Shown here piece after piece: positions 1 through 64,000 of a stretch of DNA of 64,000 nucleotides. Source of the DNA: a virus; the IMG/VR virus record IMGVR_UViG_3300027503_000009. One strand, 5' to 3'. Position 1 is the stretch's first letter. Each line of letters opens with the position of its first letter. The notes below the pieces were generated by a model. It made no database searches. It had not been told where the DNA came from and saw only the letters and a list, made by a program, of their open reading frames with translations. The translations under genes were made by a program, and so were the position numbers.

Positions 1-373
1 ACTTAGAATAAGCTTCCTTCATGTCTTCTTCTTTTTCGTCTTCTTTTTCTTTCTTATCCATCATCTTCTTGATAAGCTTCTTATCTTCTTCTTCATCTTC
101 ATGCTTTTCTTCTTTAACAACTGCTGCAACAGCACCCTTCATTTCGATTGATTTTGCTGCTGAAGTGTTATTGTCACCTTCTTTTGAAGACTTAGTAGAA
201 CCAGTTTCTGCTGATGCATCTGATGGCTTTGTTGTTGGAACAGGCATCTGTGTCATACCTTTTGAATAATCTGGTAATGCATCGGTTGGACTTACAACTG
301 CTGGACCCAAATCGTGCTTTTCTTCAGTGATTGGATTTAACATATTTAAAATTTGTTGTTCAAGTGATGGCAT
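1..373 (-). CDS. gp22: prohead core scaffold protein, N-terminal part (runs off window edge)
   Basis: ATG at 373 (minus) with AGGAG SD; translated by hand MPSLEQQILNMLNPITEEKHDLGPAVVSPTD..., acidic/Lys-rich; directly downstream of gp21 as in T4 order. Confidence 0.75.
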   Translation of the reverse strand, partial: MPSLEQQILNMLNPITEEKHDLGPAVVSPTDALPDYSKGMTQMPVPTTKPSDASAETGSTKSSKEGDNNTSAAKSIEMKGAVAAVVKEEKHEDEEEDKKLIKKMMDKKEKEDEKEEDMKEAYSK

Positions 374-392
374 TTAAAACTCCTTTTTTAAT

Positions 393-400
393 TATTTATC
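393..400 (-). promoter_or_regulatory. T4-type late promoter variant (GATAAATA)
   Basis: One mismatch to TATAAATA, intergenic upstream of gp22. Confidence 0.55.
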
Positions 401-404
401 TGAA

Positions 405-1070
405 TTAAATTTTTGTTAATTTTTCCATGAACTTATTGAAAGCTTCTAGTCTTAATTGTTCAGATAATTCTGACTTTTTGACTGAATATGAATCTTCTAC
501 GATATCTTTAATTTCTGTTAATTCTGATTCCTTAAAGATACCATTATCATAGATCCATTCTTTACCTTCCATGATTCCACGAACAAATGCAGAAGTACAG
601 CTAGGATCTGCAACAATATCACCAGCAGTTGCTAAGTGATAATCGTCCTGAACAATAGCTGATTCTCTCATTTGTTTAATAGAACCAATACCTCTAGTAG
701 ACATTCCTAATTGTGCGCCTTCATCAATAAAGTTCTTGACAATTTTACCAAAAGGAGTATCTAAAATTTTAGCCTTACCAATAAATTGGTTGCCTTCTTG
801 TCTTAGAGACTTAATGATATGTGATACTCTATCTAAATTAATTTGAGGATTTTCTGGGTGACCTAATTCACCAAATGCACGATTTTTAGCAATACTTTCT
901 TCGCTATAACGTGCAACTTCTCTTTCTAGAATATGACGTGGATAAATTCTTTTATTTCTATTTTCTGTTTCAGCTTCTAGAAACACACCTTCAACATAAT
1001 AATCTTTCTTGCCGTTAGATTCTTCTGTTAAGAATGATATGCTATTAATTTCTTCTACAATTAACTTCAT
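405..1070 (-). CDS. gp21: prohead core protease
   Basis: Motifs GELGHP, NLDRVSH, GMSTRGIGS, DIVADPS typical of T4 gp21. Confidence 0.96.
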   Translation of the reverse strand: MKLIVEEINSISFLTEESNGKKDYYVEGVFLEAETENRNKRIYPRHILEREVARYSEESIAKNRAFGELGHPENPQINLDRVSHIIKSLRQEGNQFIGKAKILDTPFGKIVKNFIDEGAQLGMSTRGIGSIKQMRESAIVQDDYHLATAGDIVADPSCTSAFVRGIMEGKEWIYDNGIFKESELTEIKDIVEDSYSVKKSELSEQLRLEAFNKFMEKLTKI

Positions 1071-1071
1071 T

Positions 1072-1227
1072 TTATTCCTTCTCTGGTTGTGCGAATAATG
1101 AAGAAGCTATTTCAGCTTTCTTTGTATCTAATGCTGCACTTAATTTGGTTTGTAAAGTGTTATATACCAAATCACGAAACATTGTAGCTTTTCCTGCTAG
1201 AGCTAATTGTGTAAAATTATTTTCCAT
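1072..1227 (-). CDS. small prohead core protein (gp67-like), 51 aa, below ORF-track cutoff
   Basis: Hand-translated MENNFTQLALAGKATMFRDLVYNTLQTKLSAALDTKKAEIASSLFAQPEKE; lies between gp20 and gp21 behind a perfect late promoter. Confidence 0.7.
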   Translation of the reverse strand: MENNFTQLALAGKATMFRDLVYNTLQTKLSAALDTKKAEIASSLFAQPEKE

Positions 1228-1242
1228 AAAATAACCTTTAAT

Positions 1243-1250
1243 TATTTATA
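1243..1250 (-). promoter_or_regulatory. T4-type late promoter TATAAATA
   Basis: Exact TATAAATA on minus strand between gp20 stop and the next start. Confidence 0.8.
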
Positions 1251-1252
1251 AT

Positions 1253-2893
1253 TTAGTAACTTTTAATTCCTGAAGCACCACCAGGACCACTGGTTCTTAC
1301 TATATCAGGAATGTCTAATGTTTTATCTGGATGAGATGAATCATCTTTCTTTTGCTTTGCTGGTGCTGTTTTAGTAGCTGGTTGCCCAGATGTACCATTA
1401 ACAGCAGCTTCTTGTTCTGGTGTAACTAGTTCACCAGTTTCAATTTCTTGTTTGATTTGTTCATCCATCATTTCAATAGTTTTTTCATCTTGTTTAAAAA
1501 TATGTGTTCTAACATATCTGTTAGAGAAATATTTTCCAACAAATGGTTCTAAGTCTTGTGCAATCTGAATTCTTTCTCTTAATACTTCAATATTTTTATT
1601 TTCAGTAAAATAAGAATCTTTTGCAAATTCATATCTAATATTCTGACGAATCTTAGGCCAATCAGACTTAGAAATATAACCCTTTAATACTAACTGGGTA
1701 TATAACAAATCATCAAATAACATTGTGAATCGTGAACGTAGATTCTCAATAAATTTGAAAAATTTCAATTCATCTCTTGAAATTTCTGATGCACGTCCAA
1801 GGTTAAATCCTTCACCTTGCTGCATTCTTGAAATAGGTACATTTAGTGACTTAAAAAGTTTTTCTTGGAAATACTTTACGTCTTCAATATCAGAAAGATT
1901 TTTTCCACCTTCTAATGTTGAAATTTCAGTTCCTCTTGCACCTTCTCTGCGTGGTAACCAATAATCTTCAAGCATTGAATAATGCTTTTTATCATCACGC
2001 ATTTCGCCTGTTGCTGGATCGTAAATCAACTTATTTCTAAATTGACCCATGATATCTTTCATGTATTGTTCAGCTTTTAGTTTTGGTAATGTACCAACAT
2101 CAATGTAGAAAATTCTACGTTCCGGTGCACGAACTAGTCTGTAAATAACCAGAGCGTCTTCCATCATTCTTAGTTGATTTAATGGTTTAATAGCCTTATG
2201 TAAATGACTTAGCACCATATTTCTTGTATTATCTACAAGACCAGAATGTACATAACAGATACTATCTGTAGTAATTCTCATTCCATGATTACTTTGTGGT
2301 GCATTTGAAACAATACCTTGATCATTATAGACGTAATATTCATCTTTAACATCTACTAATGGAACACCATATTGAGAAATTTTCTTTTCAATTTCTCTAA
2401 CTTTTCTAATATTTCTTGGGTCGATGTATCTTAGTTCTTTTAAACCTTCTTCTGGTTTTGATACATCAATAATCTTGTGAAAATATAGTCTTCCATCTAC
2501 ATACCAACGACGAAAAATTTCTACAGAATTTTGAGTAAAATCAAGCATATTTAAAATGCTTTGGAATTCTGTTTGTATAATCTTCTTAGTTTTATTGTCG
2601 TATGGTAGATTGTCTGTTAAAACTTTAATTGGTGAATTATTATCTTCTACAACAATAGATTCATTAACAATATCATTAATTGCTTGTTCTGTTTCGGGAT
2701 GGAACGACATTTCACGATAACGATTGATAAGATCATTTTCGTTCTTGGCATTTCCATCTAAATCAATGTAACTACCAGTAATACCACCAGCAGAAACAGT
2801 CATAGCTCCATCTGTGTTCGTTGGAATGGCGAACGATGGAGTCTCTTCTTTTTTCTTACGTCCTATTTGGAAACCGAATAATTCAATTGGCAT
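1253..2893 (-). CDS. gp20: portal vertex protein
   Basis: Motifs FRRWYVDGR, RAPERRIFYIDVG, EDYWLPRREG, RDELKF. Confidence 0.97.
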   Translation of the reverse strand: MPIELFGFQIGRKKKEETPSFAIPTNTDGAMTVSAGGITGSYIDLDGNAKNENDLINRYREMSFHPETEQAINDIVNESIVVEDNNSPIKVLTDNLPYDNKTKKIIQTEFQSILNMLDFTQNSVEIFRRWYVDGRLYFHKIIDVSKPEEGLKELRYIDPRNIRKVREIEKKISQYGVPLVDVKDEYYVYNDQGIVSNAPQSNHGMRITTDSICYVHSGLVDNTRNMVLSHLHKAIKPLNQLRMMEDALVIYRLVRAPERRIFYIDVGTLPKLKAEQYMKDIMGQFRNKLIYDPATGEMRDDKKHYSMLEDYWLPRREGARGTEISTLEGGKNLSDIEDVKYFQEKLFKSLNVPISRMQQGEGFNLGRASEISRDELKFFKFIENLRSRFTMLFDDLLYTQLVLKGYISKSDWPKIRQNIRYEFAKDSYFTENKNIEVLRERIQIAQDLEPFVGKYFSNRYVRTHIFKQDEKTIEMMDEQIKQEIETGELVTPEQEAAVNGTSGQPATKTAPAKQKKDDSSHPDKTLDIPDIVRTSGPGGASGIKSY

Positions 2894-2904
2894 AGTAATA
2901 TATA

Positions 2905-2927
2905 GGGGAGGCTAAAATAGCCTCCCC
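2905..2927 (-). terminator. GC-rich hairpin between gp19 and gp20 (terminator/attenuator, weak U tract)
   Basis: GGGGAGGCTA-aaa-TAGCCTCCCC perfect 10 bp stem. Confidence 0.6.
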
Positions 2928-2938
2928 AATTAGTTTAA

Positions 2939-3508
2939 TTAAAGAGCAAGTGAACCAGTTGTTCCATCAGTTGATGGAACTGATTCCCACCATTGATATT
3001 GGAATTCACATGTATAAGTTTCAATTGAGTTGTTATTTTCCCAACTTAGATCAATTGCACTTACGTTTGTTGGAAATGCTCCTATGAAATTTACAACTTT
3101 TAATACATCTCCAGCTTTGCCATATTGCTTAACTAGTAAATTTACACCATAACCATTGTTAGCAATTGTTTGTGGAATGCGAGTATTTCCGGCGTGGCTG
3201 TTCAATGCATTCATCCAATTTTCAAGAGAATTTCTAATAGCAAAATCTTCATCATTTAGAATTGTTACTGTCCATGAGTCAAAAGTTCTGTCTCCAGGAA
3301 CCTTAACTTTTCTTCCGAAATAACTTAGTTCAATATTACCAAGTGTGCTTGCTGGAAGATTTGCTGCCTGACACATGAAAGTTGCTTTTCTACCTGCATT
3401 TGCTCCATTCGCAACAAATGTTGGAAAATTTAACGTTACTTCAAATAGGGTAGGACGTGCGCCCTGTCCAACCATTTGAGAGCGGAAATCAGTTAGATTG
3501 AAAGGCAT
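2939..3508 (-). CDS. gp19: tail tube protein
   Basis: GARPTLFEV, GRKVKVPGDRTFDSWTVT, FPTNVSAIDLSW motifs of T4 gp19. Confidence 0.96.
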   Translation of the reverse strand: MPFNLTDFRSQMVGQGARPTLFEVTLNFPTFVANGANAGRKATFMCQAANLPASTLGNIELSYFGRKVKVPGDRTFDSWTVTILNDEDFAIRNSLENWMNALNSHAGNTRIPQTIANNGYGVNLLVKQYGKAGDVLKVVNFIGAFPTNVSAIDLSWENNNSIETYTCEFQYQWWESVPSTDGTTGSLAL

Positions 3509-3530
3509 TTAATATATTTCTCCTATTTCC

Positions 3531-3538
3531 TATTTATA
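3531..3538 (-). promoter_or_regulatory. T4-type late promoter TATAAATA
   Basis: Exact match upstream of gp19, followed by AGGAGA SD. Confidence 0.8.
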
Positions 3539-5467
3539 TTAGAACTTACCAACAATTTCTTCAAATGCAACACCAGTGCGAACTGCAACGAAGTTTAGTT
3601 GGATAAAGTTGATTGAACGAGCAGGTTTGATATAGATATCACCAACAAATTCATTTCTGTCAATGACTTCTGGAGTATTATTTGTTGTGTCGCAAACAAC
3701 TCTGAAATCATAGATTCCTCTACGTCCTTGAATATCTCTTAGATATGGTTCAACTAAGTTAACGAATGATGCTCTTGTGAAATCATCGTTAAGTTCGAAT
3801 AATGTATATTTAGATGCTGTTGCAATTGCCTTTTCAAGAATAATGAAAAGTCTACGAACATTGATTCTATCAAAAGCTGATGGCTTCTTTAATAGAGTCT
3901 TATCACCGAAAAGAACAATACCCTGTCCTGGGAATGTTGTTACTGGATTAATACCAACAACATATAGAGAATCACGTTGTGCTTCTGTTGGATTCCATGC
4001 AGACTTAATAGCATTCTTGACAATACCACGATTAAATCCTGCTGGTGAGAACCAAGCATCTCTTTCTAGATCTGTTCTTACACATAGTCCAGCAATATCA
4101 GCATTAAATGGAATCCAACGGAAAGTATCGTTGTACTTATCATACTGATATTTCCAACCAGAATCCATAATTGCATAAGATGAAGATTGTAGAACATTTC
4201 TATATGCAACAACATTTGTTGTTGGATCTGATGCACTAACAACATCAACATAACGTGGAGAAACTACTGCAATTACATCTTTTCTTGATTCACAAATGTT
4301 GTTAATTACATAATTTGCTACTGCATATTCTGTTGCTGCAATAGAACCAACTGATGCTCCAACTACAGGAGGACAAATTGCAAATGAAATATCAACTTCA
4401 TCAGCATTTGCAAATAAATCCCAACCTGTCTGTAAATCACCATTTGTTGCAGTACCATCTAGACCACCAGCTAAACTGGTTGTAATACTTAAACCAGAGA
4501 AGTTAGTTACTGTGTTAAAATCAGATGTTGCTACTGAACCCCAAGCTGGTGAAGCTGAAACTGGATGATCCATCCAATAAACATAATTTGAACTTCTAGA
4601 AATTGCTGTTGCATAATAAATTGAATTATTTGCACTGTCTTTTGCATCTGATGCGATTGATAAGAATGCAAATTTTTCTAGAACAGTACCTTTTGTTCCT
4701 GTCCAAACACCATCTTCGTCAACTACAACAACGTGGATTTCGTCATTTGAACCATCTCTTGCTGCAACATAATCAGATGTTCCAGGTGCCTGAGAAAATT
4801 CATCTGAATATTCCCAACGTGCTGAAGAAATTGAAGCATCATCAATTGCAGTTGATGAGAATGCTGCATTAACAGTTAATGATGTGTTGCTTGCAATTGC
4901 TGTAATTTTTCTTTCAATTCCACTAACTGTGATATATGAACCAACAGTTAATTCTGTTGTGAATGATGTTCCAGTACCTGTAACAGTTGTAGATGATGCT
5001 AAAACGTCTACTGTTCCTGTAATGCTTGTATCTGAAAATAAACTTCCAGCAGGACAAATAGAAACTTTTAAGCTATTACCTAAAATTCCTGGATATTTTG
5101 CTGCCCATGAACCAACAGAACCTTGTCCTGTTGAATATCCTGCTTCATATGCAGCAAGATTTTTAATTAATAAACCAGCACCATCAGATGTTGCATTTCT
5201 AGCTGCTGAACCAACAATTCTAGCAACTTTTAGATTATTGCTGTATGATAAGAAATTTGCGCCTTGAAAGAAGGTAGTTGCGTTTGTAGAATTTGGTTTG
5301 CCAAATTTGTTAACAAGAGTTTTTTCTGTATCAACTAGTGTAACAACTTCTACTGGACCCCATTGAAATTCTCCAACTAACGCACCACCAGTTGTTCCAA
5401 CTGCTGGAATAATTGTAGTTAGATCAATTTCACTTACGCTAACTCCAGGGGAAATGCGAAAAGCCAT
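3539..5467 (-). CDS. gp18: tail sheath protein
   Basis: SPGVSVSEIDLT N-terminus, WFSPAGFNRG, FDRINVRRLF, KPARSINFIQLNFVA. Confidence 0.97.
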   Translation of the reverse strand: MAFRISPGVSVSEIDLTTIIPAVGTTGGALVGEFQWGPVEVVTLVDTEKTLVNKFGKPNSTNATTFFQGANFLSYSNNLKVARIVGSAARNATSDGAGLLIKNLAAYEAGYSTGQGSVGSWAAKYPGILGNSLKVSICPAGSLFSDTSITGTVDVLASSTTVTGTGTSFTTELTVGSYITVSGIERKITAIASNTSLTVNAAFSSTAIDDASISSARWEYSDEFSQAPGTSDYVAARDGSNDEIHVVVVDEDGVWTGTKGTVLEKFAFLSIASDAKDSANNSIYYATAISRSSNYVYWMDHPVSASPAWGSVATSDFNTVTNFSGLSITTSLAGGLDGTATNGDLQTGWDLFANADEVDISFAICPPVVGASVGSIAATEYAVANYVINNICESRKDVIAVVSPRYVDVVSASDPTTNVVAYRNVLQSSSYAIMDSGWKYQYDKYNDTFRWIPFNADIAGLCVRTDLERDAWFSPAGFNRGIVKNAIKSAWNPTEAQRDSLYVVGINPVTTFPGQGIVLFGDKTLLKKPSAFDRINVRRLFIILEKAIATASKYTLFELNDDFTRASFVNLVEPYLRDIQGRRGIYDFRVVCDTTNNTPEVIDRNEFVGDIYIKPARSINFIQLNFVAVRTGVAFEEIVGKF

Positions 5468-5511
5468 ATTTTTTCTCCTTAAAATTTTAGTCTATTTAGA
5501 CTTTCAATTTT

Positions 5512-5519
5512 TATTTATA
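5512..5519 (-). promoter_or_regulatory. T4-type late promoter TATAAATA
   Basis: Exact match upstream of gp18. Confidence 0.8.
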
Positions 5520-5531
5520 ATTTTGAAGTTT

Positions 5532-7157
5532 TCAGAAATAGTTTCTTTCAGCAACAAGTTCCCAAAAATCATTATTTGAATCACCTTCTATGAAGTGAGA
5601 ATCAAAATCATTTGCCCCAAAAAAACCTGTTGGGAGTAAATCCCTATCCATAACTTCTTCTGTTTCTTTAATTAATTCCAATCGAATACTATTGTCAGTA
5701 TATTCGGAGAAATTTTTCTGTGCAGATAACCAACCAAATAAAACCAAACACATAGCCAAATCATCATTGTAACCTTCTTCCGCACCATACTTCCCATCTG
5801 GATGTAGAACGAAAGTGGAAAGCTCACTAATTAAATCAAAATCATTTAAAACAATTTTTCCACCTTCAACTAATGTTTTCATATTAGAACAACCTAATCT
5901 TTTTGTTGTTCTAGTTGTTCTAATACCTCTTCTAAATTTATCAGAAGAAAATCCTGTGGTTAAAATTTGATCGTTGGTATTATTTACAGATAAAATATTT
6001 TCATAATTTAAATCATGAAATAAAATGTCAACAATTTGTCCACCAACGTCATTAATTTCAACTAATACCTGTGCTTCATTATATTTTTTTGCTGCTGTAT
6101 TAATAATGGCTGGATATGCCATTGGTACAATATCATTTCTTTTAAATGTAGCAACAACTCTGTATGGAATTTGAGACACATTTAAAATAATGAATGCTGA
6201 ATAATTTTTACCAACACCTCTAGCAACATCAACCATCATGAAATATTTTTGATTTTTTTGTGGTTCTTCAAATATTTTAAAGCCATCTTTTGTATGTAAA
6301 GCGTCAGTAAATCTTAATGACCTTAATGTTTCTGCTTTAATTAGTGTATCTGCTGAACCAAGAAACTCATTTCCATATTCTTGTCTGAATCCAGATTCGG
6401 TTAAAGTGGAAATCATTTGTTCTTTCCACTTTTCATCTCTACCTGGAACATCTGACCAATGAACTTCTATTGGGAAGAATTCATTTCTTTTTTCTGTTGC
6501 GTCTTTGTAAATTCTATAAAATAAATTAAGTCCTCTTGGTGTAGAAGAAATAATAACTTTTGAAGATGTACCAGAAGAAACTACAGGGAAAGTAGATGTG
6601 AAAAATTCATCAGCACCTTCAACGAATGCAAATTCATCAAGATATAGAAGATTACACATGAATCCACGAATTGATGAAGATGAAGTAGAAGAAGCAATAA
6701 TTCTAGAATTGTTTCCTAATTCAATTGAACCTTTATTAAATGTAGTAGCTCCAGGTTGTAAGAAAAATGGAATTGTTTTATATGCTGTAACAATTTTAGA
6801 AAGAATTTCTCTTGCAACAGCACCTTTGTTTGCTAGAATTGCTACTGTTTTATCAGCATTAAAGAATACATACCATAAAATATATGATGAAATAGTGATA
6901 GTTTTGCCAGATTGTCTACCTGACAAAATTACACTATGCCTATTGTTATGAACAGATTCTACAATATTTTTTTGATAAGTTCTTAAATTTAATGGAACAA
7001 GACCTTTATCAATTGTATTAACTTGAATATATTTCTCAATAAAATAAATTGGATCTTGAGAACAACGAATATATTCTTGAACCTGTTCTTGACTGTAATT
7101 TTCAACAATACCAGCAGCTTTAACTGCTGGATCTTTATAATATGGTGTATTATTCAT
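5532..7157 (-). CDS. gp17: terminase large subunit
   Basis: Walker A GRQSGKT, Walker B LYLDEFAF, STPRG, nuclease DVARGVG and NDDLAM motifs. Confidence 0.96.
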   Translation of the reverse strand: MNNTPYYKDPAVKAAGIVENYSQEQVQEYIRCSQDPIYFIEKYIQVNTIDKGLVPLNLRTYQKNIVESVHNNRHSVILSGRQSGKTITISSYILWYVFFNADKTVAILANKGAVAREILSKIVTAYKTIPFFLQPGATTFNKGSIELGNNSRIIASSTSSSSIRGFMCNLLYLDEFAFVEGADEFFTSTFPVVSSGTSSKVIISSTPRGLNLFYRIYKDATEKRNEFFPIEVHWSDVPGRDEKWKEQMISTLTESGFRQEYGNEFLGSADTLIKAETLRSLRFTDALHTKDGFKIFEEPQKNQKYFMMVDVARGVGKNYSAFIILNVSQIPYRVVATFKRNDIVPMAYPAIINTAAKKYNEAQVLVEINDVGGQIVDILFHDLNYENILSVNNTNDQILTTGFSSDKFRRGIRTTRTTKRLGCSNMKTLVEGGKIVLNDFDLISELSTFVLHPDGKYGAEEGYNDDLAMCLVLFGWLSAQKNFSEYTDNSIRLELIKETEEVMDRDLLPTGFFGANDFDSHFIEGDSNNDFWELVAERNYF

Positions 7158-7163
7158 TCAAAA

Positions 7164-7814
7164 TTAAATATAACGTCTAAAGACTAATGTAAATTCCTGA
7201 GCTGTTGATTGATTTAATGCTGTGCCGCCAGAATTAACTGAAACTAATTTTAAGAATCTAACACCAGATAATGCACCAAATGGTAAATTAACATAAGATG
7301 AAGCAGTTACTGGATAAGATAATTTTGCATTAGCTTCATTATATACTGTATAATAATTATCTGCTTGTGCAGTGGAAGTTACAGTAATTGTTACTGCTGT
7401 ATTATAATCACCAGTTGCGGTGTTTGATACAGAAATAGTTCCTGAAACCATTTCAACTAACATTCTACCAGTTCCATTTGATGTTGTTGCATTTAAAACA
7501 TTTGCTACAGCACCACTAGAAAATGTAATTTGTGATTGTTTTAATCCATATTGTGATGCAAAAATAATATCATTTGGATTTGATTGTGATGCAGTATATG
7601 TAAATTCAACAAGATAAGTTGAAATATTTGCATCCACACCACCTTGAAAACCAATACCATAGTTAGTTCCATTTGTATTTGTTGACCATGTTGAAGGTAC
7701 AATAATACCAACTAAACTACCTAAAGCATCTGGTTCTACAGCACCAGAAACAGAACTTCCTGATGCAATTGTTACTTTTCTGGTTACTAGACCATCATAA
7801 ACGTTTCTTGACAT
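7164..7814 (-). CDS. hypothetical S/T-rich beta-strand protein, probable virion component
   Basis: 216 aa ORF with AGGAG SD and AATAAATA late-promoter variant at 7835-7842; no resemblance to the helical gp16. Confidence 0.55.
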   Translation of the reverse strand: MSRNVYDGLVTRKVTIASGSSVSGAVEPDALGSLVGIIVPSTWSTNTNGTNYGIGFQGGVDANISTYLVEFTYTASQSNPNDIIFASQYGLKQSQITFSSGAVANVLNATTSNGTGRMLVEMVSGTISVSNTATGDYNTAVTITVTSTAQADNYYTVYNEANAKLSYPVTASSYVNLPFGALSGVRFLKLVSVNSGGTALNQSTAQEFTLVFRRYI

Positions 7815-7840
7815 TAAAATCTCCTAATATATTATATTTA

Positions 7841-8170
7841 TTAAATATTCCAAGGTGCAGGTTTATATACTAATGGTGGATTTTTTAAATTTTCTATTTG
7901 TGCAGCTAGAGAAGCATCATAATTATCTACAACTTCTTGTGTAAGTGAAGAAACTGTCCAAGAAATTAAATCTTGCTTTGTTAGATTGTTATATTCTTTA
8001 AAATCATTTGGATCTGGATCTGACAGATTGATTGAACCGTAGGAATCTACAAAATATTCACCATCTAATGCACCTCTTCTCCATTCATAAGAAACAACTA
8101 CATCTGTCATACTATCTTGAATTGGTTTAACTTTAATTCCATTAAATTGCCATGTATATTCTACTGCCAT
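7841..8170 (-). CDS. small fibre-associated protein (DUF7936-like)
   Basis: YTW...VV...W...Y..LT....ISW...QIE..KNPP...APW pattern commonly found next to phage fibre genes. Confidence 0.55.
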   Translation of the reverse strand: MAVEYTWQFNGIKVKPIQDSMTDVVVSYEWRRGALDGEYFVDSYGSINLSDPDPNDFKEYNNLTKQDLISWTVSSLTQEVVDNYDASLAAQIENLKNPPLVYKPAPWNI

Positions 8171-8184
8171 ATTTATCCTTTAAT

Positions 8185-11100
8185 TTATTTATCAATTGCG
8201 AAGTCATGAACAAAATCCAAACCAAAATGTTCATTTAGAAAACGCATCATTTTTTCCATATCTATCTTTAATCGTTTTCCAGTTCTTGTATCTACAGAAT
8301 CATAAATCCATTCATTAGTTTCTCTGTCGTGTGGTGAAATTAGTGTTGCGTTTCCAGAAGCATCCATAACATAACATTCACCACTAGAAGAGTATATTGA
8401 AATTCCATTTGATAATGTTCCGGCAGGTGCAGTTCCATTAAATATATCTAGATGATTTGTTCCTGTTGTAGTTGCACGTTGATGGGTTCCGCCTATTTTA
8501 ACATTTCCTGAATCATCTATACGCATTCTTTCTGTTGCAGCAGTATATAATTCAACAGTTCCACCAGTACCTTGAAGTTGACCCATACGCAAAGAAGTGT
8601 TATTTCTTATGCTAAATATTCTACCAACATCAGCAGTACTTACGTCTATATAAAGACCAACAGTTGCATCGTCTGGATTATTAAATACTATTTCTCCACC
8701 TTCACCACCAGTTGCCAATTGTGTGGTGACTCCTTTCACATTAAGAGTTGTTGCTAGGGTTGTTGTTCCAATACCGACATTCCCAGAAGAACTGATTCTC
8801 ATTCTTTCAGTAAGAGTATTTGCTGTTGAACCAGTACTTCCTGCTGATGCTGTTTGGAAAATTAACACTCCACTTCCACCAGTACCAGTACCATTACCAG
8901 CAGCAATAGTTAAGTTAGAACCAGCAGCATCTGTTCCTGTTCTAGCTGGACCTCTTAAAGTAGCTGCTGTAGTTGTAGCACTAGCTTCGCCAGAACCAAG
9001 AATAATATCTCCTGTTGAATTAATACGCATTCTTTCGAAAGGAGAACTATTTGCTTTTGTATAAAACAATAATTCTCCACCAGAGAGTGTTCCAGTACTG
9101 TTTTGTATAGCAGTTATTCCAGCAACATTGTAGTGTGCATCGTTTTGACCAAGACTTCTACTAAAAAATATTCCACCCAAAACTGCACCAGATGTATTTA
9201 CGCCACTCACTAAATTTAAGAAAGATTGTGTAGCATCATATATTTGTATTGTTTTTGCAGTAGTTAAAATACCTGTATAAGATGTTGTACCATTAATATA
9301 ATTCGTTCCACCACCTAGATCTAAGATAGTTGCAGGAGCCGATGTTCCAATACCAACATTTCCAGCAGAACTAATGCGGAATCTTTCAGTAAGAGTATTT
9401 GCTGTTGAACCGCTACTTCCGGCAGGTGCAGTTTGAAAAACAAGTGCGCCACTTCCACCAGTACCAGTACCATTACCAGCAGCAATAGTTAAGTTAGAAC
9501 CAGTTAAATTGGTTCCTGTCATGTTTGGTCCTCGAACTAAGTTCGAACTTGCTGATCCGCCACCTTCACCAAAACCTAAAATAATATTACCATTTAGATC
9601 AATTCTCATTCTTTCAGTTAAAGAAGATCCGTTACTAGTATAAAATGATAATGTCCTTGTTATAGCAGGATTTCCTATAGCTGATCCAGATGCAGCAATA
9701 GTTCCAGATCCTGAATTATTAAATCCTATTCCAGCCGATCCACTAGCTATCAAATCTCTAGAAGCTCTCCAGCGAGGATTGACTTCAGTTGAGAAATATT
9801 CTTCAATTTGTGCACCAGAAACTAATTGTATTCTAGTATTATTAAAAGTTCCGGCAACAATAGTACCATTAACTTCTAATTTTACTCCTGGTGAAACTGT
9901 ACCAATACCAACACGATCATTTGTTTGATCTACATATAATGTATTTGTATCTACTGTTAAAGCAGCAGCAGTTAATCTAGTTCCATCAAATGTTAAATTT
10001 GCTGATCCAGCAGTTGTTCCGGATGAATTATATAGAACTTGTGTATTAGAACCACCAATTGGTCCGGTGGCACCTGTAAATCCTGTTGCACCTTGTAATC
10101 CAGTTGCTCCAATGAAACCTGTGGCACCTTGTAATCCAGAACCAGTTGCACCAATGAAACCTGTGGCACCAATGAAACCAGTTGCACCAATAAATCCGGT
10201 AGCTCCAGTGAATCCAGTTGCACCTTGTAATCCAGAACCAGTTGCACCAATGAAACCTGTGGCACCAATGAAACCAGTTGCACCTTGTAATCCAGAACCA
10301 GTTGCACCAATGAAACCTGTGGCACCAATGAAACCAGTTGCACCAATGAAACCTGTGGCACCTTGTAATCCAGAACCAGTTGCACCAATAAATCCGGTAG
10401 CTCCAGTGAATCCAGTTGCACCAATGAATCCGGTAGCTCCAGTGAAACCTGTGGCACCTTGTAATCCAGAACCAGTTGCACCAATGAAACCTGTGGCACC
10501 AATGAATCCGGTAGCTCCAGTGAAACCTGTGGCACCAATGAATCCTGTGGCACCTGTGAATCCAGTAGCACCAATGAATCCTGTCGCACCTGTTAATCCA
10601 GTAACACCATGTAATCCTGTGGCACCCGTAAAACCAGTAGCACCTGTGAATCCAGTAGCACCAATTATTGTTGAACTTGGTGTTCCCGCAGAATTAATAT
10701 CAAATAATTTCCAATTTCCACTATCAAAAATTAAAACAATAACATCATTATCTACAATATAAGTATTATCAATAATAATAAATGATGAACTTTCAACTAA
10801 ATCTGAACCAGATGCTAATATTTTAAATCCAGTTCCTGTAGAATAATCAACAGCGATATATATCGCTGCACTAGTATACCCAGAAGGTAATGTGACTACA
10901 AGATTAGTTGGTGTATTATTACCATAAACAATATATCTTTTATTATATTGTGCTGTAAATGAAGTTGTTTGTTTTACCCAGTTAAAATATTCAGAACCCA
11001 ACGCTGCTGTTGTTTGTATTGTATTGTCTGAAAATTTAATTCCCTGAGATGAAGTAGTTATAAATCCGCCCGTACAAGTTAATCCTTGTTGAGCAGTTAA

Positions 11101-11262
11101 TAATTTATGTGAAGTTAAACCACTAGAATTTGCAGTTGCGATATCTTCAGATGAAATTTCTTCTGTTTCAGCATTAACAATACTTCTAGTTGTTTCTGGT
11201 AAAACATCAGGTTCAACTTCAGGTAAATTTTCTTCTGGATTTACAATATAAATTTCTGACAT
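8185..11262 (-). CDS. fibre protein with Gly-X-Y collagen-like tract and ERMRI...GNVGIGT beta repeats
   Basis: About 200 aa of GAT/GFI/GFT triplets; several ERMRI[10 protein letters not shown] tail-fibre repeats; own late promoter. Confidence 0.85.
8870..9503. repeat. 55 bp exact direct repeat (8870-8924 and 9449-9503) inside a duplicated ~80 aa fibre module
   Basis: ccacttccaccagtaccagtaccattaccagcagcaatagttaagttagaaccag occurs twice, 579 nt apart; encodes [18 protein letters not shown]. Confidence 0.85.
10052..10662 (-). repeat. collagen-like 9/18-nt tandem repeat (GAT-GF[I/T])
   Basis: Direct reading of repeated ccagttgcaccaatgaaa-type units. Confidence 0.9.
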
Positions 11263-11269
11263 ATTTAAT

Positions 11270-11277
11270 TATTTATA
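11270..11277 (-). promoter_or_regulatory. T4-type late promoter TATAAATA
   Basis: Exact match 7 nt before ATG of the 1025 aa fibre gene. Confidence 0.75.
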
Positions 11278-12169
11278 ATAAAAAATCAACCCATTTATCA
11301 ATATGAAATTTCCAATCATAATTTTGTCTAGCATATTCTTGAATATCCAAACATTTATTTTTATATTCTTTCGGATTATCAGCATAATAATTCAATAAAC
11401 TGACAGTTTCTGTTATAAAATAATTTGGGTCAATACTAACAACATGACCACCACCAGCAGGACCATTTTTTTCAAAATAACCAACTGGTGTACTAATACA
11501 TAATTTACCAGCAGCAGCGGCTTCTAACATAGGAAGTCCCGCACCTTCTTCTGTTGAAGCAGTTATAATACAATCAACGCTTTTATAAAAATTAGGCATT
11601 GAAAGATAGTGATAAAAATTATGTTTCTTAAAAGTTAGTCCAGTATATTTAACAGCTTGCTCAACAAGTGCGCCTCTTTTTATTTCTTGTCCAAAAAAGT
11701 TTTGTGTTGAATATGCTCCAGCCATAGCAACTGTGGATAATTTTTCGGAGGGTTTTGAATAAAATCTATCAAAATGAATTCCAAACGGAACAACATGTGA
11801 TTTTACTGGAACACCAAATTCAATAGATTTCTTATCTAATATCTCAGATACAGTTCCATATTTTGCAATTTTATTAAAAATATCTAACCCCATTTGTTGT
11901 CTTGCTAATAAAATATCCCATTGTCCATGAGCAACTGCAATAATTTTTTGTAATGGTATTTGATAATTTAATAAGAAACCAATACCAACTGGAGTTGTAA
12001 CAAAATAATCAGTTGAATCAGAAATTTTTAACATTTCGTCAATTTGATATTGACGTTCCCAATCTAATACTTCAGCATTAATACCAAATCGGTACAATTC
12101 TTTACAAAGTGAATTGTGAATTGTACCAAATGCCCATTTATTTTCTGTAAAAAATATTATATTTCTCAT
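11273..12169 (-). CDS. glycosyltransferase, GT-B fold (GT4-like)
   Basis: C-terminal EX7E motif EGAGLPMLEAAAAG..ISTPVG and terminal YDW helix. Confidence 0.85.
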   Translation of the reverse strand: MRNIIFFTENKWAFGTIHNSLCKELYRFGINAEVLDWERQYQIDEMLKISDSTDYFVTTPVGIGFLLNYQIPLQKIIAVAHGQWDILLARQQMGLDIFNKIAKYGTVSEILDKKSIEFGVPVKSHVVPFGIHFDRFYSKPSEKLSTVAMAGAYSTQNFFGQEIKRGALVEQAVKYTGLTFKKHNFYHYLSMPNFYKSVDCIITASTEEGAGLPMLEAAAAGKLCISTPVGYFEKNGPAGGGHVVSIDPNYFITETVSLLNYYADNPKEYKNKCLDIQEYARQNYDWKFHIDKWVDFLL

Positions 12170-12172
12170 AAT

Positions 12173-12919
12173 TTATTTTCCTAATTCATGAAGAAACTTA
12201 AACCCTTTTTGTCTTAAATAATCAGTGTATTCAAACATCTTAGGAACTCCACCTGTACATCCGATAGCAACTTCATCACAACCTAATTCCCAACCTTTTA
12301 AACTTCCCCACATTTCTTTATTACTTTTTGGATGTGGAGGAACATATGTTCCTAAGTCTGTATATTTTTGTAAAACATATGAAAAGTGCATATCTTCACC
12401 AACAATAAAATTGTGATCTATTGGTGGTAATTCTCTACAAAAAACTGATAATAAATCCCTGTGGAAAAACCAATTATGTCCAACAATATCTACACGTTCT
12501 ACTTGTTCATTATTATTTCCATCCCAACCATAACGATCAGTCATTTGATATTCATAAGAACTATTTGGAAATTTAATTCCAATTGCTCCAAGCAAACCTG
12601 GATGTTTTTCGTATGTATTTAAACAATTTTCAATCCACTGTGTTCCTGGGATTGTATCATCATCTAATATACAAACATAATTTGTTCTAGCATTTAATGC
12701 ATAATAAAATCTAGCCCAAACACCAAAATTAACTGATGCATATGATGATATGCAATAATTGGTTGATGTTTGCATATCATAATGAACATTTGGCATTGAA
12801 TTTTGCCAATAAAAAATATCTTTTACTTTAACTGTTTGTGTTAAAGCTGCATCTACTTGTTTTTTCAAATTTTGAGGTCTTTTATAACCATTCAAAATTA
12901 CAGTAACATCATTATTCAT
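12173..12919 (-). CDS. glycosyltransferase, GT-A fold (GT2/GT64-like)
   Basis: N-terminal VTVILNGYKRP, DXD motif CILDDDTIPG, GEDMHFSY. Confidence 0.8.
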   Translation of the reverse strand: MNNDVTVILNGYKRPQNLKKQVDAALTQTVKVKDIFYWQNSMPNVHYDMQTSTNYCISSYASVNFGVWARFYYALNARTNYVCILDDDTIPGTQWIENCLNTYEKHPGLLGAIGIKFPNSSYEYQMTDRYGWDGNNNEQVERVDIVGHNWFFHRDLLSVFCRELPPIDHNFIVGEDMHFSYVLQKYTDLGTYVPPHPKSNKEMWGSLKGWELGCDEVAIGCTGGVPKMFEYTDYLRQKGFKFLHELGK

Positions 12920-12920
12920 A

Positions 12921-13643
12921 TTATCCCCAATAACAAATCTTTTTATTATCTGAATGATCTAAAATATAGTAACCACGAATATTTAAATCTGATTGTAGCC
13001 AAGGATGTAAAGTTGAACCTATATCTAAATAAGTATTGTTTTTATTTACTTCCCATAATTGTTGTGCTAATATTTTACCCAAAGGACCACAAGCAAATAA
13101 ATATAATTTATTTTCTGTTTTCCAATTTTTTAATTCATCAACTAAATTTATATTTTCAACCCAAGCATTATATTTAACCGGAATAAATGCTTCTCCAGAA
13201 AAAGGTAAATTATTTACTTTAGATTTTTCATTAGCAACTAATATTATATTTCTTTTTTTGAATAGTTCAATGTAATTGTTTATGAAATATTGATAATTTG
13301 AATTCACAAATATATTAGCATAGGTTAAATTTTCATCACTTTGATCTGATAATTTTTTCATATTATTAAAATTATTATATCCTTGACAACAAGGACAAAC
13401 TATACCAACATAATAATTAGGATCTTTATAGGTGAAAGATTTATGTAATAAATTTCTAGCTAAATCATATCTATCATCAAAACCATTTGTAGACCATTCA
13501 CCATAACCAGAAGAAATACATTCTCCTCTCATAGCAATCATTTCACCATCACCAAATCTAGCTAAAGAAAAATTTTTATTTGACTGTAACATCCATAAAA
13601 ATTTTTGTATTTCTTCTTTAAAATTTTTCACAACATACTCCAT
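12921..13643 (-). CDS. GT-D fold glycosyltransferase (DUF1792-like)
   Basis: Signature SLARFGDGE near N-terminus, ACGPLGKIL and YLDIGS near C-terminus. Confidence 0.8.
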   Translation of the reverse strand: MEYVVKNFKEEIQKFLWMLQSNKNFSLARFGDGEMIAMRGECISSGYGEWSTNGFDDRYDLARNLLHKSFTYKDPNYYVGIVCPCCQGYNNFNNMKKLSDQSDENLTYANIFVNSNYQYFINNYIELFKKRNIILVANEKSKVNNLPFSGEAFIPVKYNAWVENINLVDELKNWKTENKLYLFACGPLGKILAQQLWEVNKNNTYLDIGSTLHPWLQSDLNIRGYYILDHSDNKKICYWG

Positions 13644-13644
13644 A

Positions 13645-14211
13645 TTATTTTTTAATTATTAAAATACCAACATTTAATCCATCAAACCAAGGTGCACCTG
13701 AACCAATAATTCTATTTTCATAATTTTTATATGATATTTTTTGTCTTAAATAATCTTCAATATTATTTAATTGTAGTCCAGGAATATCAAATGTTATAAT
13801 AACATATCCATCTTTTTTAACTTGTTTTATCAGATTAGATAAATGATGTACATGATCACCGGGAATTTCCTCTAGTGCAGAAACATTTAAAATAACATCA
13901 AAAGATTCTTTGAAGTTATCATCTGGTTCTTTTGTTATATCATGTATACAAGTGTTATCTATTCTACTATAAAGAATGTCAGAATTAGTAACATATTCTC
14001 GACCAAACTTTTTTTCTAATTCATTCTTAAATCTCTGATGATGTTCTAAATCAAATCCCCAAGAAGAATTATGAATTTTTGGATTATTTGGTAATTCCAA
14101 ATTGTTTAAAATATTTAATAATGTTGGATATTCATACTTTCTAGACCAATGTGGATAAGTATCATCAAAAACATCATTTTTATTTACATATCTAAAATCA
14201 ATTATTTTCAT
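13645..14211 (-). CDS. class I SAM-dependent methyltransferase-like protein
   Basis: WSRKYEYP, FDVILNVSALEEI, VKKDGYVIITFD motifs; motif I is degenerate. Confidence 0.6.
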   Translation of the reverse strand: MKIIDFRYVNKNDVFDDTYPHWSRKYEYPTLLNILNNLELPNNPKIHNSSWGFDLEHHQRFKNELEKKFGREYVTNSDILYSRIDNTCIHDITKEPDDNFKESFDVILNVSALEEIPGDHVHHLSNLIKQVKKDGYVIITFDIPGLQLNNIEDYLRQKISYKNYENRIIGSGAPWFDGLNVGILIIKK

Positions 14212-14842
14212 ATAAATTTATTTCTGGATAATGTGAACTAATTTTATTAGTTTCTGGTCCATCATAGTATTTTTCAATTGGTTTACCTAAAATACTAACA
14301 AACGGATCAGATTCAAGATATATTGGCCTATATGTTTCTTTAGGAAAATCTAAATCTATATTAACTACTTTTTCAGAAAAAGAAGTTATAAAACTATATT
14401 TTGATTTTTCTTTTGTTAAGGATACACTTTCTGTCGCATACTGTAAAGGAAGATGTTCTAGTGTATGTCTGATTATTATTAAATCAAATTTATAATCTAT
14501 ATTTTTTAAATATGTATTCATATCAGAACATATAAATTTTATATTATCTTTAGAATAATTTTTATTATTGTAATCTATAGCTTCTTGTACGCAGTCTAAT
14601 CCAATATAATTAGGAAGACTGTCTGAAATAGTTCTCATCCAATTCCAATCTCCACAAGAACAATCTAATATTGTATTGATATTTTTTTCTGAAATAAATT
14701 TTAAAAGTATACTTTTAAAATTGGAAGTCCATTCTAATGTACTACCTAATCCAGATCTAGATTCATTTTGTCCCATATACCAACTAAAATCTTTATATAT
14801 AGTTGTGAAAGTTTCATTTATATTATCAATAAGTTTTTCCAT
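14198..14842 (-). CDS. class I SAM-dependent methyltransferase
   Basis: ESRSGLGS, ILDCSCGDWNWM (motif I), YIGLD, FDLIIIRHTLEHL. Confidence 0.8.
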   Translation of the reverse strand: MEKLIDNINETFTTIYKDFSWYMGQNESRSGLGSTLEWTSNFKSILLKFISEKNINTILDCSCGDWNWMRTISDSLPNYIGLDCVQEAIDYNNKNYSKDNIKFICSDMNTYLKNIDYKFDLIIIRHTLEHLPLQYATESVSLTKEKSKYSFITSFSEKVVNIDLDFPKETYRPIYLESDPFVSILGKPIEKYYDGPETNKISSHYPEINLYENN

Positions 14843-14848
14843 AAAAAA

Positions 14849-16003
14849 TTAATTAATCCCTTTTGGATAATATCTATTTAGCCATTCCAAATCAGTTCTT
14901 TCTGTATGTCTTTGATACCATCCGTCATTAGTATAAACATCCCAAACCATTTGAAAATATTCTTCATACATTTTTCCAACTCTATCTAAGGTGAAATTAT
15001 TCATAGCCCAATCATAACAATTTTTAGGATTGATTTTATCAATATTTTCAGCAGCCCAACAGAAATGATCAAATGTACGACAACGATAACCAGTTACACC
15101 ATGTAGATTATTTTCTGCATGTGAACCCCAATCAGTTGTTATAATCGGACAACCAGCAAATAATGCTTCAATTGAAGCACCACCAAAAGGTTCATTGTAC
15201 ATTGAAGGTAAAAAGAATCCTTTTGCTTTAGACAACATTTCTTTTCGTTGTTCTGAATTTAAATAACCAACTTTTTCTATTTGTCCAGGAATTTCTTTAT
15301 AACCATATTCTTCTAAAGAACCTTGACCAGCAATTTTTAATTTAAGTCCCAATTTCTGACAAACTTGATATGCAATGTCAATTCCTTTTCCTGGATAAAC
15401 TCTACCCATGAATAGGAAATAATCATCTTTTTCTTGTGAAAATGTAAATTCTTCGGGATCAAAATAATTAGGAATTACTGAATGATACCAATCTTCTTGA
15501 CAATTGGTGACTGAATTTGGTCCTCCAACCGCTGATCTTATTGCATAAGATTCAAAAATTCTATACTTAGCAAAATGACCAGTTCCATAACCAATTCCGG
15601 GTTCAACAACAATCATATCGGGATGTGCATCACAAACTGGTTTATGTCCTAATCCCCAGAAGGGCAAAATAAAATCTAAAGGTTGTTTGCGTTTTTGAAT
15701 TTCTCTGATAGTATTAGTATAAAATGTTCTGTAAGCGTGATCACCCATATCAAACTTAAAGAAGTTCTTACGCCAATCGTAATTACCGTAAGCAATTTCT
15801 AGATCTTTATTTGTTGTAACTGTGACATGTTCATCACAAATTAAATTAGAATCTTCATGACCATAATGAATAATATGATGGCCTCTAGCCTTCATCATTT
15901 TTCCAAATTTGAGAACCTTCTGCGTATAAGCACAACCCGTGTATTCTGAATTAGTTACAGTATGAGGAAGCCCCAAAATGTGAAATCTGTATTTTTGACT
16001 CAT
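14849..16003 (-). CDS. glycosyltransferase, GT-B fold (GT4-like)
   Basis: FLFMGRVYPGKG, EX7E motif EPFGGASIEALFAGCPIITTDWG; start moved to ATG 16003 (GGAGA SD upstream). Confidence 0.88.
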   Translation of the reverse strand: MSQKYRFHILGLPHTVTNSEYTGCAYTQKVLKFGKMMKARGHHIIHYGHEDSNLICDEHVTVTTNKDLEIAYGNYDWRKNFFKFDMGDHAYRTFYTNTIREIQKRKQPLDFILPFWGLGHKPVCDAHPDMIVVEPGIGYGTGHFAKYRIFESYAIRSAVGGPNSVTNCQEDWYHSVIPNYFDPEEFTFSQEKDDYFLFMGRVYPGKGIDIAYQVCQKLGLKLKIAGQGSLEEYGYKEIPGQIEKVGYLNSEQRKEMLSKAKGFFLPSMYNEPFGGASIEALFAGCPIITTDWGSHAENNLHGVTGYRCRTFDHFCWAAENIDKINPKNCYDWAMNNFTLDRVGKMYEEYFQMVWDVYTNDGWYQRHTERTDLEWLNRYYPKGIN

Positions 16004-16038
16004 TATATTTTCTCCATTCAACTATTATAAGTTAAACA

Positions 16039-16046
16039 TATTTATA
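16039..16046 (-). promoter_or_regulatory. T4-type late promoter TATAAATA heading the glycosylation cassette
   Basis: Exact match immediately upstream of the first GT of six tightly packed enzyme genes. Confidence 0.8.
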
Positions 16047-18323
16047 TTACAAATAAGAATAGTATGTTGGTCCGCCCCCGCCTCCACTAGCCAATGAAAC
16101 ATCAAAAGTATTTCCTGCAACTTGCTCAACAGATACTCCCTTATATGTAGAAGATTCATATGCAAAAACGAAGACTGGAATTGTATTATCATACCAAGTC
16201 ATTGAATATGATCCATTCCCTGTTCTTGAAGTAGATGCTATTTTTTCACCATTATCTGTTCTATAAGCTTCAATATTAACTGTACCACCATTTGATCCTG
16301 ATATTGTTCCAGATATAGTGTATGATATAGTATGATAAGTTAAATTCGTATTCATAAAATTACCAATATTTAATACAAATTTTTGATTATAATAGATTCT
16401 ATTGTCTTGTCCTAATGCAAATCTAGGTTGTCTTATATCTGTTGGGTATTGTTTCCAAAAGTTTGTAGTATTATACCATGAATATATAGTTCCCGCCTCA
16501 GCATCTGAGTTATAATAATTTATATCTACCAAAGTTCTCAATGCAGTTGAATTTGTACCATCTTGTAAAAGACCAAGAGTAGTTATATAAAATGGAAATT
16601 GTGATACAGTAGATCCAGTAATTGTATATAAGTCTAAGCCACTATTAGTTAAAAAATAATTCGTTTCTGGTATATCTTCACGGACAGTACCAAGAGACGA
16701 TCCAAATGGAGATACTGGTGTAAATGTAGAACTTAAAGTACTGGTAGATATTGAGTTACTATAATCTATAGTAGTAAATTTTACTGTATGATTATGAGCA
16801 CCATCACCATCAGAATGTTTCCCGCTAGTGTAATTTAAAAATACTACACCAGTAACTGAGTCTGTACCAACTGACGGTTTAGCTTCAATTATTAATGTAT
16901 TTAATCCTCTCGATAAAGTTATACCAGCAGTAGAACCTGTTTCACCAGAATCAATTCTTCTTCCTATAACAAAAGAACCGACTCTATTACCACCACCTGC
17001 ATGTGTATAAGTTCTATCTGCTTGTGAACCGACTGCCATAACTAATGATAAGGCTGCACCATCCATTGTTGACATTAATAAACCAGATTGAACTAATGAA
17101 ATTGTTGTTGGTTCTTGAATAAAGAAATCAACTACAAAATTATTTCCAATAAGTCCAGATCGGCCAGATGTCGATTCTGAACTACCAAAAGGAATTTCTA
17201 AACTGTTAATTATACTGGTACTCGATGAATGATCATACTCATATGTTACAACTAAAACACCACACATACAAGGCATAGTGATTGATGTCACGTTACTTAC
17301 TCTGGCAGTAATAGAACTAGTTGCATTTGTTGCTAATATAGATGTAATTTCATCTATTCTCTTAAAAGATCTATCTGTAGATAATGCCATATTATAAGCA
17401 AGACTTGCGGCATCAGTTCCACTAAATGTTAATGTACATGTTGCGTTGGTTGTGTTTCCTGTACCAGTATTGCCCATATGACTATATGATTCAAAAAATA
17501 TGTTTCTAAAAGTTTTAGAAGCTTCTGGTAAAAATGTACTTAGATTTGGAACTTGATTTGCGGCACCAATATTTGATGCAGTAGTTGTTAAATTTCCAGT
17601 ATTACCATCAATTGGTATTTTTACTGTTTTAATTCTGGTTGTTGTCGCAACACTATCTTCATATTCATAAGTTATAACAATTTTTGCACTAGTGTTATTT
17701 GTAGCTAATCCAGTTAAATTGATTCTAGCTGTACTAGCCATAGTTGTGGCGTTAGCTGTCCAATTTTGATTAAAATAATTTCTAAAATCACATATAAACG
17801 TCCAAGATTGGTGTTCTCCTGAATTAGTTAGTACACTTGTATTAGAAAAAGTACCAATTGCTATAGCACCCAATGTTAAACCTAAAGTAACATCAGTGAC
17901 ATTTGCGGCGGTGGCGGCATTATCTACTGAACTAACTTCAAGAAAAGCATTTTTAAATACTATATCATAAATTGTGCAGTTTATATCTGTCGTTGAATTT
18001 GTTAATGTAGAAGTCGCTCCATCAAAAGAAGCACTTACAGTAATAGTTGTAGTTGAAGGAACAGATTTAACCCAATATGTCGTTCCTGATGTTAATCCAC
18101 CGCCAGTAGATGAAGGAACTAATCTATTGCCAATTCTCAAACCATGATCTGTCGTGAATGTTATTATATTACCTGTAGCTGATGTTGAATCAATTGTTTT
18201 TGACACACCTATATTTTCAGGAATATACAAATTTATTGACGTGAAATCTCTATTATTTCCTGAAGCGACGGAAGTGTTTGAAAATGGATATGCAAATTCT
18301 ACTGTTTTTTGTCTTGTAGCCAT
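16047..18323 (-). CDS. S/T-rich beta-rich putative virion/fibre-associated protein
   Basis: 758 aa; inserted HGL..G...GTTYWV small beta module near N-terminus, Ig/carboxypeptidase-regulatory-like C-terminus; in late fibre operon. Confidence 0.55.
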   Translation of the reverse strand: MATRQKTVEFAYPFSNTSVASGNNRDFTSINLYIPENIGVSKTIDSTSATGNIITFTTDHGLRIGNRLVPSSTGGGLTSGTTYWVKSVPSTTTITVSASFDGATSTLTNSTTDINCTIYDIVFKNAFLEVSSVDNAATAANVTDVTLGLTLGAIAIGTFSNTSVLTNSGEHQSWTFICDFRNYFNQNWTANATTMASTARINLTGLATNNTSAKIVITYEYEDSVATTTRIKTVKIPIDGNTGNLTTTASNIGAANQVPNLSTFLPEASKTFRNIFFESYSHMGNTGTGNTTNATCTLTFSGTDAASLAYNMALSTDRSFKRIDEITSILATNATSSITARVSNVTSITMPCMCGVLVVTYEYDHSSSTSIINSLEIPFGSSESTSGRSGLIGNNFVVDFFIQEPTTISLVQSGLLMSTMDGAALSLVMAVGSQADRTYTHAGGGNRVGSFVIGRRIDSGETGSTAGITLSRGLNTLIIEAKPSVGTDSVTGVVFLNYTSGKHSDGDGAHNHTVKFTTIDYSNSISTSTLSSTFTPVSPFGSSLGTVREDIPETNYFLTNSGLDLYTITGSTVSQFPFYITTLGLLQDGTNSTALRTLVDINYYNSDAEAGTIYSWYNTTNFWKQYPTDIRQPRFALGQDNRIYYNQKFVLNIGNFMNTNLTYHTISYTISGTISGSNGGTVNIEAYRTDNGEKIASTSRTGNGSYSMTWYDNTIPVFVFAYESSTYKGVSVEQVAGNTFDVSLASGGGGGPTYYSYL

Positions 18324-18325
18324 AA

Positions 18326-18505
18326 TTAACTCGATATATCTCTTCTTTTAACTCTTATTTGAAATAATTCATTTGTTCCATTATAATCAACTATTATTTT
18401 CCATTCTTCATCATATAAGAAACCTCTCCAAACACAATAACCAGTTCTATCTGCTACTGCCAAATCTATACATTCTGCTATTTTATTTGCTAATGGTGAA
18501 CTCAT
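18326..18505 (-). CDS. hypothetical protein, 59 aa (below ORF-track cutoff)
   Basis: Hand-translated MSSPLANKIAECIDLAVADRTGYCVWRGFLYDEEWKIIVDYNGTNELFQIRVKRRDISS; fills the gap between neighbours with 3 and 2 nt spacing. Confidence 0.7.
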   Translation of the reverse strand: MSSPLANKIAECIDLAVADRTGYCVWRGFLYDEEWKIIVDYNGTNELFQIRVKRRDISS

Positions 18506-18508
18506 ATA

Positions 18509-21500
18509 TTACTCCGAAATTAAAAATGCGTTCCAATCTGCTGCACCATTTACAGATGTGATATCTATTCTTAATAGATCTCCAGCAGTTAAACCTGAAT
18601 TCGTAAATGAAGTAGTTGTTACTACGTTATTACCAGTAGTTAAAGTTATAGTAACAACAGTTGTTGGGAAAGTTGAACCATTATTCGATGATTTTAGAAT
18701 TGATACTACAAAAGACCCGCCTGTAGGAGCAGTTTTTGCTGTCAGTATTGCATTAGTTGCTGTTGAAGTGTATGGAACATACAAATATGGTGTAACGCTA
18801 TTTGCAATAGTTGGTGTTCCACTTCCACCAAAAGTGAAAGTGGATTTAGTTAATCCTGTAGCTCCAGTGAAACCAGTTGCTCCAGTGAATCCAGTGGCCC
18901 CAATAAATCCAGTAGCACCAATGAAACCTGTAGCTCCAGTAAATCCAGTAGAGCCTATGAATCCTGTGTCACCTTGTAATCCAGTTGCACCTATAAATCC
19001 AGTAGCACCAATGAAACCTGTAGCACCAATAAATCCAGTAGCACCAATGAAACCAGTTGCTCCTTGTAAACCAGAACCCGTCGCACCTATAAATCCAGTG
19101 GCACCAATGAAACCAGTTGCTCCAGTAAATCCAGTAGAGCCTATGAATCCTGTGTCACCTTGTAATCCAGTTGCACCTATAAATCCAGTAGCACCAATGA
19201 AACCTGTAGCTCCAGTAAATCCAGTAGAACCAATGAAACCAGTTGCTCCTTGTAAACCAGAACCCGTCGCACCTATAAATCCAGTAGCACCAATGAATCC
19301 AGTTGAACCTGTAAATCCTGTCGCACCTGTGAATCCAGTTGCACCTATAAATCCAGTAGCACCTATAAATCCAGTAGCACCAATAAAACCTGTAGATCCT
19401 TGTAATCCAGTTGCACCAATGAAACCAGTTGCTCCAGTAAATCCTGTGGCTCCAATGAATCCTGTAGATCCAATGAATCCAGTTGCACCTATAAATCCAG
19501 TAGCACCTATGAATCCAGTAGCACCTATAAATCCAGTAGCACCAATAAAACCTGTAGAGCCTATGAATCCAGTAGCACCAATAAAACCTGTAGATCCTTG
19601 TAATCCAGTTGCACCAATGAAACCAGTTGCACCTATAAATCCAGTAGCACCAATGAATCCTGTGTCACCTTGTAATCCAGTTGCACCTATAAATCCAGTA
19701 GCACCAATAAAACCTGTAGATCCGTGTAATCCTGTAGCACCAATAAAACCTGTAGCACCAATGAATCCTGTGGCTCCTGTGAACCCTGTTGATCCTATAA
19801 ATCCTGTGGCTCCTATGAAACCAGTTGATCCTATAAATCCTGTAGCTCCAATTAATCCAGTTGCACCAGTCAATCCAGTTGCACCTTGGAATCCAGTTAC
19901 TGCTGAAATTACAGATAAGAATAATTCATGATTATCTGTAAAATTCGAAGAACCACCGCTTGCAATTAATGTTACTGTAAAATCATAATATGCCGTAGAA
20001 GTTCCTATATTATTTCCAGTAACAGCAGTGATTTCCCAAGTTTGATAATTTTCGCTTACATTGCGATCTTGAATAATAAATCTTTGAGTCGATTTTAATA
20101 GACCCAAAATAATTTCAATATCTGTTAAATCGCTAGTTAAATGTGAAATATATATGTGTGTTGAACTAGTTTGGGTAGAGTTATTCCAAACAATAAATCC
20201 ATCACCAGGATATGCATTTGATTGAGTACTCGTCTCAGCAAGATAATAAAATAAACTTGTACTTTGTCCAGCGGGGCCAGTAAGACCAGTAGCACCTATG
20301 AAACCTGTAGATCCTTGTAAACCAGAACCTGTAGCACCAGTAAGTCCTGTCACCCCTGTAGCACCAGTGAAACCTGTGGCTCCAGCGAAACCTGTAGCAC
20401 CAGTAAGTCCTGTCACCCCTGTGGCTCCAGTGAAACCTGTGGCTCCAGTGAAACCTGTGGCTCCAGTGAAACCTGTGGCTCCAGTAAGACCAGTTAAACC
20501 AGTAGAACCGATAAATCCAGTTGAACCAGTTAAACCAGTAGAACCGATAAATCCAGTTGAACCAGTTAAACCAGTAGCACCAATGAAACCTGTAGCGCCA
20601 ATGAAACCAGTTGCACCTATAAATCCAGTTAAACCAGTAGCACCAATTAAACCTGTAGCGCCAATAAAACCAGTTGCACCTATAAATCCAGTAGATCCAG
20701 TTAAACCAGTAGAACCGATAAATCCAGTTAAACCAGTTGAACCTTGGAAACCTGTAGATCCCTGTAATCCAGTAGATCCAGTTAAACCAGTAGAACCGAT
20801 AAATCCAGTTAAACCAGTTGAACCTTGGAAACCTGTAGATCCCTGTAATCCAGTAGATCCAGTAAATCCTATACCTGTAGCACCAATAAATCCTACACCA
20901 GTAGCACCTTGATAGCCAGTAACACCTTGTAGTCCTGTTGCACCAGTAAATCCAGTAATACCTTGTGGTCCTGTTGCACCAGTAAATCCAGTAGCTCCAT
21001 CCGAACCAACATAACCTGGAGTTCCAGTAGCACCTTGATACCCAATAACACCTTGTGGTCCTGTTGCACCAGTGAATCCAGTAGCACCAATTGGACCTGT
21101 ATCACCAATATCACCAGTTCTTGCAAATGATATTACTATTTCAGTATTTCCAGATAAATTATCCATTGATCCAGAAATATATGATGATGGGACGTTAAAA
21201 TAACTATCACCATGAGTATGCGTTCCTGTTATAGCAAATAATGCATAACTAGCAGGATTGACCTTTTCTGATATTGTAAAATGGCCTTTAATTAATGATG
21301 TTGAATCATCAATTGATTGTAGGAAATTATAAACCGAAACAGAATTAGCATCTGTTTGGTTAATATACATTTCAGTAACTGAAAAGAAGTTTAAATTATT
21401 AAATCTTAATTTCCCTGATCCTGGATTACCAATGATAGTAAAATCATCGTAAATGTAATCAAAAGATGCACCACCAAAAGATCCTGCTGGTCCTTGCGCT

Positions 21501-21841
21501 CCTGTCGCTCCAATTAATCCAGTTGCACCAGTAAATCCAGTAGCCCCCTGAAATCCAGTTGCACCATCTGAACCAACATAACCTGGAGTTCCAGTAGCAC
21601 CAGTAAATCCAGTAACACCTTGTGGTCCTGTTGCACCAGTGAATCCAATACCTGTTGCACCTATGAAACCTGTAGCACCCTGATAAGGATTATTTATTTG
21701 AATAACATTATTGTTATGATCTTTAGTGTAAAGAATTCTATCATTTAAATTTAAAGCTAATTCACCAATTTCTAATTGTAAATTAGTTGGTATTTTTCCA
21801 GGTTCAATACTTCTTTTTATTTTTATGATGTTTGATGGCAT
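18509..21841 (-). CDS. collagen-like fibre protein with Mtd_N-like N-terminal attachment domain
   Basis: N-terminal IKIKRS..PGKIP...L..GELALN..DR.LY; three Gly-X-Y tracts separated by two related globular domains; C-terminal beta-sandwich (L.AGD.LRIDI). Confidence 0.85.
18851..19894 (-). repeat. collagen-like tandem repeat tract 3 ([15 protein letters not shown])
   Basis: Direct reading; higher-order duplications visible. Confidence 0.9.
20265..21115 (-). repeat. collagen-like tandem repeat tract 2
   Basis: Direct reading; includes an 81 nt unit duplicated in tandem around 20690-20850. Confidence 0.88.
21482..21679 (-). repeat. collagen-like tandem repeat tract 1
   Basis: Direct reading of Gly-X-Y triplets. 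Confidence 0.85.
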
Positions 21842-21864
21842 TTAGAAATCTCTTACAGAAAAGA

Positions 21865-21872
21865 TATTTATA
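21865..21872 (-). promoter_or_regulatory. T4-type late promoter TATAAATA
   Basis: Exact match upstream of the 1110 aa collagen-like gene. Confidence 0.78.
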
Positions 21873-21881
21873 TATTATTTA

Positions 21882-22067
21882 TTACTTTTCTATATCAGAT
21901 ATTTTTTTACCAGTTACAAAAGTTGCTAATGCTGTAGAAAATGTTCTAAAAACGTCATTTCCCTCTGGGACTTTACAAAACATCATTATAATACCTAGTA
22001 AAGTAAAAAATGAAAATATAAAAATAATTGAACCTGATAAAGATAAAGTTTCCAATCTTCTTCCCAT
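21882..22067 (-). CDS. small membrane protein (holin-like topology)
   Basis: 61 aa; one strong hydrophobic segment, second amphipathic segment, charged C-tail; start overlaps gp15 stop. Confidence 0.5.
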   Translation of the reverse strand: MGRRLETLSLSGSIIFIFSFFTLLGIIMMFCKVPEGNDVFRTFSTALATFVTGKKISDIEK

Positions 22068-23050
22068 TAATAAGAACCCCCATCTATAACTAAATTATTT
22101 AATTCATTTGAAGATATCCATTTTTGTGTTGATAAATTATAAATTAAAACTGATCCATCATATAAATTTACAGTATCAACATCAAACAAATCATCTAATT
22201 TTAGATAAGTAACAACGCCTCCACCACCTCCACCCGAAGGACTAGTAGCACCACTTTCTGATGGTGGATTAGTTATAATTGTTGATGAATTATAATCATC
22301 AACAATAAATGTTTCTATTAATGTGTAATTATCATTTACACCAGCATTTGAGGGATTAACCTCAACACTATAATATTGTTTACCACCAGCACCTTCAACT
22401 GTGGTATCTACAATTGTATTTACAATTGCTTTTTTAATAATCTTACTATCTTTTACTGGTGGATATAAATTTGATTCAACGGTAAATTTTAAATCCCAAA
22501 TTAAAACTCTTCTATCCTCTACAGTTCCTTCATAATTATCTTGAGGATTTACGCTTTTTAATATAATAGGAATATCTTTTGAGATACCCATTGTATTATC
22601 TTCAATAATAGATATTGTGAATTGTGGTGTAAAATAAGGAACAATTTGTTCTAATATCATTAAACCATCATCCATATTTTTTGACATGATCCAAAGATCA
22701 AATGAAAAATCATATGGAACTGGATTATATTGAGATATTATATTATCTCTATTATCTGAACTTTTAAAGTTTTGATTTACAGTAGGTAATTTTCTACCTG
22801 ATGCATATTGTAAACCAGATAGTTCAAATCCCATTCTAGGAAGTGAAATTTCTGTTTGTCTGTTAGCTTCAGCATCTTGTTCTAATCTCGTTAACCATTT
22901 TTGTTTTGGTCCATAAGATAAAGGTACACGAATATCTTTAACTAAACTTCCAGAATTATCTTTTCTCTGGACGTGTAAGTTATTAAATAAAGTTCCAAAA
23001 ACTGAAACTAAACGTTTAATGTGTTCGTTATACCAAGTTTGTCCTAACAT
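22067..23050 (-). CDS. gp15: tail sheath stabiliser/terminator with C-terminal extension
   Basis: FGTLFNN, VPLSYGPKQKW, LPRMGFE, EQIVPYFTP motifs. Confidence 0.93.
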   Translation of the reverse strand: MLGQTWYNEHIKRLVSVFGTLFNNLHVQRKDNSGSLVKDIRVPLSYGPKQKWLTRLEQDAEANRQTEISLPRMGFELSGLQYASGRKLPTVNQNFKSSDNRDNIISQYNPVPYDFSFDLWIMSKNMDDGLMILEQIVPYFTPQFTISIIEDNTMGISKDIPIILKSVNPQDNYEGTVEDRRVLIWDLKFTVESNLYPPVKDSKIIKKAIVNTIVDTTVEGAGGKQYYSVEVNPSNAGVNDNYTLIETFIVDDYNSSTIITNPPSESGATSPSGGGGGGVVTYLKLDDLFDVDTVNLYDGSVLIYNLSTQKWISSNELNNLVIDGGSY

Positions 23051-23736
23051 TAGTTCTCTCTATTGAATTCACCAAATGGATTTTTTTCTGAGAAATCCAA
23101 TATTGTAGTAGACTTTTCTTCTAACTTCTCATTATCTGAGAAGTTTGGTTGATCTATTTGCAGTTCTTTTTCCAACTTCTCATTAATATTATCAATTTCA
23201 GGAATTCCAGTTTCAATCGTTTCGTCGGTAAATCTGTAAAGTTCGCAAGAAAGTTTCCAAACATACAAATCTCCCAATTGATATGTATTGCTGTATTCTT
23301 GATTTACATACATAACTTCCCAAAGTTTTCTAGTCAAATAAGGAATAAAAATTAAGTCGCCTTCTTCTGGACGCTTAAGTCTATCATCAAATTGAACTCT
23401 TCTTATTCCTGTTTGGAAGTTTCTGTTATATTCTTCATCAAAGCGTTTCTTGGAAACTAATAGTGTAAAAGTTTGTTTAATATCTAAACCGAATTTAGAA
23501 ATTAAGTTATCATTACTAGTAAAATCTTCTGTACTTTCCATGTACATTTCAATAGGAAACTTATTCTTATATTCAAGTAAAACATCTTCTCCAAAAATTT
23601 CATCTTTTTTAACAAAAGTTTTTGGGATATAATAACAATCAATACCATGCATTGCTATACATTCAGTTAGCAAATTGTCTAATAATTTCTGTTCACTTTT
23701 ATTTCTAAATTCATTGAAATATCTATTTGTAGGCAT
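23050..23736 (-). CDS. gp14: neck protein
   Basis: YYIPK...D.IFGED, SKFGL, PEEGDLIF, DFSEKNPFGE. Confidence 0.93.
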   Translation of the reverse strand: MPTNRYFNEFRNKSEQKLLDNLLTECIAMHGIDCYYIPKTFVKKDEIFGEDVLLEYKNKFPIEMYMESTEDFTSNDNLISKFGLDIKQTFTLLVSKKRFDEEYNRNFQTGIRRVQFDDRLKRPEEGDLIFIPYLTRKLWEVMYVNQEYSNTYQLGDLYVWKLSCELYRFTDETIETGIPEIDNINEKLEKELQIDQPNFSDNEKLEEKSTTILDFSEKNPFGEFNREN

Positions 23737-23739
23737 TTT

Positions 23740-24486
23740 TTATCCAATGAAGAAATTAATTGGTAATTGATATGTTGATTGACATTCTTGTTCTAACTTA
23801 TCAACTTCACCTACAGCTTCATCATATATTTTTTGACCATTTAGTTTAACACCACCTGGAAGTGAAACACCATCATATTTTTTTAAGTTATCACCCCATT
23901 GTTTTTTAAACAATGCAGTTGTATAATCTTTTAGCCATTTATCGTTATAAACTTTTGTAAATTGATCTGGATTAATAACTTTATATGTTTCAAAAATTAA
24001 ATAGTCGCCAGCAGAAACATCTCTTTCCCAATCCAAATCAATATGAATTCTTTGCTGGTGTCTGTTAAATCTTAATAGTTTTTCTTGATTGAATATAAAT
24101 TCAATAAATGACAAGTAATCTCTTGTCATATGATAACCCTGCATAGACATGGTACTACCAAATGTATACAAGTCATTTAATGCATACTGATATCTAAAGT
24201 CGAAGATATTACCTTTTGTAGCACCAAAACCACCTAAACGAATCATCTTTACAACTGAAATAATTGAATCATCAACAGTTACATATCTATTTGTAATATC
24301 CTGTGATGTCATTTGATATTTAAAATAATATCTGTCAGTAGCATCCATATGAAACTGTGTATAGTAATACATAGCATCATCAATGCGATCTTCTAATTGG
24401 TCTGGATCAACGTTTATTTCAATTACAGGAAATCCTAAACGACGAAGGCAATAATCCTTTAATTGTTCTCTTGATGCTGGTTGCAT
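23740..24486 (-). CDS. gp13: neck protein
   Basis: LRRLGFPVIEINV, WLKDYTTALFKKQWG.NL.K..G..LPGGV.LNG. Confidence 0.95.
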   Translation of the reverse strand: MQPASREQLKDYCLRRLGFPVIEINVDPDQLEDRIDDAMYYYTQFHMDATDRYYFKYQMTSQDITNRYVTVDDSIISVVKMIRLGGFGATKGNIFDFRYQYALNDLYTFGSTMSMQGYHMTRDYLSFIEFIFNQEKLLRFNRHQQRIHIDLDWERDVSAGDYLIFETYKVINPDQFTKVYNDKWLKDYTTALFKKQWGDNLKKYDGVSLPGGVKLNGQKIYDEAVGEVDKLEQECQSTYQLPINFFIG

Positions 24487-25142
24487 TAGATTTTAGTTAC
24501 CTCTGCATTTACTCTAATTTCACCTTCGAATAAACGTTTTACTGTTGTATCCGCAAGAGTTGCTTCTACATCATATACATAACGTCCTGGTTTTAGTGCA
24601 GCAGTTTGTACTGCTGTTAGTGATAATGTTACTTCGGATGTTGTTGTATTTGTTGAAACTGTAAGCGTTACCGCTGATGAACTAGATGGTGAATATCTTA
24701 ATTGTCCACGAACTGTTGCGCCAACTAAATTAATTAAAGCACCATTAATTCCAGCTTCTTTTTGAATTCTTGCTGTAGCTGTTGCTGTTGAACCTGAAGT
24801 TGGTGCTGAAATTGTTACTGATGGATTTGATGTATAACCATCACCTTTATTGACTATATAAATTTTTGTTACAGAACCACCAGAAATTTCTGCACCAGCA
24901 GTTGCAGCAGAACCACCACCCCCAGAAATTGTAATAGATGGAATAGAAGTATATCCATTACCCCCAGAAGTAATGGATATACTTTCTACATAACCTGTAA
25001 TTGTACCTAGATCAAGTGGTAAAAAATCTGTATTTTCTGTTATTGATCCATTATCTAATGAATATGGATTTGTTTCATATGCTAATAATTTAGTAGAAAA
25101 TGTTGAACCTTGATCTATGTTTAAATTTATTAGTCTTGCCAT
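24486..25142 (-). CDS. virion structural protein (Ig/BppU-like) with inserted GxGYTS.P module
   Basis: NLNIDQGSTF N-terminus and T..L..GRYVYDVE C-terminus typical of the gene preceding gp13 in non-coliphage T4-like viruses. Confidence 0.65.
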   Translation of the reverse strand: MARLINLNIDQGSTFSTKLLAYETNPYSLDNGSITENTDFLPLDLGTITGYVESISITSGGNGYTSIPSITISGGGGSAATAGAEISGGSVTKIYIVNKGDGYTSNPSVTISAPTSGSTATATARIQKEAGINGALINLVGATVRGQLRYSPSSSSAVTLTVSTNTTTSEVTLSLTAVQTAALKPGRYVYDVEATLADTTVKRLFEGEIRVNAEVTKI

Positions 25143-25143
25143 T

Positions 25144-25611
25144 TTACTTTAGTGTTGCTTTAAATGCTGTATATGCTAGATTGATTGCTGAATTTAACCA
25201 ATTATCGGGAATATCTGTTACATCACCAATCTTTTGTCCACCAATTTGTAGTCCTGCACTACCAGCAGCTAAAATAGCTTTCTTTAATTCTCCCTGAATT
25301 AAAAGTCTGGCTGCACCATTTAGATATGCTTGCTTTTCATATGAATTTAATGGTTGATTTAAATCAACTTCAACAGGCATATTTAACTTCTTAATCATAG
25401 CAACAATTTCATCATCAGCTTTTGATGGAGTCATTTTTGCAACTAATTCAACTGCTGGTAGAGCATATTGAATTAGTTGTGATACAGCAATCGCTGCACC
25501 TTCTACCTTTTTGAAAGAATCTCCAGAAAAGAAATTCTTTAATGCACTTACAATTTTATTAAAAAAACCAAGAATATTCATAATTATCTCCTTATGCCAA
25601 ATCTTCTTCAA
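25144..25611 (-). CDS. hypothetical amphipathic helical protein
   Basis: ORF; likely start at internal MNILGFF (GGAG SD upstream). Confidence 0.55.
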   Translation of the reverse strand: MKKIWHKEIIMNILGFFNKIVSALKNFFSGDSFKKVEGAAIAVSQLIQYALPAVELVAKMTPSKADDEIVAMIKKLNMPVEVDLNQPLNSYEKQAYLNGAARLLIQGELKKAILAAGSAGLQIGGQKIGDVTDIPDNWLNSAINLAYTAFKATLK

Positions 25612-25921
25612 ATCCCCAAACTGTTACATGTACAGTTGGTGATGCTGATGTTACATTTACATATAAGTATTTACCAGATTCTAAAACAATTCCAGATCTA
25701 GTATAACTATCTTTTGGATAAACTACTGCATCATATTCAATATATTCACCATTAACAACTGAAGTTCCTGCTTGTAATGAAATTCTTACTGTTGCATTAT
25801 TGGTATCAGAATTTGTAATATTGATAGTAAATGATGAAATTTTTCCAGCAGGAACTTGATAAATTTGAGTATTTGTATTTTGAGTACTAATATAAGTTGC
25901 TGCTAATCTACCTGAAGCCAT
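25592..25921 (-). CDS. small beta-rich putative virion protein
   Basis: MASGRL...IYQVP...YIEYD...RSGIVL...VWGFEE pattern; in late operon. Confidence 0.6.
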   Translation of the reverse strand: MASGRLAATYISTQNTNTQIYQVPAGKISSFTINITNSDTNNATVRISLQAGTSVVNGEYIEYDAVVYPKDSYTRSGIVLESGKYLYVNVTSASPTVHVTVWGFEEDLA

Positions 25922-25931
25922 ATTTTATTCC

Positions 25932-27122
25932 TTAATAAAGTTGTGTGATGCTTGTAAAATAACCACGTTTAGCTCTATTCCATCTTGCTGATGCTTTTGT
26001 TGATGTATGTGTTACAAAAATTTCATCACTTAATGGTTTATCTACATATTTAGTTCCATCAAAAACTAAGAAAGAATTTGGTTTTGGATCTAAAATAGGT
26101 TGCAAAATTGCTGGTGTTGTGGATGCTCCAGTTATAGTAATTGTTGGTGCAACTTCATATCGAGATCCAAAGTTTGTCATTGTAACGCCAGTAATAACAC
26201 CAGATGTAACTGTTAATGTAGCTGTTGCTGTTGTTCCGGAACTATCTACTTGTGATAAGTTTACAAATTCAAAACCGTCAGCAACTGATGTAGAAACAGA
26301 AGCTAAATTTGTTAAATTAAATGTTCCAACGATTGTATCTACAATAAATCTCTTATTTGCAGAATCATATGATGTAATTCTACCTGTTGCAGAACTCACT
26401 GAAGTCACAGAACTTAAAGTAACAGAAACATTTCCAGGAGAAGTTGTAGCTGAAGTATTAGTAAATGTTCCCTTTAAAACAGAAATTAAAATAGATGAGC
26501 CATTTTTCTGTATAATTCTTCCTTTAATAGTACCGGAAGATTGAGAAATTGTATCACCAACATAAACAGAACCTTCATTTGTAGTTGTTGCAGAAATAAC
26601 AATTTGTTTAATTGTTCCTGTTAAATTAGTAACAACATTTCCAGTCAAAGTATTTGTCAAATTAACATCTAAGTAAACTGATGTTGATGGAGATGAAAAT
26701 GCAATTGTTGGTGAAGTATAACCAGTACCACCATTAACAATCTGGACAGAAGTAACACTTCTACCAGCAGCAATCATGTTTCCTCTACGTTGTCCATTAA
26801 TTGTTGCATCAACAATTCTATTAGTTTTAACTCTCCATTGATCAAATGAATTATATTGATCTACATAATCATTTGCAGAAATTACAGCTTCACCAGCAGC
26901 ATTAGAACCATCACCAGTGATGGTAACAGCAGGAATAGAATTATATCCATATCCAGCATTAGTAATAACAATTTCCGTTATAATACCACCAGCAACTGTA
27001 GCTACAGCAGTTGCCTGAACACCAGATGTTGGTGGAGCAATACTAACTGTTGCTGTAGTATAACCACTACCAGCATTAGTAATATTTACATTTAAAACGT
27101 TACCTGAACTTAGTATGTTCAT
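25932..27122 (-). CDS. virion structural protein with GxGYT.AP modules and SFDQWRVKTN motif
   Basis: Repeated ITNAGSGYT modules; FDQWRVKTN motif common in T4-like fibre/baseplate-associated proteins. Confidence 0.6.
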   Translation of the reverse strand: MNILSSGNVLNVNITNAGSGYTTATVSIAPPTSGVQATAVATVAGGIITEIVITNAGYGYNSIPAVTITGDGSNAAGEAVISANDYVDQYNSFDQWRVKTNRIVDATINGQRRGNMIAAGRSVTSVQIVNGGTGYTSPTIAFSSPSTSVYLDVNLTNTLTGNVVTNLTGTIKQIVISATTTNEGSVYVGDTISQSSGTIKGRIIQKNGSSILISVLKGTFTNTSATTSPGNVSVTLSSVTSVSSATGRITSYDSANKRFIVDTIVGTFNLTNLASVSTSVADGFEFVNLSQVDSSGTTATATLTVTSGVITGVTMTNFGSRYEVAPTITITGASTTPAILQPILDPKPNSFLVFDGTKYVDKPLSDEIFVTHTSTKASARWNRAKRGYFTSITQLY

Positions 27123-27124
27123 TT

Positions 27125-27316
27125 TTATTTCTCGATTTTACTTAAAATTAATTCCAACATACTTTTTATTTCAACCATTTCTCTCTCTAATTTATTTATT
27201 CTTTCTTTTTCTTGTTTCTGTTTATTAAATTTATCTAAAGCGGTTCTGTCTGTTGAAAGAACCGCTTTAGAGTTTATATCACGAATTAGAGTAGAATTTT
27301 CTATTTGTATATTCAT
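27125..27316 (-). CDS. small conserved protein following DUF4815 gene
   Basis: LIRD..SKAV..TD then coiled coil ending EIKSMLELIL. Confidence 0.65.
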   Translation of the reverse strand: MNIQIENSTLIRDINSKAVLSTDRTALDKFNKQKQEKERINKLEREMVEIKSMLELILSKIEK

Positions 27317-30300
27317 TAAGCTACTGCAATTGCTCTTAAATCTTTAATAATTGGAACAACTGTTTTATCTGTAGTTTTCATAACAATCTTAATCACAAAT
27401 ACTGTAAATGGATCTAATGCTGTACCAGATAATCCAGCGGAGAATTGGCGATCAATAAATTTTGATTGTGTATCTATATTAGCGTTTGTTGGAACAACAT
27501 CTTCTGTCATTTTAACATATGGTTTTTCTGAGAATGTTAGACTGTCAGATGTTGTTAAAATTTTATAATATACTTCAATTGAAGATGGTGAAGGTGCAAA
27601 AGATGATAATAGAACTTTAATTCCAGTTGAATCAAAACCTTCAGCTAATGTAATTCTTCTTGTAATATATTTAGCATATGCACCACCACCGGATTTATAA
27701 GTTTCATCTTTTGATAAATTATTAACACCAGTAGCACCTGTAACTGCTGTTGCACCAGTTCCCAAGTAACCTCTTGAAACAACGAAACCAGTTGCACCTG
27801 TTGGACCAGTTGCTCCACCACCACCAGTAATTAACATTTTTTCATTCCAAATTTGAATGACGTTGTTGTTATCGAAATTTTCACCATTATCTACATATAC
27901 TACTGATGAAGCACTTATAAATCCAGTTGCACCAACAGTAGAAGTTGTTACCGATGAAATATTATTAATTACATTTTCAACAGCAATAACACTTAATCTT
28001 TCGGTATCAATAACAGGAGATACTTGGTTATTTGATGATGTTAATGTTGCTTGTAGAACTAGACTTCCTGCATTATTAACTCTCTTTTCTGTTGAAAGAT
28101 ATGTGTTATTATTGCTATAGTAGTCGGTATATGAAGATGCTATACCAGCAACTGTTCCATCACTAGATGGTTTGTATTGCCAAGAAACTTTATTATTTCC
28201 AAAATTAATTTCTTGAGAAGTTGTTTTAAATAAGTGATATGGTTTTGAAGAAGCCATTGCAGTATTCTTAAATACTGCTGTTCCTGATGTTTGATTAAAC
28301 GAACAGCGATTAATTGTAAACATCAAATCTTCTTCTTGTACAGCAGTCCATGTTCTGGCATTCTGTGATTTAAAGAATGAGCCAGCATATGGTTGTGTGC
28401 TGATAATTTGACCTTGATCTACACTTGTGATATTTAATTGACCAATTTCAGAAACATAAACATTATATTTGTCTGTGTTTGTAATTAGAACAATTGCATA
28501 TTCACCTGGAGGCAAATAAACAGGAGAACTAAACTTAAAGTTTGTTGCAACTTTTGCTGCTGTTGCTAAATCAGTTGTTTTTACATAATCTGTAATTACA
28601 GCAGATACTGCACCATTAACTCCTGTTGTATCACCAACACCTCTTGTTACTGTAACAGAAGGATTTGATGTATAACCATATCCAGGATTTGTGATTGTAA
28701 TTGCAGTAATTTGACCACCAGATATTGTTGCTGTTGCTGTTGCTTGAACTCCATTACTTAAATTTGGAGCAGAAAAAGTTATTGTTGGTGCTACTGTGTA
28801 ACTTGCTCCAGGATTTGTAATAGAAACTGTTGATACTTTTCCATATGGTTGCATTGTAACTTCACTAAATGGAACAATATCATATGCACTTGGATATCCA
28901 TTAAGTGTTGGTCTAATTTGTAATGTTACTGGAACATTAACATCTTTTGTTTGGAAGAAGATATCAACACTTTCCATAAACATACCATTAGGATATGTAT
29001 TTGATGGAACCAAGAAAGTTTGTGCTAATGGATCAACATAATCAGGAACACTAATTGGTTCTGAAATTGTAATAACATCTTCAACAGTTCTTGTTCTTGG
29101 AACCATTGTTCTTGTTGAAACAACAGTTTTTTCTCTTGTTATTAATGTTCCTTCAGCAAAATAATTTGTTTCAGCAGCAGTTGTTGTAGCTGCTAAATTA
29201 TTTGTGCTGCTATCGGTTAATTTAAACTTTCTAGAACCAGTTTTGAATGTTCCGGCAGTAATTGTAAATGTTCCGGAAATTTCACCTTGTGCATTAGTTT
29301 GACCATTGTTAGGATTTCCACTAATTTGATATTGAGTATCAAATGTGCATGTAATTGCAACATCATCAAAGAATCCATAAACTCTAGTATTTGGTTTTAG
29401 TGCCTTAGCAATAAATCTTACTGTTTTAGATCTAATGTAAGGAACAACACCAATATTTACAATTTTATCATCAACAACTTTTGTGATTGTTTCTGGAACA
29501 TATTCAGTAACAGACCCAGTTCTTCTTCTTTCACCTGTTCTTACAGTTCTAGTAGTTGTGACTGCTGGACCTAATTGATAAATAGATCCGCCATTATTTT
29601 CCCAATCAAAAACAAATGCTCCACTTTGATAAGTTTCAGTTAATGTTTGTGTACCTGTCCAATTATCTTCCCAGTCATTCCATTGTGTTTGGAATGGTTG
29701 TGTATTTGAAACCCAAGCATCATTTTCGCCAACGTTATTAATAACAACGTCAGGTCTGTTTGTTGTATCATGCCATGTATCACTGTTTGGATCTAATGAA
29801 ACATTTCCGATAAATGAAAAGAAGTTATATGGATTTACATTTACAGTTTTGCTTGCATAAGGTTGACGAGCAAATACTGTTTTGTCATAAGTTAGTGTAA
29901 TTAATGTTCCAGTTTGTACAGTGTTTGTTAATGTATCCTTTGCAATTTCAACAGGAGTACTTGAGAAAGGTGCTCTTAGTTGTTTCTTATTGAAATCCAT
30001 TGAACACTTATAATCAGAATTTAATACATCACCAACTGCGTGACCACTAAAATTATCTACAACGAAACCGTTCTTAAATCTATCATTACCACCAGAATCA
30101 GTTACATCGAAACTTTGTGTATCTTGTTCTAATAAGTTTAAGGCATTATAGAATTCAAGATTTTCAATTCTCTTTTCTAACTTACCAATATCACGCATTG
30201 TATAACGCTTATTTTCAATATATTTAACTTTAATGTCTTTTACATTATAAGTATAAGCAGGAACAGTCAATACATAAAGAGTCATTGCATCTTGATTATC

Positions 30301-32670
30301 TGGAGGAACTGTTGGATTAATTGCTGATGTTCCCTTAATAACAAGAAAATCTTTGTCTTTTGTTACAACAAGTTTATCAATTCTATTTAAATAGTAAGCA
30401 TAATCTGCCACCATTAAACTTCCAGGATTAGGTGTAACAATAGAAGTTGAATCTGTGATATATGGTCTAAAGTCAACACAATCTCTTAAATTAAAAGTTT
30501 GCCCTGTGCTTGTTGATGTATATGTTGGAATAGTATCATAATTTGGATATGAATCAACAGTAAAGAATCCACCAGATGCTGTACTTGCACTGTAGTAATT
30601 GTACATTACAAGAACATAACCAGTTGGTGTTGCTTGACCTTCTTTTAGTGTCAATACACCATAATCGTAAATATTATCACGTTGTCCGTTATCAATATTA
30701 TAACGACTTGTAATATCTGTACCAGATGAATAATCTGCTTTTGTTGGATCTGAAGCAAACATTTTTACTTTAACTGTTCGACTTTCAACAGTTAAATTTG
30801 TTGTATCTGAAGTATCAATATCAGGTAAAGGTAATGTAATAGTTTGGAATCCAGAAGAAATTTTGTATCTACCTCTAGCGTTAGAAGTAGTTATAGTATC
30901 ACCAGAAGCTAGATCATCTAGGTTTGCAGTTTTATATTCTTTTGTTCTTTGATCGAATGTGTAGTTTGTTGCCGGATTACTACTAAAATTCATTAGTGCA
31001 ATAACAGCAATATTGTTAGAACCACCACCAGCAACTGTTACAGTAATAGAAGTTGAACTATTAAAAACAATAGTTGGCGAAGTTACAAATGTATTTGATG
31101 TAGTATTAAATACTAAATACTTTGTTGAATCTTGTATAAATGTAATTCTAGCATCACCAGTTAAAATAGTAGCTGAGTTTGTACTTAATGTGGCTGTAAA
31201 TGTTGTATAAAATTGATAAGATAAATCAATTCCAGCAGGACTATTTGTATTCAAGAATGATTTTACAACATTTGATGAAACTGGGAATAAAAGATTAGAG
31301 AAACTTGATTCTTCTATGTAAGCACTTCCACTTGTTAGAACAACACCACAAATTTTGTTTGTGGTTGATGCAACAGCAAAACTTCTGACTGATGAAAATA
31401 CTTGACCAGAATTCATAGATACATTTGTAATATATGCTCTATAAACACCAGCAGAATCTTTTAAAATTACCTTTAATCTTGCTGTTCCAATTTTTGTTCC
31501 AGATGCAGGAGTTGCATTATTATATAAATCAATAATTGGATTTGTTTTTGTATCAACAAAGTATGCTAAATTTTCAACCTTAACATATGAACCATAATTT
31601 AATTGAATTGGTGAATTGTTTACAGAAAACGTATCTCTTGCTTTATCAACAATTATACTTGTTGGTGCAATAGTTTCAAATTCAAAACCTTTTACATAAG
31701 CCTTACCTGGATCAAGAACAGCTTTAACAGTTGTTGAATTATTTTCCTTAATTGTAAGTGGGAAAGGTTTTACCGTATAATTACCAGATTCATCAAATGT
31801 TCTTCTTGCTAAAGTTTTTTCTAATTCAGCATATGCTGGAAATTTAACTTGTTGAACAATATTACCATCTTCTAATCGTACTAATAATATGAAATCTTTA
31901 TTAGCTGAAGTTCCTGTTGCTGGATTTGCAGCAATCCCAAGTTGCAATTCAATTTTATATCTATCTGCACCTGGAGCTAAGTAATTGAAAGAACCAGTTG
32001 AATTATCTAATAGTGATGAATCATCATTTTCATCAATTAAACTCTCAACAACATTTAAACCAACTGAACATGTTGGTACAGCAGTATCTGTAGTTAAGTC
32101 TGATAATTTTGTAATGGCAACTTGTTGATCAACAATTACAAAGAATCCCTTAGTATAAAAAATACCAGATTGAATAGTTACAGCAGATGCATCACCTGTA
32201 AAACTTGATGAAACAATTTGTGCTTGAGAAGTTGCAACATTTGTTGCTTCATTAACAACACCAATAACTTCAGATGCTTGAAATGTACCAGAAATAACTT
32301 TGATATAAATTTTTGGATTTGCTGATGTACCAAACCCACTTGTTTTAATAACTCTTGCTTGTGCAGCAGATGTATTTCCACGAAGTAACACACCATCAAA
32401 TGTTGATGATAAAAGTTGATTACCACCATAAACATTTTCTAATACAAGATATTTAACTTTAGAATCAAAAGATGTCTGACCACCCAAAACCATACTACCA
32501 TCTTGAAAAATATGATTTCCAAAACGCTGAATTTGATTTTGTAGAATAGTTTGAGCTTGTGTTAATTCTCTTGCCTGAACTGCACGTCCAGGTCTAAATA
32601 GCACTCTTAGAAATTTCTTTGCTTCAGAAAAATCATCAAAATATGGTGGTGCGTTAAAATTAATTGCCAT
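27316..32670 (-). CDS. large baseplate/virion structural protein (DUF4815, VrlC-like)
   Basis: PYFDDF, LFRPGRAVQARELTQ, APGADRYKI, LARRTFDESGNY, YTMRDIGKLEKRIENLE, RFKNGFVVDNF, DPLAQTF. Confidence 0.88.
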   Translation of the reverse strand: MAINFNAPPYFDDFSEAKKFLRVLFRPGRAVQARELTQAQTILQNQIQRFGNHIFQDGSMVLGGQTSFDSKVKYLVLENVYGGNQLLSSTFDGVLLRGNTSAAQARVIKTSGFGTSANPKIYIKVISGTFQASEVIGVVNEATNVATSQAQIVSSSFTGDASAVTIQSGIFYTKGFFVIVDQQVAITKLSDLTTDTAVPTCSVGLNVVESLIDENDDSSLLDNSTGSFNYLAPGADRYKIELQLGIAANPATGTSANKDFILLVRLEDGNIVQQVKFPAYAELEKTLARRTFDESGNYTVKPFPLTIKENNSTTVKAVLDPGKAYVKGFEFETIAPTSIIVDKARDTFSVNNSPIQLNYGSYVKVENLAYFVDTKTNPIIDLYNNATPASGTKIGTARLKVILKDSAGVYRAYITNVSMNSGQVFSSVRSFAVASTTNKICGVVLTSGSAYIEESSFSNLLFPVSSNVVKSFLNTNSPAGIDLSYQFYTTFTATLSTNSATILTGDARITFIQDSTKYLVFNTTSNTFVTSPTIVFNSSTSITVTVAGGGSNNIAVIALMNFSSNPATNYTFDQRTKEYKTANLDDLASGDTITTSNARGRYKISSGFQTITLPLPDIDTSDTTNLTVESRTVKVKMFASDPTKADYSSGTDITSRYNIDNGQRDNIYDYGVLTLKEGQATPTGYVLVMYNYYSASTASGGFFTVDSYPNYDTIPTYTSTSTGQTFNLRDCVDFRPYITDSTSIVTPNPGSLMVADYAYYLNRIDKLVVTKDKDFLVIKGTSAINPTVPPDNQDAMTLYVLTVPAYTYNVKDIKVKYIENKRYTMRDIGKLEKRIENLEFYNALNLLEQDTQSFDVTDSGGNDRFKNGFVVDNFSGHAVGDVLNSDYKCSMDFNKKQLRAPFSSTPVEIAKDTLTNTVQTGTLITLTYDKTVFARQPYASKTVNVNPYNFFSFIGNVSLDPNSDTWHDTTNRPDVVINNVGENDAWVSNTQPFQTQWNDWEDNWTGTQTLTETYQSGAFVFDWENNGGSIYQLGPAVTTTRTVRTGERRRTGSVTEYVPETITKVVDDKIVNIGVVPYIRSKTVRFIAKALKPNTRVYGFFDDVAITCTFDTQYQISGNPNNGQTNAQGEISGTFTITAGTFKTGSRKFKLTDSSTNNLAATTTAAETNYFAEGTLITREKTVVSTRTMVPRTRTVEDVITISEPISVPDYVDPLAQTFLVPSNTYPNGMFMESVDIFFQTKDVNVPVTLQIRPTLNGYPSAYDIVPFSEVTMQPYGKVSTVSITNPGASYTVAPTITFSAPNLSNGVQATATATISGGQITAITITNPGYGYTSNPSVTVTRGVGDTTGVNGAVSAVITDYVKTTDLATAAKVATNFKFSSPVYLPPGEYAIVLITNTDKYNVYVSEIGQLNITSVDQGQIISTQPYAGSFFKSQNARTWTAVQEEDLMFTINRCSFNQTSGTAVFKNTAMASSKPYHLFKTTSQEINFGNNKVSWQYKPSSDGTVAGIASSYTDYYSNNNTYLSTEKRVNNAGSLVLQATLTSSNNQVSPVIDTERLSVIAVENVINNISSVTTSTVGATGFISASSVVYVDNGENFDNNNVIQIWNEKMLITGGGGATGPTGATGFVVSRGYLGTGATAVTGATGVNNLSKDETYKSGGGAYAKYITRRITLAEGFDSTGIKVLLSSFAPSPSSIEVYYKILTTSDSLTFSEKPYVKMTEDVVPTNANIDTQSKFIDRQFSAGLSGTALDPFTVFVIKIVMKTTDKTVVPIIKDLRAIAVA

Positions 32671-32696
32671 AGTTATTTAATACCTAAGTATATTTA

Positions 32697-34370
32697 TTAG
32701 AATTCTAATACGATTCTTATTTCTTCTGTTTGATCTGATGCTCTATTAATTGGTCTTCTATTTTCAAGATAAATTACATCACCATAGTATTCTTGTGAAC
32801 CCAATTTTGTAGCGGTTGCAATTGTAGCTGAATTTGTTCCATCGCTAATACTATTGGATGCAGCAAATTGACCAACAACTTCATTTACTAGAACATATGC
32901 TGGATCTGGACTTGATGCTGGTGTATATTGAACAATTTTAGCTGATTTTCCGCCAGATGCGGTAATTGTTGAATCAATTGTAAACGATCCAGGAGTTGAG
33001 TTTGTTGTTAATTCAAATTTATAAAGATTATTTTCTGAAGTAGAATTAGTTAAAATTCCATATACAGATGACGTAGTTGGTCGTTGATCTGGTGAGATTG
33101 TCCAATCTCTATCAACCAAAAGTGTATTATTAGTTGTTGAATAACCAATAATTTTTCTTCTTTCACCTTTTGCTGGACCGGAAATTATAGTAATTTCTTT
33201 TCCTAATAATGTAGAAGTTGGTGTTGTTGCAATTCTAATATTATTGTTGGCTGTAATTGGATTTGTTGATGATGAAAATCCACTTAAATATGTTATTACT
33301 GGAAATGATGAAGAAACATATCCTGCTGATGTTCCTGTTGAATTTAGTTCAACTGGATCAACAATAATACCAATTCTTCTATAGTCATTTAATGTGATTA
33401 ATTGACTACTTTCCGAACCAGAAAGTTCAACATAAATCATTACAGCAACACCACCTAATTCCGAAACTGCATCAAAACCATGTCCACCTTTTGGACTTAG
33501 TATTGCACGAACATTTAAGTTACCAGCAGAAACAGTGATTGTTGGTTCTTTATAATATCCAGTACCAACTGTGGATAATTTAATTGGTGTTACAACAGAA
33601 CCACCAGAAATTGTAATTGTTTGTGAAACTGCTTGAGTTCCACCTTTATGTGGAGATGGAATAGTTATTGTTGGTGCTACCGAATAACCAGAACCAGCAC
33701 TAATTACATCAATAACTTCAATTGCACCATCTCTTGCTGCGGATTGAACTGCCCACTGTCTGCTGCTATCATTATATTTAACTGTTTTAACAGGAATCCA
33801 ATCTGATGTGACAAACTTCAACATGTCAGCATCACTAACACTATACATAAATTTCCAAATGTATCCATCTGAACAATAAATTAATCCATTGTTTCCAGAA
33901 GTATCACCTTCACCTGTTCCTGTATCAATTGTAGAAGGATCAATAGTTGATGCTGCACCAATATTATTATTTACACACTTATAAATTCTATATTCGTCGT
34001 TTGTTGTAGTTACAACATAAAATGGTGTAACATCACTTGGACTTAATGCACCAGCACTTGTTCTATTAACAGTTGCAAACAAATCAATGTCATGTGAATA
34101 CTCTCTGTAATAAACACCTGTTGTCCAATTATAACGTCTAATAGCATGAGTAATATTATTTGCTTGTAATTTCTTCATGAAAATAATATCTTCATGAATA
34201 TAATATTGCACATCTGGAGAATCAACTGGAACGGTTGGTGACAAATCATCATTCCATGTGGTTGATTTTCCAATAAACAAATAATAACTAGTTGGTGATG
34301 TTTCATCAAATGATTCAACAAATTGTTTAGCTGTTGAAAGACGAATTTTATTTGTAACAATAGCTGGCAT
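32697..34370 (-). CDS. gp8: baseplate wedge subunit
   Basis: MPAIVTNKIR, YLFIGK, DGYIWKFMY, PKGGHG, GDVIYLENR.PI.R..DQTEEI. Confidence 0.88.
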   Translation of the reverse strand: MPAIVTNKIRLSTAKQFVESFDETSPTSYYLFIGKSTTWNDDLSPTVPVDSPDVQYYIHEDIIFMKKLQANNITHAIRRYNWTTGVYYREYSHDIDLFATVNRTSAGALSPSDVTPFYVVTTTNDEYRIYKCVNNNIGAASTIDPSTIDTGTGEGDTSGNNGLIYCSDGYIWKFMYSVSDADMLKFVTSDWIPVKTVKYNDSSRQWAVQSAARDGAIEVIDVISAGSGYSVAPTITIPSPHKGGTQAVSQTITISGGSVVTPIKLSTVGTGYYKEPTITVSAGNLNVRAILSPKGGHGFDAVSELGGVAVMIYVELSGSESSQLITLNDYRRIGIIVDPVELNSTGTSAGYVSSSFPVITYLSGFSSSTNPITANNNIRIATTPTSTLLGKEITIISGPAKGERRKIIGYSTTNNTLLVDRDWTISPDQRPTTSSVYGILTNSTSENNLYKFELTTNSTPGSFTIDSTITASGGKSAKIVQYTPASSPDPAYVLVNEVVGQFAASNSISDGTNSATIATATKLGSQEYYGDVIYLENRRPINRASDQTEEIRIVLEF

Positions 34371-34391
34371 TTCTAATAAATCCTTTTTTAT

Positions 34392-34399
34392 TATTTATA
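34392..34399 (-). promoter_or_regulatory. T4-type late promoter TATAAATA
   Basis: Exact match upstream of gp8. Confidence 0.75.
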
Positions 34400-36539
34400 T
34401 CTGTTTAATAGTAATAAAAGCTTCACGATTTAAATTAGTTCGTTCAGCTAAACCATTTGGTTTAATAAAATCATTGATTAATTTATTCTCAACAATTTTC
34501 ATTGGAGTGTTTGATAATGTATATAAATCATCAGCATAATAATTAGTATTATATGCAGTTTCTGTATATTGATTTGGATTGTAGTATGTTACAGGAGTAA
34601 AACTTTCAACTAATTGTAAGTTTTCCCAACCCTGATATCCAGGAATATTAAATCTATCAGTATTTATCCATTCTAAAGTATTACCATAAGCTTTTTGAAC
34701 ATTTTGTATTTTAATTTTTCTATATGAATTAGGTACATCTATAGTATTTAAAATAAAACTTTTAACATCAAAACTTAATACTTTAAATGGATAGAAAAAT
34801 TCTGGATATTCTTGTGGTGAACCATATTTATTTAATGAAAACGAATTAAATAATGATATAATACCAAAAAACACCATTCCAGCAGGATTTAATAAATCTT
34901 TTACAATATCTCTATAATCAGAATAGTCTTCTTCTGATTTTAGCACATAAGAAAAATCTTGATAATAATCATCTTGAATGTACTTATTCCAAGAAACAAA
35001 ACCATCTGTATTTGCAAATTGTCCAGGTTCAATTCCTAAAGTTTGTGGAGTAAATTGAATTTGTGCTAAATTTAAATATGCTGTTGCTACAGCAGTTCTT
35101 TCTGCTGCAATTGTACTATTAAATGTTATTGTAGGTGTATTCTTGTATCCAGAACCATTATCAGTAATTGTTATTCCTGTAACAACTTTTTTACCTGTTG
35201 ATGGATCTGTTGATGTTTGAACAGATACAGTTGCAGTTGTTCCAGATGGTGGTGCTGATACTGTAGCAGTAATAGTTGCACCTGATGGATATAAACCACC
35301 ATCGTTGATAACAATTTCTTGAACTTTTCTAGTTGTTCCAATTACTGAAGGTGGAATATATGCTTTAAATGTTCCAGATGATGAAAGTTGATTATAATTT
35401 AAAATTCCATGATCAATTATATCAAATGATTTTAATTTTCCTTCAGTATCCAATCCAGTAATTCTAACAATTATATTTGTTGCTGTTTTTAGAGCAGGAA
35501 TATCAACATATGAATTATCAATCGTAATTTCGTCACCAACAGTATAAATTGCTGAACTAGATTGCAATTCACCTTTTCTTAATAAACTAGGTGATCCAGC
35601 AACAGTAACTACAACATCAGTAGTTTCTATTAAATCAAAATCATCAAAATATGATATTGTCTCACCATATACAAAATTTTCTGATAAATCCTCAACAAAC
35701 AATTCAAAGAATACTACAGGATTTCCATCAATAATATGTTCAGTTGCATTAACTCTTGAAATTACAGCAATAGCTTCTGATGTATTACCTTTAATTCTTT
35801 TATTTAAGTAATTAACATCACTATTTCTTTTAATAGTAATAAATTTATATTCAGTCCATTTACCATCAGAAACTCTTAACATATCCTTTTTAGGATAATA
35901 AAATTCTAGATCGCTATTATAAACGCTTCTGAAGAAATAACGAAAACTATCTTCTGTTCCTTTAGCTTTAACAAAATCAGCTAAACCTTTTATTGTTAAA
36001 GCTTTATTTGCTGTTAAAATTTTTGGATAATCTGGTGATATTTCACCAATCAATTTATCTAAATTTGGATTTTCTGTTAATAAACTTCCAGTATTTACAT
36101 GTAATATTTCAGTTACAGTTGTATCTGTAAAATTTATTTGATTTCCAATTGCTGTAGTAAATATTCCACTAGTAACAACAATATTTACATATGCGGTTAT
36201 GTTTGTAATTTTTTCATACGATACAACATAACCTTTAGAAACCACAACACCATTCACATTACTTTGAACTATTTCATCTTTATAATCTGTATAATTTTGG
36301 GAAAATGATGCTTCATCTTCAATACTAGCAAAAGATAATTTTAGTTTTATAACTCCGGAATTATATTTCTGTGTAATATCACGAGATTTTTCTAATGATT
36401 GAGTTACTTGATATGGTCCATAGTTACTTTCAACATATTCAAAATATTTCTTAATAAAAGTTACATATTTTTCAAAATTTGTACGGACATATCTTGATAA
36501 TTGCTTGTCAATAAAAATTGATATTTTTTTATCTTGCAT
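34395..36539 (-). CDS. gp7: baseplate wedge initiator (gp7-like)
   Basis: AKGTEDSFRYFFR, MLRVSDGKW, IQD.YYQDFSYVLKS, NPAGM; between gp6 and gp8. Confidence 0.75.
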   Translation of the reverse strand: MQDKKISIFIDKQLSRYVRTNFEKYVTFIKKYFEYVESNYGPYQVTQSLEKSRDITQKYNSGVIKLKLSFASIEDEASFSQNYTDYKDEIVQSNVNGVVVSKGYVVSYEKITNITAYVNIVVTSGIFTTAIGNQINFTDTTVTEILHVNTGSLLTENPNLDKLIGEISPDYPKILTANKALTIKGLADFVKAKGTEDSFRYFFRSVYNSDLEFYYPKKDMLRVSDGKWTEYKFITIKRNSDVNYLNKRIKGNTSEAIAVISRVNATEHIIDGNPVVFFELFVEDLSENFVYGETISYFDDFDLIETTDVVVTVAGSPSLLRKGELQSSSAIYTVGDEITIDNSYVDIPALKTATNIIVRITGLDTEGKLKSFDIIDHGILNYNQLSSSGTFKAYIPPSVIGTTRKVQEIVINDGGLYPSGATITATVSAPPSGTTATVSVQTSTDPSTGKKVVTGITITDNGSGYKNTPTITFNSTIAAERTAVATAYLNLAQIQFTPQTLGIEPGQFANTDGFVSWNKYIQDDYYQDFSYVLKSEEDYSDYRDIVKDLLNPAGMVFFGIISLFNSFSLNKYGSPQEYPEFFYPFKVLSFDVKSFILNTIDVPNSYRKIKIQNVQKAYGNTLEWINTDRFNIPGYQGWENLQLVESFTPVTYYNPNQYTETAYNTNYYADDLYTLSNTPMKIVENKLINDFIKPNGLAERTNLNREAFITIKQI

Positions 36540-38265
36540 CTAAATCTTCCGCTGTAACTGTGAAGTTTTCTGGATTTAATAATATAATATCTTCTCTTTT
36601 TGCCAAAATATCATTTTCATATGGTGTTGCTTCAATATTTAATGTAGTCTCAATCAAACTTGATGGTAAAATACTTTCAATAATAATTGAACCAGTTTCA
36701 TAATTTACTGTTCCAACATTATTTTTCATTACAATTTTATTGCCACCTTGATAACGAATAATTCTAATAACACCTAAACCATCATCATCGAGGAAAAATA
36801 CATCCCCGCTATTATAAGTAATAGTTGGATCTTGTGATACTACAAATCCATTTGAAATAATTGAACTAGTTTTAATTCTATTATTAAATGATATTTCAAT
36901 TTTATTAATTGTGTTTAATGTTACTTCATTTTTTCTAACAAGTGAGATATTTGTTATGTTACTAATGATTCCAACATCTACATTATCAATTAAATATAAA
37001 AATTTAGAATATCTAAACGAAGTTTCAAAATTACTTAATTCTTTTTGGGCAAATAAATTAACTTGAAGTTTCAATTTAGAAACAACTTCATTTTTAGTTA
37101 GTGTTGTTTTTCTTCTATCATATACTAATTTTGTGTTAATTTTTAAGTAAATATATTTTGGATCAACTAATTCTGGAATAACAGATACAATATTTTTTGT
37201 ATTTAATATTGTATTCTTAATAGAAGCTTTTTGTAAACTATTTAATGTTTCTTCACCAACAGGCTTAATAGCAATAAATACCTTTCCATAAACAGGATGT
37301 GGTAATTGATCTTGTCCCCCCCAAACAGAAACTGCCTCAACATTAGGAACATCTCTTAAAATTAAAGTTCTATAATCAGTTGTAGTTACCGCTCTATTTT
37401 GACCTTCAAAATTTCTAGGTGCTAGAAATTTAATTGAATCCGTTGATTCTCTACTTGAACCACCAAATGATGTCACGCTACTATTAATTGTAATATTTTG
37501 TGGTGGTGTAAAGGAAGTTGCTCCATTTGCGGCAGCACCAGCAGATACTTTATATTCGACTGTTATAACATTACCAGATTCTAATGCTTTACCTAAAATA
37601 CCATCACCAAATAAAATTCTATAGTTATAATTAGAATCTTCTTCTAGGTAATAAATTTTAGAATCTGGTTCAACTGTAGTTAAATTTGTATTCAATGTAT
37701 AAACTTCAGAACCAGAAGTTGCGTTTTGTTGAACAGATACTTTTAAAGTTGAAGTATCTATTTCTGAATTTGGTATAACAAATTTTTGTGTTATATCTGT
37801 TAAATTAACAACAAATTTATTAGTTACAGTTCTTCCTTCATATACGACTATGCTTTGTGCAACATTAGCAGTTAAAGATATGTCTTCAATCGGAGAAAAA
37901 TAATAACCTACTCCATCCACATCAGTAGTAAAATATGAATTTCTAGAAACAGATTGATTAACTGAAGATGTAACATTTAGAATTGTTGAAGAAGATCTTG
38001 TTGATCTTGGAGTATACCCAAGTAATTTTGCATGTGAGATTACATTTTCTCTTTTAATTGCAGTGTCAAGAAATGATTCATTAGCTACCATATTTGTATA
38101 ATATGATAACATATATGTGTTATATGCAAGAATATCAATTAATGTTGAGAGAGCAGAACCTTCAAAATTATAATCAGTAAATTCAGTCTGATTTTTTAAG
38201 AAATTTTTAATATTAGCTTTGATACCATCAAAATCTAATTCTGTAAGTAATAGATTTGTTGCCAT
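36529..38265 (-). CDS. gp6: baseplate wedge subunit
   Basis: LDFDGIK, DYNFEGS, NESFLDTA, FGDGILG, QNRAVT..DY, YGKVFIAIKP. Confidence 0.94.
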   Translation of the reverse strand: MATNLLLTELDFDGIKANIKNFLKNQTEFTDYNFEGSALSTLIDILAYNTYMLSYYTNMVANESFLDTAIKRENVISHAKLLGYTPRSTRSSSTILNVTSSVNQSVSRNSYFTTDVDGVGYYFSPIEDISLTANVAQSIVVYEGRTVTNKFVVNLTDITQKFVIPNSEIDTSTLKVSVQQNATSGSEVYTLNTNLTTVEPDSKIYYLEEDSNYNYRILFGDGILGKALESGNVITVEYKVSAGAAANGATSFTPPQNITINSSVTSFGGSSRESTDSIKFLAPRNFEGQNRAVTTTDYRTLILRDVPNVEAVSVWGGQDQLPHPVYGKVFIAIKPVGEETLNSLQKASIKNTILNTKNIVSVIPELVDPKYIYLKINTKLVYDRRKTTLTKNEVVSKLKLQVNLFAQKELSNFETSFRYSKFLYLIDNVDVGIISNITNISLVRKNEVTLNTINKIEISFNNRIKTSSIISNGFVVSQDPTITYNSGDVFFLDDDGLGVIRIIRYQGGNKIVMKNNVGTVNYETGSIIIESILPSSLIETTLNIEATPYENDILAKREDIILLNPENFTVTAEDLDAR

Positions 38266-38655
38266 TTATCGTACTCTCTCTAAAATAAAATCAAACTTTT
38301 GAAGTTCTGTTAGACCAACTATGAAATATTCTAATGTTACATTTAATTCATTTTCATCAATATTGATATATACTATAACATCAACTAATGAAACTCTTGG
38401 TTCATATGCAGCAATTATCTGACGTATTGCTCTGTCTATATTTATTTCCGTTAAAAAATCAAAATTTTCAAACAAATAATCTTCTAATCCGGCACCTAAT
38501 GTTGAATTAAATTTTCTTTCATACACGTTAGTGAAAATTAAATTCATTAAAGATTGTTTTATAGCTTCTTCATTTTTTCTTACAACTAAATTTTTTGTTG
38601 TTGGGAGAAAATCGAAGTTGAAATCTAAGTCTTTATATTTTACTTTTGTAGCCAT
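38266..38655 (-). CDS. gp25: baseplate wedge subunit
   Basis: YKDLD, AIKQSLMNL..T...ER.F, YEPRV, LERVR. Confidence 0.92.
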   Translation of the reverse strand: MATKVKYKDLDFNFDFLPTTKNLVVRKNEEAIKQSLMNLIFTNVYERKFNSTLGAGLEDYLFENFDFLTEINIDRAIRQIIAAYEPRVSLVDVIVYINIDENELNVTLEYFIVGLTELQKFDFILERVR

Positions 38656-38667
38656 ATTTATTATTTA

Positions 38668-39228
38668 TTAGAATGGTTGAATGATACCAAAAGGTAATTT
38701 AGGCATTTTTGGTATAGTAATTGTTAAACGTCTAGAATTAACCTTTGTGATATCAAAATTTTTCAATTCATCAGCTAATTGTTGTATTTCCTGCAATTGT
38801 TGTTGACTTACATTTTCTAAATTTTCTAATAGATTTAGTGTGTTATCAATTTCATTTGATATATTTTCTAAATCTTGATTTAAATTATCTACAGTTGATG
38901 TTGTAATATTACCTTGAGAATCAACAACACTCAATGATGTTGAGTTTTGTATATTTTCTGTTTGATTGACAATTGCACTTTGTGCTGTAGTTAAAATAGA
39001 TTGTATTTCTGAAGAAGTTAAATTTGATAAAGATGCAATTGTGTTATTTTTAATAGAAAATGCTTTAGAAATAGGTTTTAGTAAACTACCAACATCTGGA
39101 ACTGATATATAAGCAGCATATTTTTGAGCTTTTAGTGCTGCTTTTTGTAATTCCAAATTTATTTTAGCAATAAAAGGAACCTGATCTACGGTTGGTATTT
39201 TTGGTATTTTTGGTATTATAAACGCCAT
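38668..39228 (-). CDS. hypothetical protein between gp5 and gp25
   Basis: 186 aa ORF tightly packed in late operon; Pro/Lys repeats at both ends. Confidence 0.6.
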   Translation of the reverse strand: MAFIIPKIPKIPTVDQVPFIAKINLELQKAALKAQKYAAYISVPDVGSLLKPISKAFSIKNNTIASLSNLTSSEIQSILTTAQSAIVNQTENIQNSTSLSVVDSQGNITTSTVDNLNQDLENISNEIDNTLNLLENLENVSQQQLQEIQQLADELKNFDITKVNSRRLTITIPKMPKLPFGIIQPF

Positions 39229-39229
39229 A

Positions 39230-40504
39230 TTAAGTAACTATTCCGGATAATTTGATAATAGGTGCTTTTACTTGTACTAATGCTTTAGATGTTATATCAA
39301 TTAAAGCATCAGCAGATATATTCAAAAAAGATTTTGAAGCTAAATTTAATATACCGGAAGAATGTAAATCTACAACACCAGTACCAACAATTTCTAATTT
39401 AGCACTAGAATTTATCTTCATATCTGCTATAGATTGAATTGATAATGTTTGTGTCCCCGACAAAGAAACTTGAGGTGCCTGTATTGAAACAGCTTTAGTT
39501 GATGTTACATTAACATTTTCAACACCAACTATATTTACTTTTGAATTAGCAGTTAATGATAAATCACCATCCGATGCAGATACATCAATATTTTTTGCAA
39601 CAACACCAGCATATTGTGAATTAACCATAACTGGTCCAGTTTTTACTTGAGCTATTAATCCACCTTCACCATTAACTTCAACTTTCATATCTCCATTACA
39701 TACAAAACTACTATCACCTTGTACATATACAGCACAACTTCCTTGAATATATACTGTATCATTTTTTACAACAATTTCATGTTTGTCACCAACAATTTTT
39801 GTTACTTCAGAACCATCTGGGTGTATTTCTAAAAATGTACCTTTTCTATGATACATGTGAATTCTTTCATAACCAACACTTTCCACATCATTATCTTGAT
39901 TATTTTTTGGTGTATCATCTATTTCAAATAGATGACCAGATTCAGATTCAAATACTTTATTATATGGATATGAAGCATTATATGGTACTTCAGGTTCACT
40001 CCAAGTTTTTGTATCATCTAGTGCATATATTTTTTTATCTTTTAATCTAGCGTCTTTTTTATTCTGTACAACTGTATTTTCTATTTGTTCATTTCTAGCT
40101 AATCTATTTGTATCTTGTTCTTTTAGGAACGCATTTTTTGGATAATTACCTTGTGGATCATTAAATCCTTTAGTTTTATCTGCATCTAGCTGTGGAACAC
40201 CAGCAACAGTTCCCATAATAATAGGTTCTTGACAATTATCACCATCTCTAAAAAACCCAACAACCCACGTCCCTTCTACTGGTCCAATTGGTGTTTGTCC
40301 TATACCATTCATTGCTGCTGATGTTATAGGTTGCATTGGAAATGCCCAAGGCAAATCTTCAGTTTTAATTTGTGTTTTATCGTCTGTATGAATACCCAGA
40401 ACACGAACACGAACTCTCCCCAACTTCATAGGATCGTTTCTATCTTCAACGACACCCATGAACCAGAAGAAGCCATTCTTACCTAAGAAATAATTATCAA
40501 ACAT
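39230..40504 (-). CDS. gp5: baseplate hub central spike (OB fold + beta-helix, no lysozyme domain)
   Basis: WFMGVVEDRNDP..LGRVRVR, LPWA, YPYNKV.ESESGH..EIDDTP, beta-helix repeats. Confidence 0.92.
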   Translation of the reverse strand: MFDNYFLGKNGFFWFMGVVEDRNDPMKLGRVRVRVLGIHTDDKTQIKTEDLPWAFPMQPITSAAMNGIGQTPIGPVEGTWVVGFFRDGDNCQEPIIMGTVAGVPQLDADKTKGFNDPQGNYPKNAFLKEQDTNRLARNEQIENTVVQNKKDARLKDKKIYALDDTKTWSEPEVPYNASYPYNKVFESESGHLFEIDDTPKNNQDNDVESVGYERIHMYHRKGTFLEIHPDGSEVTKIVGDKHEIVVKNDTVYIQGSCAVYVQGDSSFVCNGDMKVEVNGEGGLIAQVKTGPVMVNSQYAGVVAKNIDVSASDGDLSLTANSKVNIVGVENVNVTSTKAVSIQAPQVSLSGTQTLSIQSIADMKINSSAKLEIVGTGVVDLHSSGILNLASKSFLNISADALIDITSKALVQVKAPIIKLSGIVT

Positions 40505-41780
40505 TGGTTGAATCCTTTACACATGTAGCATATGTTGTTAATTTTTCCGTAGTCAAAACATGTTCTAATGTTGTAATTAAATATTTTCCAGAATATTTTT
40601 TATTAATAGGAAATAATTCTCCACTATCTGTTGGTTTATCTAATGCAATAGCTAAATCAACAACATCACCACAAATTAGTTCACAATTTCCTGGAATAGT
40701 AATATTACATACTATATTTTGTAATTGAGCATGTAGTCCATATCTTTTTTGTAACCAAAGATTGGATTGATTGTCATAATATTCTAATTTTGGTGGATTT
40801 TTAAAATTATCTGATTTTGCCACGTCTCTATGAAAATATTTATACATAGAATCAAAATCTGAGTAACTTTTGGGGTTATTTATCTTTGTTTTTTCTAAAT
40901 GATTTGTTTTAGAAAAATATTCATCGTAATCATACTTAATAGTTTCTGTAGAATTAATAGCTTTTCCACCATATTGTTTCAATAAAATATTATGTTGTAA
41001 TAAATTACTTTTGTACATTCCACTTATTGTGTTATTTGAAATATCAATTTTTTTATTAAAATTTATTTCTTGAATAATGGAATTAGCTTGTTCTGGTTTT
41101 GTGATTAAAAATTTCTTTGAAACTGGTCCATAAACAAATGAAGTGACTGGTTTTTTAGATAATAAATCTGATAATGATCTGAAGCTAGTAGAAAAACTTG
41201 TCTCATAACAACAGAATGTTACAGATTCATCTTTATCAGAAATAGCATATGTTGACAACGTATTAATTAATTTGAATGGTGCTATATATGGAGAGATATA
41301 CAATAATGAATTTCTTGTTGGTTCAATGATTACATCAGTTATTTTTAAATAATCTTTTAATACATCTTGAACAATTAGTGAGATTTTTTTATTGAATGAT
41401 TTACTAATTTTTATTTTATTGTTTAATATTTCTTCTGAAGTTACTAAATCCAAAATATAACTTTTAGATTTATTAGATTCTTTTTTTATGTTTGTTATTT
41501 TATCAACAAAAAAAATTTTTCTAAAATATTTTTTATCGTTTTGTGCTTTAAATTTTACTTCAAGAACTTCTCCACCTTTAATTAAAAAATCTCCATCTGT
41601 AGATAATCTGTCGTCAGAATCAAGAATTTTCATTTTAGCTGTCATAGTATTTTCAAAAATACTTTGAGTAACTTTAAGTTCAGTCATTATACCACGAATA
41701 TCTACACTTTTACCTTCTGTTATTAGTTTGATTGTTTCTATTTCAAATTTAAAAGGTAAAGGAAAATTTGTAGCTTCCAT
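40497..41780 (-). CDS. baseplate hub protein (gp27/gpD-like)
   Basis: C-terminal IPGN..L.CGDVV...YSGKYLIT.LEH pattern; between gp53 and gp5. Confidence 0.65.
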   Translation of the reverse strand: MEATNFPLPFKFEIETIKLITEGKSVDIRGIMTELKVTQSIFENTMTAKMKILDSDDRLSTDGDFLIKGGEVLEVKFKAQNDKKYFRKIFFVDKITNIKKESNKSKSYILDLVTSEEILNNKIKISKSFNKKISLIVQDVLKDYLKITDVIIEPTRNSLLYISPYIAPFKLINTLSTYAISDKDESVTFCCYETSFSTSFRSLSDLLSKKPVTSFVYGPVSKKFLITKPEQANSIIQEINFNKKIDISNNTISGMYKSNLLQHNILLKQYGGKAINSTETIKYDYDEYFSKTNHLEKTKINNPKSYSDFDSMYKYFHRDVAKSDNFKNPPKLEYYDNQSNLWLQKRYGLHAQLQNIVCNITIPGNCELICGDVVDLAIALDKPTDSGELFPINKKYSGKYLITTLEHVLTTEKLTTYATCVKDSTNV

Positions 41781-41781
41781 T

Positions 41782-42549
41782 TTATATTCCCATTAGTAAC
41801 TTAAATTCTTGTTCTATTTGTGGTAAATAACGCTTATCAATAATTTTTATATTTCTTTTCTTTTCATTCTGCTCAATTTCATAATCTAAAAATGTTACAC
41901 CTGTTGCTGATGGAGCATCTTTTGTTGTTATATGACCATCTAAATTAACATAGTGGTGATTATATGAAGACAAAAATGTGTACCATTCGTAATTATTATT
42001 TACTTCAATATTAGTAATTTGTTGTAAACCACCATATTCCAACCATGTTCCTTCTGATAACACAACACCACCAGCGGGAATAACTTTAATTTTTTTAGTT
42101 GTATTATTAATCGAAAAAACATAGCAACTTGATAGTGGTGTAAATACATTAACATTATCTGTATTTTTAACATATCCAATATATGAATAAATTGGATCTT
42201 GTGATTCAGGTAATTCAAATGTCGAATTTGTATTCAAGGTTATTGTGTATGTCTTATACTTTTCTTTCAAATAACGATTAAACTTATCTTCATCCATTAC
42301 CCAATCATAATTATAGTCATTTATTTGATTGGCGAAAAATAACATCCAGAAATAATAAGGAGAACCATAATATTTTTCTGCAATAATTTCTGGTGTGTCA
42401 GAGTCTTTTACACTATATTCATAGTAAACAAATGAGTCATTTAAGAATAAATCACGCATCTTTATTCTTTTAATAACATCAATTACAATATCATAATCAA
42501 CACCATTGTGTGTATAAAATGTTACTGGAAAGTTATGAAAATATGGCAT
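41782..42549 (-). CDS. gp53: baseplate wedge component
   Basis: YFHNFP, DTPEIIAEKYYG...YFW...N.I, YEIEQNEKKRNIKII. Confidence 0.9.
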   Translation of the reverse strand: MPYFHNFPVTFYTHNGVDYDIVIDVIKRIKMRDLFLNDSFVYYEYSVKDSDTPEIIAEKYYGSPYYFWMLFFANQINDYNYDWVMDEDKFNRYLKEKYKTYTITLNTNSTFELPESQDPIYSYIGYVKNTDNVNVFTPLSSCYVFSINNTTKKIKVIPAGGVVLSEGTWLEYGGLQQITNIEVNNNYEWYTFLSSYNHHYVNLDGHITTKDAPSATGVTFLDYEIEQNEKKRNIKIIDKRYLPQIEQEFKLLMGI

Positions 42550-43790
42550 TAGAATCCTTCCAATATTCTCTGTTTAGTTATTAGTTCTAATTCTGTGAAT
42601 TCTAAAGATAAATCAATTATAACAGGTGCGCCAGGATCTGAGTCATCTTCAAATGCTACGAAAATATTACCATCGTTTCCTGTATAATTAACAGAAACTC
42701 CAGTACAAACACATGTTGAAATTTTATTTAAATAAGGATTTTCAACAAATTGTCCTGATGAAGTTTTCTTTGAATAATATTTAATATCAAATGTTCCCGG
42801 TACTCTAAAAAATACATTTAAGAAATCATTTGCTAATTCTGGTGCTGAGTTAAATTTAAACGCTCTTATTATACTTCTAGCTACCAGAGATTCTTCTTTT
42901 GTTGATGGCGCAAATTTAAAATTAAATCTAAATTTTCTAAAATCCATATTATCAAATATAATTTCCATAAATGGATTAATAGCCATACCAGCGCCAGCAG
43001 CACCAGCTTTACCATATCCACCTAAAGATTCTAATCCACCAGCACCAAGTCTTGATAATATACTACCTAATCCAAGATCGTTCATAGTTATACCACGAAA
43101 GAAATCTTGTCCGGTTTGATAATTAGAAATAACTTGACCTAATACGTCTTTACCGACTCTTCCAGCAGCAGTTGCTAATCCGGTCATTCCAGACATTGAA
43201 GTATTATTGTAGTTGATTCCAACACTTTCTGTGATATCATTTGGCATATACATAGCAACAGTCAAAGAAGTTCTTTCTTGATTAACTGATGTTAATGATG
43301 AATCAACTCTTCCCAAAAAGTTATCTGCAATATTACTTGCATTTACTTTTGATGTTGTTGTTGGAACACCAATAAATCCAGGAATAGGATTATTATAATT
43401 ATCTTCTACTAATTCCGCTCTTATTGAATCGGGTACTAAACCACTATTTGCTAATTTTACTATCAGGTCATTTATATTTTGATCACCAGATCTTTTAAGA
43501 TTTTCTATAAATGCTTTTTTATCAGCTTCAGAATTAGAAGCAATTGTTATTTTTTCACCAGTTGGATTTAATTTAAATTGTGTATTTTTATTTTGATTAA
43601 AGAAAAATACAATCATATGACTTGGTGTATCAACGCCTTCAACAAATTGTTGTGGATATTGTAATACTTGTCTTTTTTTAGAATCTATTTCTAAATCTTT
43701 TAATGGAGAATTTAATGTGATTTTATCACTTATTGAATAAGTCAACCCTTCAGATGTTGCTATAAATTTATTAAAGTCTATATTTGCCAT
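42549..43790 (-). CDS. gp48: baseplate tail-tube cap
   Basis: MYMP, NPFMEIIF....FRKFRFNFKFAP, VSVNY, LSLEFTELE. Confidence 0.85.
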   Translation of the reverse strand: MANIDFNKFIATSEGLTYSISDKITLNSPLKDLEIDSKKRQVLQYPQQFVEGVDTPSHMIVFFFNQNKNTQFKLNPTGEKITIASNSEADKKAFIENLKRSGDQNINDLIVKLANSGLVPDSIRAELVEDNYNNPIPGFIGVPTTTSKVNASNIADNFLGRVDSSLTSVNQERTSLTVAMYMPNDITESVGINYNNTSMSGMTGLATAAGRVGKDVLGQVISNYQTGQDFFRGITMNDLGLGSILSRLGAGGLESLGGYGKAGAAGAGMAINPFMEIIFDNMDFRKFRFNFKFAPSTKEESLVARSIIRAFKFNSAPELANDFLNVFFRVPGTFDIKYYSKKTSSGQFVENPYLNKISTCVCTGVSVNYTGNDGNIFVAFEDDSDPGAPVIIDLSLEFTELELITKQRILEGF

Positions 43791-43798
43791 ATAGATAG

Positions 43799-43806
43799 TA
43801 TTTATA
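43799..43806 (-). promoter_or_regulatory. T4-type late promoter TATAAATA
   Basis: Exact match 8 nt before gp48 ATG, overlapping first base of divergent gp4. Confidence 0.75.
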
Positions 43807-44240
43807 TGTATAAAACTTATAAAGGAAAATATATTCCAAAAAATCCAGAAAAATATGTTGGAGATATAACTAATATTGTTTATCGCTCATCTTGGGAACG
43901 TAAATTAATGAAGTTTCTTGATGAAAATCCAAATGTATTAAAATGGGCAAGTGAAGAAGCTGTAATTCCTTATGTATCTCCGGTTGATAACAAAATCCAT
44001 AGATACTTTACCGATGCTTATGCTAAAATAAAAACAAAAGATGGCATTAAAACATATTTAATTGAAGTAAAACCAAAACACCAAACTGTTCCCCCAAAAA
44101 AACCAAAACGAATATCTAAACATTATCAAGAAGCATTAAAGACATATGCTGTAAATGAAGCTAAATGGAACGCTGCAAAAAAAGTTTGTGAAGAAAGAGA
44201 CTGGAATTTTCTCATATTAACGGAAGATCACCTATTATAA
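43806..44240 (+). CDS. gp4: head completion protein (TnsA-like nuclease fold)
   Basis: PKNPEKYVGD, YRSSWE, WASEE, IEVKP, NEAKW.AA, ILTE. Confidence 0.93.
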   Translation: MYKTYKGKYIPKNPEKYVGDITNIVYRSSWERKLMKFLDENPNVLKWASEEAVIPYVSPVDNKIHRYFTDAYAKIKTKDGIKTYLIEVKPKHQTVPPKKPKRISKHYQEALKTYAVNEAKWNAAKKVCEERDWNFLILTEDHLL

Positions 44241-44243
44241 ATA
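44236..44243 (+). promoter_or_regulatory. T4-type late promoter TATAAATA
   Basis: Exact match overlapping gp4 stop, 10 nt before gp2 ATG. Confidence 0.78.
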
Positions 44244-44253
44244 GTTAATATAT

Positions 44254-44907
44254 ATGCCTGAAACTAAGGATAAATCTATTTTTGATCAGTTTAGAAGCTT
44301 AACGTCTAGGCAATTAATCCCTAAGACACAAAAAGCTATAGATTGGTATCAACAAACACTTAAAGGACTTGGTTCTCCTACAAGAGAAAGTCTTTTAACA
44401 GATACTAGTGCAGATAGAAGATTAAGAAAAAGTCCTGTTTATGGAAAAATGTTCATATTCTTTTATGATGCTAAAACAAAAGAAGACTTAAAATATTTTG
44501 ATAGATTTCCTATTGTAATACCAATTGAACCATATGAACATGAAAATGGAAGTAAAGGATTTATTGGTTTAAATTTGCACTATCTTCCACCATTACTTAG
44601 AATGAGATTTTTAGATAAGTTACATGAAATCAAAAATAATAATAAAAATAATAACACAACAAAATTTAAATTAACTTATGAATTACTTTCTGGTGCTTCT
44701 AAACTAAAAGAATTTAAACCTTGTTTAAAAATTTATCTAACAAATCCAAATCACATTAAAAGCAATATGTTGGAAATTAATTATCCAGATTGGGTAAGTG
44801 TTTCTTTATTACCAACAGAACTATTCGTTACTTATAAAAATAACGGTAGAGGAAGACGTTATTCAAAAGAAAAAGTTTGGGCAGATTCAAGGAGAAAAAT
44901 TAAGTAA
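44254..44907 (+). CDS. gp2: DNA end protector protein
   Basis: YDAKTK..L.YFDRFP, GLNLHYLP, KPC.K.YL, VWADSR. Confidence 0.92.
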   Translation: MPETKDKSIFDQFRSLTSRQLIPKTQKAIDWYQQTLKGLGSPTRESLLTDTSADRRLRKSPVYGKMFIFFYDAKTKEDLKYFDRFPIVIPIEPYEHENGSKGFIGLNLHYLPPLLRMRFLDKLHEIKNNNKNNNTTKFKLTYELLSGASKLKEFKPCLKIYLTNPNHIKSNMLEINYPDWVSVSLLPTELFVTYKNNGRGRRYSKEKVWADSRRKIK

Positions 44908-45839
44908 TGGCAAATTTATTTCAAGGTATAGCTGGTTTCTTAACTGGTAATAATAGTAGAGTTGGTGGATCGGATCAAGAACCTTCTAACAAAATTAAAA
45001 TTAGACCTTCAATAAATAATTTTCGTTCTAATTTACTTAATAAAAGTATTGCTAGAACAAATAGATTTGGTGTTACTATAGCATATGAAGGAATAAATGG
45101 TTCATCTTTAGAACAAATAGTTAAACAAGAATCTTATAATTTAGGTACAATTACTGAAAATATCACTCAAGCAATCAGTAGTCCTAGAAATGCTATAAAT
45201 TTTTTTCAAAACGCCTTAACAAATTCACTAGCAAGTCCAATGTCTAATAGTAAAGCAACCTTACTATTACATTTTTCATGTTATGCTGCTGCATTACCTG
45301 GACAATCTTTAGCAACATCTGATTTGAGAACTTATGGACCAAATTATAAAATGCCATATCAAACAAATTTTCAAGACTTAAATCTTGAATTTTATTGTAA
45401 TGGTGATATGGAACAAAAACATATATTTGATTATTGGATGAAGTTAATACATAATCCAACTCATTATAATTTTTCATATAAAAAAGATTATAAATGTAAA
45501 ATCTATATTACACAATTTAAAGAATCACCTAAACCATTACCATTTCCTGGTGGAGATATAGTTAATGGTTTAGTAAATGCTGGAATTAGCATTGGCTCTA
45601 GATTTGATTCAACAGGTTATGTTGATTATGCAAGAAATTATCTATATGAAGGAACACCAGATCCTTTTGCTGATGAAGCATATACAGCTACTTTTTATGA
45701 AGCGTATCCGTTATCAGTAGATCCATTATCAACTTCATGGGAAGATTCAAATGACTTACACAGATTAAAAGTATCATTTACTTATAAATATTTTACTTCA
45801 AATTATTATACTATGGAAAAACAATTAGCTAAAAGATAA
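44907..45839 (+). CDS. baseplate tail-tube initiator (gp54/gp19 fold)
   Basis: ARTNRF, LPG....T, FDYWM, EAYP.S...L.W, V.FTYKY tube-fold motifs. Confidence 0.7.
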   Translation: MANLFQGIAGFLTGNNSRVGGSDQEPSNKIKIRPSINNFRSNLLNKSIARTNRFGVTIAYEGINGSSLEQIVKQESYNLGTITENITQAISSPRNAINFFQNALTNSLASPMSNSKATLLLHFSCYAAALPGQSLATSDLRTYGPNYKMPYQTNFQDLNLEFYCNGDMEQKHIFDYWMKLIHNPTHYNFSYKKDYKCKIYITQFKESPKPLPFPGGDIVNGLVNAGISIGSRFDSTGYVDYARNYLYEGTPDPFADEAYTATFYEAYPLSVDPLSTSWEDSNDLHRLKVSFTYKYFTSNYYTMEKQLAKR

Positions 45840-45857
45840 AATTTAAAAAGGAATATT

Positions 45858-46571
45858 ATGGCTTTACCAAAAATTAAAACACCAATCTATGATGTGTATT
45901 TACCTTATACAAAAAAAGAAATTCAATTTAGACCTTTTCTTGTAAAAGAAGAAAAGATATTAGCTATGGCATTTGAAGGAGATGATCCTAAAGAAATGAC
46001 CAGAGCTATGAAACAAATTATCAATAATTGCTGCTTAACAGAAAATTTTGATGTTGATAAGTTACCTATTTTTGAATTAGAATTTTTGTTTTTAAAATTA
46101 AGATCAAAATCAGTTAACAATATTTCAGAACTTCAATTTCGTTGTAAGAATTTAGTTGAAGATAAAGAATGTAATACTATAATTAAATATACTTTAAATT
46201 TAGATGAAATTAATTTACCAAAAAAAGATATTTCGAATGAAATTAAACTTACAAAAGATTTAACAGTTGTTTTTAACTATCCTACAATTGATCTTGTAAA
46301 TTTATTTTCTTCTGATGAAGATAAGTCTGATTTGATTATTAACATGATTGTTTCTTGCATTGATTATTTCTATGACAATGAAACAACATACAGAGATTTC
46401 AAAAAAGAAGAAGCAAAAGAATTAATTCAATCATTAACATTAAATGATTTTAAGAAACTAGAACAATTTTTCCAGGACATTCCAACATTATCGCATGAAG
46501 ATGTTATTCAGTGTCCTAAGTGTAAATATGATCAAATAGTGAATTTCAATGGTCTAAAAGATTTTTTTTAA
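45858..46571 (+). CDS. gp26: baseplate hub assembly protein / tail assembly chaperone
   Basis: MALPKI..P.Y, FRPFLVKEEKIL, LRSKSV, CxxC, GLKDFF terminus. Confidence 0.9.
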   Translation: MALPKIKTPIYDVYLPYTKKEIQFRPFLVKEEKILAMAFEGDDPKEMTRAMKQIINNCCLTENFDVDKLPIFELEFLFLKLRSKSVNNISELQFRCKNLVEDKECNTIIKYTLNLDEINLPKKDISNEIKLTKDLTVVFNYPTIDLVNLFSSDEDKSDLIINMIVSCIDYFYDNETTYRDFKKEEAKELIQSLTLNDFKKLEQFFQDIPTLSHEDVIQCPKCKYDQIVNFNGLKDFF

Positions 46572-46762
46572 TATGTCTTTCCCATACTAATTTAGAACAT
46601 ATCATACATACAAATTTCAGTTTAATACAACATCATAAATATTCATTAACTGAAATTGAAGATATGATACCGTGGGAAAGAGACATTTATGTTGGTTTAT
46701 TAGAACAGTATATTCAGGAAGAAAACGAGAGATTAAAACAACAAAATGGCGGATCAAGATAA
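46568..46762 (+). CDS. gp51: gp51-like reading frame (no own start codon; probable -1 frameshift extension of gp26)
   Basis: Hand-translated LICLSHTNLEHIIHTNFSLIQHHKYSLTEIEDMIPWERDIYVGLLEQYIQEENERLKQQNGGSR; HHKYSLTEIE.MIPWERDIY is the small gp51 signature of T4-like phages. Confidence 0.82.
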   Translation, partial: LICLSHTNLEHIIHTNFSLIQHHKYSLTEIEDMIPWERDIYVGLLEQYIQEENERLKQQNGGSR

Positions 46763-49292
46763 CAATATAAAAACTACAGTTACAACAGTAACCAGAGGTA
46801 AAGGGGGAAGATTTGTTTCTACAAAAGGAATGGATGTTCCCAAAAATATTGATTTAGAAAAATCTTTAGTACAGATTTTAACACATTTAGTTGAATCACA
46901 AAAAAATTCTATACAATTTTATACTGGTCAAAATGAACAAACATCAAAATCTAATGAACATCTTTCTAGTATTGAAAATGAATTAACTAATATTGAAAAG
47001 ACTATTGGTGGTTTATATAAATTTTTTGACATAAAACAAAAAGAAGATAATCAAAAAACAATTGAAAGTCAAAAAATTGAACGTTTAACAGATAAACATC
47101 TTCAAAATATTCTTAGAATTGAGCAAGAACAATTAAATGAATTAAGAATGTTAAATGAGCAATTTATTGACTTTTTTGAAGTTCGTGAAAAAGAAAAAGC
47201 TGATGATGAACAAAGAAGAATAGAACGTGAAAGAGAAGCTGCACAACCACCACCAATTATGCAGCAATCACCAACACAACAAGCTACAAAAGAGCAAAAA
47301 AAGAATGAATCATTTTTTAGTTCATTTGGTTCAATAGCCAAATCAACTTTTGGTGGTTTAATGTCTTTTGGTAAATCATTGTTCTCAGGATTAGGTAAGA
47401 TATTTGGTGTCCTATTTAGTGTTGTTTCTGCACCATTTAAATTTATCTCATCAGCACTAGGATCAATTTTAAGTTTCATTCCTGGATTTGGAATAATTTC
47501 AAAGTTAATGCCTTCATTCAATATGGGATTAGGTGGCTTACTAAGTACATTAGGTATTGGTGCTTTAGGATATGTTGGTTTTAAATACTTAACAGATGAT
47601 AAGTATAAAACTGGTGTTGACAAATATATGGGTGGAATTCAGAAATTTTTTGCACCATTAATTGAAGGAATTAAAGGATTTTTTGATACACCAGTTGGAA
47701 AAGCCATCAGTAGCTTTGTGAATAATCTCTGGGAAAAACATATTAAACCTGGATTAGAAAGTATAAAAAATGGTATTATCACTACTTTAAAAACTTTTAT
47801 AGGTGAAGATAATTGGAAGAATATGTCAGAAACATTTACAACTATTAAAACTTGGATTTCTGATCATTTACCAAAAAGTTATAAAGAATTATCAGATTCT
47901 GTTAAAAATTTATCTAATAATATTGTAAATTTTTTTAATGTTATAATTAGTGTATTAAAAGAAATTTCTAATTATATTCCAGGTTTAAGTTCACTAAAAA
48001 ATATATCTCCACTTGAAGTACCTTTTATTAACCAAGAGTTGTCAAAAACAGCTTATACTACTGAGGGTTTATTTACTGGTTCAAGTGAACAGATGAAAAC
48101 ATTAATAGATTTATCTAGAGCAAAAGAGGGTGGTGGAGTAAGTCAAATAAACGCTTTAAGCGGTGCTGCTGGTTATCATCAATTTATGCCTTCCACATTT
48201 AAACATATTGCTGGAAAACTTTCTCAACAAGATAATTTTTTACAGGATGTAAATAAAACAGCTAGTGATTTGGGTATACAACAATTATCTAAACAAGATA
48301 TTTCTAAAATTCAGGCAGATTTTGAATCTTCTAAAAATAAATCAGAATATATTAAAAATTTATCTAAAGATATTCAAGATTTATTCTTTATTGCTTTTAA
48401 TAAAGATATTTTAGGAACTATGCAAAGAAGTCTTGGTAGAAAAGAAGTTTCTCCATTTGAAATGAAATTTGCTGGTTTTGGTACTGGAAATATTGTACCT
48501 ATAATAAAGGCAGCAGAAAGAAATGATCAAGATACCACATATAATATATTAAAACGTGAATATGCTAGAAATAATAATCAAAATATTCAATTATCCGAAC
48601 AAGATTTAAATTCTTTAACATATAATGGTAGTGATAAAGAATTTTATGAATTGGCTAAAAAAAGTAAGTATGGAAATTTTGAAAAATTAGTAACACAAAA
48701 TCCAAATTTATTTTATGCATTAGAAGGTAAAAAATATAATGAAAATAAATTATTGAAACCGCAAGAAACAATTGATCAATATAAAAAATATCTTAACATG
48801 GAAATTAAACAATCAAATGAAAAAAATATTGATCAAAATATAAAAGATATAAATTTAGAAAAAACAGTAGAAGATGCTAAAATAAAAAGATTAGGTGCAA
48901 CCGCTGGTGTAGGTATTATGGCTTATGGTTTAGATAAAATAACATCTATGGTGCCAAATAAAGGAGCACAATATGCAGGAAAATTTATTAAATGGGCTGC
49001 TCCTTTAACTACTTGGGCGCATCATACAAATTTTATAAATTGGATTTCTGCTGGTCAAGATCCTAATGATTTTCCTACTCCTGGTGTGGAAGGAATGCCT
49101 ATTCCTAGTTGGAATAGATCAAATATTAAAAATGCACCACCACCACTACCTTCTAATAATACACAACAACCAAATATTCAACCAATTACTATGGTTGGTG
49201 GATCTCCAGTAAATTCACAAACAACAATTATAAATCATAATTATAATAATGATAATTCAAAAAGAAATTTCACTGATAGCACTACACGATAA
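46746..49292 (+). CDS. tape measure protein with lytic transglycosylase-like domain
   Basis: 848 aa, coiled-coil N-terminus, Gly/Phe amphipathic and W-spaced repeats, E....N..SGAAG.HQFMPSTF lysozyme-like motif; follows gp26/gp51. Confidence 0.75.
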   Translation: MADQDNNIKTTVTTVTRGKGGRFVSTKGMDVPKNIDLEKSLVQILTHLVESQKNSIQFYTGQNEQTSKSNEHLSSIENELTNIEKTIGGLYKFFDIKQKEDNQKTIESQKIERLTDKHLQNILRIEQEQLNELRMLNEQFIDFFEVREKEKADDEQRRIEREREAAQPPPIMQQSPTQQATKEQKKNESFFSSFGSIAKSTFGGLMSFGKSLFSGLGKIFGVLFSVVSAPFKFISSALGSILSFIPGFGIISKLMPSFNMGLGGLLSTLGIGALGYVGFKYLTDDKYKTGVDKYMGGIQKFFAPLIEGIKGFFDTPVGKAISSFVNNLWEKHIKPGLESIKNGIITTLKTFIGEDNWKNMSETFTTIKTWISDHLPKSYKELSDSVKNLSNNIVNFFNVIISVLKEISNYIPGLSSLKNISPLEVPFINQELSKTAYTTEGLFTGSSEQMKTLIDLSRAKEGGGVSQINALSGAAGYHQFMPSTFKHIAGKLSQQDNFLQDVNKTASDLGIQQLSKQDISKIQADFESSKNKSEYIKNLSKDIQDLFFIAFNKDILGTMQRSLGRKEVSPFEMKFAGFGTGNIVPIIKAAERNDQDTTYNILKREYARNNNQNIQLSEQDLNSLTYNGSDKEFYELAKKSKYGNFEKLVTQNPNLFYALEGKKYNENKLLKPQETIDQYKKYLNMEIKQSNEKNIDQNIKDINLEKTVEDAKIKRLGATAGVGIMAYGLDKITSMVPNKGAQYAGKFIKWAAPLTTWAHHTNFINWISAGQDPNDFPTPGVEGMPIPSWNRSNIKNAPPPLPSNNTQQPNIQPITMVGGSPVNSQTTIINHNYNNDNSKRNFTDSTTR

Positions 49293-49303
49293 TTAATATA
49301 ATT

Positions 49304-49329
49304 AAGGGGAGCTTTTGGCTCCCCTTTTT
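49304..49329. terminator. rho-independent terminator between convergent tape measure and gp32
   Basis: AAGGGGAGC-ttttg-GCTCCCCTT followed by T tract. Confidence 0.85.
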
Positions 49330-49332
49330 CTT

Positions 49333-50208
49333 TTACCCATTTGCTAATTCTTGAAAATAATTTAGCTTATCATCTTCATCATCATTTGTTGTGTTATCCC
49401 AAGGTACATCATCACTTTCATCTTCAGCAACAAACTTTGGCTTACTTGTTGGTCTAGATACTTCTGGTTCTGAAGAAGTTCCTAGAACACTATCTAAACG
49501 CTTCTGTAGATCTTCATATGACTTAAAGTTCTTTGGATCTAAGAATTCTGAAAGATTATGCTGCTTATTCCAAAGTGATTCTAGCTTCTTATCATCACCA
49601 TCTAGAAGTGCAGATGGTGCTTCAAATTCAGACTTATCATAATTTGGATAACCTTCATACTTACGAATCTTTAGTTTAAAGTTTGCACCTTCCCAAAAGT
49701 CAAATGGATTAATTGCCTTTTCATCAGCAAACTGTGGATTCATTAGCTCATTAATCTTATCAAAAATCTTCTTACCATACTTGAATAAGAAAATCTTTCC
49801 TTCATTTTCTGGATGCTTTGGATCGCTAATAACAAGAATGTTGCTAATGTAGTTTAGCTTACGCTTGCGACTGCGAACTAGATCCTGATTTTCCTTAGAA
49901 CCAGTTGCCCAAAGCTTGCTATTTAGTTCTGTAACTGGATCATTTTGATTTAGTGTTGTAAGTGAATTTTCAATATACCACTTACCTGTTGGTCCCTGAA
50001 AACCATGATTCCAAATTCTAACCCAAGGAAGTTCATCCTTTGGTCCTGCTGGTAGAAATCTAATAACTGCAAAACCATTTCCAGACTTGTCTAGTTCTGG
50101 CTTCCAGAAACGATCATCTTCATAATTCTTTTGAGTTGTCTTTTCTAGCTCTGTTAGAAGAGAAGAAATAGCTGTACTTCTATTTGCCTTTAGCTTTGAA
50201 AAATCCAT
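49333..50208 (-). CDS. gp32: single-stranded DNA binding protein
   Basis: DDRFWK..DKSGNG.AVIRFLP, WYIENSLTT, YGKKIFDKI, GANFKLKIR, acidic tail. Confidence 0.97.
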   Translation of the reverse strand: MDFSKLKANRSTAISSLLTELEKTTQKNYEDDRFWKPELDKSGNGFAVIRFLPAGPKDELPWVRIWNHGFQGPTGKWYIENSLTTLNQNDPVTELNSKLWATGSKENQDLVRSRKRKLNYISNILVISDPKHPENEGKIFLFKYGKKIFDKINELMNPQFADEKAINPFDFWEGANFKLKIRKYEGYPNYDKSEFEAPSALLDGDDKKLESLWNKQHNLSEFLDPKNFKSYEDLQKRLDSVLGTSSEPEVSRPTSKPKFVAEDESDDVPWDNTTNDDEDDKLNYFQELANG

Positions 50209-50259
50209 ATAACGTATTATCCTTTATCGTGTATTGTATAACTACTTGTCCACATTTTC

Positions 50260-50288
50260 ATTATATCAGAAACTATTTATAATGTCAA
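50260..50288 (-). promoter_or_regulatory. sigma70 promoter TTGACA-17-TATAAT with nested late promoter TATAAATA (50274-50281)
   Basis: Minus strand TTGACA ttataaatagtttctga TATAAT upstream of gp32. Confidence 0.88.
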
Positions 50289-50290
50289 GT

Positions 50291-50506
50291 TTACCCTGAA
50301 CATTTTGATCTTAAATCTGAATTTTGTTGAAATAATTCCAACATTTGCTCTTTAAGAGTATCGTTTTCTATAGAAAGTTGAGTAATTTCCTCTAGATATT
50401 CTTCTTCACCGATAAAAACATCTTCTAACAACATATGTAATTGCATATTTTCTTGATATAAGTCAATTACTGCTTTTTGCAAAGATACAATTTGTTCTGG
50501 TGACAT
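50291..50506 (-). CDS. hypothetical acidic coiled-coil protein
   Basis: 71 aa ORF coupled to gp59 stop. Confidence 0.55.
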   Translation of the reverse strand: MSPEQIVSLQKAVIDLYQENMQLHMLLEDVFIGEEEYLEEITQLSIENDTLKEQMLELFQQNSDLRSKCSG

Positions 50507-51087
50507 TAACTTTCCTTGAAATAATGATCAATAATTTGTAAATATTTATCTTGATCAAATTTCAAGAAAGGAGAATATTTTTTAATTCTTTGAGAAAATT
50601 CTTTCCATATAACATCTTGAAACATTTTGTCCCATAATTGAAATAAGTTAAATTTCTTATCTAAGAAAATAAGTGTTTCTATACTTATCTCATTCTGCAA
50701 AACCATTGTTAAAATTTTTGGATATTGTTTATTTTTAATAAAAAAACAATTTTCATTTTCAAATATTAATTGACATTCATTTTTAAAAATATATTCAAAT
50801 GACTGTTGTTTCTTTGTCCATTCTGAATATACATCATCACATGAATCATCAAGATAATCTCCAATCCATATGTTTGGATTATATATCATATTTGAACAAA
50901 AAAAGTTTTCTACTTCTATTAAATTATTAAACTTCTTACCAAGTTTTTCGAAAAAATACTTATCTTTTCGTTTATTATATGTTTCTATTTTAACTCTTGT
51001 CTTTTTATTATATTTGAAATAATCATATTTTCCGGTGAAATGAGATTTAATAGAAACATATGTTGAATAAACTTGAAATCCTGTCAT
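50506..51087 (-). CDS. gp59: helicase loader
   Basis: Y..Y..IK.HF..KYDYFKY, KRKDKYFFEKL, ISIETL, KYSPFL. Confidence 0.9.
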   Translation of the reverse strand: MTGFQVYSTYVSIKSHFTGKYDYFKYNKKTRVKIETYNKRKDKYFFEKLGKKFNNLIEVENFFCSNMIYNPNIWIGDYLDDSCDDVYSEWTKKQQSFEYIFKNECQLIFENENCFFIKNKQYPKILTMVLQNEISIETLIFLDKKFNLFQLWDKMFQDVIWKEFSQRIKKYSPFLKFDQDKYLQIIDHYFKES

Positions 51088-51377
51088 ATAGGTAATTGAT
51101 TAATCTTTTTCAATAAATGTAAATCCATACCCTCATTATATAAATGACCTCTAATACTAGAATTTAATAATTGAGGAACATGTTCAATTGGTAAATCATG
51201 TTTTTCACAAAAGAAAACAATAGATTCCAGATAAGTTAATTTTTTTTCTTGTACTAGTTTTTCAATATTAGTACAAAAATAATTTTGTTTATGTCTAATA
51301 TTTTGATCTACTTGTACTTCAATTTCTTCTTCATCTTTAATTAATTCATCTTCTTCAAATAATTCATAGTTTTCCAT
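51084..51377 (-). CDS. gp33: late transcription co-activator
   Basis: F...IE.LV.....YLESIV.FCE.....E....L, ending LPI; adjacent to gp59. Confidence 0.82.
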   Translation of the reverse strand: MENYELFEEDELIKDEEEIEVQVDQNIRHKQNYFCTNIEKLVQEKKLTYLESIVFFCEKHDLPIEHVPQLLNSSIRGHLYNEGMDLHLLKKINQLPI

Positions 51378-52437
51378 GTGGTTTTGACTCCATTAATCCC
51401 GCATGAGTAATATGTACAAAATTTGTAATATACTTTAGCTCAGTAACTTCATTTGTTCCAGCATATGAACAACCGGATCTAATACCATCAATTAAACTAT
51501 TGATTACTTCTTTAGCCGAACCCTTATACTTGACTAAGGTTTCTACACCTTCAACATTGTTTGGATTTTCTCCACGATTGACTTTATCACCAAATGATGC
51601 TGAACCTCTATAAATCTTATACTTTTCGTTATTGTGGCCTAAAATGACATTTCCAGGTGCTTCATTAGTTCCTGCTAGTAATGAACCTACCATTACTGCT
51701 GTTGCTCCAGCAGAAAGTGCTTTTACAATATCACCGGAGTTCTTAATACCACCGTCAGCAATAAATGAATAATGATCTTCGTGTTCGAAGTTTTTCCAGC
51801 AATCCATTACACTATGTAATGTTGGAACACCAAAACCTGTAACAATTCTAGTAGTACATAAAGAACCACCACCGATTCCAATCTTCCATGTAACATACTT
51901 TCTAAACTCATACGGAATATTCATTTCAAGATTAGTAATACTATCTGATGTTGCAATATTTCCAATAATAATAGGAAACTTCTGTAACTTTGAATTTAAA
52001 TACCAAGTTTGAAGAACATTAGCAACTTTCTTACTATCTGCATGTGCAACATCTAAACATGCAATTACATTTGGAGAACAAATAGAATCAAGAATGGTGG
52101 AAACATCTTCATACCAATTATTACTTACTCCAAATGAAAATCCAATTGGATAACTTGGATATGTGCTTGTAAATTTATGAATAATATTTGCTACATCAAA
52201 TGATGGCATCATTCTATGAATAATGCCCATACCACCCATTTCTGCCATAGAAACACACATGTCATATTCGGTTACAGTTGACATGTTAGCAGATATAATT
52301 GGGACTTTTAAATTAATTGTTGAGGAAAGTGTAACCGATGTATTCACTTCACTTCTAGAATCCACAGGACTATACTTTGGAACTAGTAAAACATCATCAA
52401 ATGATAATACTTGAGGTATATTAAAATTATGTATCAT
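51364..52437 (-). CDS. guaC: GMP reductase / IMP dehydrogenase family enzyme (no CBS domains; GuaC-like)
   Basis: [27 protein letters not shown] (catalytic Cys), IADGGI, YRGSAS...NVEG; start set to ATG 52437 (GGAG SD). Confidence 0.75.
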
Positions 52438-52454
52438 AACAACTCCATTACTCA

Positions 52455-52483
52455 ATTGTATCAAAAAATAAGGGGTTTGTCAA
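52455..52483 (-). promoter_or_regulatory. sigma70 promoter TTGACA-17-TACAAT (TG-extended -10)
   Basis: Minus strand TTGACA aaccccttattttttga TACAAT upstream of guaC-like gene. Confidence 0.8.
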
Positions 52484-52492
52484 CCCCTTATT
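52462..52492 (-). terminator. rho-independent terminator after regA
   Basis: AATAAGGGGTT-gaca-AACCCCTTATT then TTTT on minus strand. Confidence 0.8.
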
Positions 52493-52910
52493 CAATATTT
52501 TCGTTTTGTCTCTTATACTTACCTATATTATATTTTGTTACTAATTCCCATTCACCTTTCTCTTTGTGAGAGATAATTTTAACTTGGGAGATGGGAGCTT
52601 TCTGCATTTGTTGAAACTTATCCTTATCAACAACAGTTAACAATTGCCACTCTTGTAAGAGATTAACGATAGTATTTCTACGCATAACATCATTATCACT
52701 GTAGTCTGCGCTCTTACCATCAAGCAAGAATAGTTCCTTAAAATGAACTATATAATACTTTCCTCTCTTATGTAGGATGTGACATGATTGGTAAAGCTTC
52801 TTTTCTTTCCTTGATGCCACACCAATTCTCGAAAGAGTCTCTTTTATCTTGAGGAAGTTGTCTGTATTTTCTCCAATATCAACTTCGATTAAAGTATCTA
52901 AAATTTCCAT
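52488..52910 (-). CDS. regA: translational repressor RegA
   Basis: DNFLKIKETLSRIGVAS, LYQSCHILHKRG.YYIVHFKELF.LDG, W.LV.KY.IG. Confidence 0.97.
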   Translation of the reverse strand: MEILDTLIEVDIGENTDNFLKIKETLSRIGVASRKEKKLYQSCHILHKRGKYYIVHFKELFLLDGKSADYSDNDVMRRNTIVNLLQEWQLLTVVDKDKFQQMQKAPISQVKIISHKEKGEWELVTKYNIGKYKRQNENIE

Positions 52911-52942
52911 AAATTACCTTCAATTCATATTATTTACATGGT

Positions 52943-53329
52943 TTAGTTTTTATCAATTCCACCTTTGAATAATTTCTTCTTTATGTATTCGAGATCTTCA
53001 TCAGATAAAATTGTTAAAGCTTGATATGCTTTTGTATTACTATAACCATAGTATTCTTTTACGGCTTCAAGATTCTCATTGTTTTCATTCTTAATCCAAG
53101 GAGAAAATCTTTTTCTCTTCCGTATAGAATATATATAAAAATCATATTGAAGCTTATTGTCCAATATGTAATTATATTTATTCATTACATTTGCATAATG
53201 TACTGTATCTGGAAAATAACTCAAGCAACGATTTACAACATAACCTGGATAGTTTTTCTCAGAAATTTCATCTATCATAACACTTTCTTTAGTGTTATTA
53301 ATACTGTTTAAATAATCTTTTAGTTCCAT
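52943..53329 (-). CDS. gp62: clamp loader small subunit
   Basis: YLNSIN.TK, VNRCLSYF.D, RKRKRFSPW, VKEYYGYS..KA. Confidence 0.93.
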   Translation of the reverse strand: MELKDYLNSINNTKESVMIDEISEKNYPGYVVNRCLSYFPDTVHYANVMNKYNYILDNKLQYDFYIYSIRKRKRFSPWIKNENNENLEAVKEYYGYSNTKAYQALTILSDEDLEYIKKKLFKGGIDKN

Positions 53330-54261
53330 TATTTAAATGTGCATTCTCCCATAATTTGAGCTAAACATGCAGTCATATTAATTTCCTGATCTGCCACAAA
53401 TGCTGCTTTATATTGATATTCAGCTAAAATTAAAACTAGAACCGGAATAGTTTCATTTGAAAGCTTTGGTATTAAGTTGTCATAGAGCATTCTGAAAATT
53501 CTAGTTTGATCGTTATCAATATTCATAGAAACCCATTTTCTAACCGCAGTGAAATCTTTTTCTTTTAGAATCTTAATTAATTCGTTGATTTCAATGTTGT
53601 TATCTGATAGTGCAGCAATTGATAGTGAGCCAATAGAATGTTTCTGTAGTTCGTTAATTGTTCGTCTAAAGTCAGGAAAATACTTTAGAATTAACTGAGC
53701 AAGAATTTTTTCATCAAATTCCACGTCCTGCTCAGTTAGAATATACTTCAATCTACCCATGAAGTCTTTTGCAAGTGTTGGTTTTTCTTCAGAAGGAATT
53801 CTGAAATCAACTACAGTACATCTTGAGTGTAGAGGTTCAATAATTCTATTCTTATAATTGCAAGTAAAAATAAAACTTGTATTATTACTAAATTCTTCAA
53901 TAAAACCTCTTAGTGCTGGTTGTGTTGAGTTAGCATTTAGATAATCTGCCTCATCTAGAATTACAACTTTTCTATTTGATTCTAGGCTTAGTGAACTAGC
54001 AAAATTTAGAATATCTGTTCTTAGTGTATCAATGTTACCATTCATAGACGCATTGATAACAATAAAGTCTACACCAAGTTGATTACATAATGCTTTTGCT
54101 ACTGTGGTTTTACCACATCCAGGACCACCTGAAAGAATCATGTTAGGAATTTTTCCAGTATTAACAATCTTCTGAAAAACTTTCTTATTATCTTTTGAAA
54201 GGATACAATCAGAAATCTTCTTAGGACGATAAATCTCAGTCCATAAAATCTCATTACGCAT
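53329..54261 (-). CDS. gp44: clamp loader ATPase subunit
   Basis: W.E.YRP, GGPGCGKTT, ILDEAD, HSRC, FPDFRR. Confidence 0.96.
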   Translation of the reverse strand: MRNEILWTEIYRPKKISDCILSKDNKKVFQKIVNTGKIPNMILSGGPGCGKTTVAKALCNQLGVDFIVINASMNGNIDTLRTDILNFASSLSLESNRKVVILDEADYLNANSTQPALRGFIEEFSNNTSFIFTCNYKNRIIEPLHSRCTVVDFRIPSEEKPTLAKDFMGRLKYILTEQDVEFDEKILAQLILKYFPDFRRTINELQKHSIGSLSIAALSDNNIEINELIKILKEKDFTAVRKWVSMNIDNDQTRIFRMLYDNLIPKLSNETIPVLVLILAEYQYKAAFVADQEINMTACLAQIMGECTFK

Positions 54262-54283
54262 AATATATAATCTCCAAAATATT

Positions 54284-54304
54284 TGGGGGAGTTATACTCC
54301 CCCA
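54284..54304 (-). terminator. hairpin after gp45 (probable leaky terminator)
   Basis: TGGGGGAGT-3nt-ACTCCCCCA perfect 9 bp stem, interrupted U tract. Confidence 0.6.
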
Positions 54305-54308
54305 TTAG

Positions 54309-54989
54309 TTAGTCATGAAATTCGCTTGAACTATGTAATGCAATAAAATACTTTATTGGAATTGTTGTATGTTCAAGCTTACACATTGGAATTGGATCTT
54401 TTGATACTGTAATATCATATGATCCTTTCATCATCTTCCAATTGTCAGGTGAAATGTTAACCTTATAATCAAATTCGGGTGTTTTGAAAAGATTAACACT
54501 ACCCTTTGCTGTTAGATTATTTTTAATGTCTTGATAATAAACAGTTGTTGTATTTTCTGAAGTGTTACCTTCAATTGTTAACATGTTTAGTCCGAAAATG
54601 CTACCTAAAGAATTAATCTTTGTAATATCATCTTCAATAAGACTTAATTTAATAATCGGATTTGTGATTTCAAGATTTTTCTTCACTGAATCAACAGTTT
54701 CTGGATCTGCATATGGATAATCAACAGAATATTTACCAGCAGAATGAATTACCATCTTGTCATCTTTAAATGTGATATCGCAACCATTAAAAGTATTAAT
54801 AACACTTAAAAACTGCTTTAGATTATAGATAGCAAATTCCTGTGGAAATACATCAGGAATTGTTGCTTCAGCAAAGATAGTTCTTTGGATTGATTTAGTC
54901 TTCAGAACATTACCTTTGTTAATGAAAATATTCTGATTAATTGTTGAAAAATTATACAGAATATCAAGAGTTTCTTTTGAAAGAATCAT
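54309..54989 (-). CDS. gp45: DNA polymerase sliding clamp
   Basis: LS..T..IL.NFSTINQ, FAIY.L.QFL, Y.YADP, YFIAL; adjacent to gp44. Confidence 0.88.
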   Translation of the reverse strand: MILSKETLDILYNFSTINQNIFINKGNVLKTKSIQRTIFAEATIPDVFPQEFAIYNLKQFLSVINTFNGCDITFKDDKMVIHSAGKYSVDYPYADPETVDSVKKNLEITNPIIKLSLIEDDITKINSLGSIFGLNMLTIEGNTSENTTTVYYQDIKNNLTAKGSVNLFKTPEFDYKVNISPDNWKMMKGSYDITVSKDPIPMCKLEHTTIPIKYFIALHSSSEFHD

Positions 54990-54991
54990 TA

Positions 54992-55903
54992 TTATTCCTC
55001 ATCTGAATCTGGTAGATTTAATACACTAACACCATCAAACTTAAAGTTTTCATCTACCTTTGAGTATAGTTCAAGGAAAGCAGACTTTGTTTCCATATCA
55101 AAACGATTGATACAGAGATTGATAGCCTTTTCCTTATTCTTAAATATAGCATAAGCATTTGCAATATGCAATAGACGACGAGTAGAAATTACTTCATCTA
55201 CAGCATCTTCAGCAAATGAACGACGAATTACGTCTGCCCAATTTACCAGATTCTTAACAAAATTTTCTGGAGGAACAACATCAACAGAATCAAAGAAACG
55301 ATTTAGAATCTTAGTTTCTGTTACAGCGTTTGGATAATCATGTTCAAATGTTGCAGCAAAACGTTCTAAGAATGCTTCATTTAGAATGTTTGTACCAATA
55401 AATCTGCCATCTTCTGAACCCTTACCCTTAGTATTTGCGGTTGCAAAAATATTGAAACCAACATGAGGACTAATAAATTGATTAATTTTCTTAACGAAAA
55501 TACCCTTACCTTCTAACACTGGCTGTAGACAAAGAAGTTTATTTGATCCAAGATCTACTTCGTCAAGAAGTAGTTTTGCACCACGCTTCATGGCAATAAT
55601 TACAGGACCATCTTGCCATACAGTTTCACCATTAATAAGTCTGAAACCACCGATAAGATCTTCTTCGTCAGTTTCAATCGTAATATTGACACGAATAAGT
55701 TCTTTCTTGTTTTCAGCACAAGCTTGATGAATCATAACAGTTTTACCATTACCAGATAACCCAGTAATAAAAATTGGATAAAACATATCAGATGCAACAA
55801 TTTGCTTAATATCTTTATATGATCCAAAAGGAACGAAATTCTTTTCCTTCACAGGCACATAAGCACTAGCTGCTGAAGCAGCTAAATTCATTACAGTTTC
55901 CAT
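54992..55903 (-). CDS. cobS: MoxR/CobS-like AAA+ ATPase
   Basis: GLSGNGKT, RVNITIETDEEDLIGG, LLDEVD, TANTKGKGS.DGRFIGTN.LNEAFLERF, ISTRRL. Confidence 0.9.
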   Translation of the reverse strand: METVMNLAASAASAYVPVKEKNFVPFGSYKDIKQIVASDMFYPIFITGLSGNGKTVMIHQACAENKKELIRVNITIETDEEDLIGGFRLINGETVWQDGPVIIAMKRGAKLLLDEVDLGSNKLLCLQPVLEGKGIFVKKINQFISPHVGFNIFATANTKGKGSEDGRFIGTNILNEAFLERFAATFEHDYPNAVTETKILNRFFDSVDVVPPENFVKNLVNWADVIRRSFAEDAVDEVISTRRLLHIANAYAIFKNKEKAINLCINRFDMETKSAFLELYSKVDENFKFDGVSVLNLPDSDEE

Positions 55904-55920
55904 AATATCTCCATAATTTA

Positions 55921-55949
55921 ATTATAACACATTTTTCTAAGCAGGTCAA
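55921..55949 (-). promoter_or_regulatory. sigma70 promoter TTGACC-17-TATAAT (TG-extended)
   Basis: Minus strand TTGACC tgcttagaaaaatgtgt TATAAT; -35 overlaps the TGA stop of the upstream gene. Confidence 0.8.
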
Positions 55950-58060
55950 GCGACCTGCTTAGAAATTCTTTCGACAAATTTAGACAAAACAATCTTCGAT
56001 AACGTTTTCTTTTTCAAGAATTTAGTGAACGCAGTTGTTAATGTTCTAGTTGTAACTTCCTTATCATCCTTTTTAGTAATAACTAATTTTGGATTACTTA
56101 CATTTTGTGATATTACTAAATGAAATTCATCATAACCAACATTTTCAATTGTAGCACAACCATTCTTTTTAAGTGATTTTTTAATATCAACTCTTTCTGA
56201 AATTTGTGCGTATATATCAACAATCTGTTGATTTTCCTGGATAGAACCAACGAAAAATCCAATAAGATTACATTTATGTTTATCTCTTATAATATTTAAT
56301 TTAATATTTAAAAGATCATTATTGTCATCAATTTTATATAACTTTTTAGTCTCAGTATCTCTAACATATTTTCTACTATAGTTACTAATCTTTTTCATAC
56401 CATAACTTTTATTACCATATATGTTATCAATATAATTACCAATACCATCAGTAATAACTAAAAAGTTACAAATTTCAATTTTATGTTTTTCCTTAAAATA
56501 AGGAATATAATTATCAATAATATGACATGATTCAATAATGGGAGTACCACCCATTTCAAAATTTCTGTAATCATGAGTATATACCATTGTTGCAAATGCG
56601 TTTAGTAGATATTCAAAATTGTTTTTATTCAAATCTGAATTTAAAATCTCTACTAAACTGTAATTTAAACTATGTGAATAAATATCATTTTCTTTAAAAT
56701 TAATAGTGTCAACAAATTTTTGAGAAGCAGAATATCTATTTACATAGTTAGCATGTTCCATAAAATTACAACCAAACAAAAATACTGAAAATGGAATATT
56801 CATTTTCTTACAAAATGTTACTGTTGCAACAATTTGAGCAAAACATTCTTGTACTTTAGTTCCATTCATTGATCCAGACCAATCAAGAAGCATAATCATA
56901 CCATGACTTTTACCTTCAGGTACTGTATTAATTTTCTTGAAAATATCTTCATTGTACTTATAACTAAACAGTTTTGATGTATCAATTGTTCCAGTCTTAT
57001 TGATTTTATTCTTAACATAAAATGTTGCAGACTTCTTCAATTCAAACATCTTAATTAAATATTCTACAGACTTTTTTGTATTCTTTCTGATTTTTGAAAG
57101 ATGACTTTTATCAATAATAGTAATACTAATATTTTTTAGTACACGTTCAACTGGTACAATATGTTCCTTATATTTAATACTAGGAAATTGAGTATACACA
57201 GTTTTGTTTTGTGAAGTAATTTCACTTAAACGCTTTAAGTTTTCTTGAAAATTTTCCTGAGTTTGTGATTCTGGGATAAAATCTTTAAATTCTTCCTCAG
57301 TAATATTATTTTCTTTTAAAAATTTATTTAATTCTTCTAATAATTTATTAGATGATGCATTATTTCCACCTGAAAAACTCTTTGCATTTTTACCTTCAAA
57401 ACTATCTAGACCTTCAATAACTTTATCTGCTATTGTATCTAGATATTCATCAGAATATTCTAAATCAAAATTTTCAGATTCTTCAATCTTATTTCTGATG
57501 ATCTGTTCTTGCTTAGAATACATATACAACTTCTTTGCAACATAAATTACATCTTCAAAAGTTTTAGTATTTCTGATTTGATTAATGAACTGCTTTTCTT
57601 TTTCTGAAAATTTAATTAATGTAAATGAACCAATTTTTTCATTAAGATTCAATCTATCAATTAAAGGAAGACTATCAATATTTTTATCTTTTAGAGAAAA
57701 GAAATCTTTGTTTAGAAGTTCTTTGTAACCAAAATGATAATTTTTCTTTAATCCTGGATATTCATCCTTAATCATTCTTTCAATTCTTGCGTCTTCAACT
57801 ACATTTAGGAAAAAATGAATATTTGGAAAATGATCATCATTAAACACTTCAATTGCTCTATCGGTAGGAGTAAACAAAGCATGACCTACCTCATGTGAGA
57901 TTAAAAGATCATAAAGATCATTTGATACTTCTTCTGACCATGTAGGTAATGTTAATGTTCTTGTCTCAAGATTAAACATAGCTGTTTCAACTGGAGCATG
58001 TTCAATATTGATATTCTCTTTAGCTAAGAGCTTACTTAATTGTTCTTTCACTAGATTCAT
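55946..58060 (-). CDS. HEXXH metallopeptidase-like + vWA (MIDAS) domain protein, partner of CobS-like ATPase
   Basis: HEVGHALFT, NVVEDARIE, LDWSGSM MIDAS, GGTP, ITDG. Confidence 0.85.
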   Translation of the reverse strand: MNLVKEQLSKLLAKENINIEHAPVETAMFNLETRTLTLPTWSEEVSNDLYDLLISHEVGHALFTPTDRAIEVFNDDHFPNIHFFLNVVEDARIERMIKDEYPGLKKNYHFGYKELLNKDFFSLKDKNIDSLPLIDRLNLNEKIGSFTLIKFSEKEKQFINQIRNTKTFEDVIYVAKKLYMYSKQEQIIRNKIEESENFDLEYSDEYLDTIADKVIEGLDSFEGKNAKSFSGGNNASSNKLLEELNKFLKENNITEEEFKDFIPESQTQENFQENLKRLSEITSQNKTVYTQFPSIKYKEHIVPVERVLKNISITIIDKSHLSKIRKNTKKSVEYLIKMFELKKSATFYVKNKINKTGTIDTSKLFSYKYNEDIFKKINTVPEGKSHGMIMLLDWSGSMNGTKVQECFAQIVATVTFCKKMNIPFSVFLFGCNFMEHANYVNRYSASQKFVDTINFKENDIYSHSLNYSLVEILNSDLNKNNFEYLLNAFATMVYTHDYRNFEMGGTPIIESCHIIDNYIPYFKEKHKIEICNFLVITDGIGNYIDNIYGNKSYGMKKISNYSRKYVRDTETKKLYKIDDNNDLLNIKLNIIRDKHKCNLIGFFVGSIQENQQIVDIYAQISERVDIKKSLKKNGCATIENVGYDEFHLVISQNVSNPKLVITKKDDKEVTTRTLTTAFTKFLKKKTLSKIVLSKFVERISKQVA

Positions 58061-58085
58061 ATGTGTTTCACATCCTATATATACT

Positions 58086-58113
58086 AGTATAGCACACTTT
58101 CTGGATTTGTCAA
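58086..58113 (-). promoter_or_regulatory. sigma70 promoter TTGACA-16-TATACT
   Basis: Minus strand TTGACA aatccagaaagtgtgc TATACT. Confidence 0.65.
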
Positions 58114-58189
58114 ATCTTTTTTTCTGTAGAATATTTCTAATATATTATACTAATATTATAATTATATTCTATCTGCAAAGGACACTCTT

Positions 58190-58218
58190 ATTATAGCATG
58201 AAAAAATCAGTTTGTCAA
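58190..58218 (-). promoter_or_regulatory. sigma70 promoter TTGACA-17-TATAAT (TG-extended)
   Basis: Minus strand TTGACA aactgattttttcatgc TATAAT. Confidence 0.85.
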
Positions 58219-58231
58219 GAGAAAAATGCAG

Positions 58232-58260
58232 TTGACATAAACTTTTTTTTGTGGTAGGAT
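58232..58260 (+). promoter_or_regulatory. sigma70 promoter TTGACA-17-TAGGAT (TG-extended), divergent
   Basis: TTGACA taaacttttttttgtgg TAGGAT. Confidence 0.75.
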
Positions 58261-58320
58261 GGTTTCATAGTCAACGAGACAGAAAATACCTCTTGACAAC
58301 TAACTATTAAAGGTGATAAC

Positions 58321-58611
58321 ATGATTAATGTAACTATTGACAATAAGAAGATGACTCTTGAGTTTGCATATGAAGGTCTTAATACATATGCAATGCTTAC
58401 TAGGAATAAGGGGGAAACTATTGTAGGTTCTGCATCAGTAACCCGTTACCACAGTGATACACATAATAAGGAAACAGCACGAAAGTTCGCTATTAAGAAG
58501 CTGCTAAATAATATGAAGTATGATTACAATCAACGATCTGTTGTTTGGAATGCATATCTAAATCGTTCAAAGCAGAATAAGCAGCACTATCGTCTATCAG
58601 CAACTGCATGA
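58321..58611 (+). CDS. hypothetical early protein
   Basis: 96 aa ORF, AAGGTG SD, first gene after divergent promoter. Confidence 0.7.
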   Translation: MINVTIDNKKMTLEFAYEGLNTYAMLTRNKGETIVGSASVTRYHSDTHNKETARKFAIKKLLNNMKYDYNQRSVVWNAYLNRSKQNKQHYRLSATA

Positions 58612-58614
58612 GGT

Positions 58615-58635
58615 AGGGGCTAAAAATGCCCCTTT
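58615..58635 (+). terminator. short hairpin after first early gene
   Basis: AGGGGC-taaaaat-GCCCCT then TT; weak. Confidence 0.45.
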
Positions 58636-58640
58636 AAAAT

Positions 58641-59144
58641 ATGTCTGTACTTGTATTAAATTCTCAATATCTACCTATTCAAACAACTTCTGTTAAAAAA
58701 GCAATTAAGCTTGTTTATCGTGGAGTTGCAGAAATAGAAAAATATTCTGACAAAATTTGGAAATCAGTTTCTAGTGAAATTATTCTTCCTGCGGTTATCC
58801 GTTTAGTTAATTTTCATAGACTTCCAAATAGGTCATATAAACTTTCAAAGAAAAATATTCTTGTGAGAGACAAGCACACTTGTCAATATTGCAATATTGT
58901 TTTTTCGGAAAGAACTTTAACTTTAGATCACGTTATTCCAAAATCTAAAGGTGGATCTTCTAGATGGGAAAATCTAGTAACTGCTTGTAGAAAGTGTAAT
59001 TCTAAAAAAGCAGATAGAACCCCAGAAGAAGCTGGTATGAAATTGTTGTCTAAACCAACAAGATTGACTGTGCATACGCATACAACAATTCTTAGAAATA
59101 GAGGAGAATCTCATCCTGAATGGGCTGAGTTTTTATTTAATTAA
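58641..59144 (+). CDS. HNH endonuclease (McrA-like, bacterial VLVLN type)
   Basis: VLVLN..Y.P, RDKHTCQYC, TLDHVIPKSKGG...WENLVTAC..CN..K..RTPEEAGM. Confidence 0.92.
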   Translation: MSVLVLNSQYLPIQTTSVKKAIKLVYRGVAEIEKYSDKIWKSVSSEIILPAVIRLVNFHRLPNRSYKLSKKNILVRDKHTCQYCNIVFSERTLTLDHVIPKSKGGSSRWENLVTACRKCNSKKADRTPEEAGMKLLSKPTRLTVHTHTTILRNRGESHPEWAEFLFN

Positions 59145-59461
59145 TGGAAATTGAAGATATTCTAAAAAAGATGTTTTTATATTCAGCAATGGCTATATTT
59201 GCTTTATGGATTGTATCTGTGTTTTCTTCTGGAAAACAAGAATCATATTATATTGAAATGGTAAGCTCACAACAACAAGGAACCACTTATTGCGTTTATG
59301 CTGATATAAATTGGAGGCCAAATGAAAAAATTTATTGTTCAGAAAATTTTCCACAAGTCTTAATGTTAAATGCTGCAATGAATGCACAAAAAAATATTTT
59401 TCCACAAAAAGAAACACCTGAAACAAAAAAGAACAGTGAGTTTAAAGTAGAATCGTTTTAG
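59144..59461 (+). CDS. hypothetical membrane-anchored protein
   Basis: N-terminal hydrophobic segment; start coupled to HNH stop. Confidence 0.6.
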   Translation: MEIEDILKKMFLYSAMAIFALWIVSVFSSGKQESYYIEMVSSQQQGTTYCVYADINWRPNEKIYCSENFPQVLMLNAAMNAQKNIFPQKETPETKKNSEFKVESF

Positions 59462-59537
59462 TCTTGTAGCTCAATCTGGTAAGAGCATCTGCCTTACAAG
59501 CAGAAGGTTTTCAGTTCAAATCTGAACAAGACTACCA
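59460..59537 (+). tRNA. tRNA-Val(TAC)
   Basis: AGTCTTG/CAAGACT acceptor, TCTGC-ctTACaa-GCAGA, TTCAAAT loop, encoded CCA. Confidence 0.92.
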
Positions 59538-59539
59538 GA

Positions 59540-59614
59540 GTCCCTATAGTTCAACGGAAAGAATACTAGTCTACGAAACTGGAGATCCAAGTTCAAGTCT
59601 TGGTAGGGATTCCA
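59540..59614 (+). tRNA. tRNA-Arg(ACG)
   Basis: GTCCCTA/TAGGGAT acceptor, CTAGT-ctACGaa-ACTGG, TTCAAGT loop, CCA. Confidence 0.9.
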
Positions 59615-59622
59615 AAAAATAG

Positions 59623-59651
59623 TTGACAAAAGAAAATGAAAGTGATATATT
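59623..59651 (+). promoter_or_regulatory. sigma70 promoter TTGACA-17-TATATT (TG-extended)
   Basis: TTGACA aaagaaaatgaaagtga TATATT, ATG follows 6 nt later. Confidence 0.8.
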
Positions 59652-59657
59652 TAAATT

Positions 59658-60278
59658 ATGAACGACACAATTTCTCTTCTAGACACAATTATTGAACAGC
59701 AACCCAAACCAAAGAAGATTAAGAGACAAGAACCACAAAAAAAGACTTTGAATAGAATTGATTCACCTCTACTGTTCAAAACAGAACGAACTATTTCTTT
59801 TATTGATTATTTTAATTTACGAAATATTAAAATTACAAGTGAAACAAATAATTCATTGAAACTTAGTGGTGATATTGATTTAGATTTTAAAATTTTTGTT
59901 TTTTCAAAAAAGCTTGGTAAAATGGGTTTTATTATAGATAATCTAGCTCTAGATTATGCAAAAACAAAGTTTGAACGTATTTTGAATATACTTGAAAATA
60001 TTTCATATGAAATTGTAAATAAAGATATGTATTATCAAATTTCTCTTAATACACTAATGAAAATGATTATCATCAACACACATCACGATATGATTCAATA
60101 TGATGAAAATTATGAAAATATTGTTGGTGTAGGTGTTGAAATGTTTGATGAAAAAGTGTATTATAAAGTAAACACCCTAAAGAAGCAAAATTACTGTAAT
60201 TCAAATGTGATTAAAGACAATTTAAATCTTGTTTCAAATAAAACTAAGAGAGTAAAAGCAGCAAAAACAACACTTTAA
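59658..60278 (+). CDS. hypothetical protein
   Basis: 206 aa ORF directly after promoter. Confidence 0.7.
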   Translation: MNDTISLLDTIIEQQPKPKKIKRQEPQKKTLNRIDSPLLFKTERTISFIDYFNLRNIKITSETNNSLKLSGDIDLDFKIFVFSKKLGKMGFIIDNLALDYAKTKFERILNILENISYEIVNKDMYYQISLNTLMKMIIINTHHDMIQYDENYENIVGVGVEMFDEKVYYKVNTLKKQNYCNSNVIKDNLNLVSNKTKRVKAAKTTL

Positions 60279-60287
60279 GGATATATT

Positions 60288-60848
60288 ATGAAAAAGAATG
60301 TGACAAAGACAATTACTGAAGTTCAAGTTGAAGAAAATAGTTCACTACTTGATGTAATTATTGAACAATCAAAACCTGTATCTTTACTTGATACTGTTTC
60401 TAACCAAGAAATTGGTTCTTCGAAAGAAGAAGTATATACATACAATATTACTGGTTATCTAAGACTTGATGGTGTTAGTCCAACTGGTAAGTGTGGATCA
60501 GAAGATCTTGAAGGTTCAAATTATTCTGTAGAAATTTCCACATATTCTCCGGTAAAGAATGTAGATGGTATTGTTTATGGTATTGCTGGTGAATTTGCAC
60601 AAATGAAGAATGGTAAATATTGGAAAGCTTCATGTGAAGAAATTGCAAATTTCATGGTGAAACAAATTGTAAAAACACTTAGTTCGAATGTTGCAGAAAT
60701 TATTGTAAATATGATGCCTAATGAGTTTACAAAAGTAACAACACTATGGCAAGATCATATGCCTCTACCTGAAGATAAATATGTAGCTACCCCAAAGTTT
60801 AATGAAAAACCTGAAGTTAGAAGTTGGGTTGGTTGTGGTAGTCGATAA
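60288..60848 (+). CDS. hypothetical protein
   Basis: 186 aa ORF, AAGGA SD. Confidence 0.7.
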   Translation: MKKNVTKTITEVQVEENSSLLDVIIEQSKPVSLLDTVSNQEIGSSKEEVYTYNITGYLRLDGVSPTGKCGSEDLEGSNYSVEISTYSPVKNVDGIVYGIAGEFAQMKNGKYWKASCEEIANFMVKQIVKTLSSNVAEIIVNMMPNEFTKVTTLWQDHMPLPEDKYVATPKFNEKPEVRSWVGCGSR

Positions 60849-60865
60849 GAAAGAAGAAAAACATT

Positions 60866-61144
60866 ATGAAGAACATTTTAATTATTGGAATTGTTTTAGT
60901 TTGTGGTTTGTTGACTGGTTGTACTGAAAACGAACGAGCCATGCATTATGGTGGAAACATTAAGATCGTACTTCCTCCTGGCGAAGTTCTTGAAGATGTA
61001 ACTTGGAAGGTGTCGAATGGCGCACCGAATCTCTGGTATATGACACGAAAGCGTGAACCTGGAGAATCTCCCAGAAAGCACGTCTTTCGTGAAAAGTCAA
61101 CATATGGAATGGCAGAAGGATCTGTAACATTCATTGAACAATAA
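60866..61144 (+). CDS. putative lipoprotein
   Basis: Signal peptide with lipobox LLTGC; LP.G..L...TWK....LWY.TR pattern common in phages. Confidence 0.7.
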   Translation: MKNILIIGIVLVCGLLTGCTENERAMHYGGNIKIVLPPGEVLEDVTWKVSNGAPNLWYMTRKREPGESPRKHVFREKSTYGMAEGSVTFIEQ

Positions 61145-61149
61145 ATTGA

Positions 61150-61237
61150 GGGGATGTGTTGGAACTGGTAGACAATACGGACTTAAAATCCGTTGCTCTC
61201 TTAGAGCGTGTGGGTTCGAATCCCTCCATCCCTACCA
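61150..61237 (+). tRNA. tRNA-Leu(TAA)
   Basis: GGGGATG/CATCCCT acceptor, ACGGA-ctTAAaa-TCCGT, long variable arm, TTCGAAT, CCA. Confidence 0.93.
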
Positions 61238-61245
61238 TTAAAGTT

Positions 61246-61656
61246 ATGAATAAACTATATCTCACAGATCATTCTGGTGAAAACAAATTAGAAACAACAC
61301 TGAGCCATATCCAAAAGTATGTAGGAAAAGGTTGGCATCCTCTAATCGAAGATCTAGTAAAAGATCTATTTGCTCTTGGTTGGAATGGTGAAATTCTTCA
61401 AGTAAAAGAGAAATTTGGTGAATTGTGTTTTTATACAAGACCAATGAAGTATGGCGATCCAACTGAAATTGATAATCTAGTTTTTGATAGAGTTAGAAAA
61501 GCAGAAAAAGAATCAAATTCAATTTGTGAATTATGTTCTAATCCAGCAAGTCTTCATATTTCTAATGAACGATCATATATTAGAACTCTCTGTGAATATT
61601 GTGCAGAACAAAACAATTTTCGTAAGTATGTGATACCAAAATTTAGGGTCCCTTAG
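61246..61656 (+). CDS. conserved phage hypothetical protein with C-terminal CxxC...CxxC
   Basis: GW..LI..L....QVKEKFG.L.FY motif; start moved to ATG 61246 because the upstream part is tRNA-Leu. Confidence 0.72.
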   Translation: MNKLYLTDHSGENKLETTLSHIQKYVGKGWHPLIEDLVKDLFALGWNGEILQVKEKFGELCFYTRPMKYGDPTEIDNLVFDRVRKAEKESNSICELCSNPASLHISNERSYIRTLCEYCAEQNNFRKYVIPKFRVP

Positions 61657-61721
61657 CTCAATGGTAGAGCGTCAAACTCATAATTTGCTGGTTGTAGGTT
61701 CGAATCCTACAGGGACCACCA
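61647..61721 (+). tRNA. tRNA with CAT anticodon, probably Ile2 (lysidine type)
   Basis: GGTCCCT/AGGGACC acceptor resembling bacterial Ile2 (GGCCCCT), ctCATaa loop, TTCGAAT, CCA. Confidence 0.8.
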
Positions 61722-61727
61722 ATCTAC

Positions 61728-61756
61728 TTGACAAATAACAAATGATGCGATATAAT
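61728..61756 (+). promoter_or_regulatory. sigma70 promoter TTGACA-17-TATAAT
   Basis: TTGACA aataacaaatgatgcga TATAAT directly before tRNA-Leu(CAA). Confidence 0.88.
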
Positions 61757-61764
61757 TAAAATAT

Positions 61765-61841
61765 GGCTGCGTAGTCCAATCGGCAGAGGCAACGGACTCA
61801 AAATCCGTAAAGTGTGGGTTCGAATCCCACCGCAGCTACCA
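61765..61841 (+). tRNA. tRNA-Leu(CAA), short variable arm
   Basis: GGCTGCG/CGCAGCT acceptor, ACGGA-ctCAAaa-TCCGT, TTCGAAT, CCA. Confidence 0.88.
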
Positions 61842-61856
61842 AAATTTGAGGTCAAT

Positions 61857-62078
61857 ATGGCTGAAGTTAAGATGTACAAATGTGATATTTGTGGAAGAAT
61901 GGATGCGAAACGTCTAACTATTCCAGATGTAGATGAATTCGATCATAAGAAACTATCAGCTTATATTGATTTGTGTTTCGATCATATGGCAGAAGTTCCT
62001 GATTTGGTGTTCAATACAATTGAACTAACTAGAGAACAAAAACGTTCGATTTGGAGAATGATTCTGAGAACAAAATGA
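61857..62078 (+). CDS. small Zn-ribbon-like protein
   Basis: CDICG...DLCFDH; start moved to ATG 61857 (GAGG SD) since upstream part is tRNA. Confidence 0.68.
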   Translation: MAEVKMYKCDICGRMDAKRLTIPDVDEFDHKKLSAYIDLCFDHMAEVPDLVFNTIELTREQKRSIWRMILRTK

Positions 62079-62314
62079 AAACCTTCTCATATAAGATTGA
62101 TGATATAACAAGTCCGGTAAAATACGAAGCGGCTTCTGTTTTCGAAGCCTTACATAAGATCTGTAAAGCACACGGATTTGCGTTTAGAGTAGAACAAACG
62201 ATATATCATTCGGATGGTGTTTGTCTTACTTTTGTTGGAACATTACTGATATATCGTTCTGAGACAGATAAAATTTCGAGAAAATCTAGCATTGGGATTC
62301 GGGAAGAACAATGA
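62075..62314 (+). CDS. hypothetical protein
   Basis: ATGA overlaps with both neighbours. Confidence 0.65.
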   Translation: MKTFSYKIDDITSPVKYEAASVFEALHKICKAHGFAFRVEQTIYHSDGVCLTFVGTLLIYRSETDKISRKSSIGIREEQ

Positions 62315-62541
62315 ACATCAAAGTTGGCGATAGAGTTGTTGTAAGATTCAAAGATATATCTATAGAAGCTTCTGGTGTTGTAGAAAAGTGTTTCTACAAC
62401 AGATATTTGGCCGATGGAAATAAAATAGTACACGATCATTACGTTCGTGTGAAATTCATCAATCGTGGTCCTTATCGCTTTATGAATAAGTGGTTGTTCG
62501 CACCAAGTACTTTGACTGTTGTAGAAAGAAAACGAAAATGA
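62311..62541 (+). CDS. small basic SH3/KOW-like protein (paralog 1)
   Basis: MNIKVGDRVVVRF...G.V....HDH.VRV...RKRK. Confidence 0.68.
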   Translation: MNIKVGDRVVVRFKDISIEASGVVEKCFYNRYLADGNKIVHDHYVRVKFINRGPYRFMNKWLFAPSTLTVVERKRK

Positions 62542-62774
62542 ATATAAAAGTTGGCGACAGAGTAGAAACTAGATTTGAAAGAGCGGATGGTACTTTTGAA
62601 CAAGGTACTATTGGAATTGTAAAGCGAATCTATTATCATAGATATTATGACGAATATGATCGAAAGTGGTTTCATGATCATAGTGTTCAGATTCAACCGA
62701 TTAATGCAAGAAGATTGTTGATTCGTTTTTGTAATGTTAAATTTTTGAAAGTCTTACAAAGAAAGAGGAAGTAA
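62538..62774 (+). CDS. small basic SH3/KOW-like protein (paralog 2)
   Basis: MNIKVGDRVETRF...GIV....HDHSVQI...RKRK; start at ATGA overlap 62538. Confidence 0.68.
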   Translation: MNIKVGDRVETRFERADGTFEQGTIGIVKRIYYHRYYDEYDRKWFHDHSVQIQPINARRLLIRFCNVKFLKVLQRKRK

Positions 62775-63508
62775 TGCATAAGATTGTAATTCCAGACGTA
62801 CATCAGAATCTTCCTCGTCTGTTTGAGATTCTTGAAAAACCAGTTTGTAAAGAAGCCGAAGAGATTATCTTTCTTGGTGATTACTTTGATTCTTTTGATT
62901 ATGATTATCTAACTTTAGAAACTTGTAAATTCTTGAATGATAATATCAACAATTTAAAATATACATTTCTTCTAGGTAATCATGATATTCATTATCTAAG
63001 TTCTGTATCTGGATATAAATGTTCTGGTTGGTCTTTTCAGAAACAATCGGTTATTGATGTAAATTTATCGAAAGAATTTAAACGAAAGGTAAAACCATTT
63101 AAATATGAAAAAATTTGCGGAGAACATGTTTTATTTTCTCATGCTGGTCTTCACCCTAGTTTTGCTCCCATTCATTTTGATGAATTATTAAAAAATGATA
63201 AAGTAAAAGATTGGTTTGATGATTTAGAAATTAGAACAATGGATAATTTTGTCATAAATAAGTATGATACAATTTTTGGAGCAGGAAAAGATCGTGGAGG
63301 TTTTCAAAAAATTGGTGGTATAACTTGGTTAGATTGGTATTCTTTTACACCAATTGATAATTTAAACCAAGTGTTAGGACATTCACAAGTTTCATATCCT
63401 GGAATTGTTTCTACAATGATGAATACTAGAAATATAAATATTGATACAAACTTAAATTATTTTCTGAAAATTGATATGGAAGGTGAATTATTTTTTGAAA
63501 TTTGTTAA
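62774..63508 (+). CDS. calcineurin-like metallophosphoesterase
   Basis: DVH, GDYFD, GNHD, SHAG, GHS motifs. Confidence 0.92.
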   Translation: MHKIVIPDVHQNLPRLFEILEKPVCKEAEEIIFLGDYFDSFDYDYLTLETCKFLNDNINNLKYTFLLGNHDIHYLSSVSGYKCSGWSFQKQSVIDVNLSKEFKRKVKPFKYEKICGEHVLFSHAGLHPSFAPIHFDELLKNDKVKDWFDDLEIRTMDNFVINKYDTIFGAGKDRGGFQKIGGITWLDWYSFTPIDNLNQVLGHSQVSYPGIVSTMMNTRNINIDTNLNYFLKIDMEGELFFEIC

Positions 63509-63583
63509 GCATCGTTGGTCGAGTGATTAGGCATCTGTCTGCAAAACAGATTCAGGTTGGTTAAAATCCAACACGATGCTCCA
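63509..63583 (+). tRNA. tRNA-Cys(GCA)
   Basis: GCATCGT/ACGATGC acceptor, TCTGT-ctGCAaa-ACAGA, U73, CCA; T-loop TTAAAAT. Confidence 0.88.
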
Positions 63584-63588
63584 ATTTT

Positions 63589-63662
63589 GGCTCGATAGTT
63601 TAATGGTAAAACGCATCTCTCATAAGGATGTATTTTGAGTTCAATTCTCAATTGAGCCACCA
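63589..63662 (+). tRNA. tRNA-Met(CAT), elongator type
   Basis: GGCTCGA/TTGAGCC acceptor with paired 1-72, CATCT-ctCATaa-GGATG, CCA. Confidence 0.82.
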
Positions 63663-63679
63663 ACATTTTAAAGGAAATT

Positions 63680-63853
63680 ATGAAATCGTCTCTTACAGTA
63701 ATAAATTCATTACAAGAAATGGGATTATCAGAAGTAATTCCAAGTCTAGATTATTCATATCTGTTTGAAGTGTGGTTCTTTCTCTACAAAGAAATGCAGT
63801 TTGGTATTGATCGTGATGGTATAATCAAACTATTCTCTTTAGAGAAATGGTAA
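63680..63853 (+). CDS. hypothetical protein, 57 aa
   Basis: AAGGA SD, ATG 63680, open to TAA 63853 (hand-checked frame). Confidence 0.55.
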   Translation: MKSSLTVINSLQEMGLSEVIPSLDYSYLFEVWFFLYKEMQFGIDRDGIIKLFSLEKW

Positions 63854-63859
63854 AAGAAT

Positions 63860-63888
63860 TTGACGAAAAGTTCTGAACGAAGTATACT
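63860..63888 (+). promoter_or_regulatory. sigma70 promoter TTGACG-17-TATACT
   Basis: TTGACG aaaagttctgaacgaag TATACT before tRNA-Asp. Confidence 0.75.
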
Positions 63889-63905
63889 AAATAATGTAGT
63901 AAGTT

Positions 63906-63979
63906 GGTTCGTTAGTTTAGTGGTAAAATATTCCGCTGTCTACGGAAAGTCGAGGGTTCAATTCCCTCACGAACCGCCA
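63906..63979 (+). tRNA. tRNA-Asp(GTC)
   Basis: GGTTCGT/ACGAACC acceptor, TTCCG-ctGTCta-CGGAA, G73, CCA. Confidence 0.88.
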
Positions 63980-64000
63980 AAAAGTTCTATGGGCGAGTAA

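What the first reader, a model, noticed from the sequence alone, without database searches (positions are those of the whole stretch)
8185..21841. Candidate phage-encoded virion glycosylation system: 4 glycosyltransferases + 2 methyltransferases bracketed by Thr-rich collagen fibres
Seen: six tightly packed genes (GT-B, SAM-MTase, SAM-MTase-like, GT-D, GT-A, GT-B; 11273-16003) are headed by an exact TATAAATA late promoter and lie between two fibre genes whose Gly-X-Y tracts are dominated by Gly-Ala-Thr/Gly-Ser-Thr, giving well over 100 Thr sites with little Pro. Known: Gly-X-Thr collagen-like spore proteins (Bacillus BclA, C. difficile BclA3) are O-glycosylated by enzymes encoded nearby; some mycobacteriophages glycosylate virion proteins with their own GTs; T-even DNA glucosyltransferases sit among non-structural genes and are different families. 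Inference: a complete pathway that initiates, extends and methylates a glycan on collagen fibres, stabilising a Pro-poor triple helix and/or giving the virion a glycan coat for adhesion, shielding or host-surface mimicry. No nucleotide-sugar synthesis genes are visible, so donors would be host-derived. I know of no characterised example in a T4-like phage.
Basis: partly seen in the sequence, partly recalled or inferred. Interest (0 to 1): 0.92.

Follow-up and report, generated by a model that had tools for sequence, protein, structure and literature searches.

The report
Phage collagen-fibre glycosylation gene cassette
An uncultured T4-like aquatic phage carries six sugar-adding and methylating enzymes between two threonine-rich collagen-like fibre genes. 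One of these enzymes belongs to a family that sits next to such collagen genes in many bacteria and phages, so the phage probably sugar-coats its own fibres, though no chemistry has been done.

Summary
Between neck gene gp15 and terminase gp17 of a T4-like myovirus lie two Gly-X-Thr collagen fibre genes, a 758-aa unknown gene and six packed soluble enzymes: GT4, SAM-MTase, MTase-fold protein, GT-D, GT-A, GT4. They sit behind a well-placed TATAAATA late promoter.

Thr-rich collagen is the norm in these phages whether or not a GT is nearby. The GT-D/GT-A pair also occurs in complete phage genomes that have no collagen gene.

The core idea gains new support. The first GT4 (phrog_3408 family) has a Thr-rich collagen gene within 3 kb in 49 of 95 dereplicated family members. 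These include about 27 of 33 mostly Bacillota species (one neighbour carries a BclA_C domain), Saccharibacteria, a Planctomycetota MAG, and three cultured cyanophage lineages, one at only 30% identity. Among 21 phage genomes checked, the GT and collagen co-occur (9/0/1/11).

The two GT4s form a conserved phage pair. The methylase/GT-D/GT-A block is a variable insert between them. No ThyA-type hydroxymethylase was found in relatives, and no membrane enzymes are present.

Best reading (about 0.6): late-expressed O-glycosylation of collagen fibres. No chemistry exists. The scan has noted this theme on many other genomes.

The parts
21865..21872 (-). TATAAATA late-promoter motif 24 nt upstream of COL1
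18509..21841 (-). COL1, a 1110-aa collagen-like fibre with about 221 Gly-X-Y triplets; Y is Thr in 62% and Pro is almost absent
   Evidence: Pfam Collagen E 1e-92; PHROG tail fibre families
16047..18323 (-). p758, a Ser/Thr-rich protein of unknown function; probably structural and an alternative acceptor
   Evidence: No Pfam or PHROG hit. More than 384 metagenomic homologues of about 650-680 aa. None in cultured phages.
16039..16046 (-). TATAAATA late-promoter motif, next to the p758 stop codon and 36 nt upstream of the cassette's ATG
14849..16003 (-). GTB390, a GT4 retaining-type GT-B glycosyltransferase (phrog_3408 family) and the candidate collagen-Thr glycosyltransferase. ATG at 16003; an upstream TTG at 16021 is also open.
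14198..14842 (-). 214-aa class I SAM-dependent methyltransferase with motif I ILDCSCG
13645..14211 (-). 188-aa protein with a methyltransferase fold; the glycine-rich SAM loop is replaced by IHNSSWG, so activity is uncertain
12921..13643 (-). GT-D fold glycosyltransferase (DUF1792 type) with an invariant D32-G-E34
12173..12919 (-). GT-A (GT2-like) glycosyltransferase with a DDD motif; the near-constant partner of the GT-D gene in phages
11273..12169 (-). GTB298, a compact GT4-like GT-B glycosyltransferase (phrog_18799) and the conserved phage partner of GTB390
11270..11277 (-). TATAAATA motif overlapping the GTB298 stop codon, only 8 nt before the COL2 ATG
8185..11262 (-). COL2, a 1025-aa fibre: N-terminal domain, Gly-Ala-Thr/Gly-Phe-Ile collagen tract, then a 600-aa C-terminal region with tail-fibre homology
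   Evidence: phrog_9942, 18345 and 819 outside the collagen tract
7164..8170 (-). Two small genes that close the island before TerL: a 109-aa DUF7936 protein and a 216-aa unknown in the position of gp16
22067..23050 (-). gp15 tail sheath stabiliser, the upstream boundary of the island
5532..7157 (-). gp17 large terminase, the downstream boundary of the island

Best explanation
The island is a late-expressed module that decorates fibres.

Shown:
- Six soluble enzymes with intact catalytic motifs are transcribed with the virion genes.
- They lie between collagen-like fibre genes in the gp15-gp17 variable region of a T4-like myovirus.

Inferred:
- In the cytoplasm, GTB390 transfers a sugar from a host UDP-sugar to Thr hydroxyls in the Y position of Gly-X-Thr triplets of COL1 and COL2, before or during trimerisation. 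GTB390 is a retaining-type GT4 whose family is coupled to Thr-rich collagen genes across bacteria and phages.
- Its conserved partner GTB298 adds or primes a further sugar.
- The inserted block (GT-D, GT-A, one or two methyltransferases) extends and O-methylates the chain.
- The middle of the cassette differs between close relatives in the way O-antigen loci differ, with other methylases, nucleotidyltransferases and epimerases. Related phages would therefore carry different glycans.
- The result would be fibres with a glycan coat, which could stabilise a Pro-poor triple helix and alter adhesion, shielding or receptor contact.
For: 1. Context. The order is gp13-gp14-gp15 | island | gp17-gp18-gp19-gp20. 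TATAAATA placement is non-random, and one copy heads the cassette.

2. Enzymes. No enzyme has a membrane segment, and the motifs are intact.

3. GTB390 family in cellular genomes. A Thr-rich ORF that hits Pfam Collagen lies 82-312 nt upstream on the same strand in about 27 of 33 mostly Bacillota species. One such neighbour carries a BclA_C domain. The same adjacency is seen in Planctomycetota, Bacteroidota, Saccharibacteria and Proteobacteria MAGs.

4. Family tree. 49 of 95 informative dereplicated members have Thr-collagen within 3 kb, in every major clade except Nocardia.

5. Cultured phages.
- S-CBWM1: a collagen-like tail fibre gene is followed directly by a GT only 30% identical to GTB390.
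- S-CAM7 and ACG-2014f: the collagen gene, the GT and a P4H-type 2OG oxygenase lie within a few genes of each other, followed by a tail fibre gene.

6. Genome-level co-occurrence of GTB390 and collagen: 9 +/+, 11 -/-, 1 collagen only, 0 GT only among complete records. Fisher p = 3e-5, or 0.005 when collapsed to lineages.

7. Metagenomic phages. 8 of 44 dereplicated groups have collagen within 1.5 kb, against about 6.7% expected (p = 0.008). 8 of the 10 collagen ORFs found within 10 kb are directly adjacent.

8. The GT4 pair. GTB390 lies within 5.4 kb of GTB298 in 56 of 69 loci and often abuts it.
Against: - There is no chemical evidence anywhere in this family.
- Close relatives have the same cassette at the same site with no collagen gene within 10 kb (L017, L088, L137).
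- In long relatives the collagen genes can be 28-70 kb from GTB390.
- P-SSM2 has collagen fibres without this GT.
- The GT-D/GT-A pair occurs in complete or near-complete phage genomes with no collagen.
- The nearest solved relatives of GTB390 glycosylate small molecules: glucosylsucrose synthase and tetrahydrobiopterin glucosyltransferase.
- The gp15-gp18 region is a known hot spot that collects both fibre genes and accessory genes, which inflates adjacency within phages (PMC7029224).
- The genome-level test is small, and its genomes were chosen through the genes tested.
Confidence: 0.6

Rival explanations
1. Host envelope remodelling. The enzymes act on the host's lipid-linked O-antigen, LPS or capsule intermediates during infection, for example to block superinfection or re-adsorption. 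This is the published reading for glycosyltransferases in the host-recognition cluster of pelagimyophages and cyanomyophages.
For: - PMC7029224 proposes this for GTs among tail fibre genes in such phages.
- GT4, GT2, FkbM and CmcI methyltransferases, nucleotidyltransferases and epimerases in relatives' cassettes are typical of O-antigen loci.
- The GT-D/GT-A cassette exists in phages without collagen.
Against: - No membrane protein, flippase, polymerase, ligase or priming phosphotransferase is present, and all six enzymes are predicted soluble.
- The cassette has a late promoter inside the virion module, which is late for superinfection exclusion.
- This reading does not explain why the GTB390 family abuts collagen genes in chromosomes of many bacterial phyla.
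Confidence: 0.15
2. Virion glycosylation, but of a protein other than the collagen tracts, for example p758, non-collagen domains of the fibres, or capsid or tail proteins as in mycobacteriophages.
For: - p758 is Ser/Thr-rich and sits directly upstream of the cassette.
- Relatives keep the cassette without a local collagen gene.
- Mycobacteriophages glycosylate capsid and tail tube C-termini (Freeman et al. 2023, as cited in PMC12619734).
Against: - p758 has no homologue in any relative that holds the cassette.
- The cross-phylum partner of GTB390 is specifically a collagen-like ORF.
Confidence: 0.12
3. Synthesis of a small-molecule glycoside or a free oligosaccharide as an auxiliary metabolic function, for example a methylated compatible solute.
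For: - The closest solved relatives of GTB390 are glucosylsucrose synthase (E 1e-18) and tetrahydrobiopterin glucosyltransferases.
- The Nocardia clade of the family has no collagen neighbour.
Against: - The cassette lies in the structural module under a late promoter.
- The family's collagen adjacency is widespread.
- Four different GTs plus methylases argue for a heteroglycan rather than a solute.
Confidence: 0.06
4. DNA hypermodification: the enzymes glycosylate hydroxylated or hydroxymethylated pyrimidines in phage DNA.
For: GT-B enzymes with the same structural neighbours (7FG9, BGluT, BshA, sucrose-phosphate synthase) are the named or proposed DNA glycosyltransferases of RB69, DLP3 and Pootjesviridae (PMC13326640).
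Against: - No ThyA/dCMP-hydroxymethylase family gene was found in 10 relatives' records, including complete genomes G007 and G009, which carry only the GT-D/GT-A part.
- None, and no TET or DNA methylase, is among the window ORFs scanned.
- The cassette sits among late structural genes, not with nucleotide metabolism genes.
- Sugar methylation is not known to me for DNA glycans.
Confidence: 0.03

Closest known systems
Bacillus anthracis BclA and Clostridioides difficile BclA3 with SgtA (exosporium collagen-like glycoproteins)
   Same: - Gly-X-Thr collagen repeats are O-glycosylated on Thr by an enzyme encoded next to the collagen gene. SgtA adds beta-O-GlcNAc to Thr of collagen-region peptides in vitro (PMC7157674).
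- BclA glycans end in a methylated sugar (title of PMC6222408, and own knowledge).
- Bacillota relatives of GTB390 sit directly after BclA-like genes, one of which carries a BclA_C domain.
   Different: - SgtA is GT-A plus TPR. GTB390 is a GT4 GT-B protein, so it is not a homologue.
- The window's fibres have no BclA_C domain.
- Here the acceptor would be a virus particle, not a spore.
Mycobacteriophage virion glycosylation (Freeman et al. 2023, Cell Host Microbe; cited in PMC12619734)
   Same: Phage-encoded soluble glycosyltransferases decorate the phage's own virion proteins in the host cytoplasm.
   Different: - The acceptors there are C-termini of capsid and tail tube subunits, not collagen fibres.
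- The host is Gram-positive-like, the enzymes are of other families, and no methylases are involved.
- That case is shown by mass spectrometry. This one is inferred.
Giant-virus autonomous glycosylation: chlorovirus PBCV-1 capsid glycans and mimivirus fibrils (PMC4691112 and PMC9614988 listed; details from own knowledge)
   Same: - Virus-encoded cytoplasmic GTs and methyltransferases build methylated glycans on virion proteins.
- Mimivirus also encodes collagen-like proteins and a collagen-modifying enzyme.
   Different: - These are eukaryotic viruses with different enzyme families.
- Mimivirus collagen modification is on hydroxylysine, not Thr.
Streptococcal serine-rich repeat adhesin (Fap1) glycosylation with the GT-D enzyme dGT1 (DUF1792; PDB 5v4a)
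   Same: A GT-D fold enzyme with a DXE motif extends an O-glycan on a repetitive Ser/Thr-rich protein. The window's GT-D passes the Pfam cut-off and keeps D-G-E.
   Different: - The sequence match to the solved GT-D is not significant (E 0.56).
- The phage GT-D travels with a GT-A and often a UDP-GlcNAc 2-epimerase, mostly without collagen or SRR genes nearby.
Glycosyltransferases in the host-recognition cluster of pelagimyophages and cyanomyophages (Zaragoza-Solas et al. 2020, PMC7029224)
   Same: The same kind of locus: a hypervariable block in T4-like aquatic phages that mixes tail fibre or collagen-repeat proteins with several GTs.
   Different: That paper assigns the GTs to host O-chain modification. 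The collagen link of the GT4 family was not described there.

Membership tests
GT4 / Glycos_transf_1 retaining GT-B glycosyltransferases (GTB390, GTB298) | Pfam Glycos_transf_1 match over the curated cut-off | tested here: met
   66.1 bits (GTB390) and 32.5 bits (GTB298) against a cut-off of 26.4
GT4 / Glycos_transf_1 retaining GT-B glycosyltransferases (GTB390, GTB298) | E-x7-E motif in the C-terminal Rossmann domain, conserved in homologues | tested here: met
   E271/E279 are invariant in A3 and E208/E216 are invariant in A4
GT4 / Glycos_transf_1 retaining GT-B glycosyltransferases (GTB390, GTB298) | Two-Rossmann-domain GT-B fold or a solved GT4 relative | tested here: met
   GTB390 matches 7fg9 at E 1e-18 by sequence. 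The GTB298 model (pLDDT 88.5) matches BshA and PimA with TM 0.73-0.76.
GT-D fold glycosyltransferases (DUF1792) | Pfam GT-D match over the cut-off and a metal-binding DXE motif | tested here: met
   PF08759 scores 30.2 bits against 27. D32-G-E34 is invariant in 6 homologues. The sequence match to solved 5v4a is not significant.
GT-A / GT2 glycosyltransferases | Pfam Glycos_transf_2 match over the cut-off and a DXD motif | tested here: met
   27.2 bits against 23.3; DDD at residue 86
Class I SAM-dependent methyltransferases | Rossmann-like MTase fold with the glycine-rich motif I that binds SAM | tested here: inconclusive
   The 214-aa protein meets both features. The 188-aa protein has the fold, but motif I reads IHNSSWG in all 10 homologues, so SAM binding is unproven.
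BclA-type collagen glycoprotein systems | Gly-X-Thr collagen repeats with a glycosyltransferase gene encoded alongside | tested here: met
BclA-type collagen glycoprotein systems | BclA C-terminal (C1q/TNF-like) domain on the collagen protein | tested here: not met
   COL1 and COL2 hit only Collagen in Pfam. BclA_C was found only in one Bacillota neighbour of a GTB390 relative.
BclA-type collagen glycoprotein systems | O-glycan shown chemically on Thr of the repeats | not testable with these tools
   Needs glycoproteomics
SgtA-type collagen O-GlcNAc transferase | GT-A catalytic domain fused to TPR repeats | tested here: not met
   SgtA architecture is given in PMC7157674. GTB390 is GT-B. The window's GT-A is 248 aa with no TPR hit.
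T4-type late transcription unit | TATAAATA a short distance upstream of the start codon on the coding strand | tested here: met
   The motif ends 36 nt before the cassette's ATG. 10 of 13 motifs in the window are so placed. Transcription itself was not tested.
Phage DNA glycosylation systems | Thymidylate-synthase-family pyrimidine hydroxymethylase or hydroxylase (or TET plus C5-methylase) that makes the acceptor base | tested here: not met
   PF00303 is absent from 10 relatives' records, two of them at least 94% complete. None was found among the window ORFs scanned. The rest of this phage's genome was not available.
Gtr-type or Wzx/Wzy-type host O-antigen modification | Integral membrane flippase, bactoprenol-linked GT or polymerase | tested here: not met
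   The highest 19-residue hydropathy among the six enzymes is 1.42, so there is no membrane segment

The most novel reading that the evidence does not exclude
The phrog_3408 GT4 family is an old, dedicated collagen-threonine O-glycosyltransferase. It is shared by BclA-like spore-surface proteins of Bacillota, by collagen proteins of several other bacterial phyla, and by the fibres of aquatic myoviruses. In phages it works with a fixed partner GT4 and a swappable block of extending and methylating enzymes. Related phages would then wear different methylated glycan coats on their fibres, a virion counterpart of O-antigen diversity.
Probability: 0.45. Interest if true: 0.8.

Novelty: new variant of a known kind. 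Interest (0 to 1): 0.62.

Why it matters
Virion glycosylation by phage-encoded enzymes has been shown only for mycobacteriophages. For T4-like aquatic phages, the glycosyltransferases among fibre genes have been read as host O-antigen modifiers.

If the fibres are the acceptors, three things follow:
- Abundant marine and freshwater phages carry a variable glycan layer on their host-contact organelles. This bears on adsorption, host range, grazing and aggregation, and on how fibre genes are annotated.
- An uncharacterised GT4 family would be identified as the likely modifier of BclA-like collagen proteins in many spore formers.
- There is a simple two-gene test system: a collagen gene plus its GT.

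Tried and rejected
- Megablast of 24 kb of the window against cultured phages found nothing. The portal protein is only about 54% identical to cyanophage portals, so the host is unknown.
- A single-protein scan for the GT-D gene found no relatives. An alignment was needed.
- tblastn with a collagen tract was masked by the low-complexity filter.
- PDB sequence searches for GT-D, GT-A and GTB298 gave nothing significant.
- The Foldseek neighbours of GTB298 are generic GT4 enzymes and say nothing about the acceptor.
- Sigma-70 promoter and terminator scans were at chance level or uninformative.
- I considered Thr-richness as evidence for glycosylation and rejected it.
- I considered GT-D as independent evidence for a protein acceptor and rejected it as specific to collagen.
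- I considered homology of GTB390 to SgtA and rejected it.
- No whole genome is held for this window.
Pfam-annotated contexts, habitat and expression could therefore not be obtained.
Full report
**What is there**

The window is the structural and replication region of a T4-like myovirus with about 30% G+C. PHROG and Pfam scans identify the following:
- portal gp20, sheath gp18, large terminase gp17;
- neck proteins gp13 and gp14, and sheath stabiliser gp15;
- baseplate proteins gp6, gp5, gp48, gp53 and gp25-like;
- gp32, gp59, RegA, clamp and clamp loader.

The portal is only about 54% identical to cyanophage portals, and nothing matches at the DNA level. This is an uncultured lineage of unknown host.

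A 15-kb island lies between gp15 (22067-23050) and gp17 (5532-7157), all on the minus strand. In order of transcription it holds:
- COL1 (1110 aa);
- a 758-aa unknown protein (p758);
- six tightly packed enzyme genes;
- COL2 (1025 aa);
- a DUF7936 protein and a 216-aa unknown protein.

Pfam places the six enzymes as GT4 (GTB390), SAM-methyltransferase, no hit, GT-D, GT-A and GT4 (GTB298), each over its curated cut-off. The unassigned 188-aa protein folds with high confidence (pLDDT 92) as a class I methyltransferase. Its glycine-rich loop reads IHNSSWG in all ten homologues, so whether it is active is open. Catalytic motifs of the other five are intact.

The collagen tracts hold at least 176 Thr and 8 Pro. 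Thr fills 62-63% of Y positions. COL2 carries tail-fibre homology outside the collagen tract.

TATAAATA occurs 13 times in the window, which equals chance. Ten of the 13 lie within 80 nt upstream of a start codon on the same strand (binomial 1e-12). The motif therefore behaves as a T4-type late promoter. One copy ends 36 nt before the cassette's ATG, and others precede COL1 and COL2.

None of the six enzymes has a membrane segment. Among the ORFs scanned, the window holds no sugar-nucleotide synthesis gene, no pyrimidine hydroxymethylase, no TET-like oxygenase and no DNA methylase.

The cassette recurs at the same place, after gp13-gp14-gp15 and before TerL, in a clade of metagenomic phages. 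Its ends are fixed: GTB390 at the 5' end and GT-D, GT-A and GTB298 at the 3' end. The middle differs from phage to phage. It holds other methyltransferases (Methyltransf_24, CmcI-like, FkbM), nucleotidyltransferases, a HAD-nucleotidyltransferase fusion, a UDP-GlcNAc 2-epimerase, an extra GT2 and even a RuBisCO-like protein.

Some of these relatives have a collagen gene beside the cassette (L003, L006, L015, L102, L008-L010). Others have none within 10 kb (L017, L088, L137). Bracketing by two fibres is therefore peculiar to this phage.

The GT-D/GT-A pair, usually with an Epimerase_2 gene between them, is a widespread phage module. The pair occurs in 72 of 78 loci. It is next to collagen in only 4 of 58 dereplicated groups. 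It also occurs in complete or nearly complete phage genomes that have no collagen gene at all (G007, G008, G009).

Thr in the Y position (0.34-0.69) is the rule for collagen-like proteins in these phages, including genes 28-70 kb from any of these GTs. The Thr-rich, Pro-poor composition is therefore not evidence for glycosylation.

GT-B enzymes whose best structural matches are the same proteins (7FG9, tetrahydrobiopterin glucosyltransferase, BshA) are the named or proposed DNA glycosyltransferases of RB69, DLP3 and Pootjesviridae (PMC13326640).

**What the relatives show: new support for the core idea**

The leading enzyme, GTB390, belongs to phrog_3408 (E 1e-161). I searched one genome per prokaryotic species with an alignment of the family (A3). 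This returned 140 relatives, and I examined the best 80.
- In about 27 of 33 species of a clade that is almost all Bacillota, an ORF with Gly-Ala/Pro-Thr repeats ends 82-312 nt upstream of the GT on the same strand.
- Pfam confirms these neighbours as Collagen (E 1e-17 to 1e-38). One carries the BclA C-terminal domain.
- They are chromosomal two-gene units flanked by what look like housekeeping genes.
- The same adjacency appears in MAGs of Planctomycetota, Bacteroidota, Competibacteraceae and Saccharibacteria, and more loosely in Aquaspirillum and Stellaceae.
- Only the Nocardia clade lacks it.

On a tree of 118 dereplicated family members, 49 of 95 informative rows have a Thr-rich collagen ORF within 3 kb. 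The trait is present in every major clade except Nocardia. Collagen-like genes are few per bacterial genome (own knowledge), so this is far beyond chance. Each locus comes from a different species.

Among cultured phages, only three lineages carry the family.
- ACG-2014f: collagen gene, two small genes, GT, a P4H-type 2OG oxygenase (PF13640), a small gene, then a tail fibre gene.
- S-CAM7: the same pattern.
- S-CBWM1, which is not a member of Kyanoviridae: a collagen-like tail fibre gene is followed directly by a GT only 30% identical to GTB390, at the end of the baseplate and fibre module.

Genome-level co-occurrence was as follows:
- GT and collagen both present: the window, ACG-2014f, S-CAM7, S-CBWM1, G002-G005 and G010.
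- Both absent: Syn9, P-SSM3, S-RIM8, S-H25, S-RIM50, S-PM2, HTVC008M and G006-G009.
- Collagen without the GT: P-SSM2.
- GT without collagen: no complete genome.

Fisher's test gives p = 3e-5, or 0.005 after collapsing to lineages. The sample is small, and the genomes were reached through the genes being tested.

In metagenomic phages, 8 of 44 dereplicated GTB390 groups have collagen within 1.5 kb. About 6.7% is expected from collagen density in long contigs (p = 0.008). Of the ten collagen ORFs found within 10 kb, eight are directly adjacent.

**Architecture of the cassette**

GTB298 (phrog_18799) is a complete GT-B protein of the GT4 type. In 56 of 69 viral loci GTB390 lies within 5.4 kb of it, and often directly abuts it.

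The two GT4s are thus a conserved phage pair. In the window's clade, the methyltransferase/GT-D/GT-A block is an insert between them. This fits a model with a fixed acceptor-directed core and a swappable glycan-extending part.

**Mechanism proposed**

Shown: soluble enzymes, intact motifs, a late promoter, a position among fibre genes, and the family-wide linkage of GTB390 to Thr-rich collagen.

Inferred:
- GTB390 transfers a sugar from a host UDP-sugar to Y-position Thr of COL1 and COL2 in the cytoplasm. Its nearest solved relatives use UDP-glucose and retain configuration.
- GTB298, GT-D and GT-A extend the chain.
- The 214-aa methyltransferase, and perhaps the 188-aa protein, O-methylate it.

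The order of steps, the sugars and the sites are unknown. Possible benefits are stabilisation of a Pro-poor triple helix and a variable surface coat. Glycosylated Thr does stabilise the Riftia cuticle collagen helix (own knowledge).

**Rivals**

- Host O-antigen or capsule remodelling is the published view for such genes (PMC7029224). It remains possible, above all for the GT-D/GT-A block. It fits poorly with the lack of any membrane component, with late expression, and with the collagen linkage in bacterial chromosomes.
- Glycosylation of another virion protein, such as p758, cannot be excluded. However, p758 is absent from every relative that has the cassette.
- A small-molecule product is suggested only by the solved relatives and by the Nocardia clade.
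- DNA glycosylation is unlikely. No ThyA-family gene exists in ten relatives' records, including complete genomes, and the cassette sits apart from nucleotide metabolism genes.

**Comparison with what is known, and novelty**

In function the closest systems are these:
- BclA and BclA3-SgtA, where Thr of Gly-X-Thr repeats is O-glycosylated by a neighbouring enzyme (PMC7157674);
- mycobacteriophage virion glycosylation;
- giant-virus autonomous glycosylation.

GTB390 is not a homologue of SgtA, which is GT-A plus TPR. My literature searches found no description of this GT4 family as collagen-linked, and none of virion glycosylation in T4-like phages.

Earlier notes of this scan record the same theme on many other genomes, mostly with other enzyme families. 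Those notes are leads, not evidence.

I class this as a new variant of a known kind. It is credible from comparative genomics and untested at the bench.

**Limits**

- The rest of this phage's genome was not available.
- The tree is a FastTree with several long branches.
- ORFs in loci were called mechanically.
- Adjacency within phages is partly confounded by the hypervariable region, which collects both fibre genes and accessory genes.

Noticed in passing
L017:11629-12819 (also L014, L011): A RuBisCO large-chain-like protein (PF00016, E 3e-34) sits inside the glycan cassette of a close relative, next to a CmcI-like methyltransferase and a nucleotidyltransferase. This is an odd place for a RuBisCO-like protein and may point to an unusual sugar pathway.
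   Followed up: no
L082-L159, e.g. L133:8269-10720, L126:7600-10723: GT-A, UDP-GlcNAc 2-epimerase-like and GT-D genes form a conserved trio in many unrelated viral contigs. They are often accompanied by FkbM methyltransferases, an NAD-dependent epimerase/dehydratase and a HAD-nucleotidyltransferase fusion. The trio also occurs in complete phage genomes that have no collagen gene. Its acceptor is unknown.
   Followed up: partly
window 16047-18323: The 758-aa Ser/Thr-rich protein belongs to a large family with no Pfam domain among the best 56 hits (more than 384 metagenomic homologues, mostly 650-680 aa). Among phage records it is seen only in a 735-kb uncultured phage (LR756501). It is absent from all relatives that share the cassette.
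   Followed up: partly
window 7164-7814: No recognisable small terminase (gp16). A 216-aa protein with no Pfam or PHROG hit occupies the slot directly upstream of TerL. Relatives have 125-128-aa ORFs there.
   Followed up: no
window 11262-11277: The TATAAATA before COL2 ends only 8 nt from the annotated ATG. That leaves no room for a leader with a ribosome-binding site, so either the start codon or the promoter assignment is doubtful.
   Followed up: no
L194-L227 (mostly Bacillota MAGs), e.g. L218:6602-9152, L227:7062-9182: These are two-gene chromosomal units: a collagen-like protein, in three of the units read with a Cys-rich N-terminus, followed by a GT4 gene. They are probably spore-surface glycoproteins. 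Many contigs begin inside the collagen gene, so assemblies break at the repeats.
   Followed up: partly
L001:11279-11872 (ACG-2014f gp019) and L176:11815-12411 (S-CAM7 gp018): In two cultured cyanophages a 2OG-Fe(II) oxygenase gene lies next to, or one gene from, the GT, within a few genes of the collagen gene. The ACG-2014f enzyme is of the prolyl-4-hydroxylase type (PF13640). Their collagens have more Pro (X = Pro 21% in ACG-2014f). Hydroxylation plus glycosylation is possible there.
   Followed up: partly
window 43806-44240 and 58641-59144: A TnsA-like endonuclease ORF lies beside the baseplate genes, and an HNH endonuclease ORF lies further on. Both are likely mobile or homing elements.
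   Followed up: no
window 51364-52464 and 54992-58060: An IMP dehydrogenase/GMP reductase-family gene, and an AAA_5 (CbbQ-like) ATPase next to a 704-aa phrog_459 protein. These are auxiliary genes among the replication genes.
   Followed up: no
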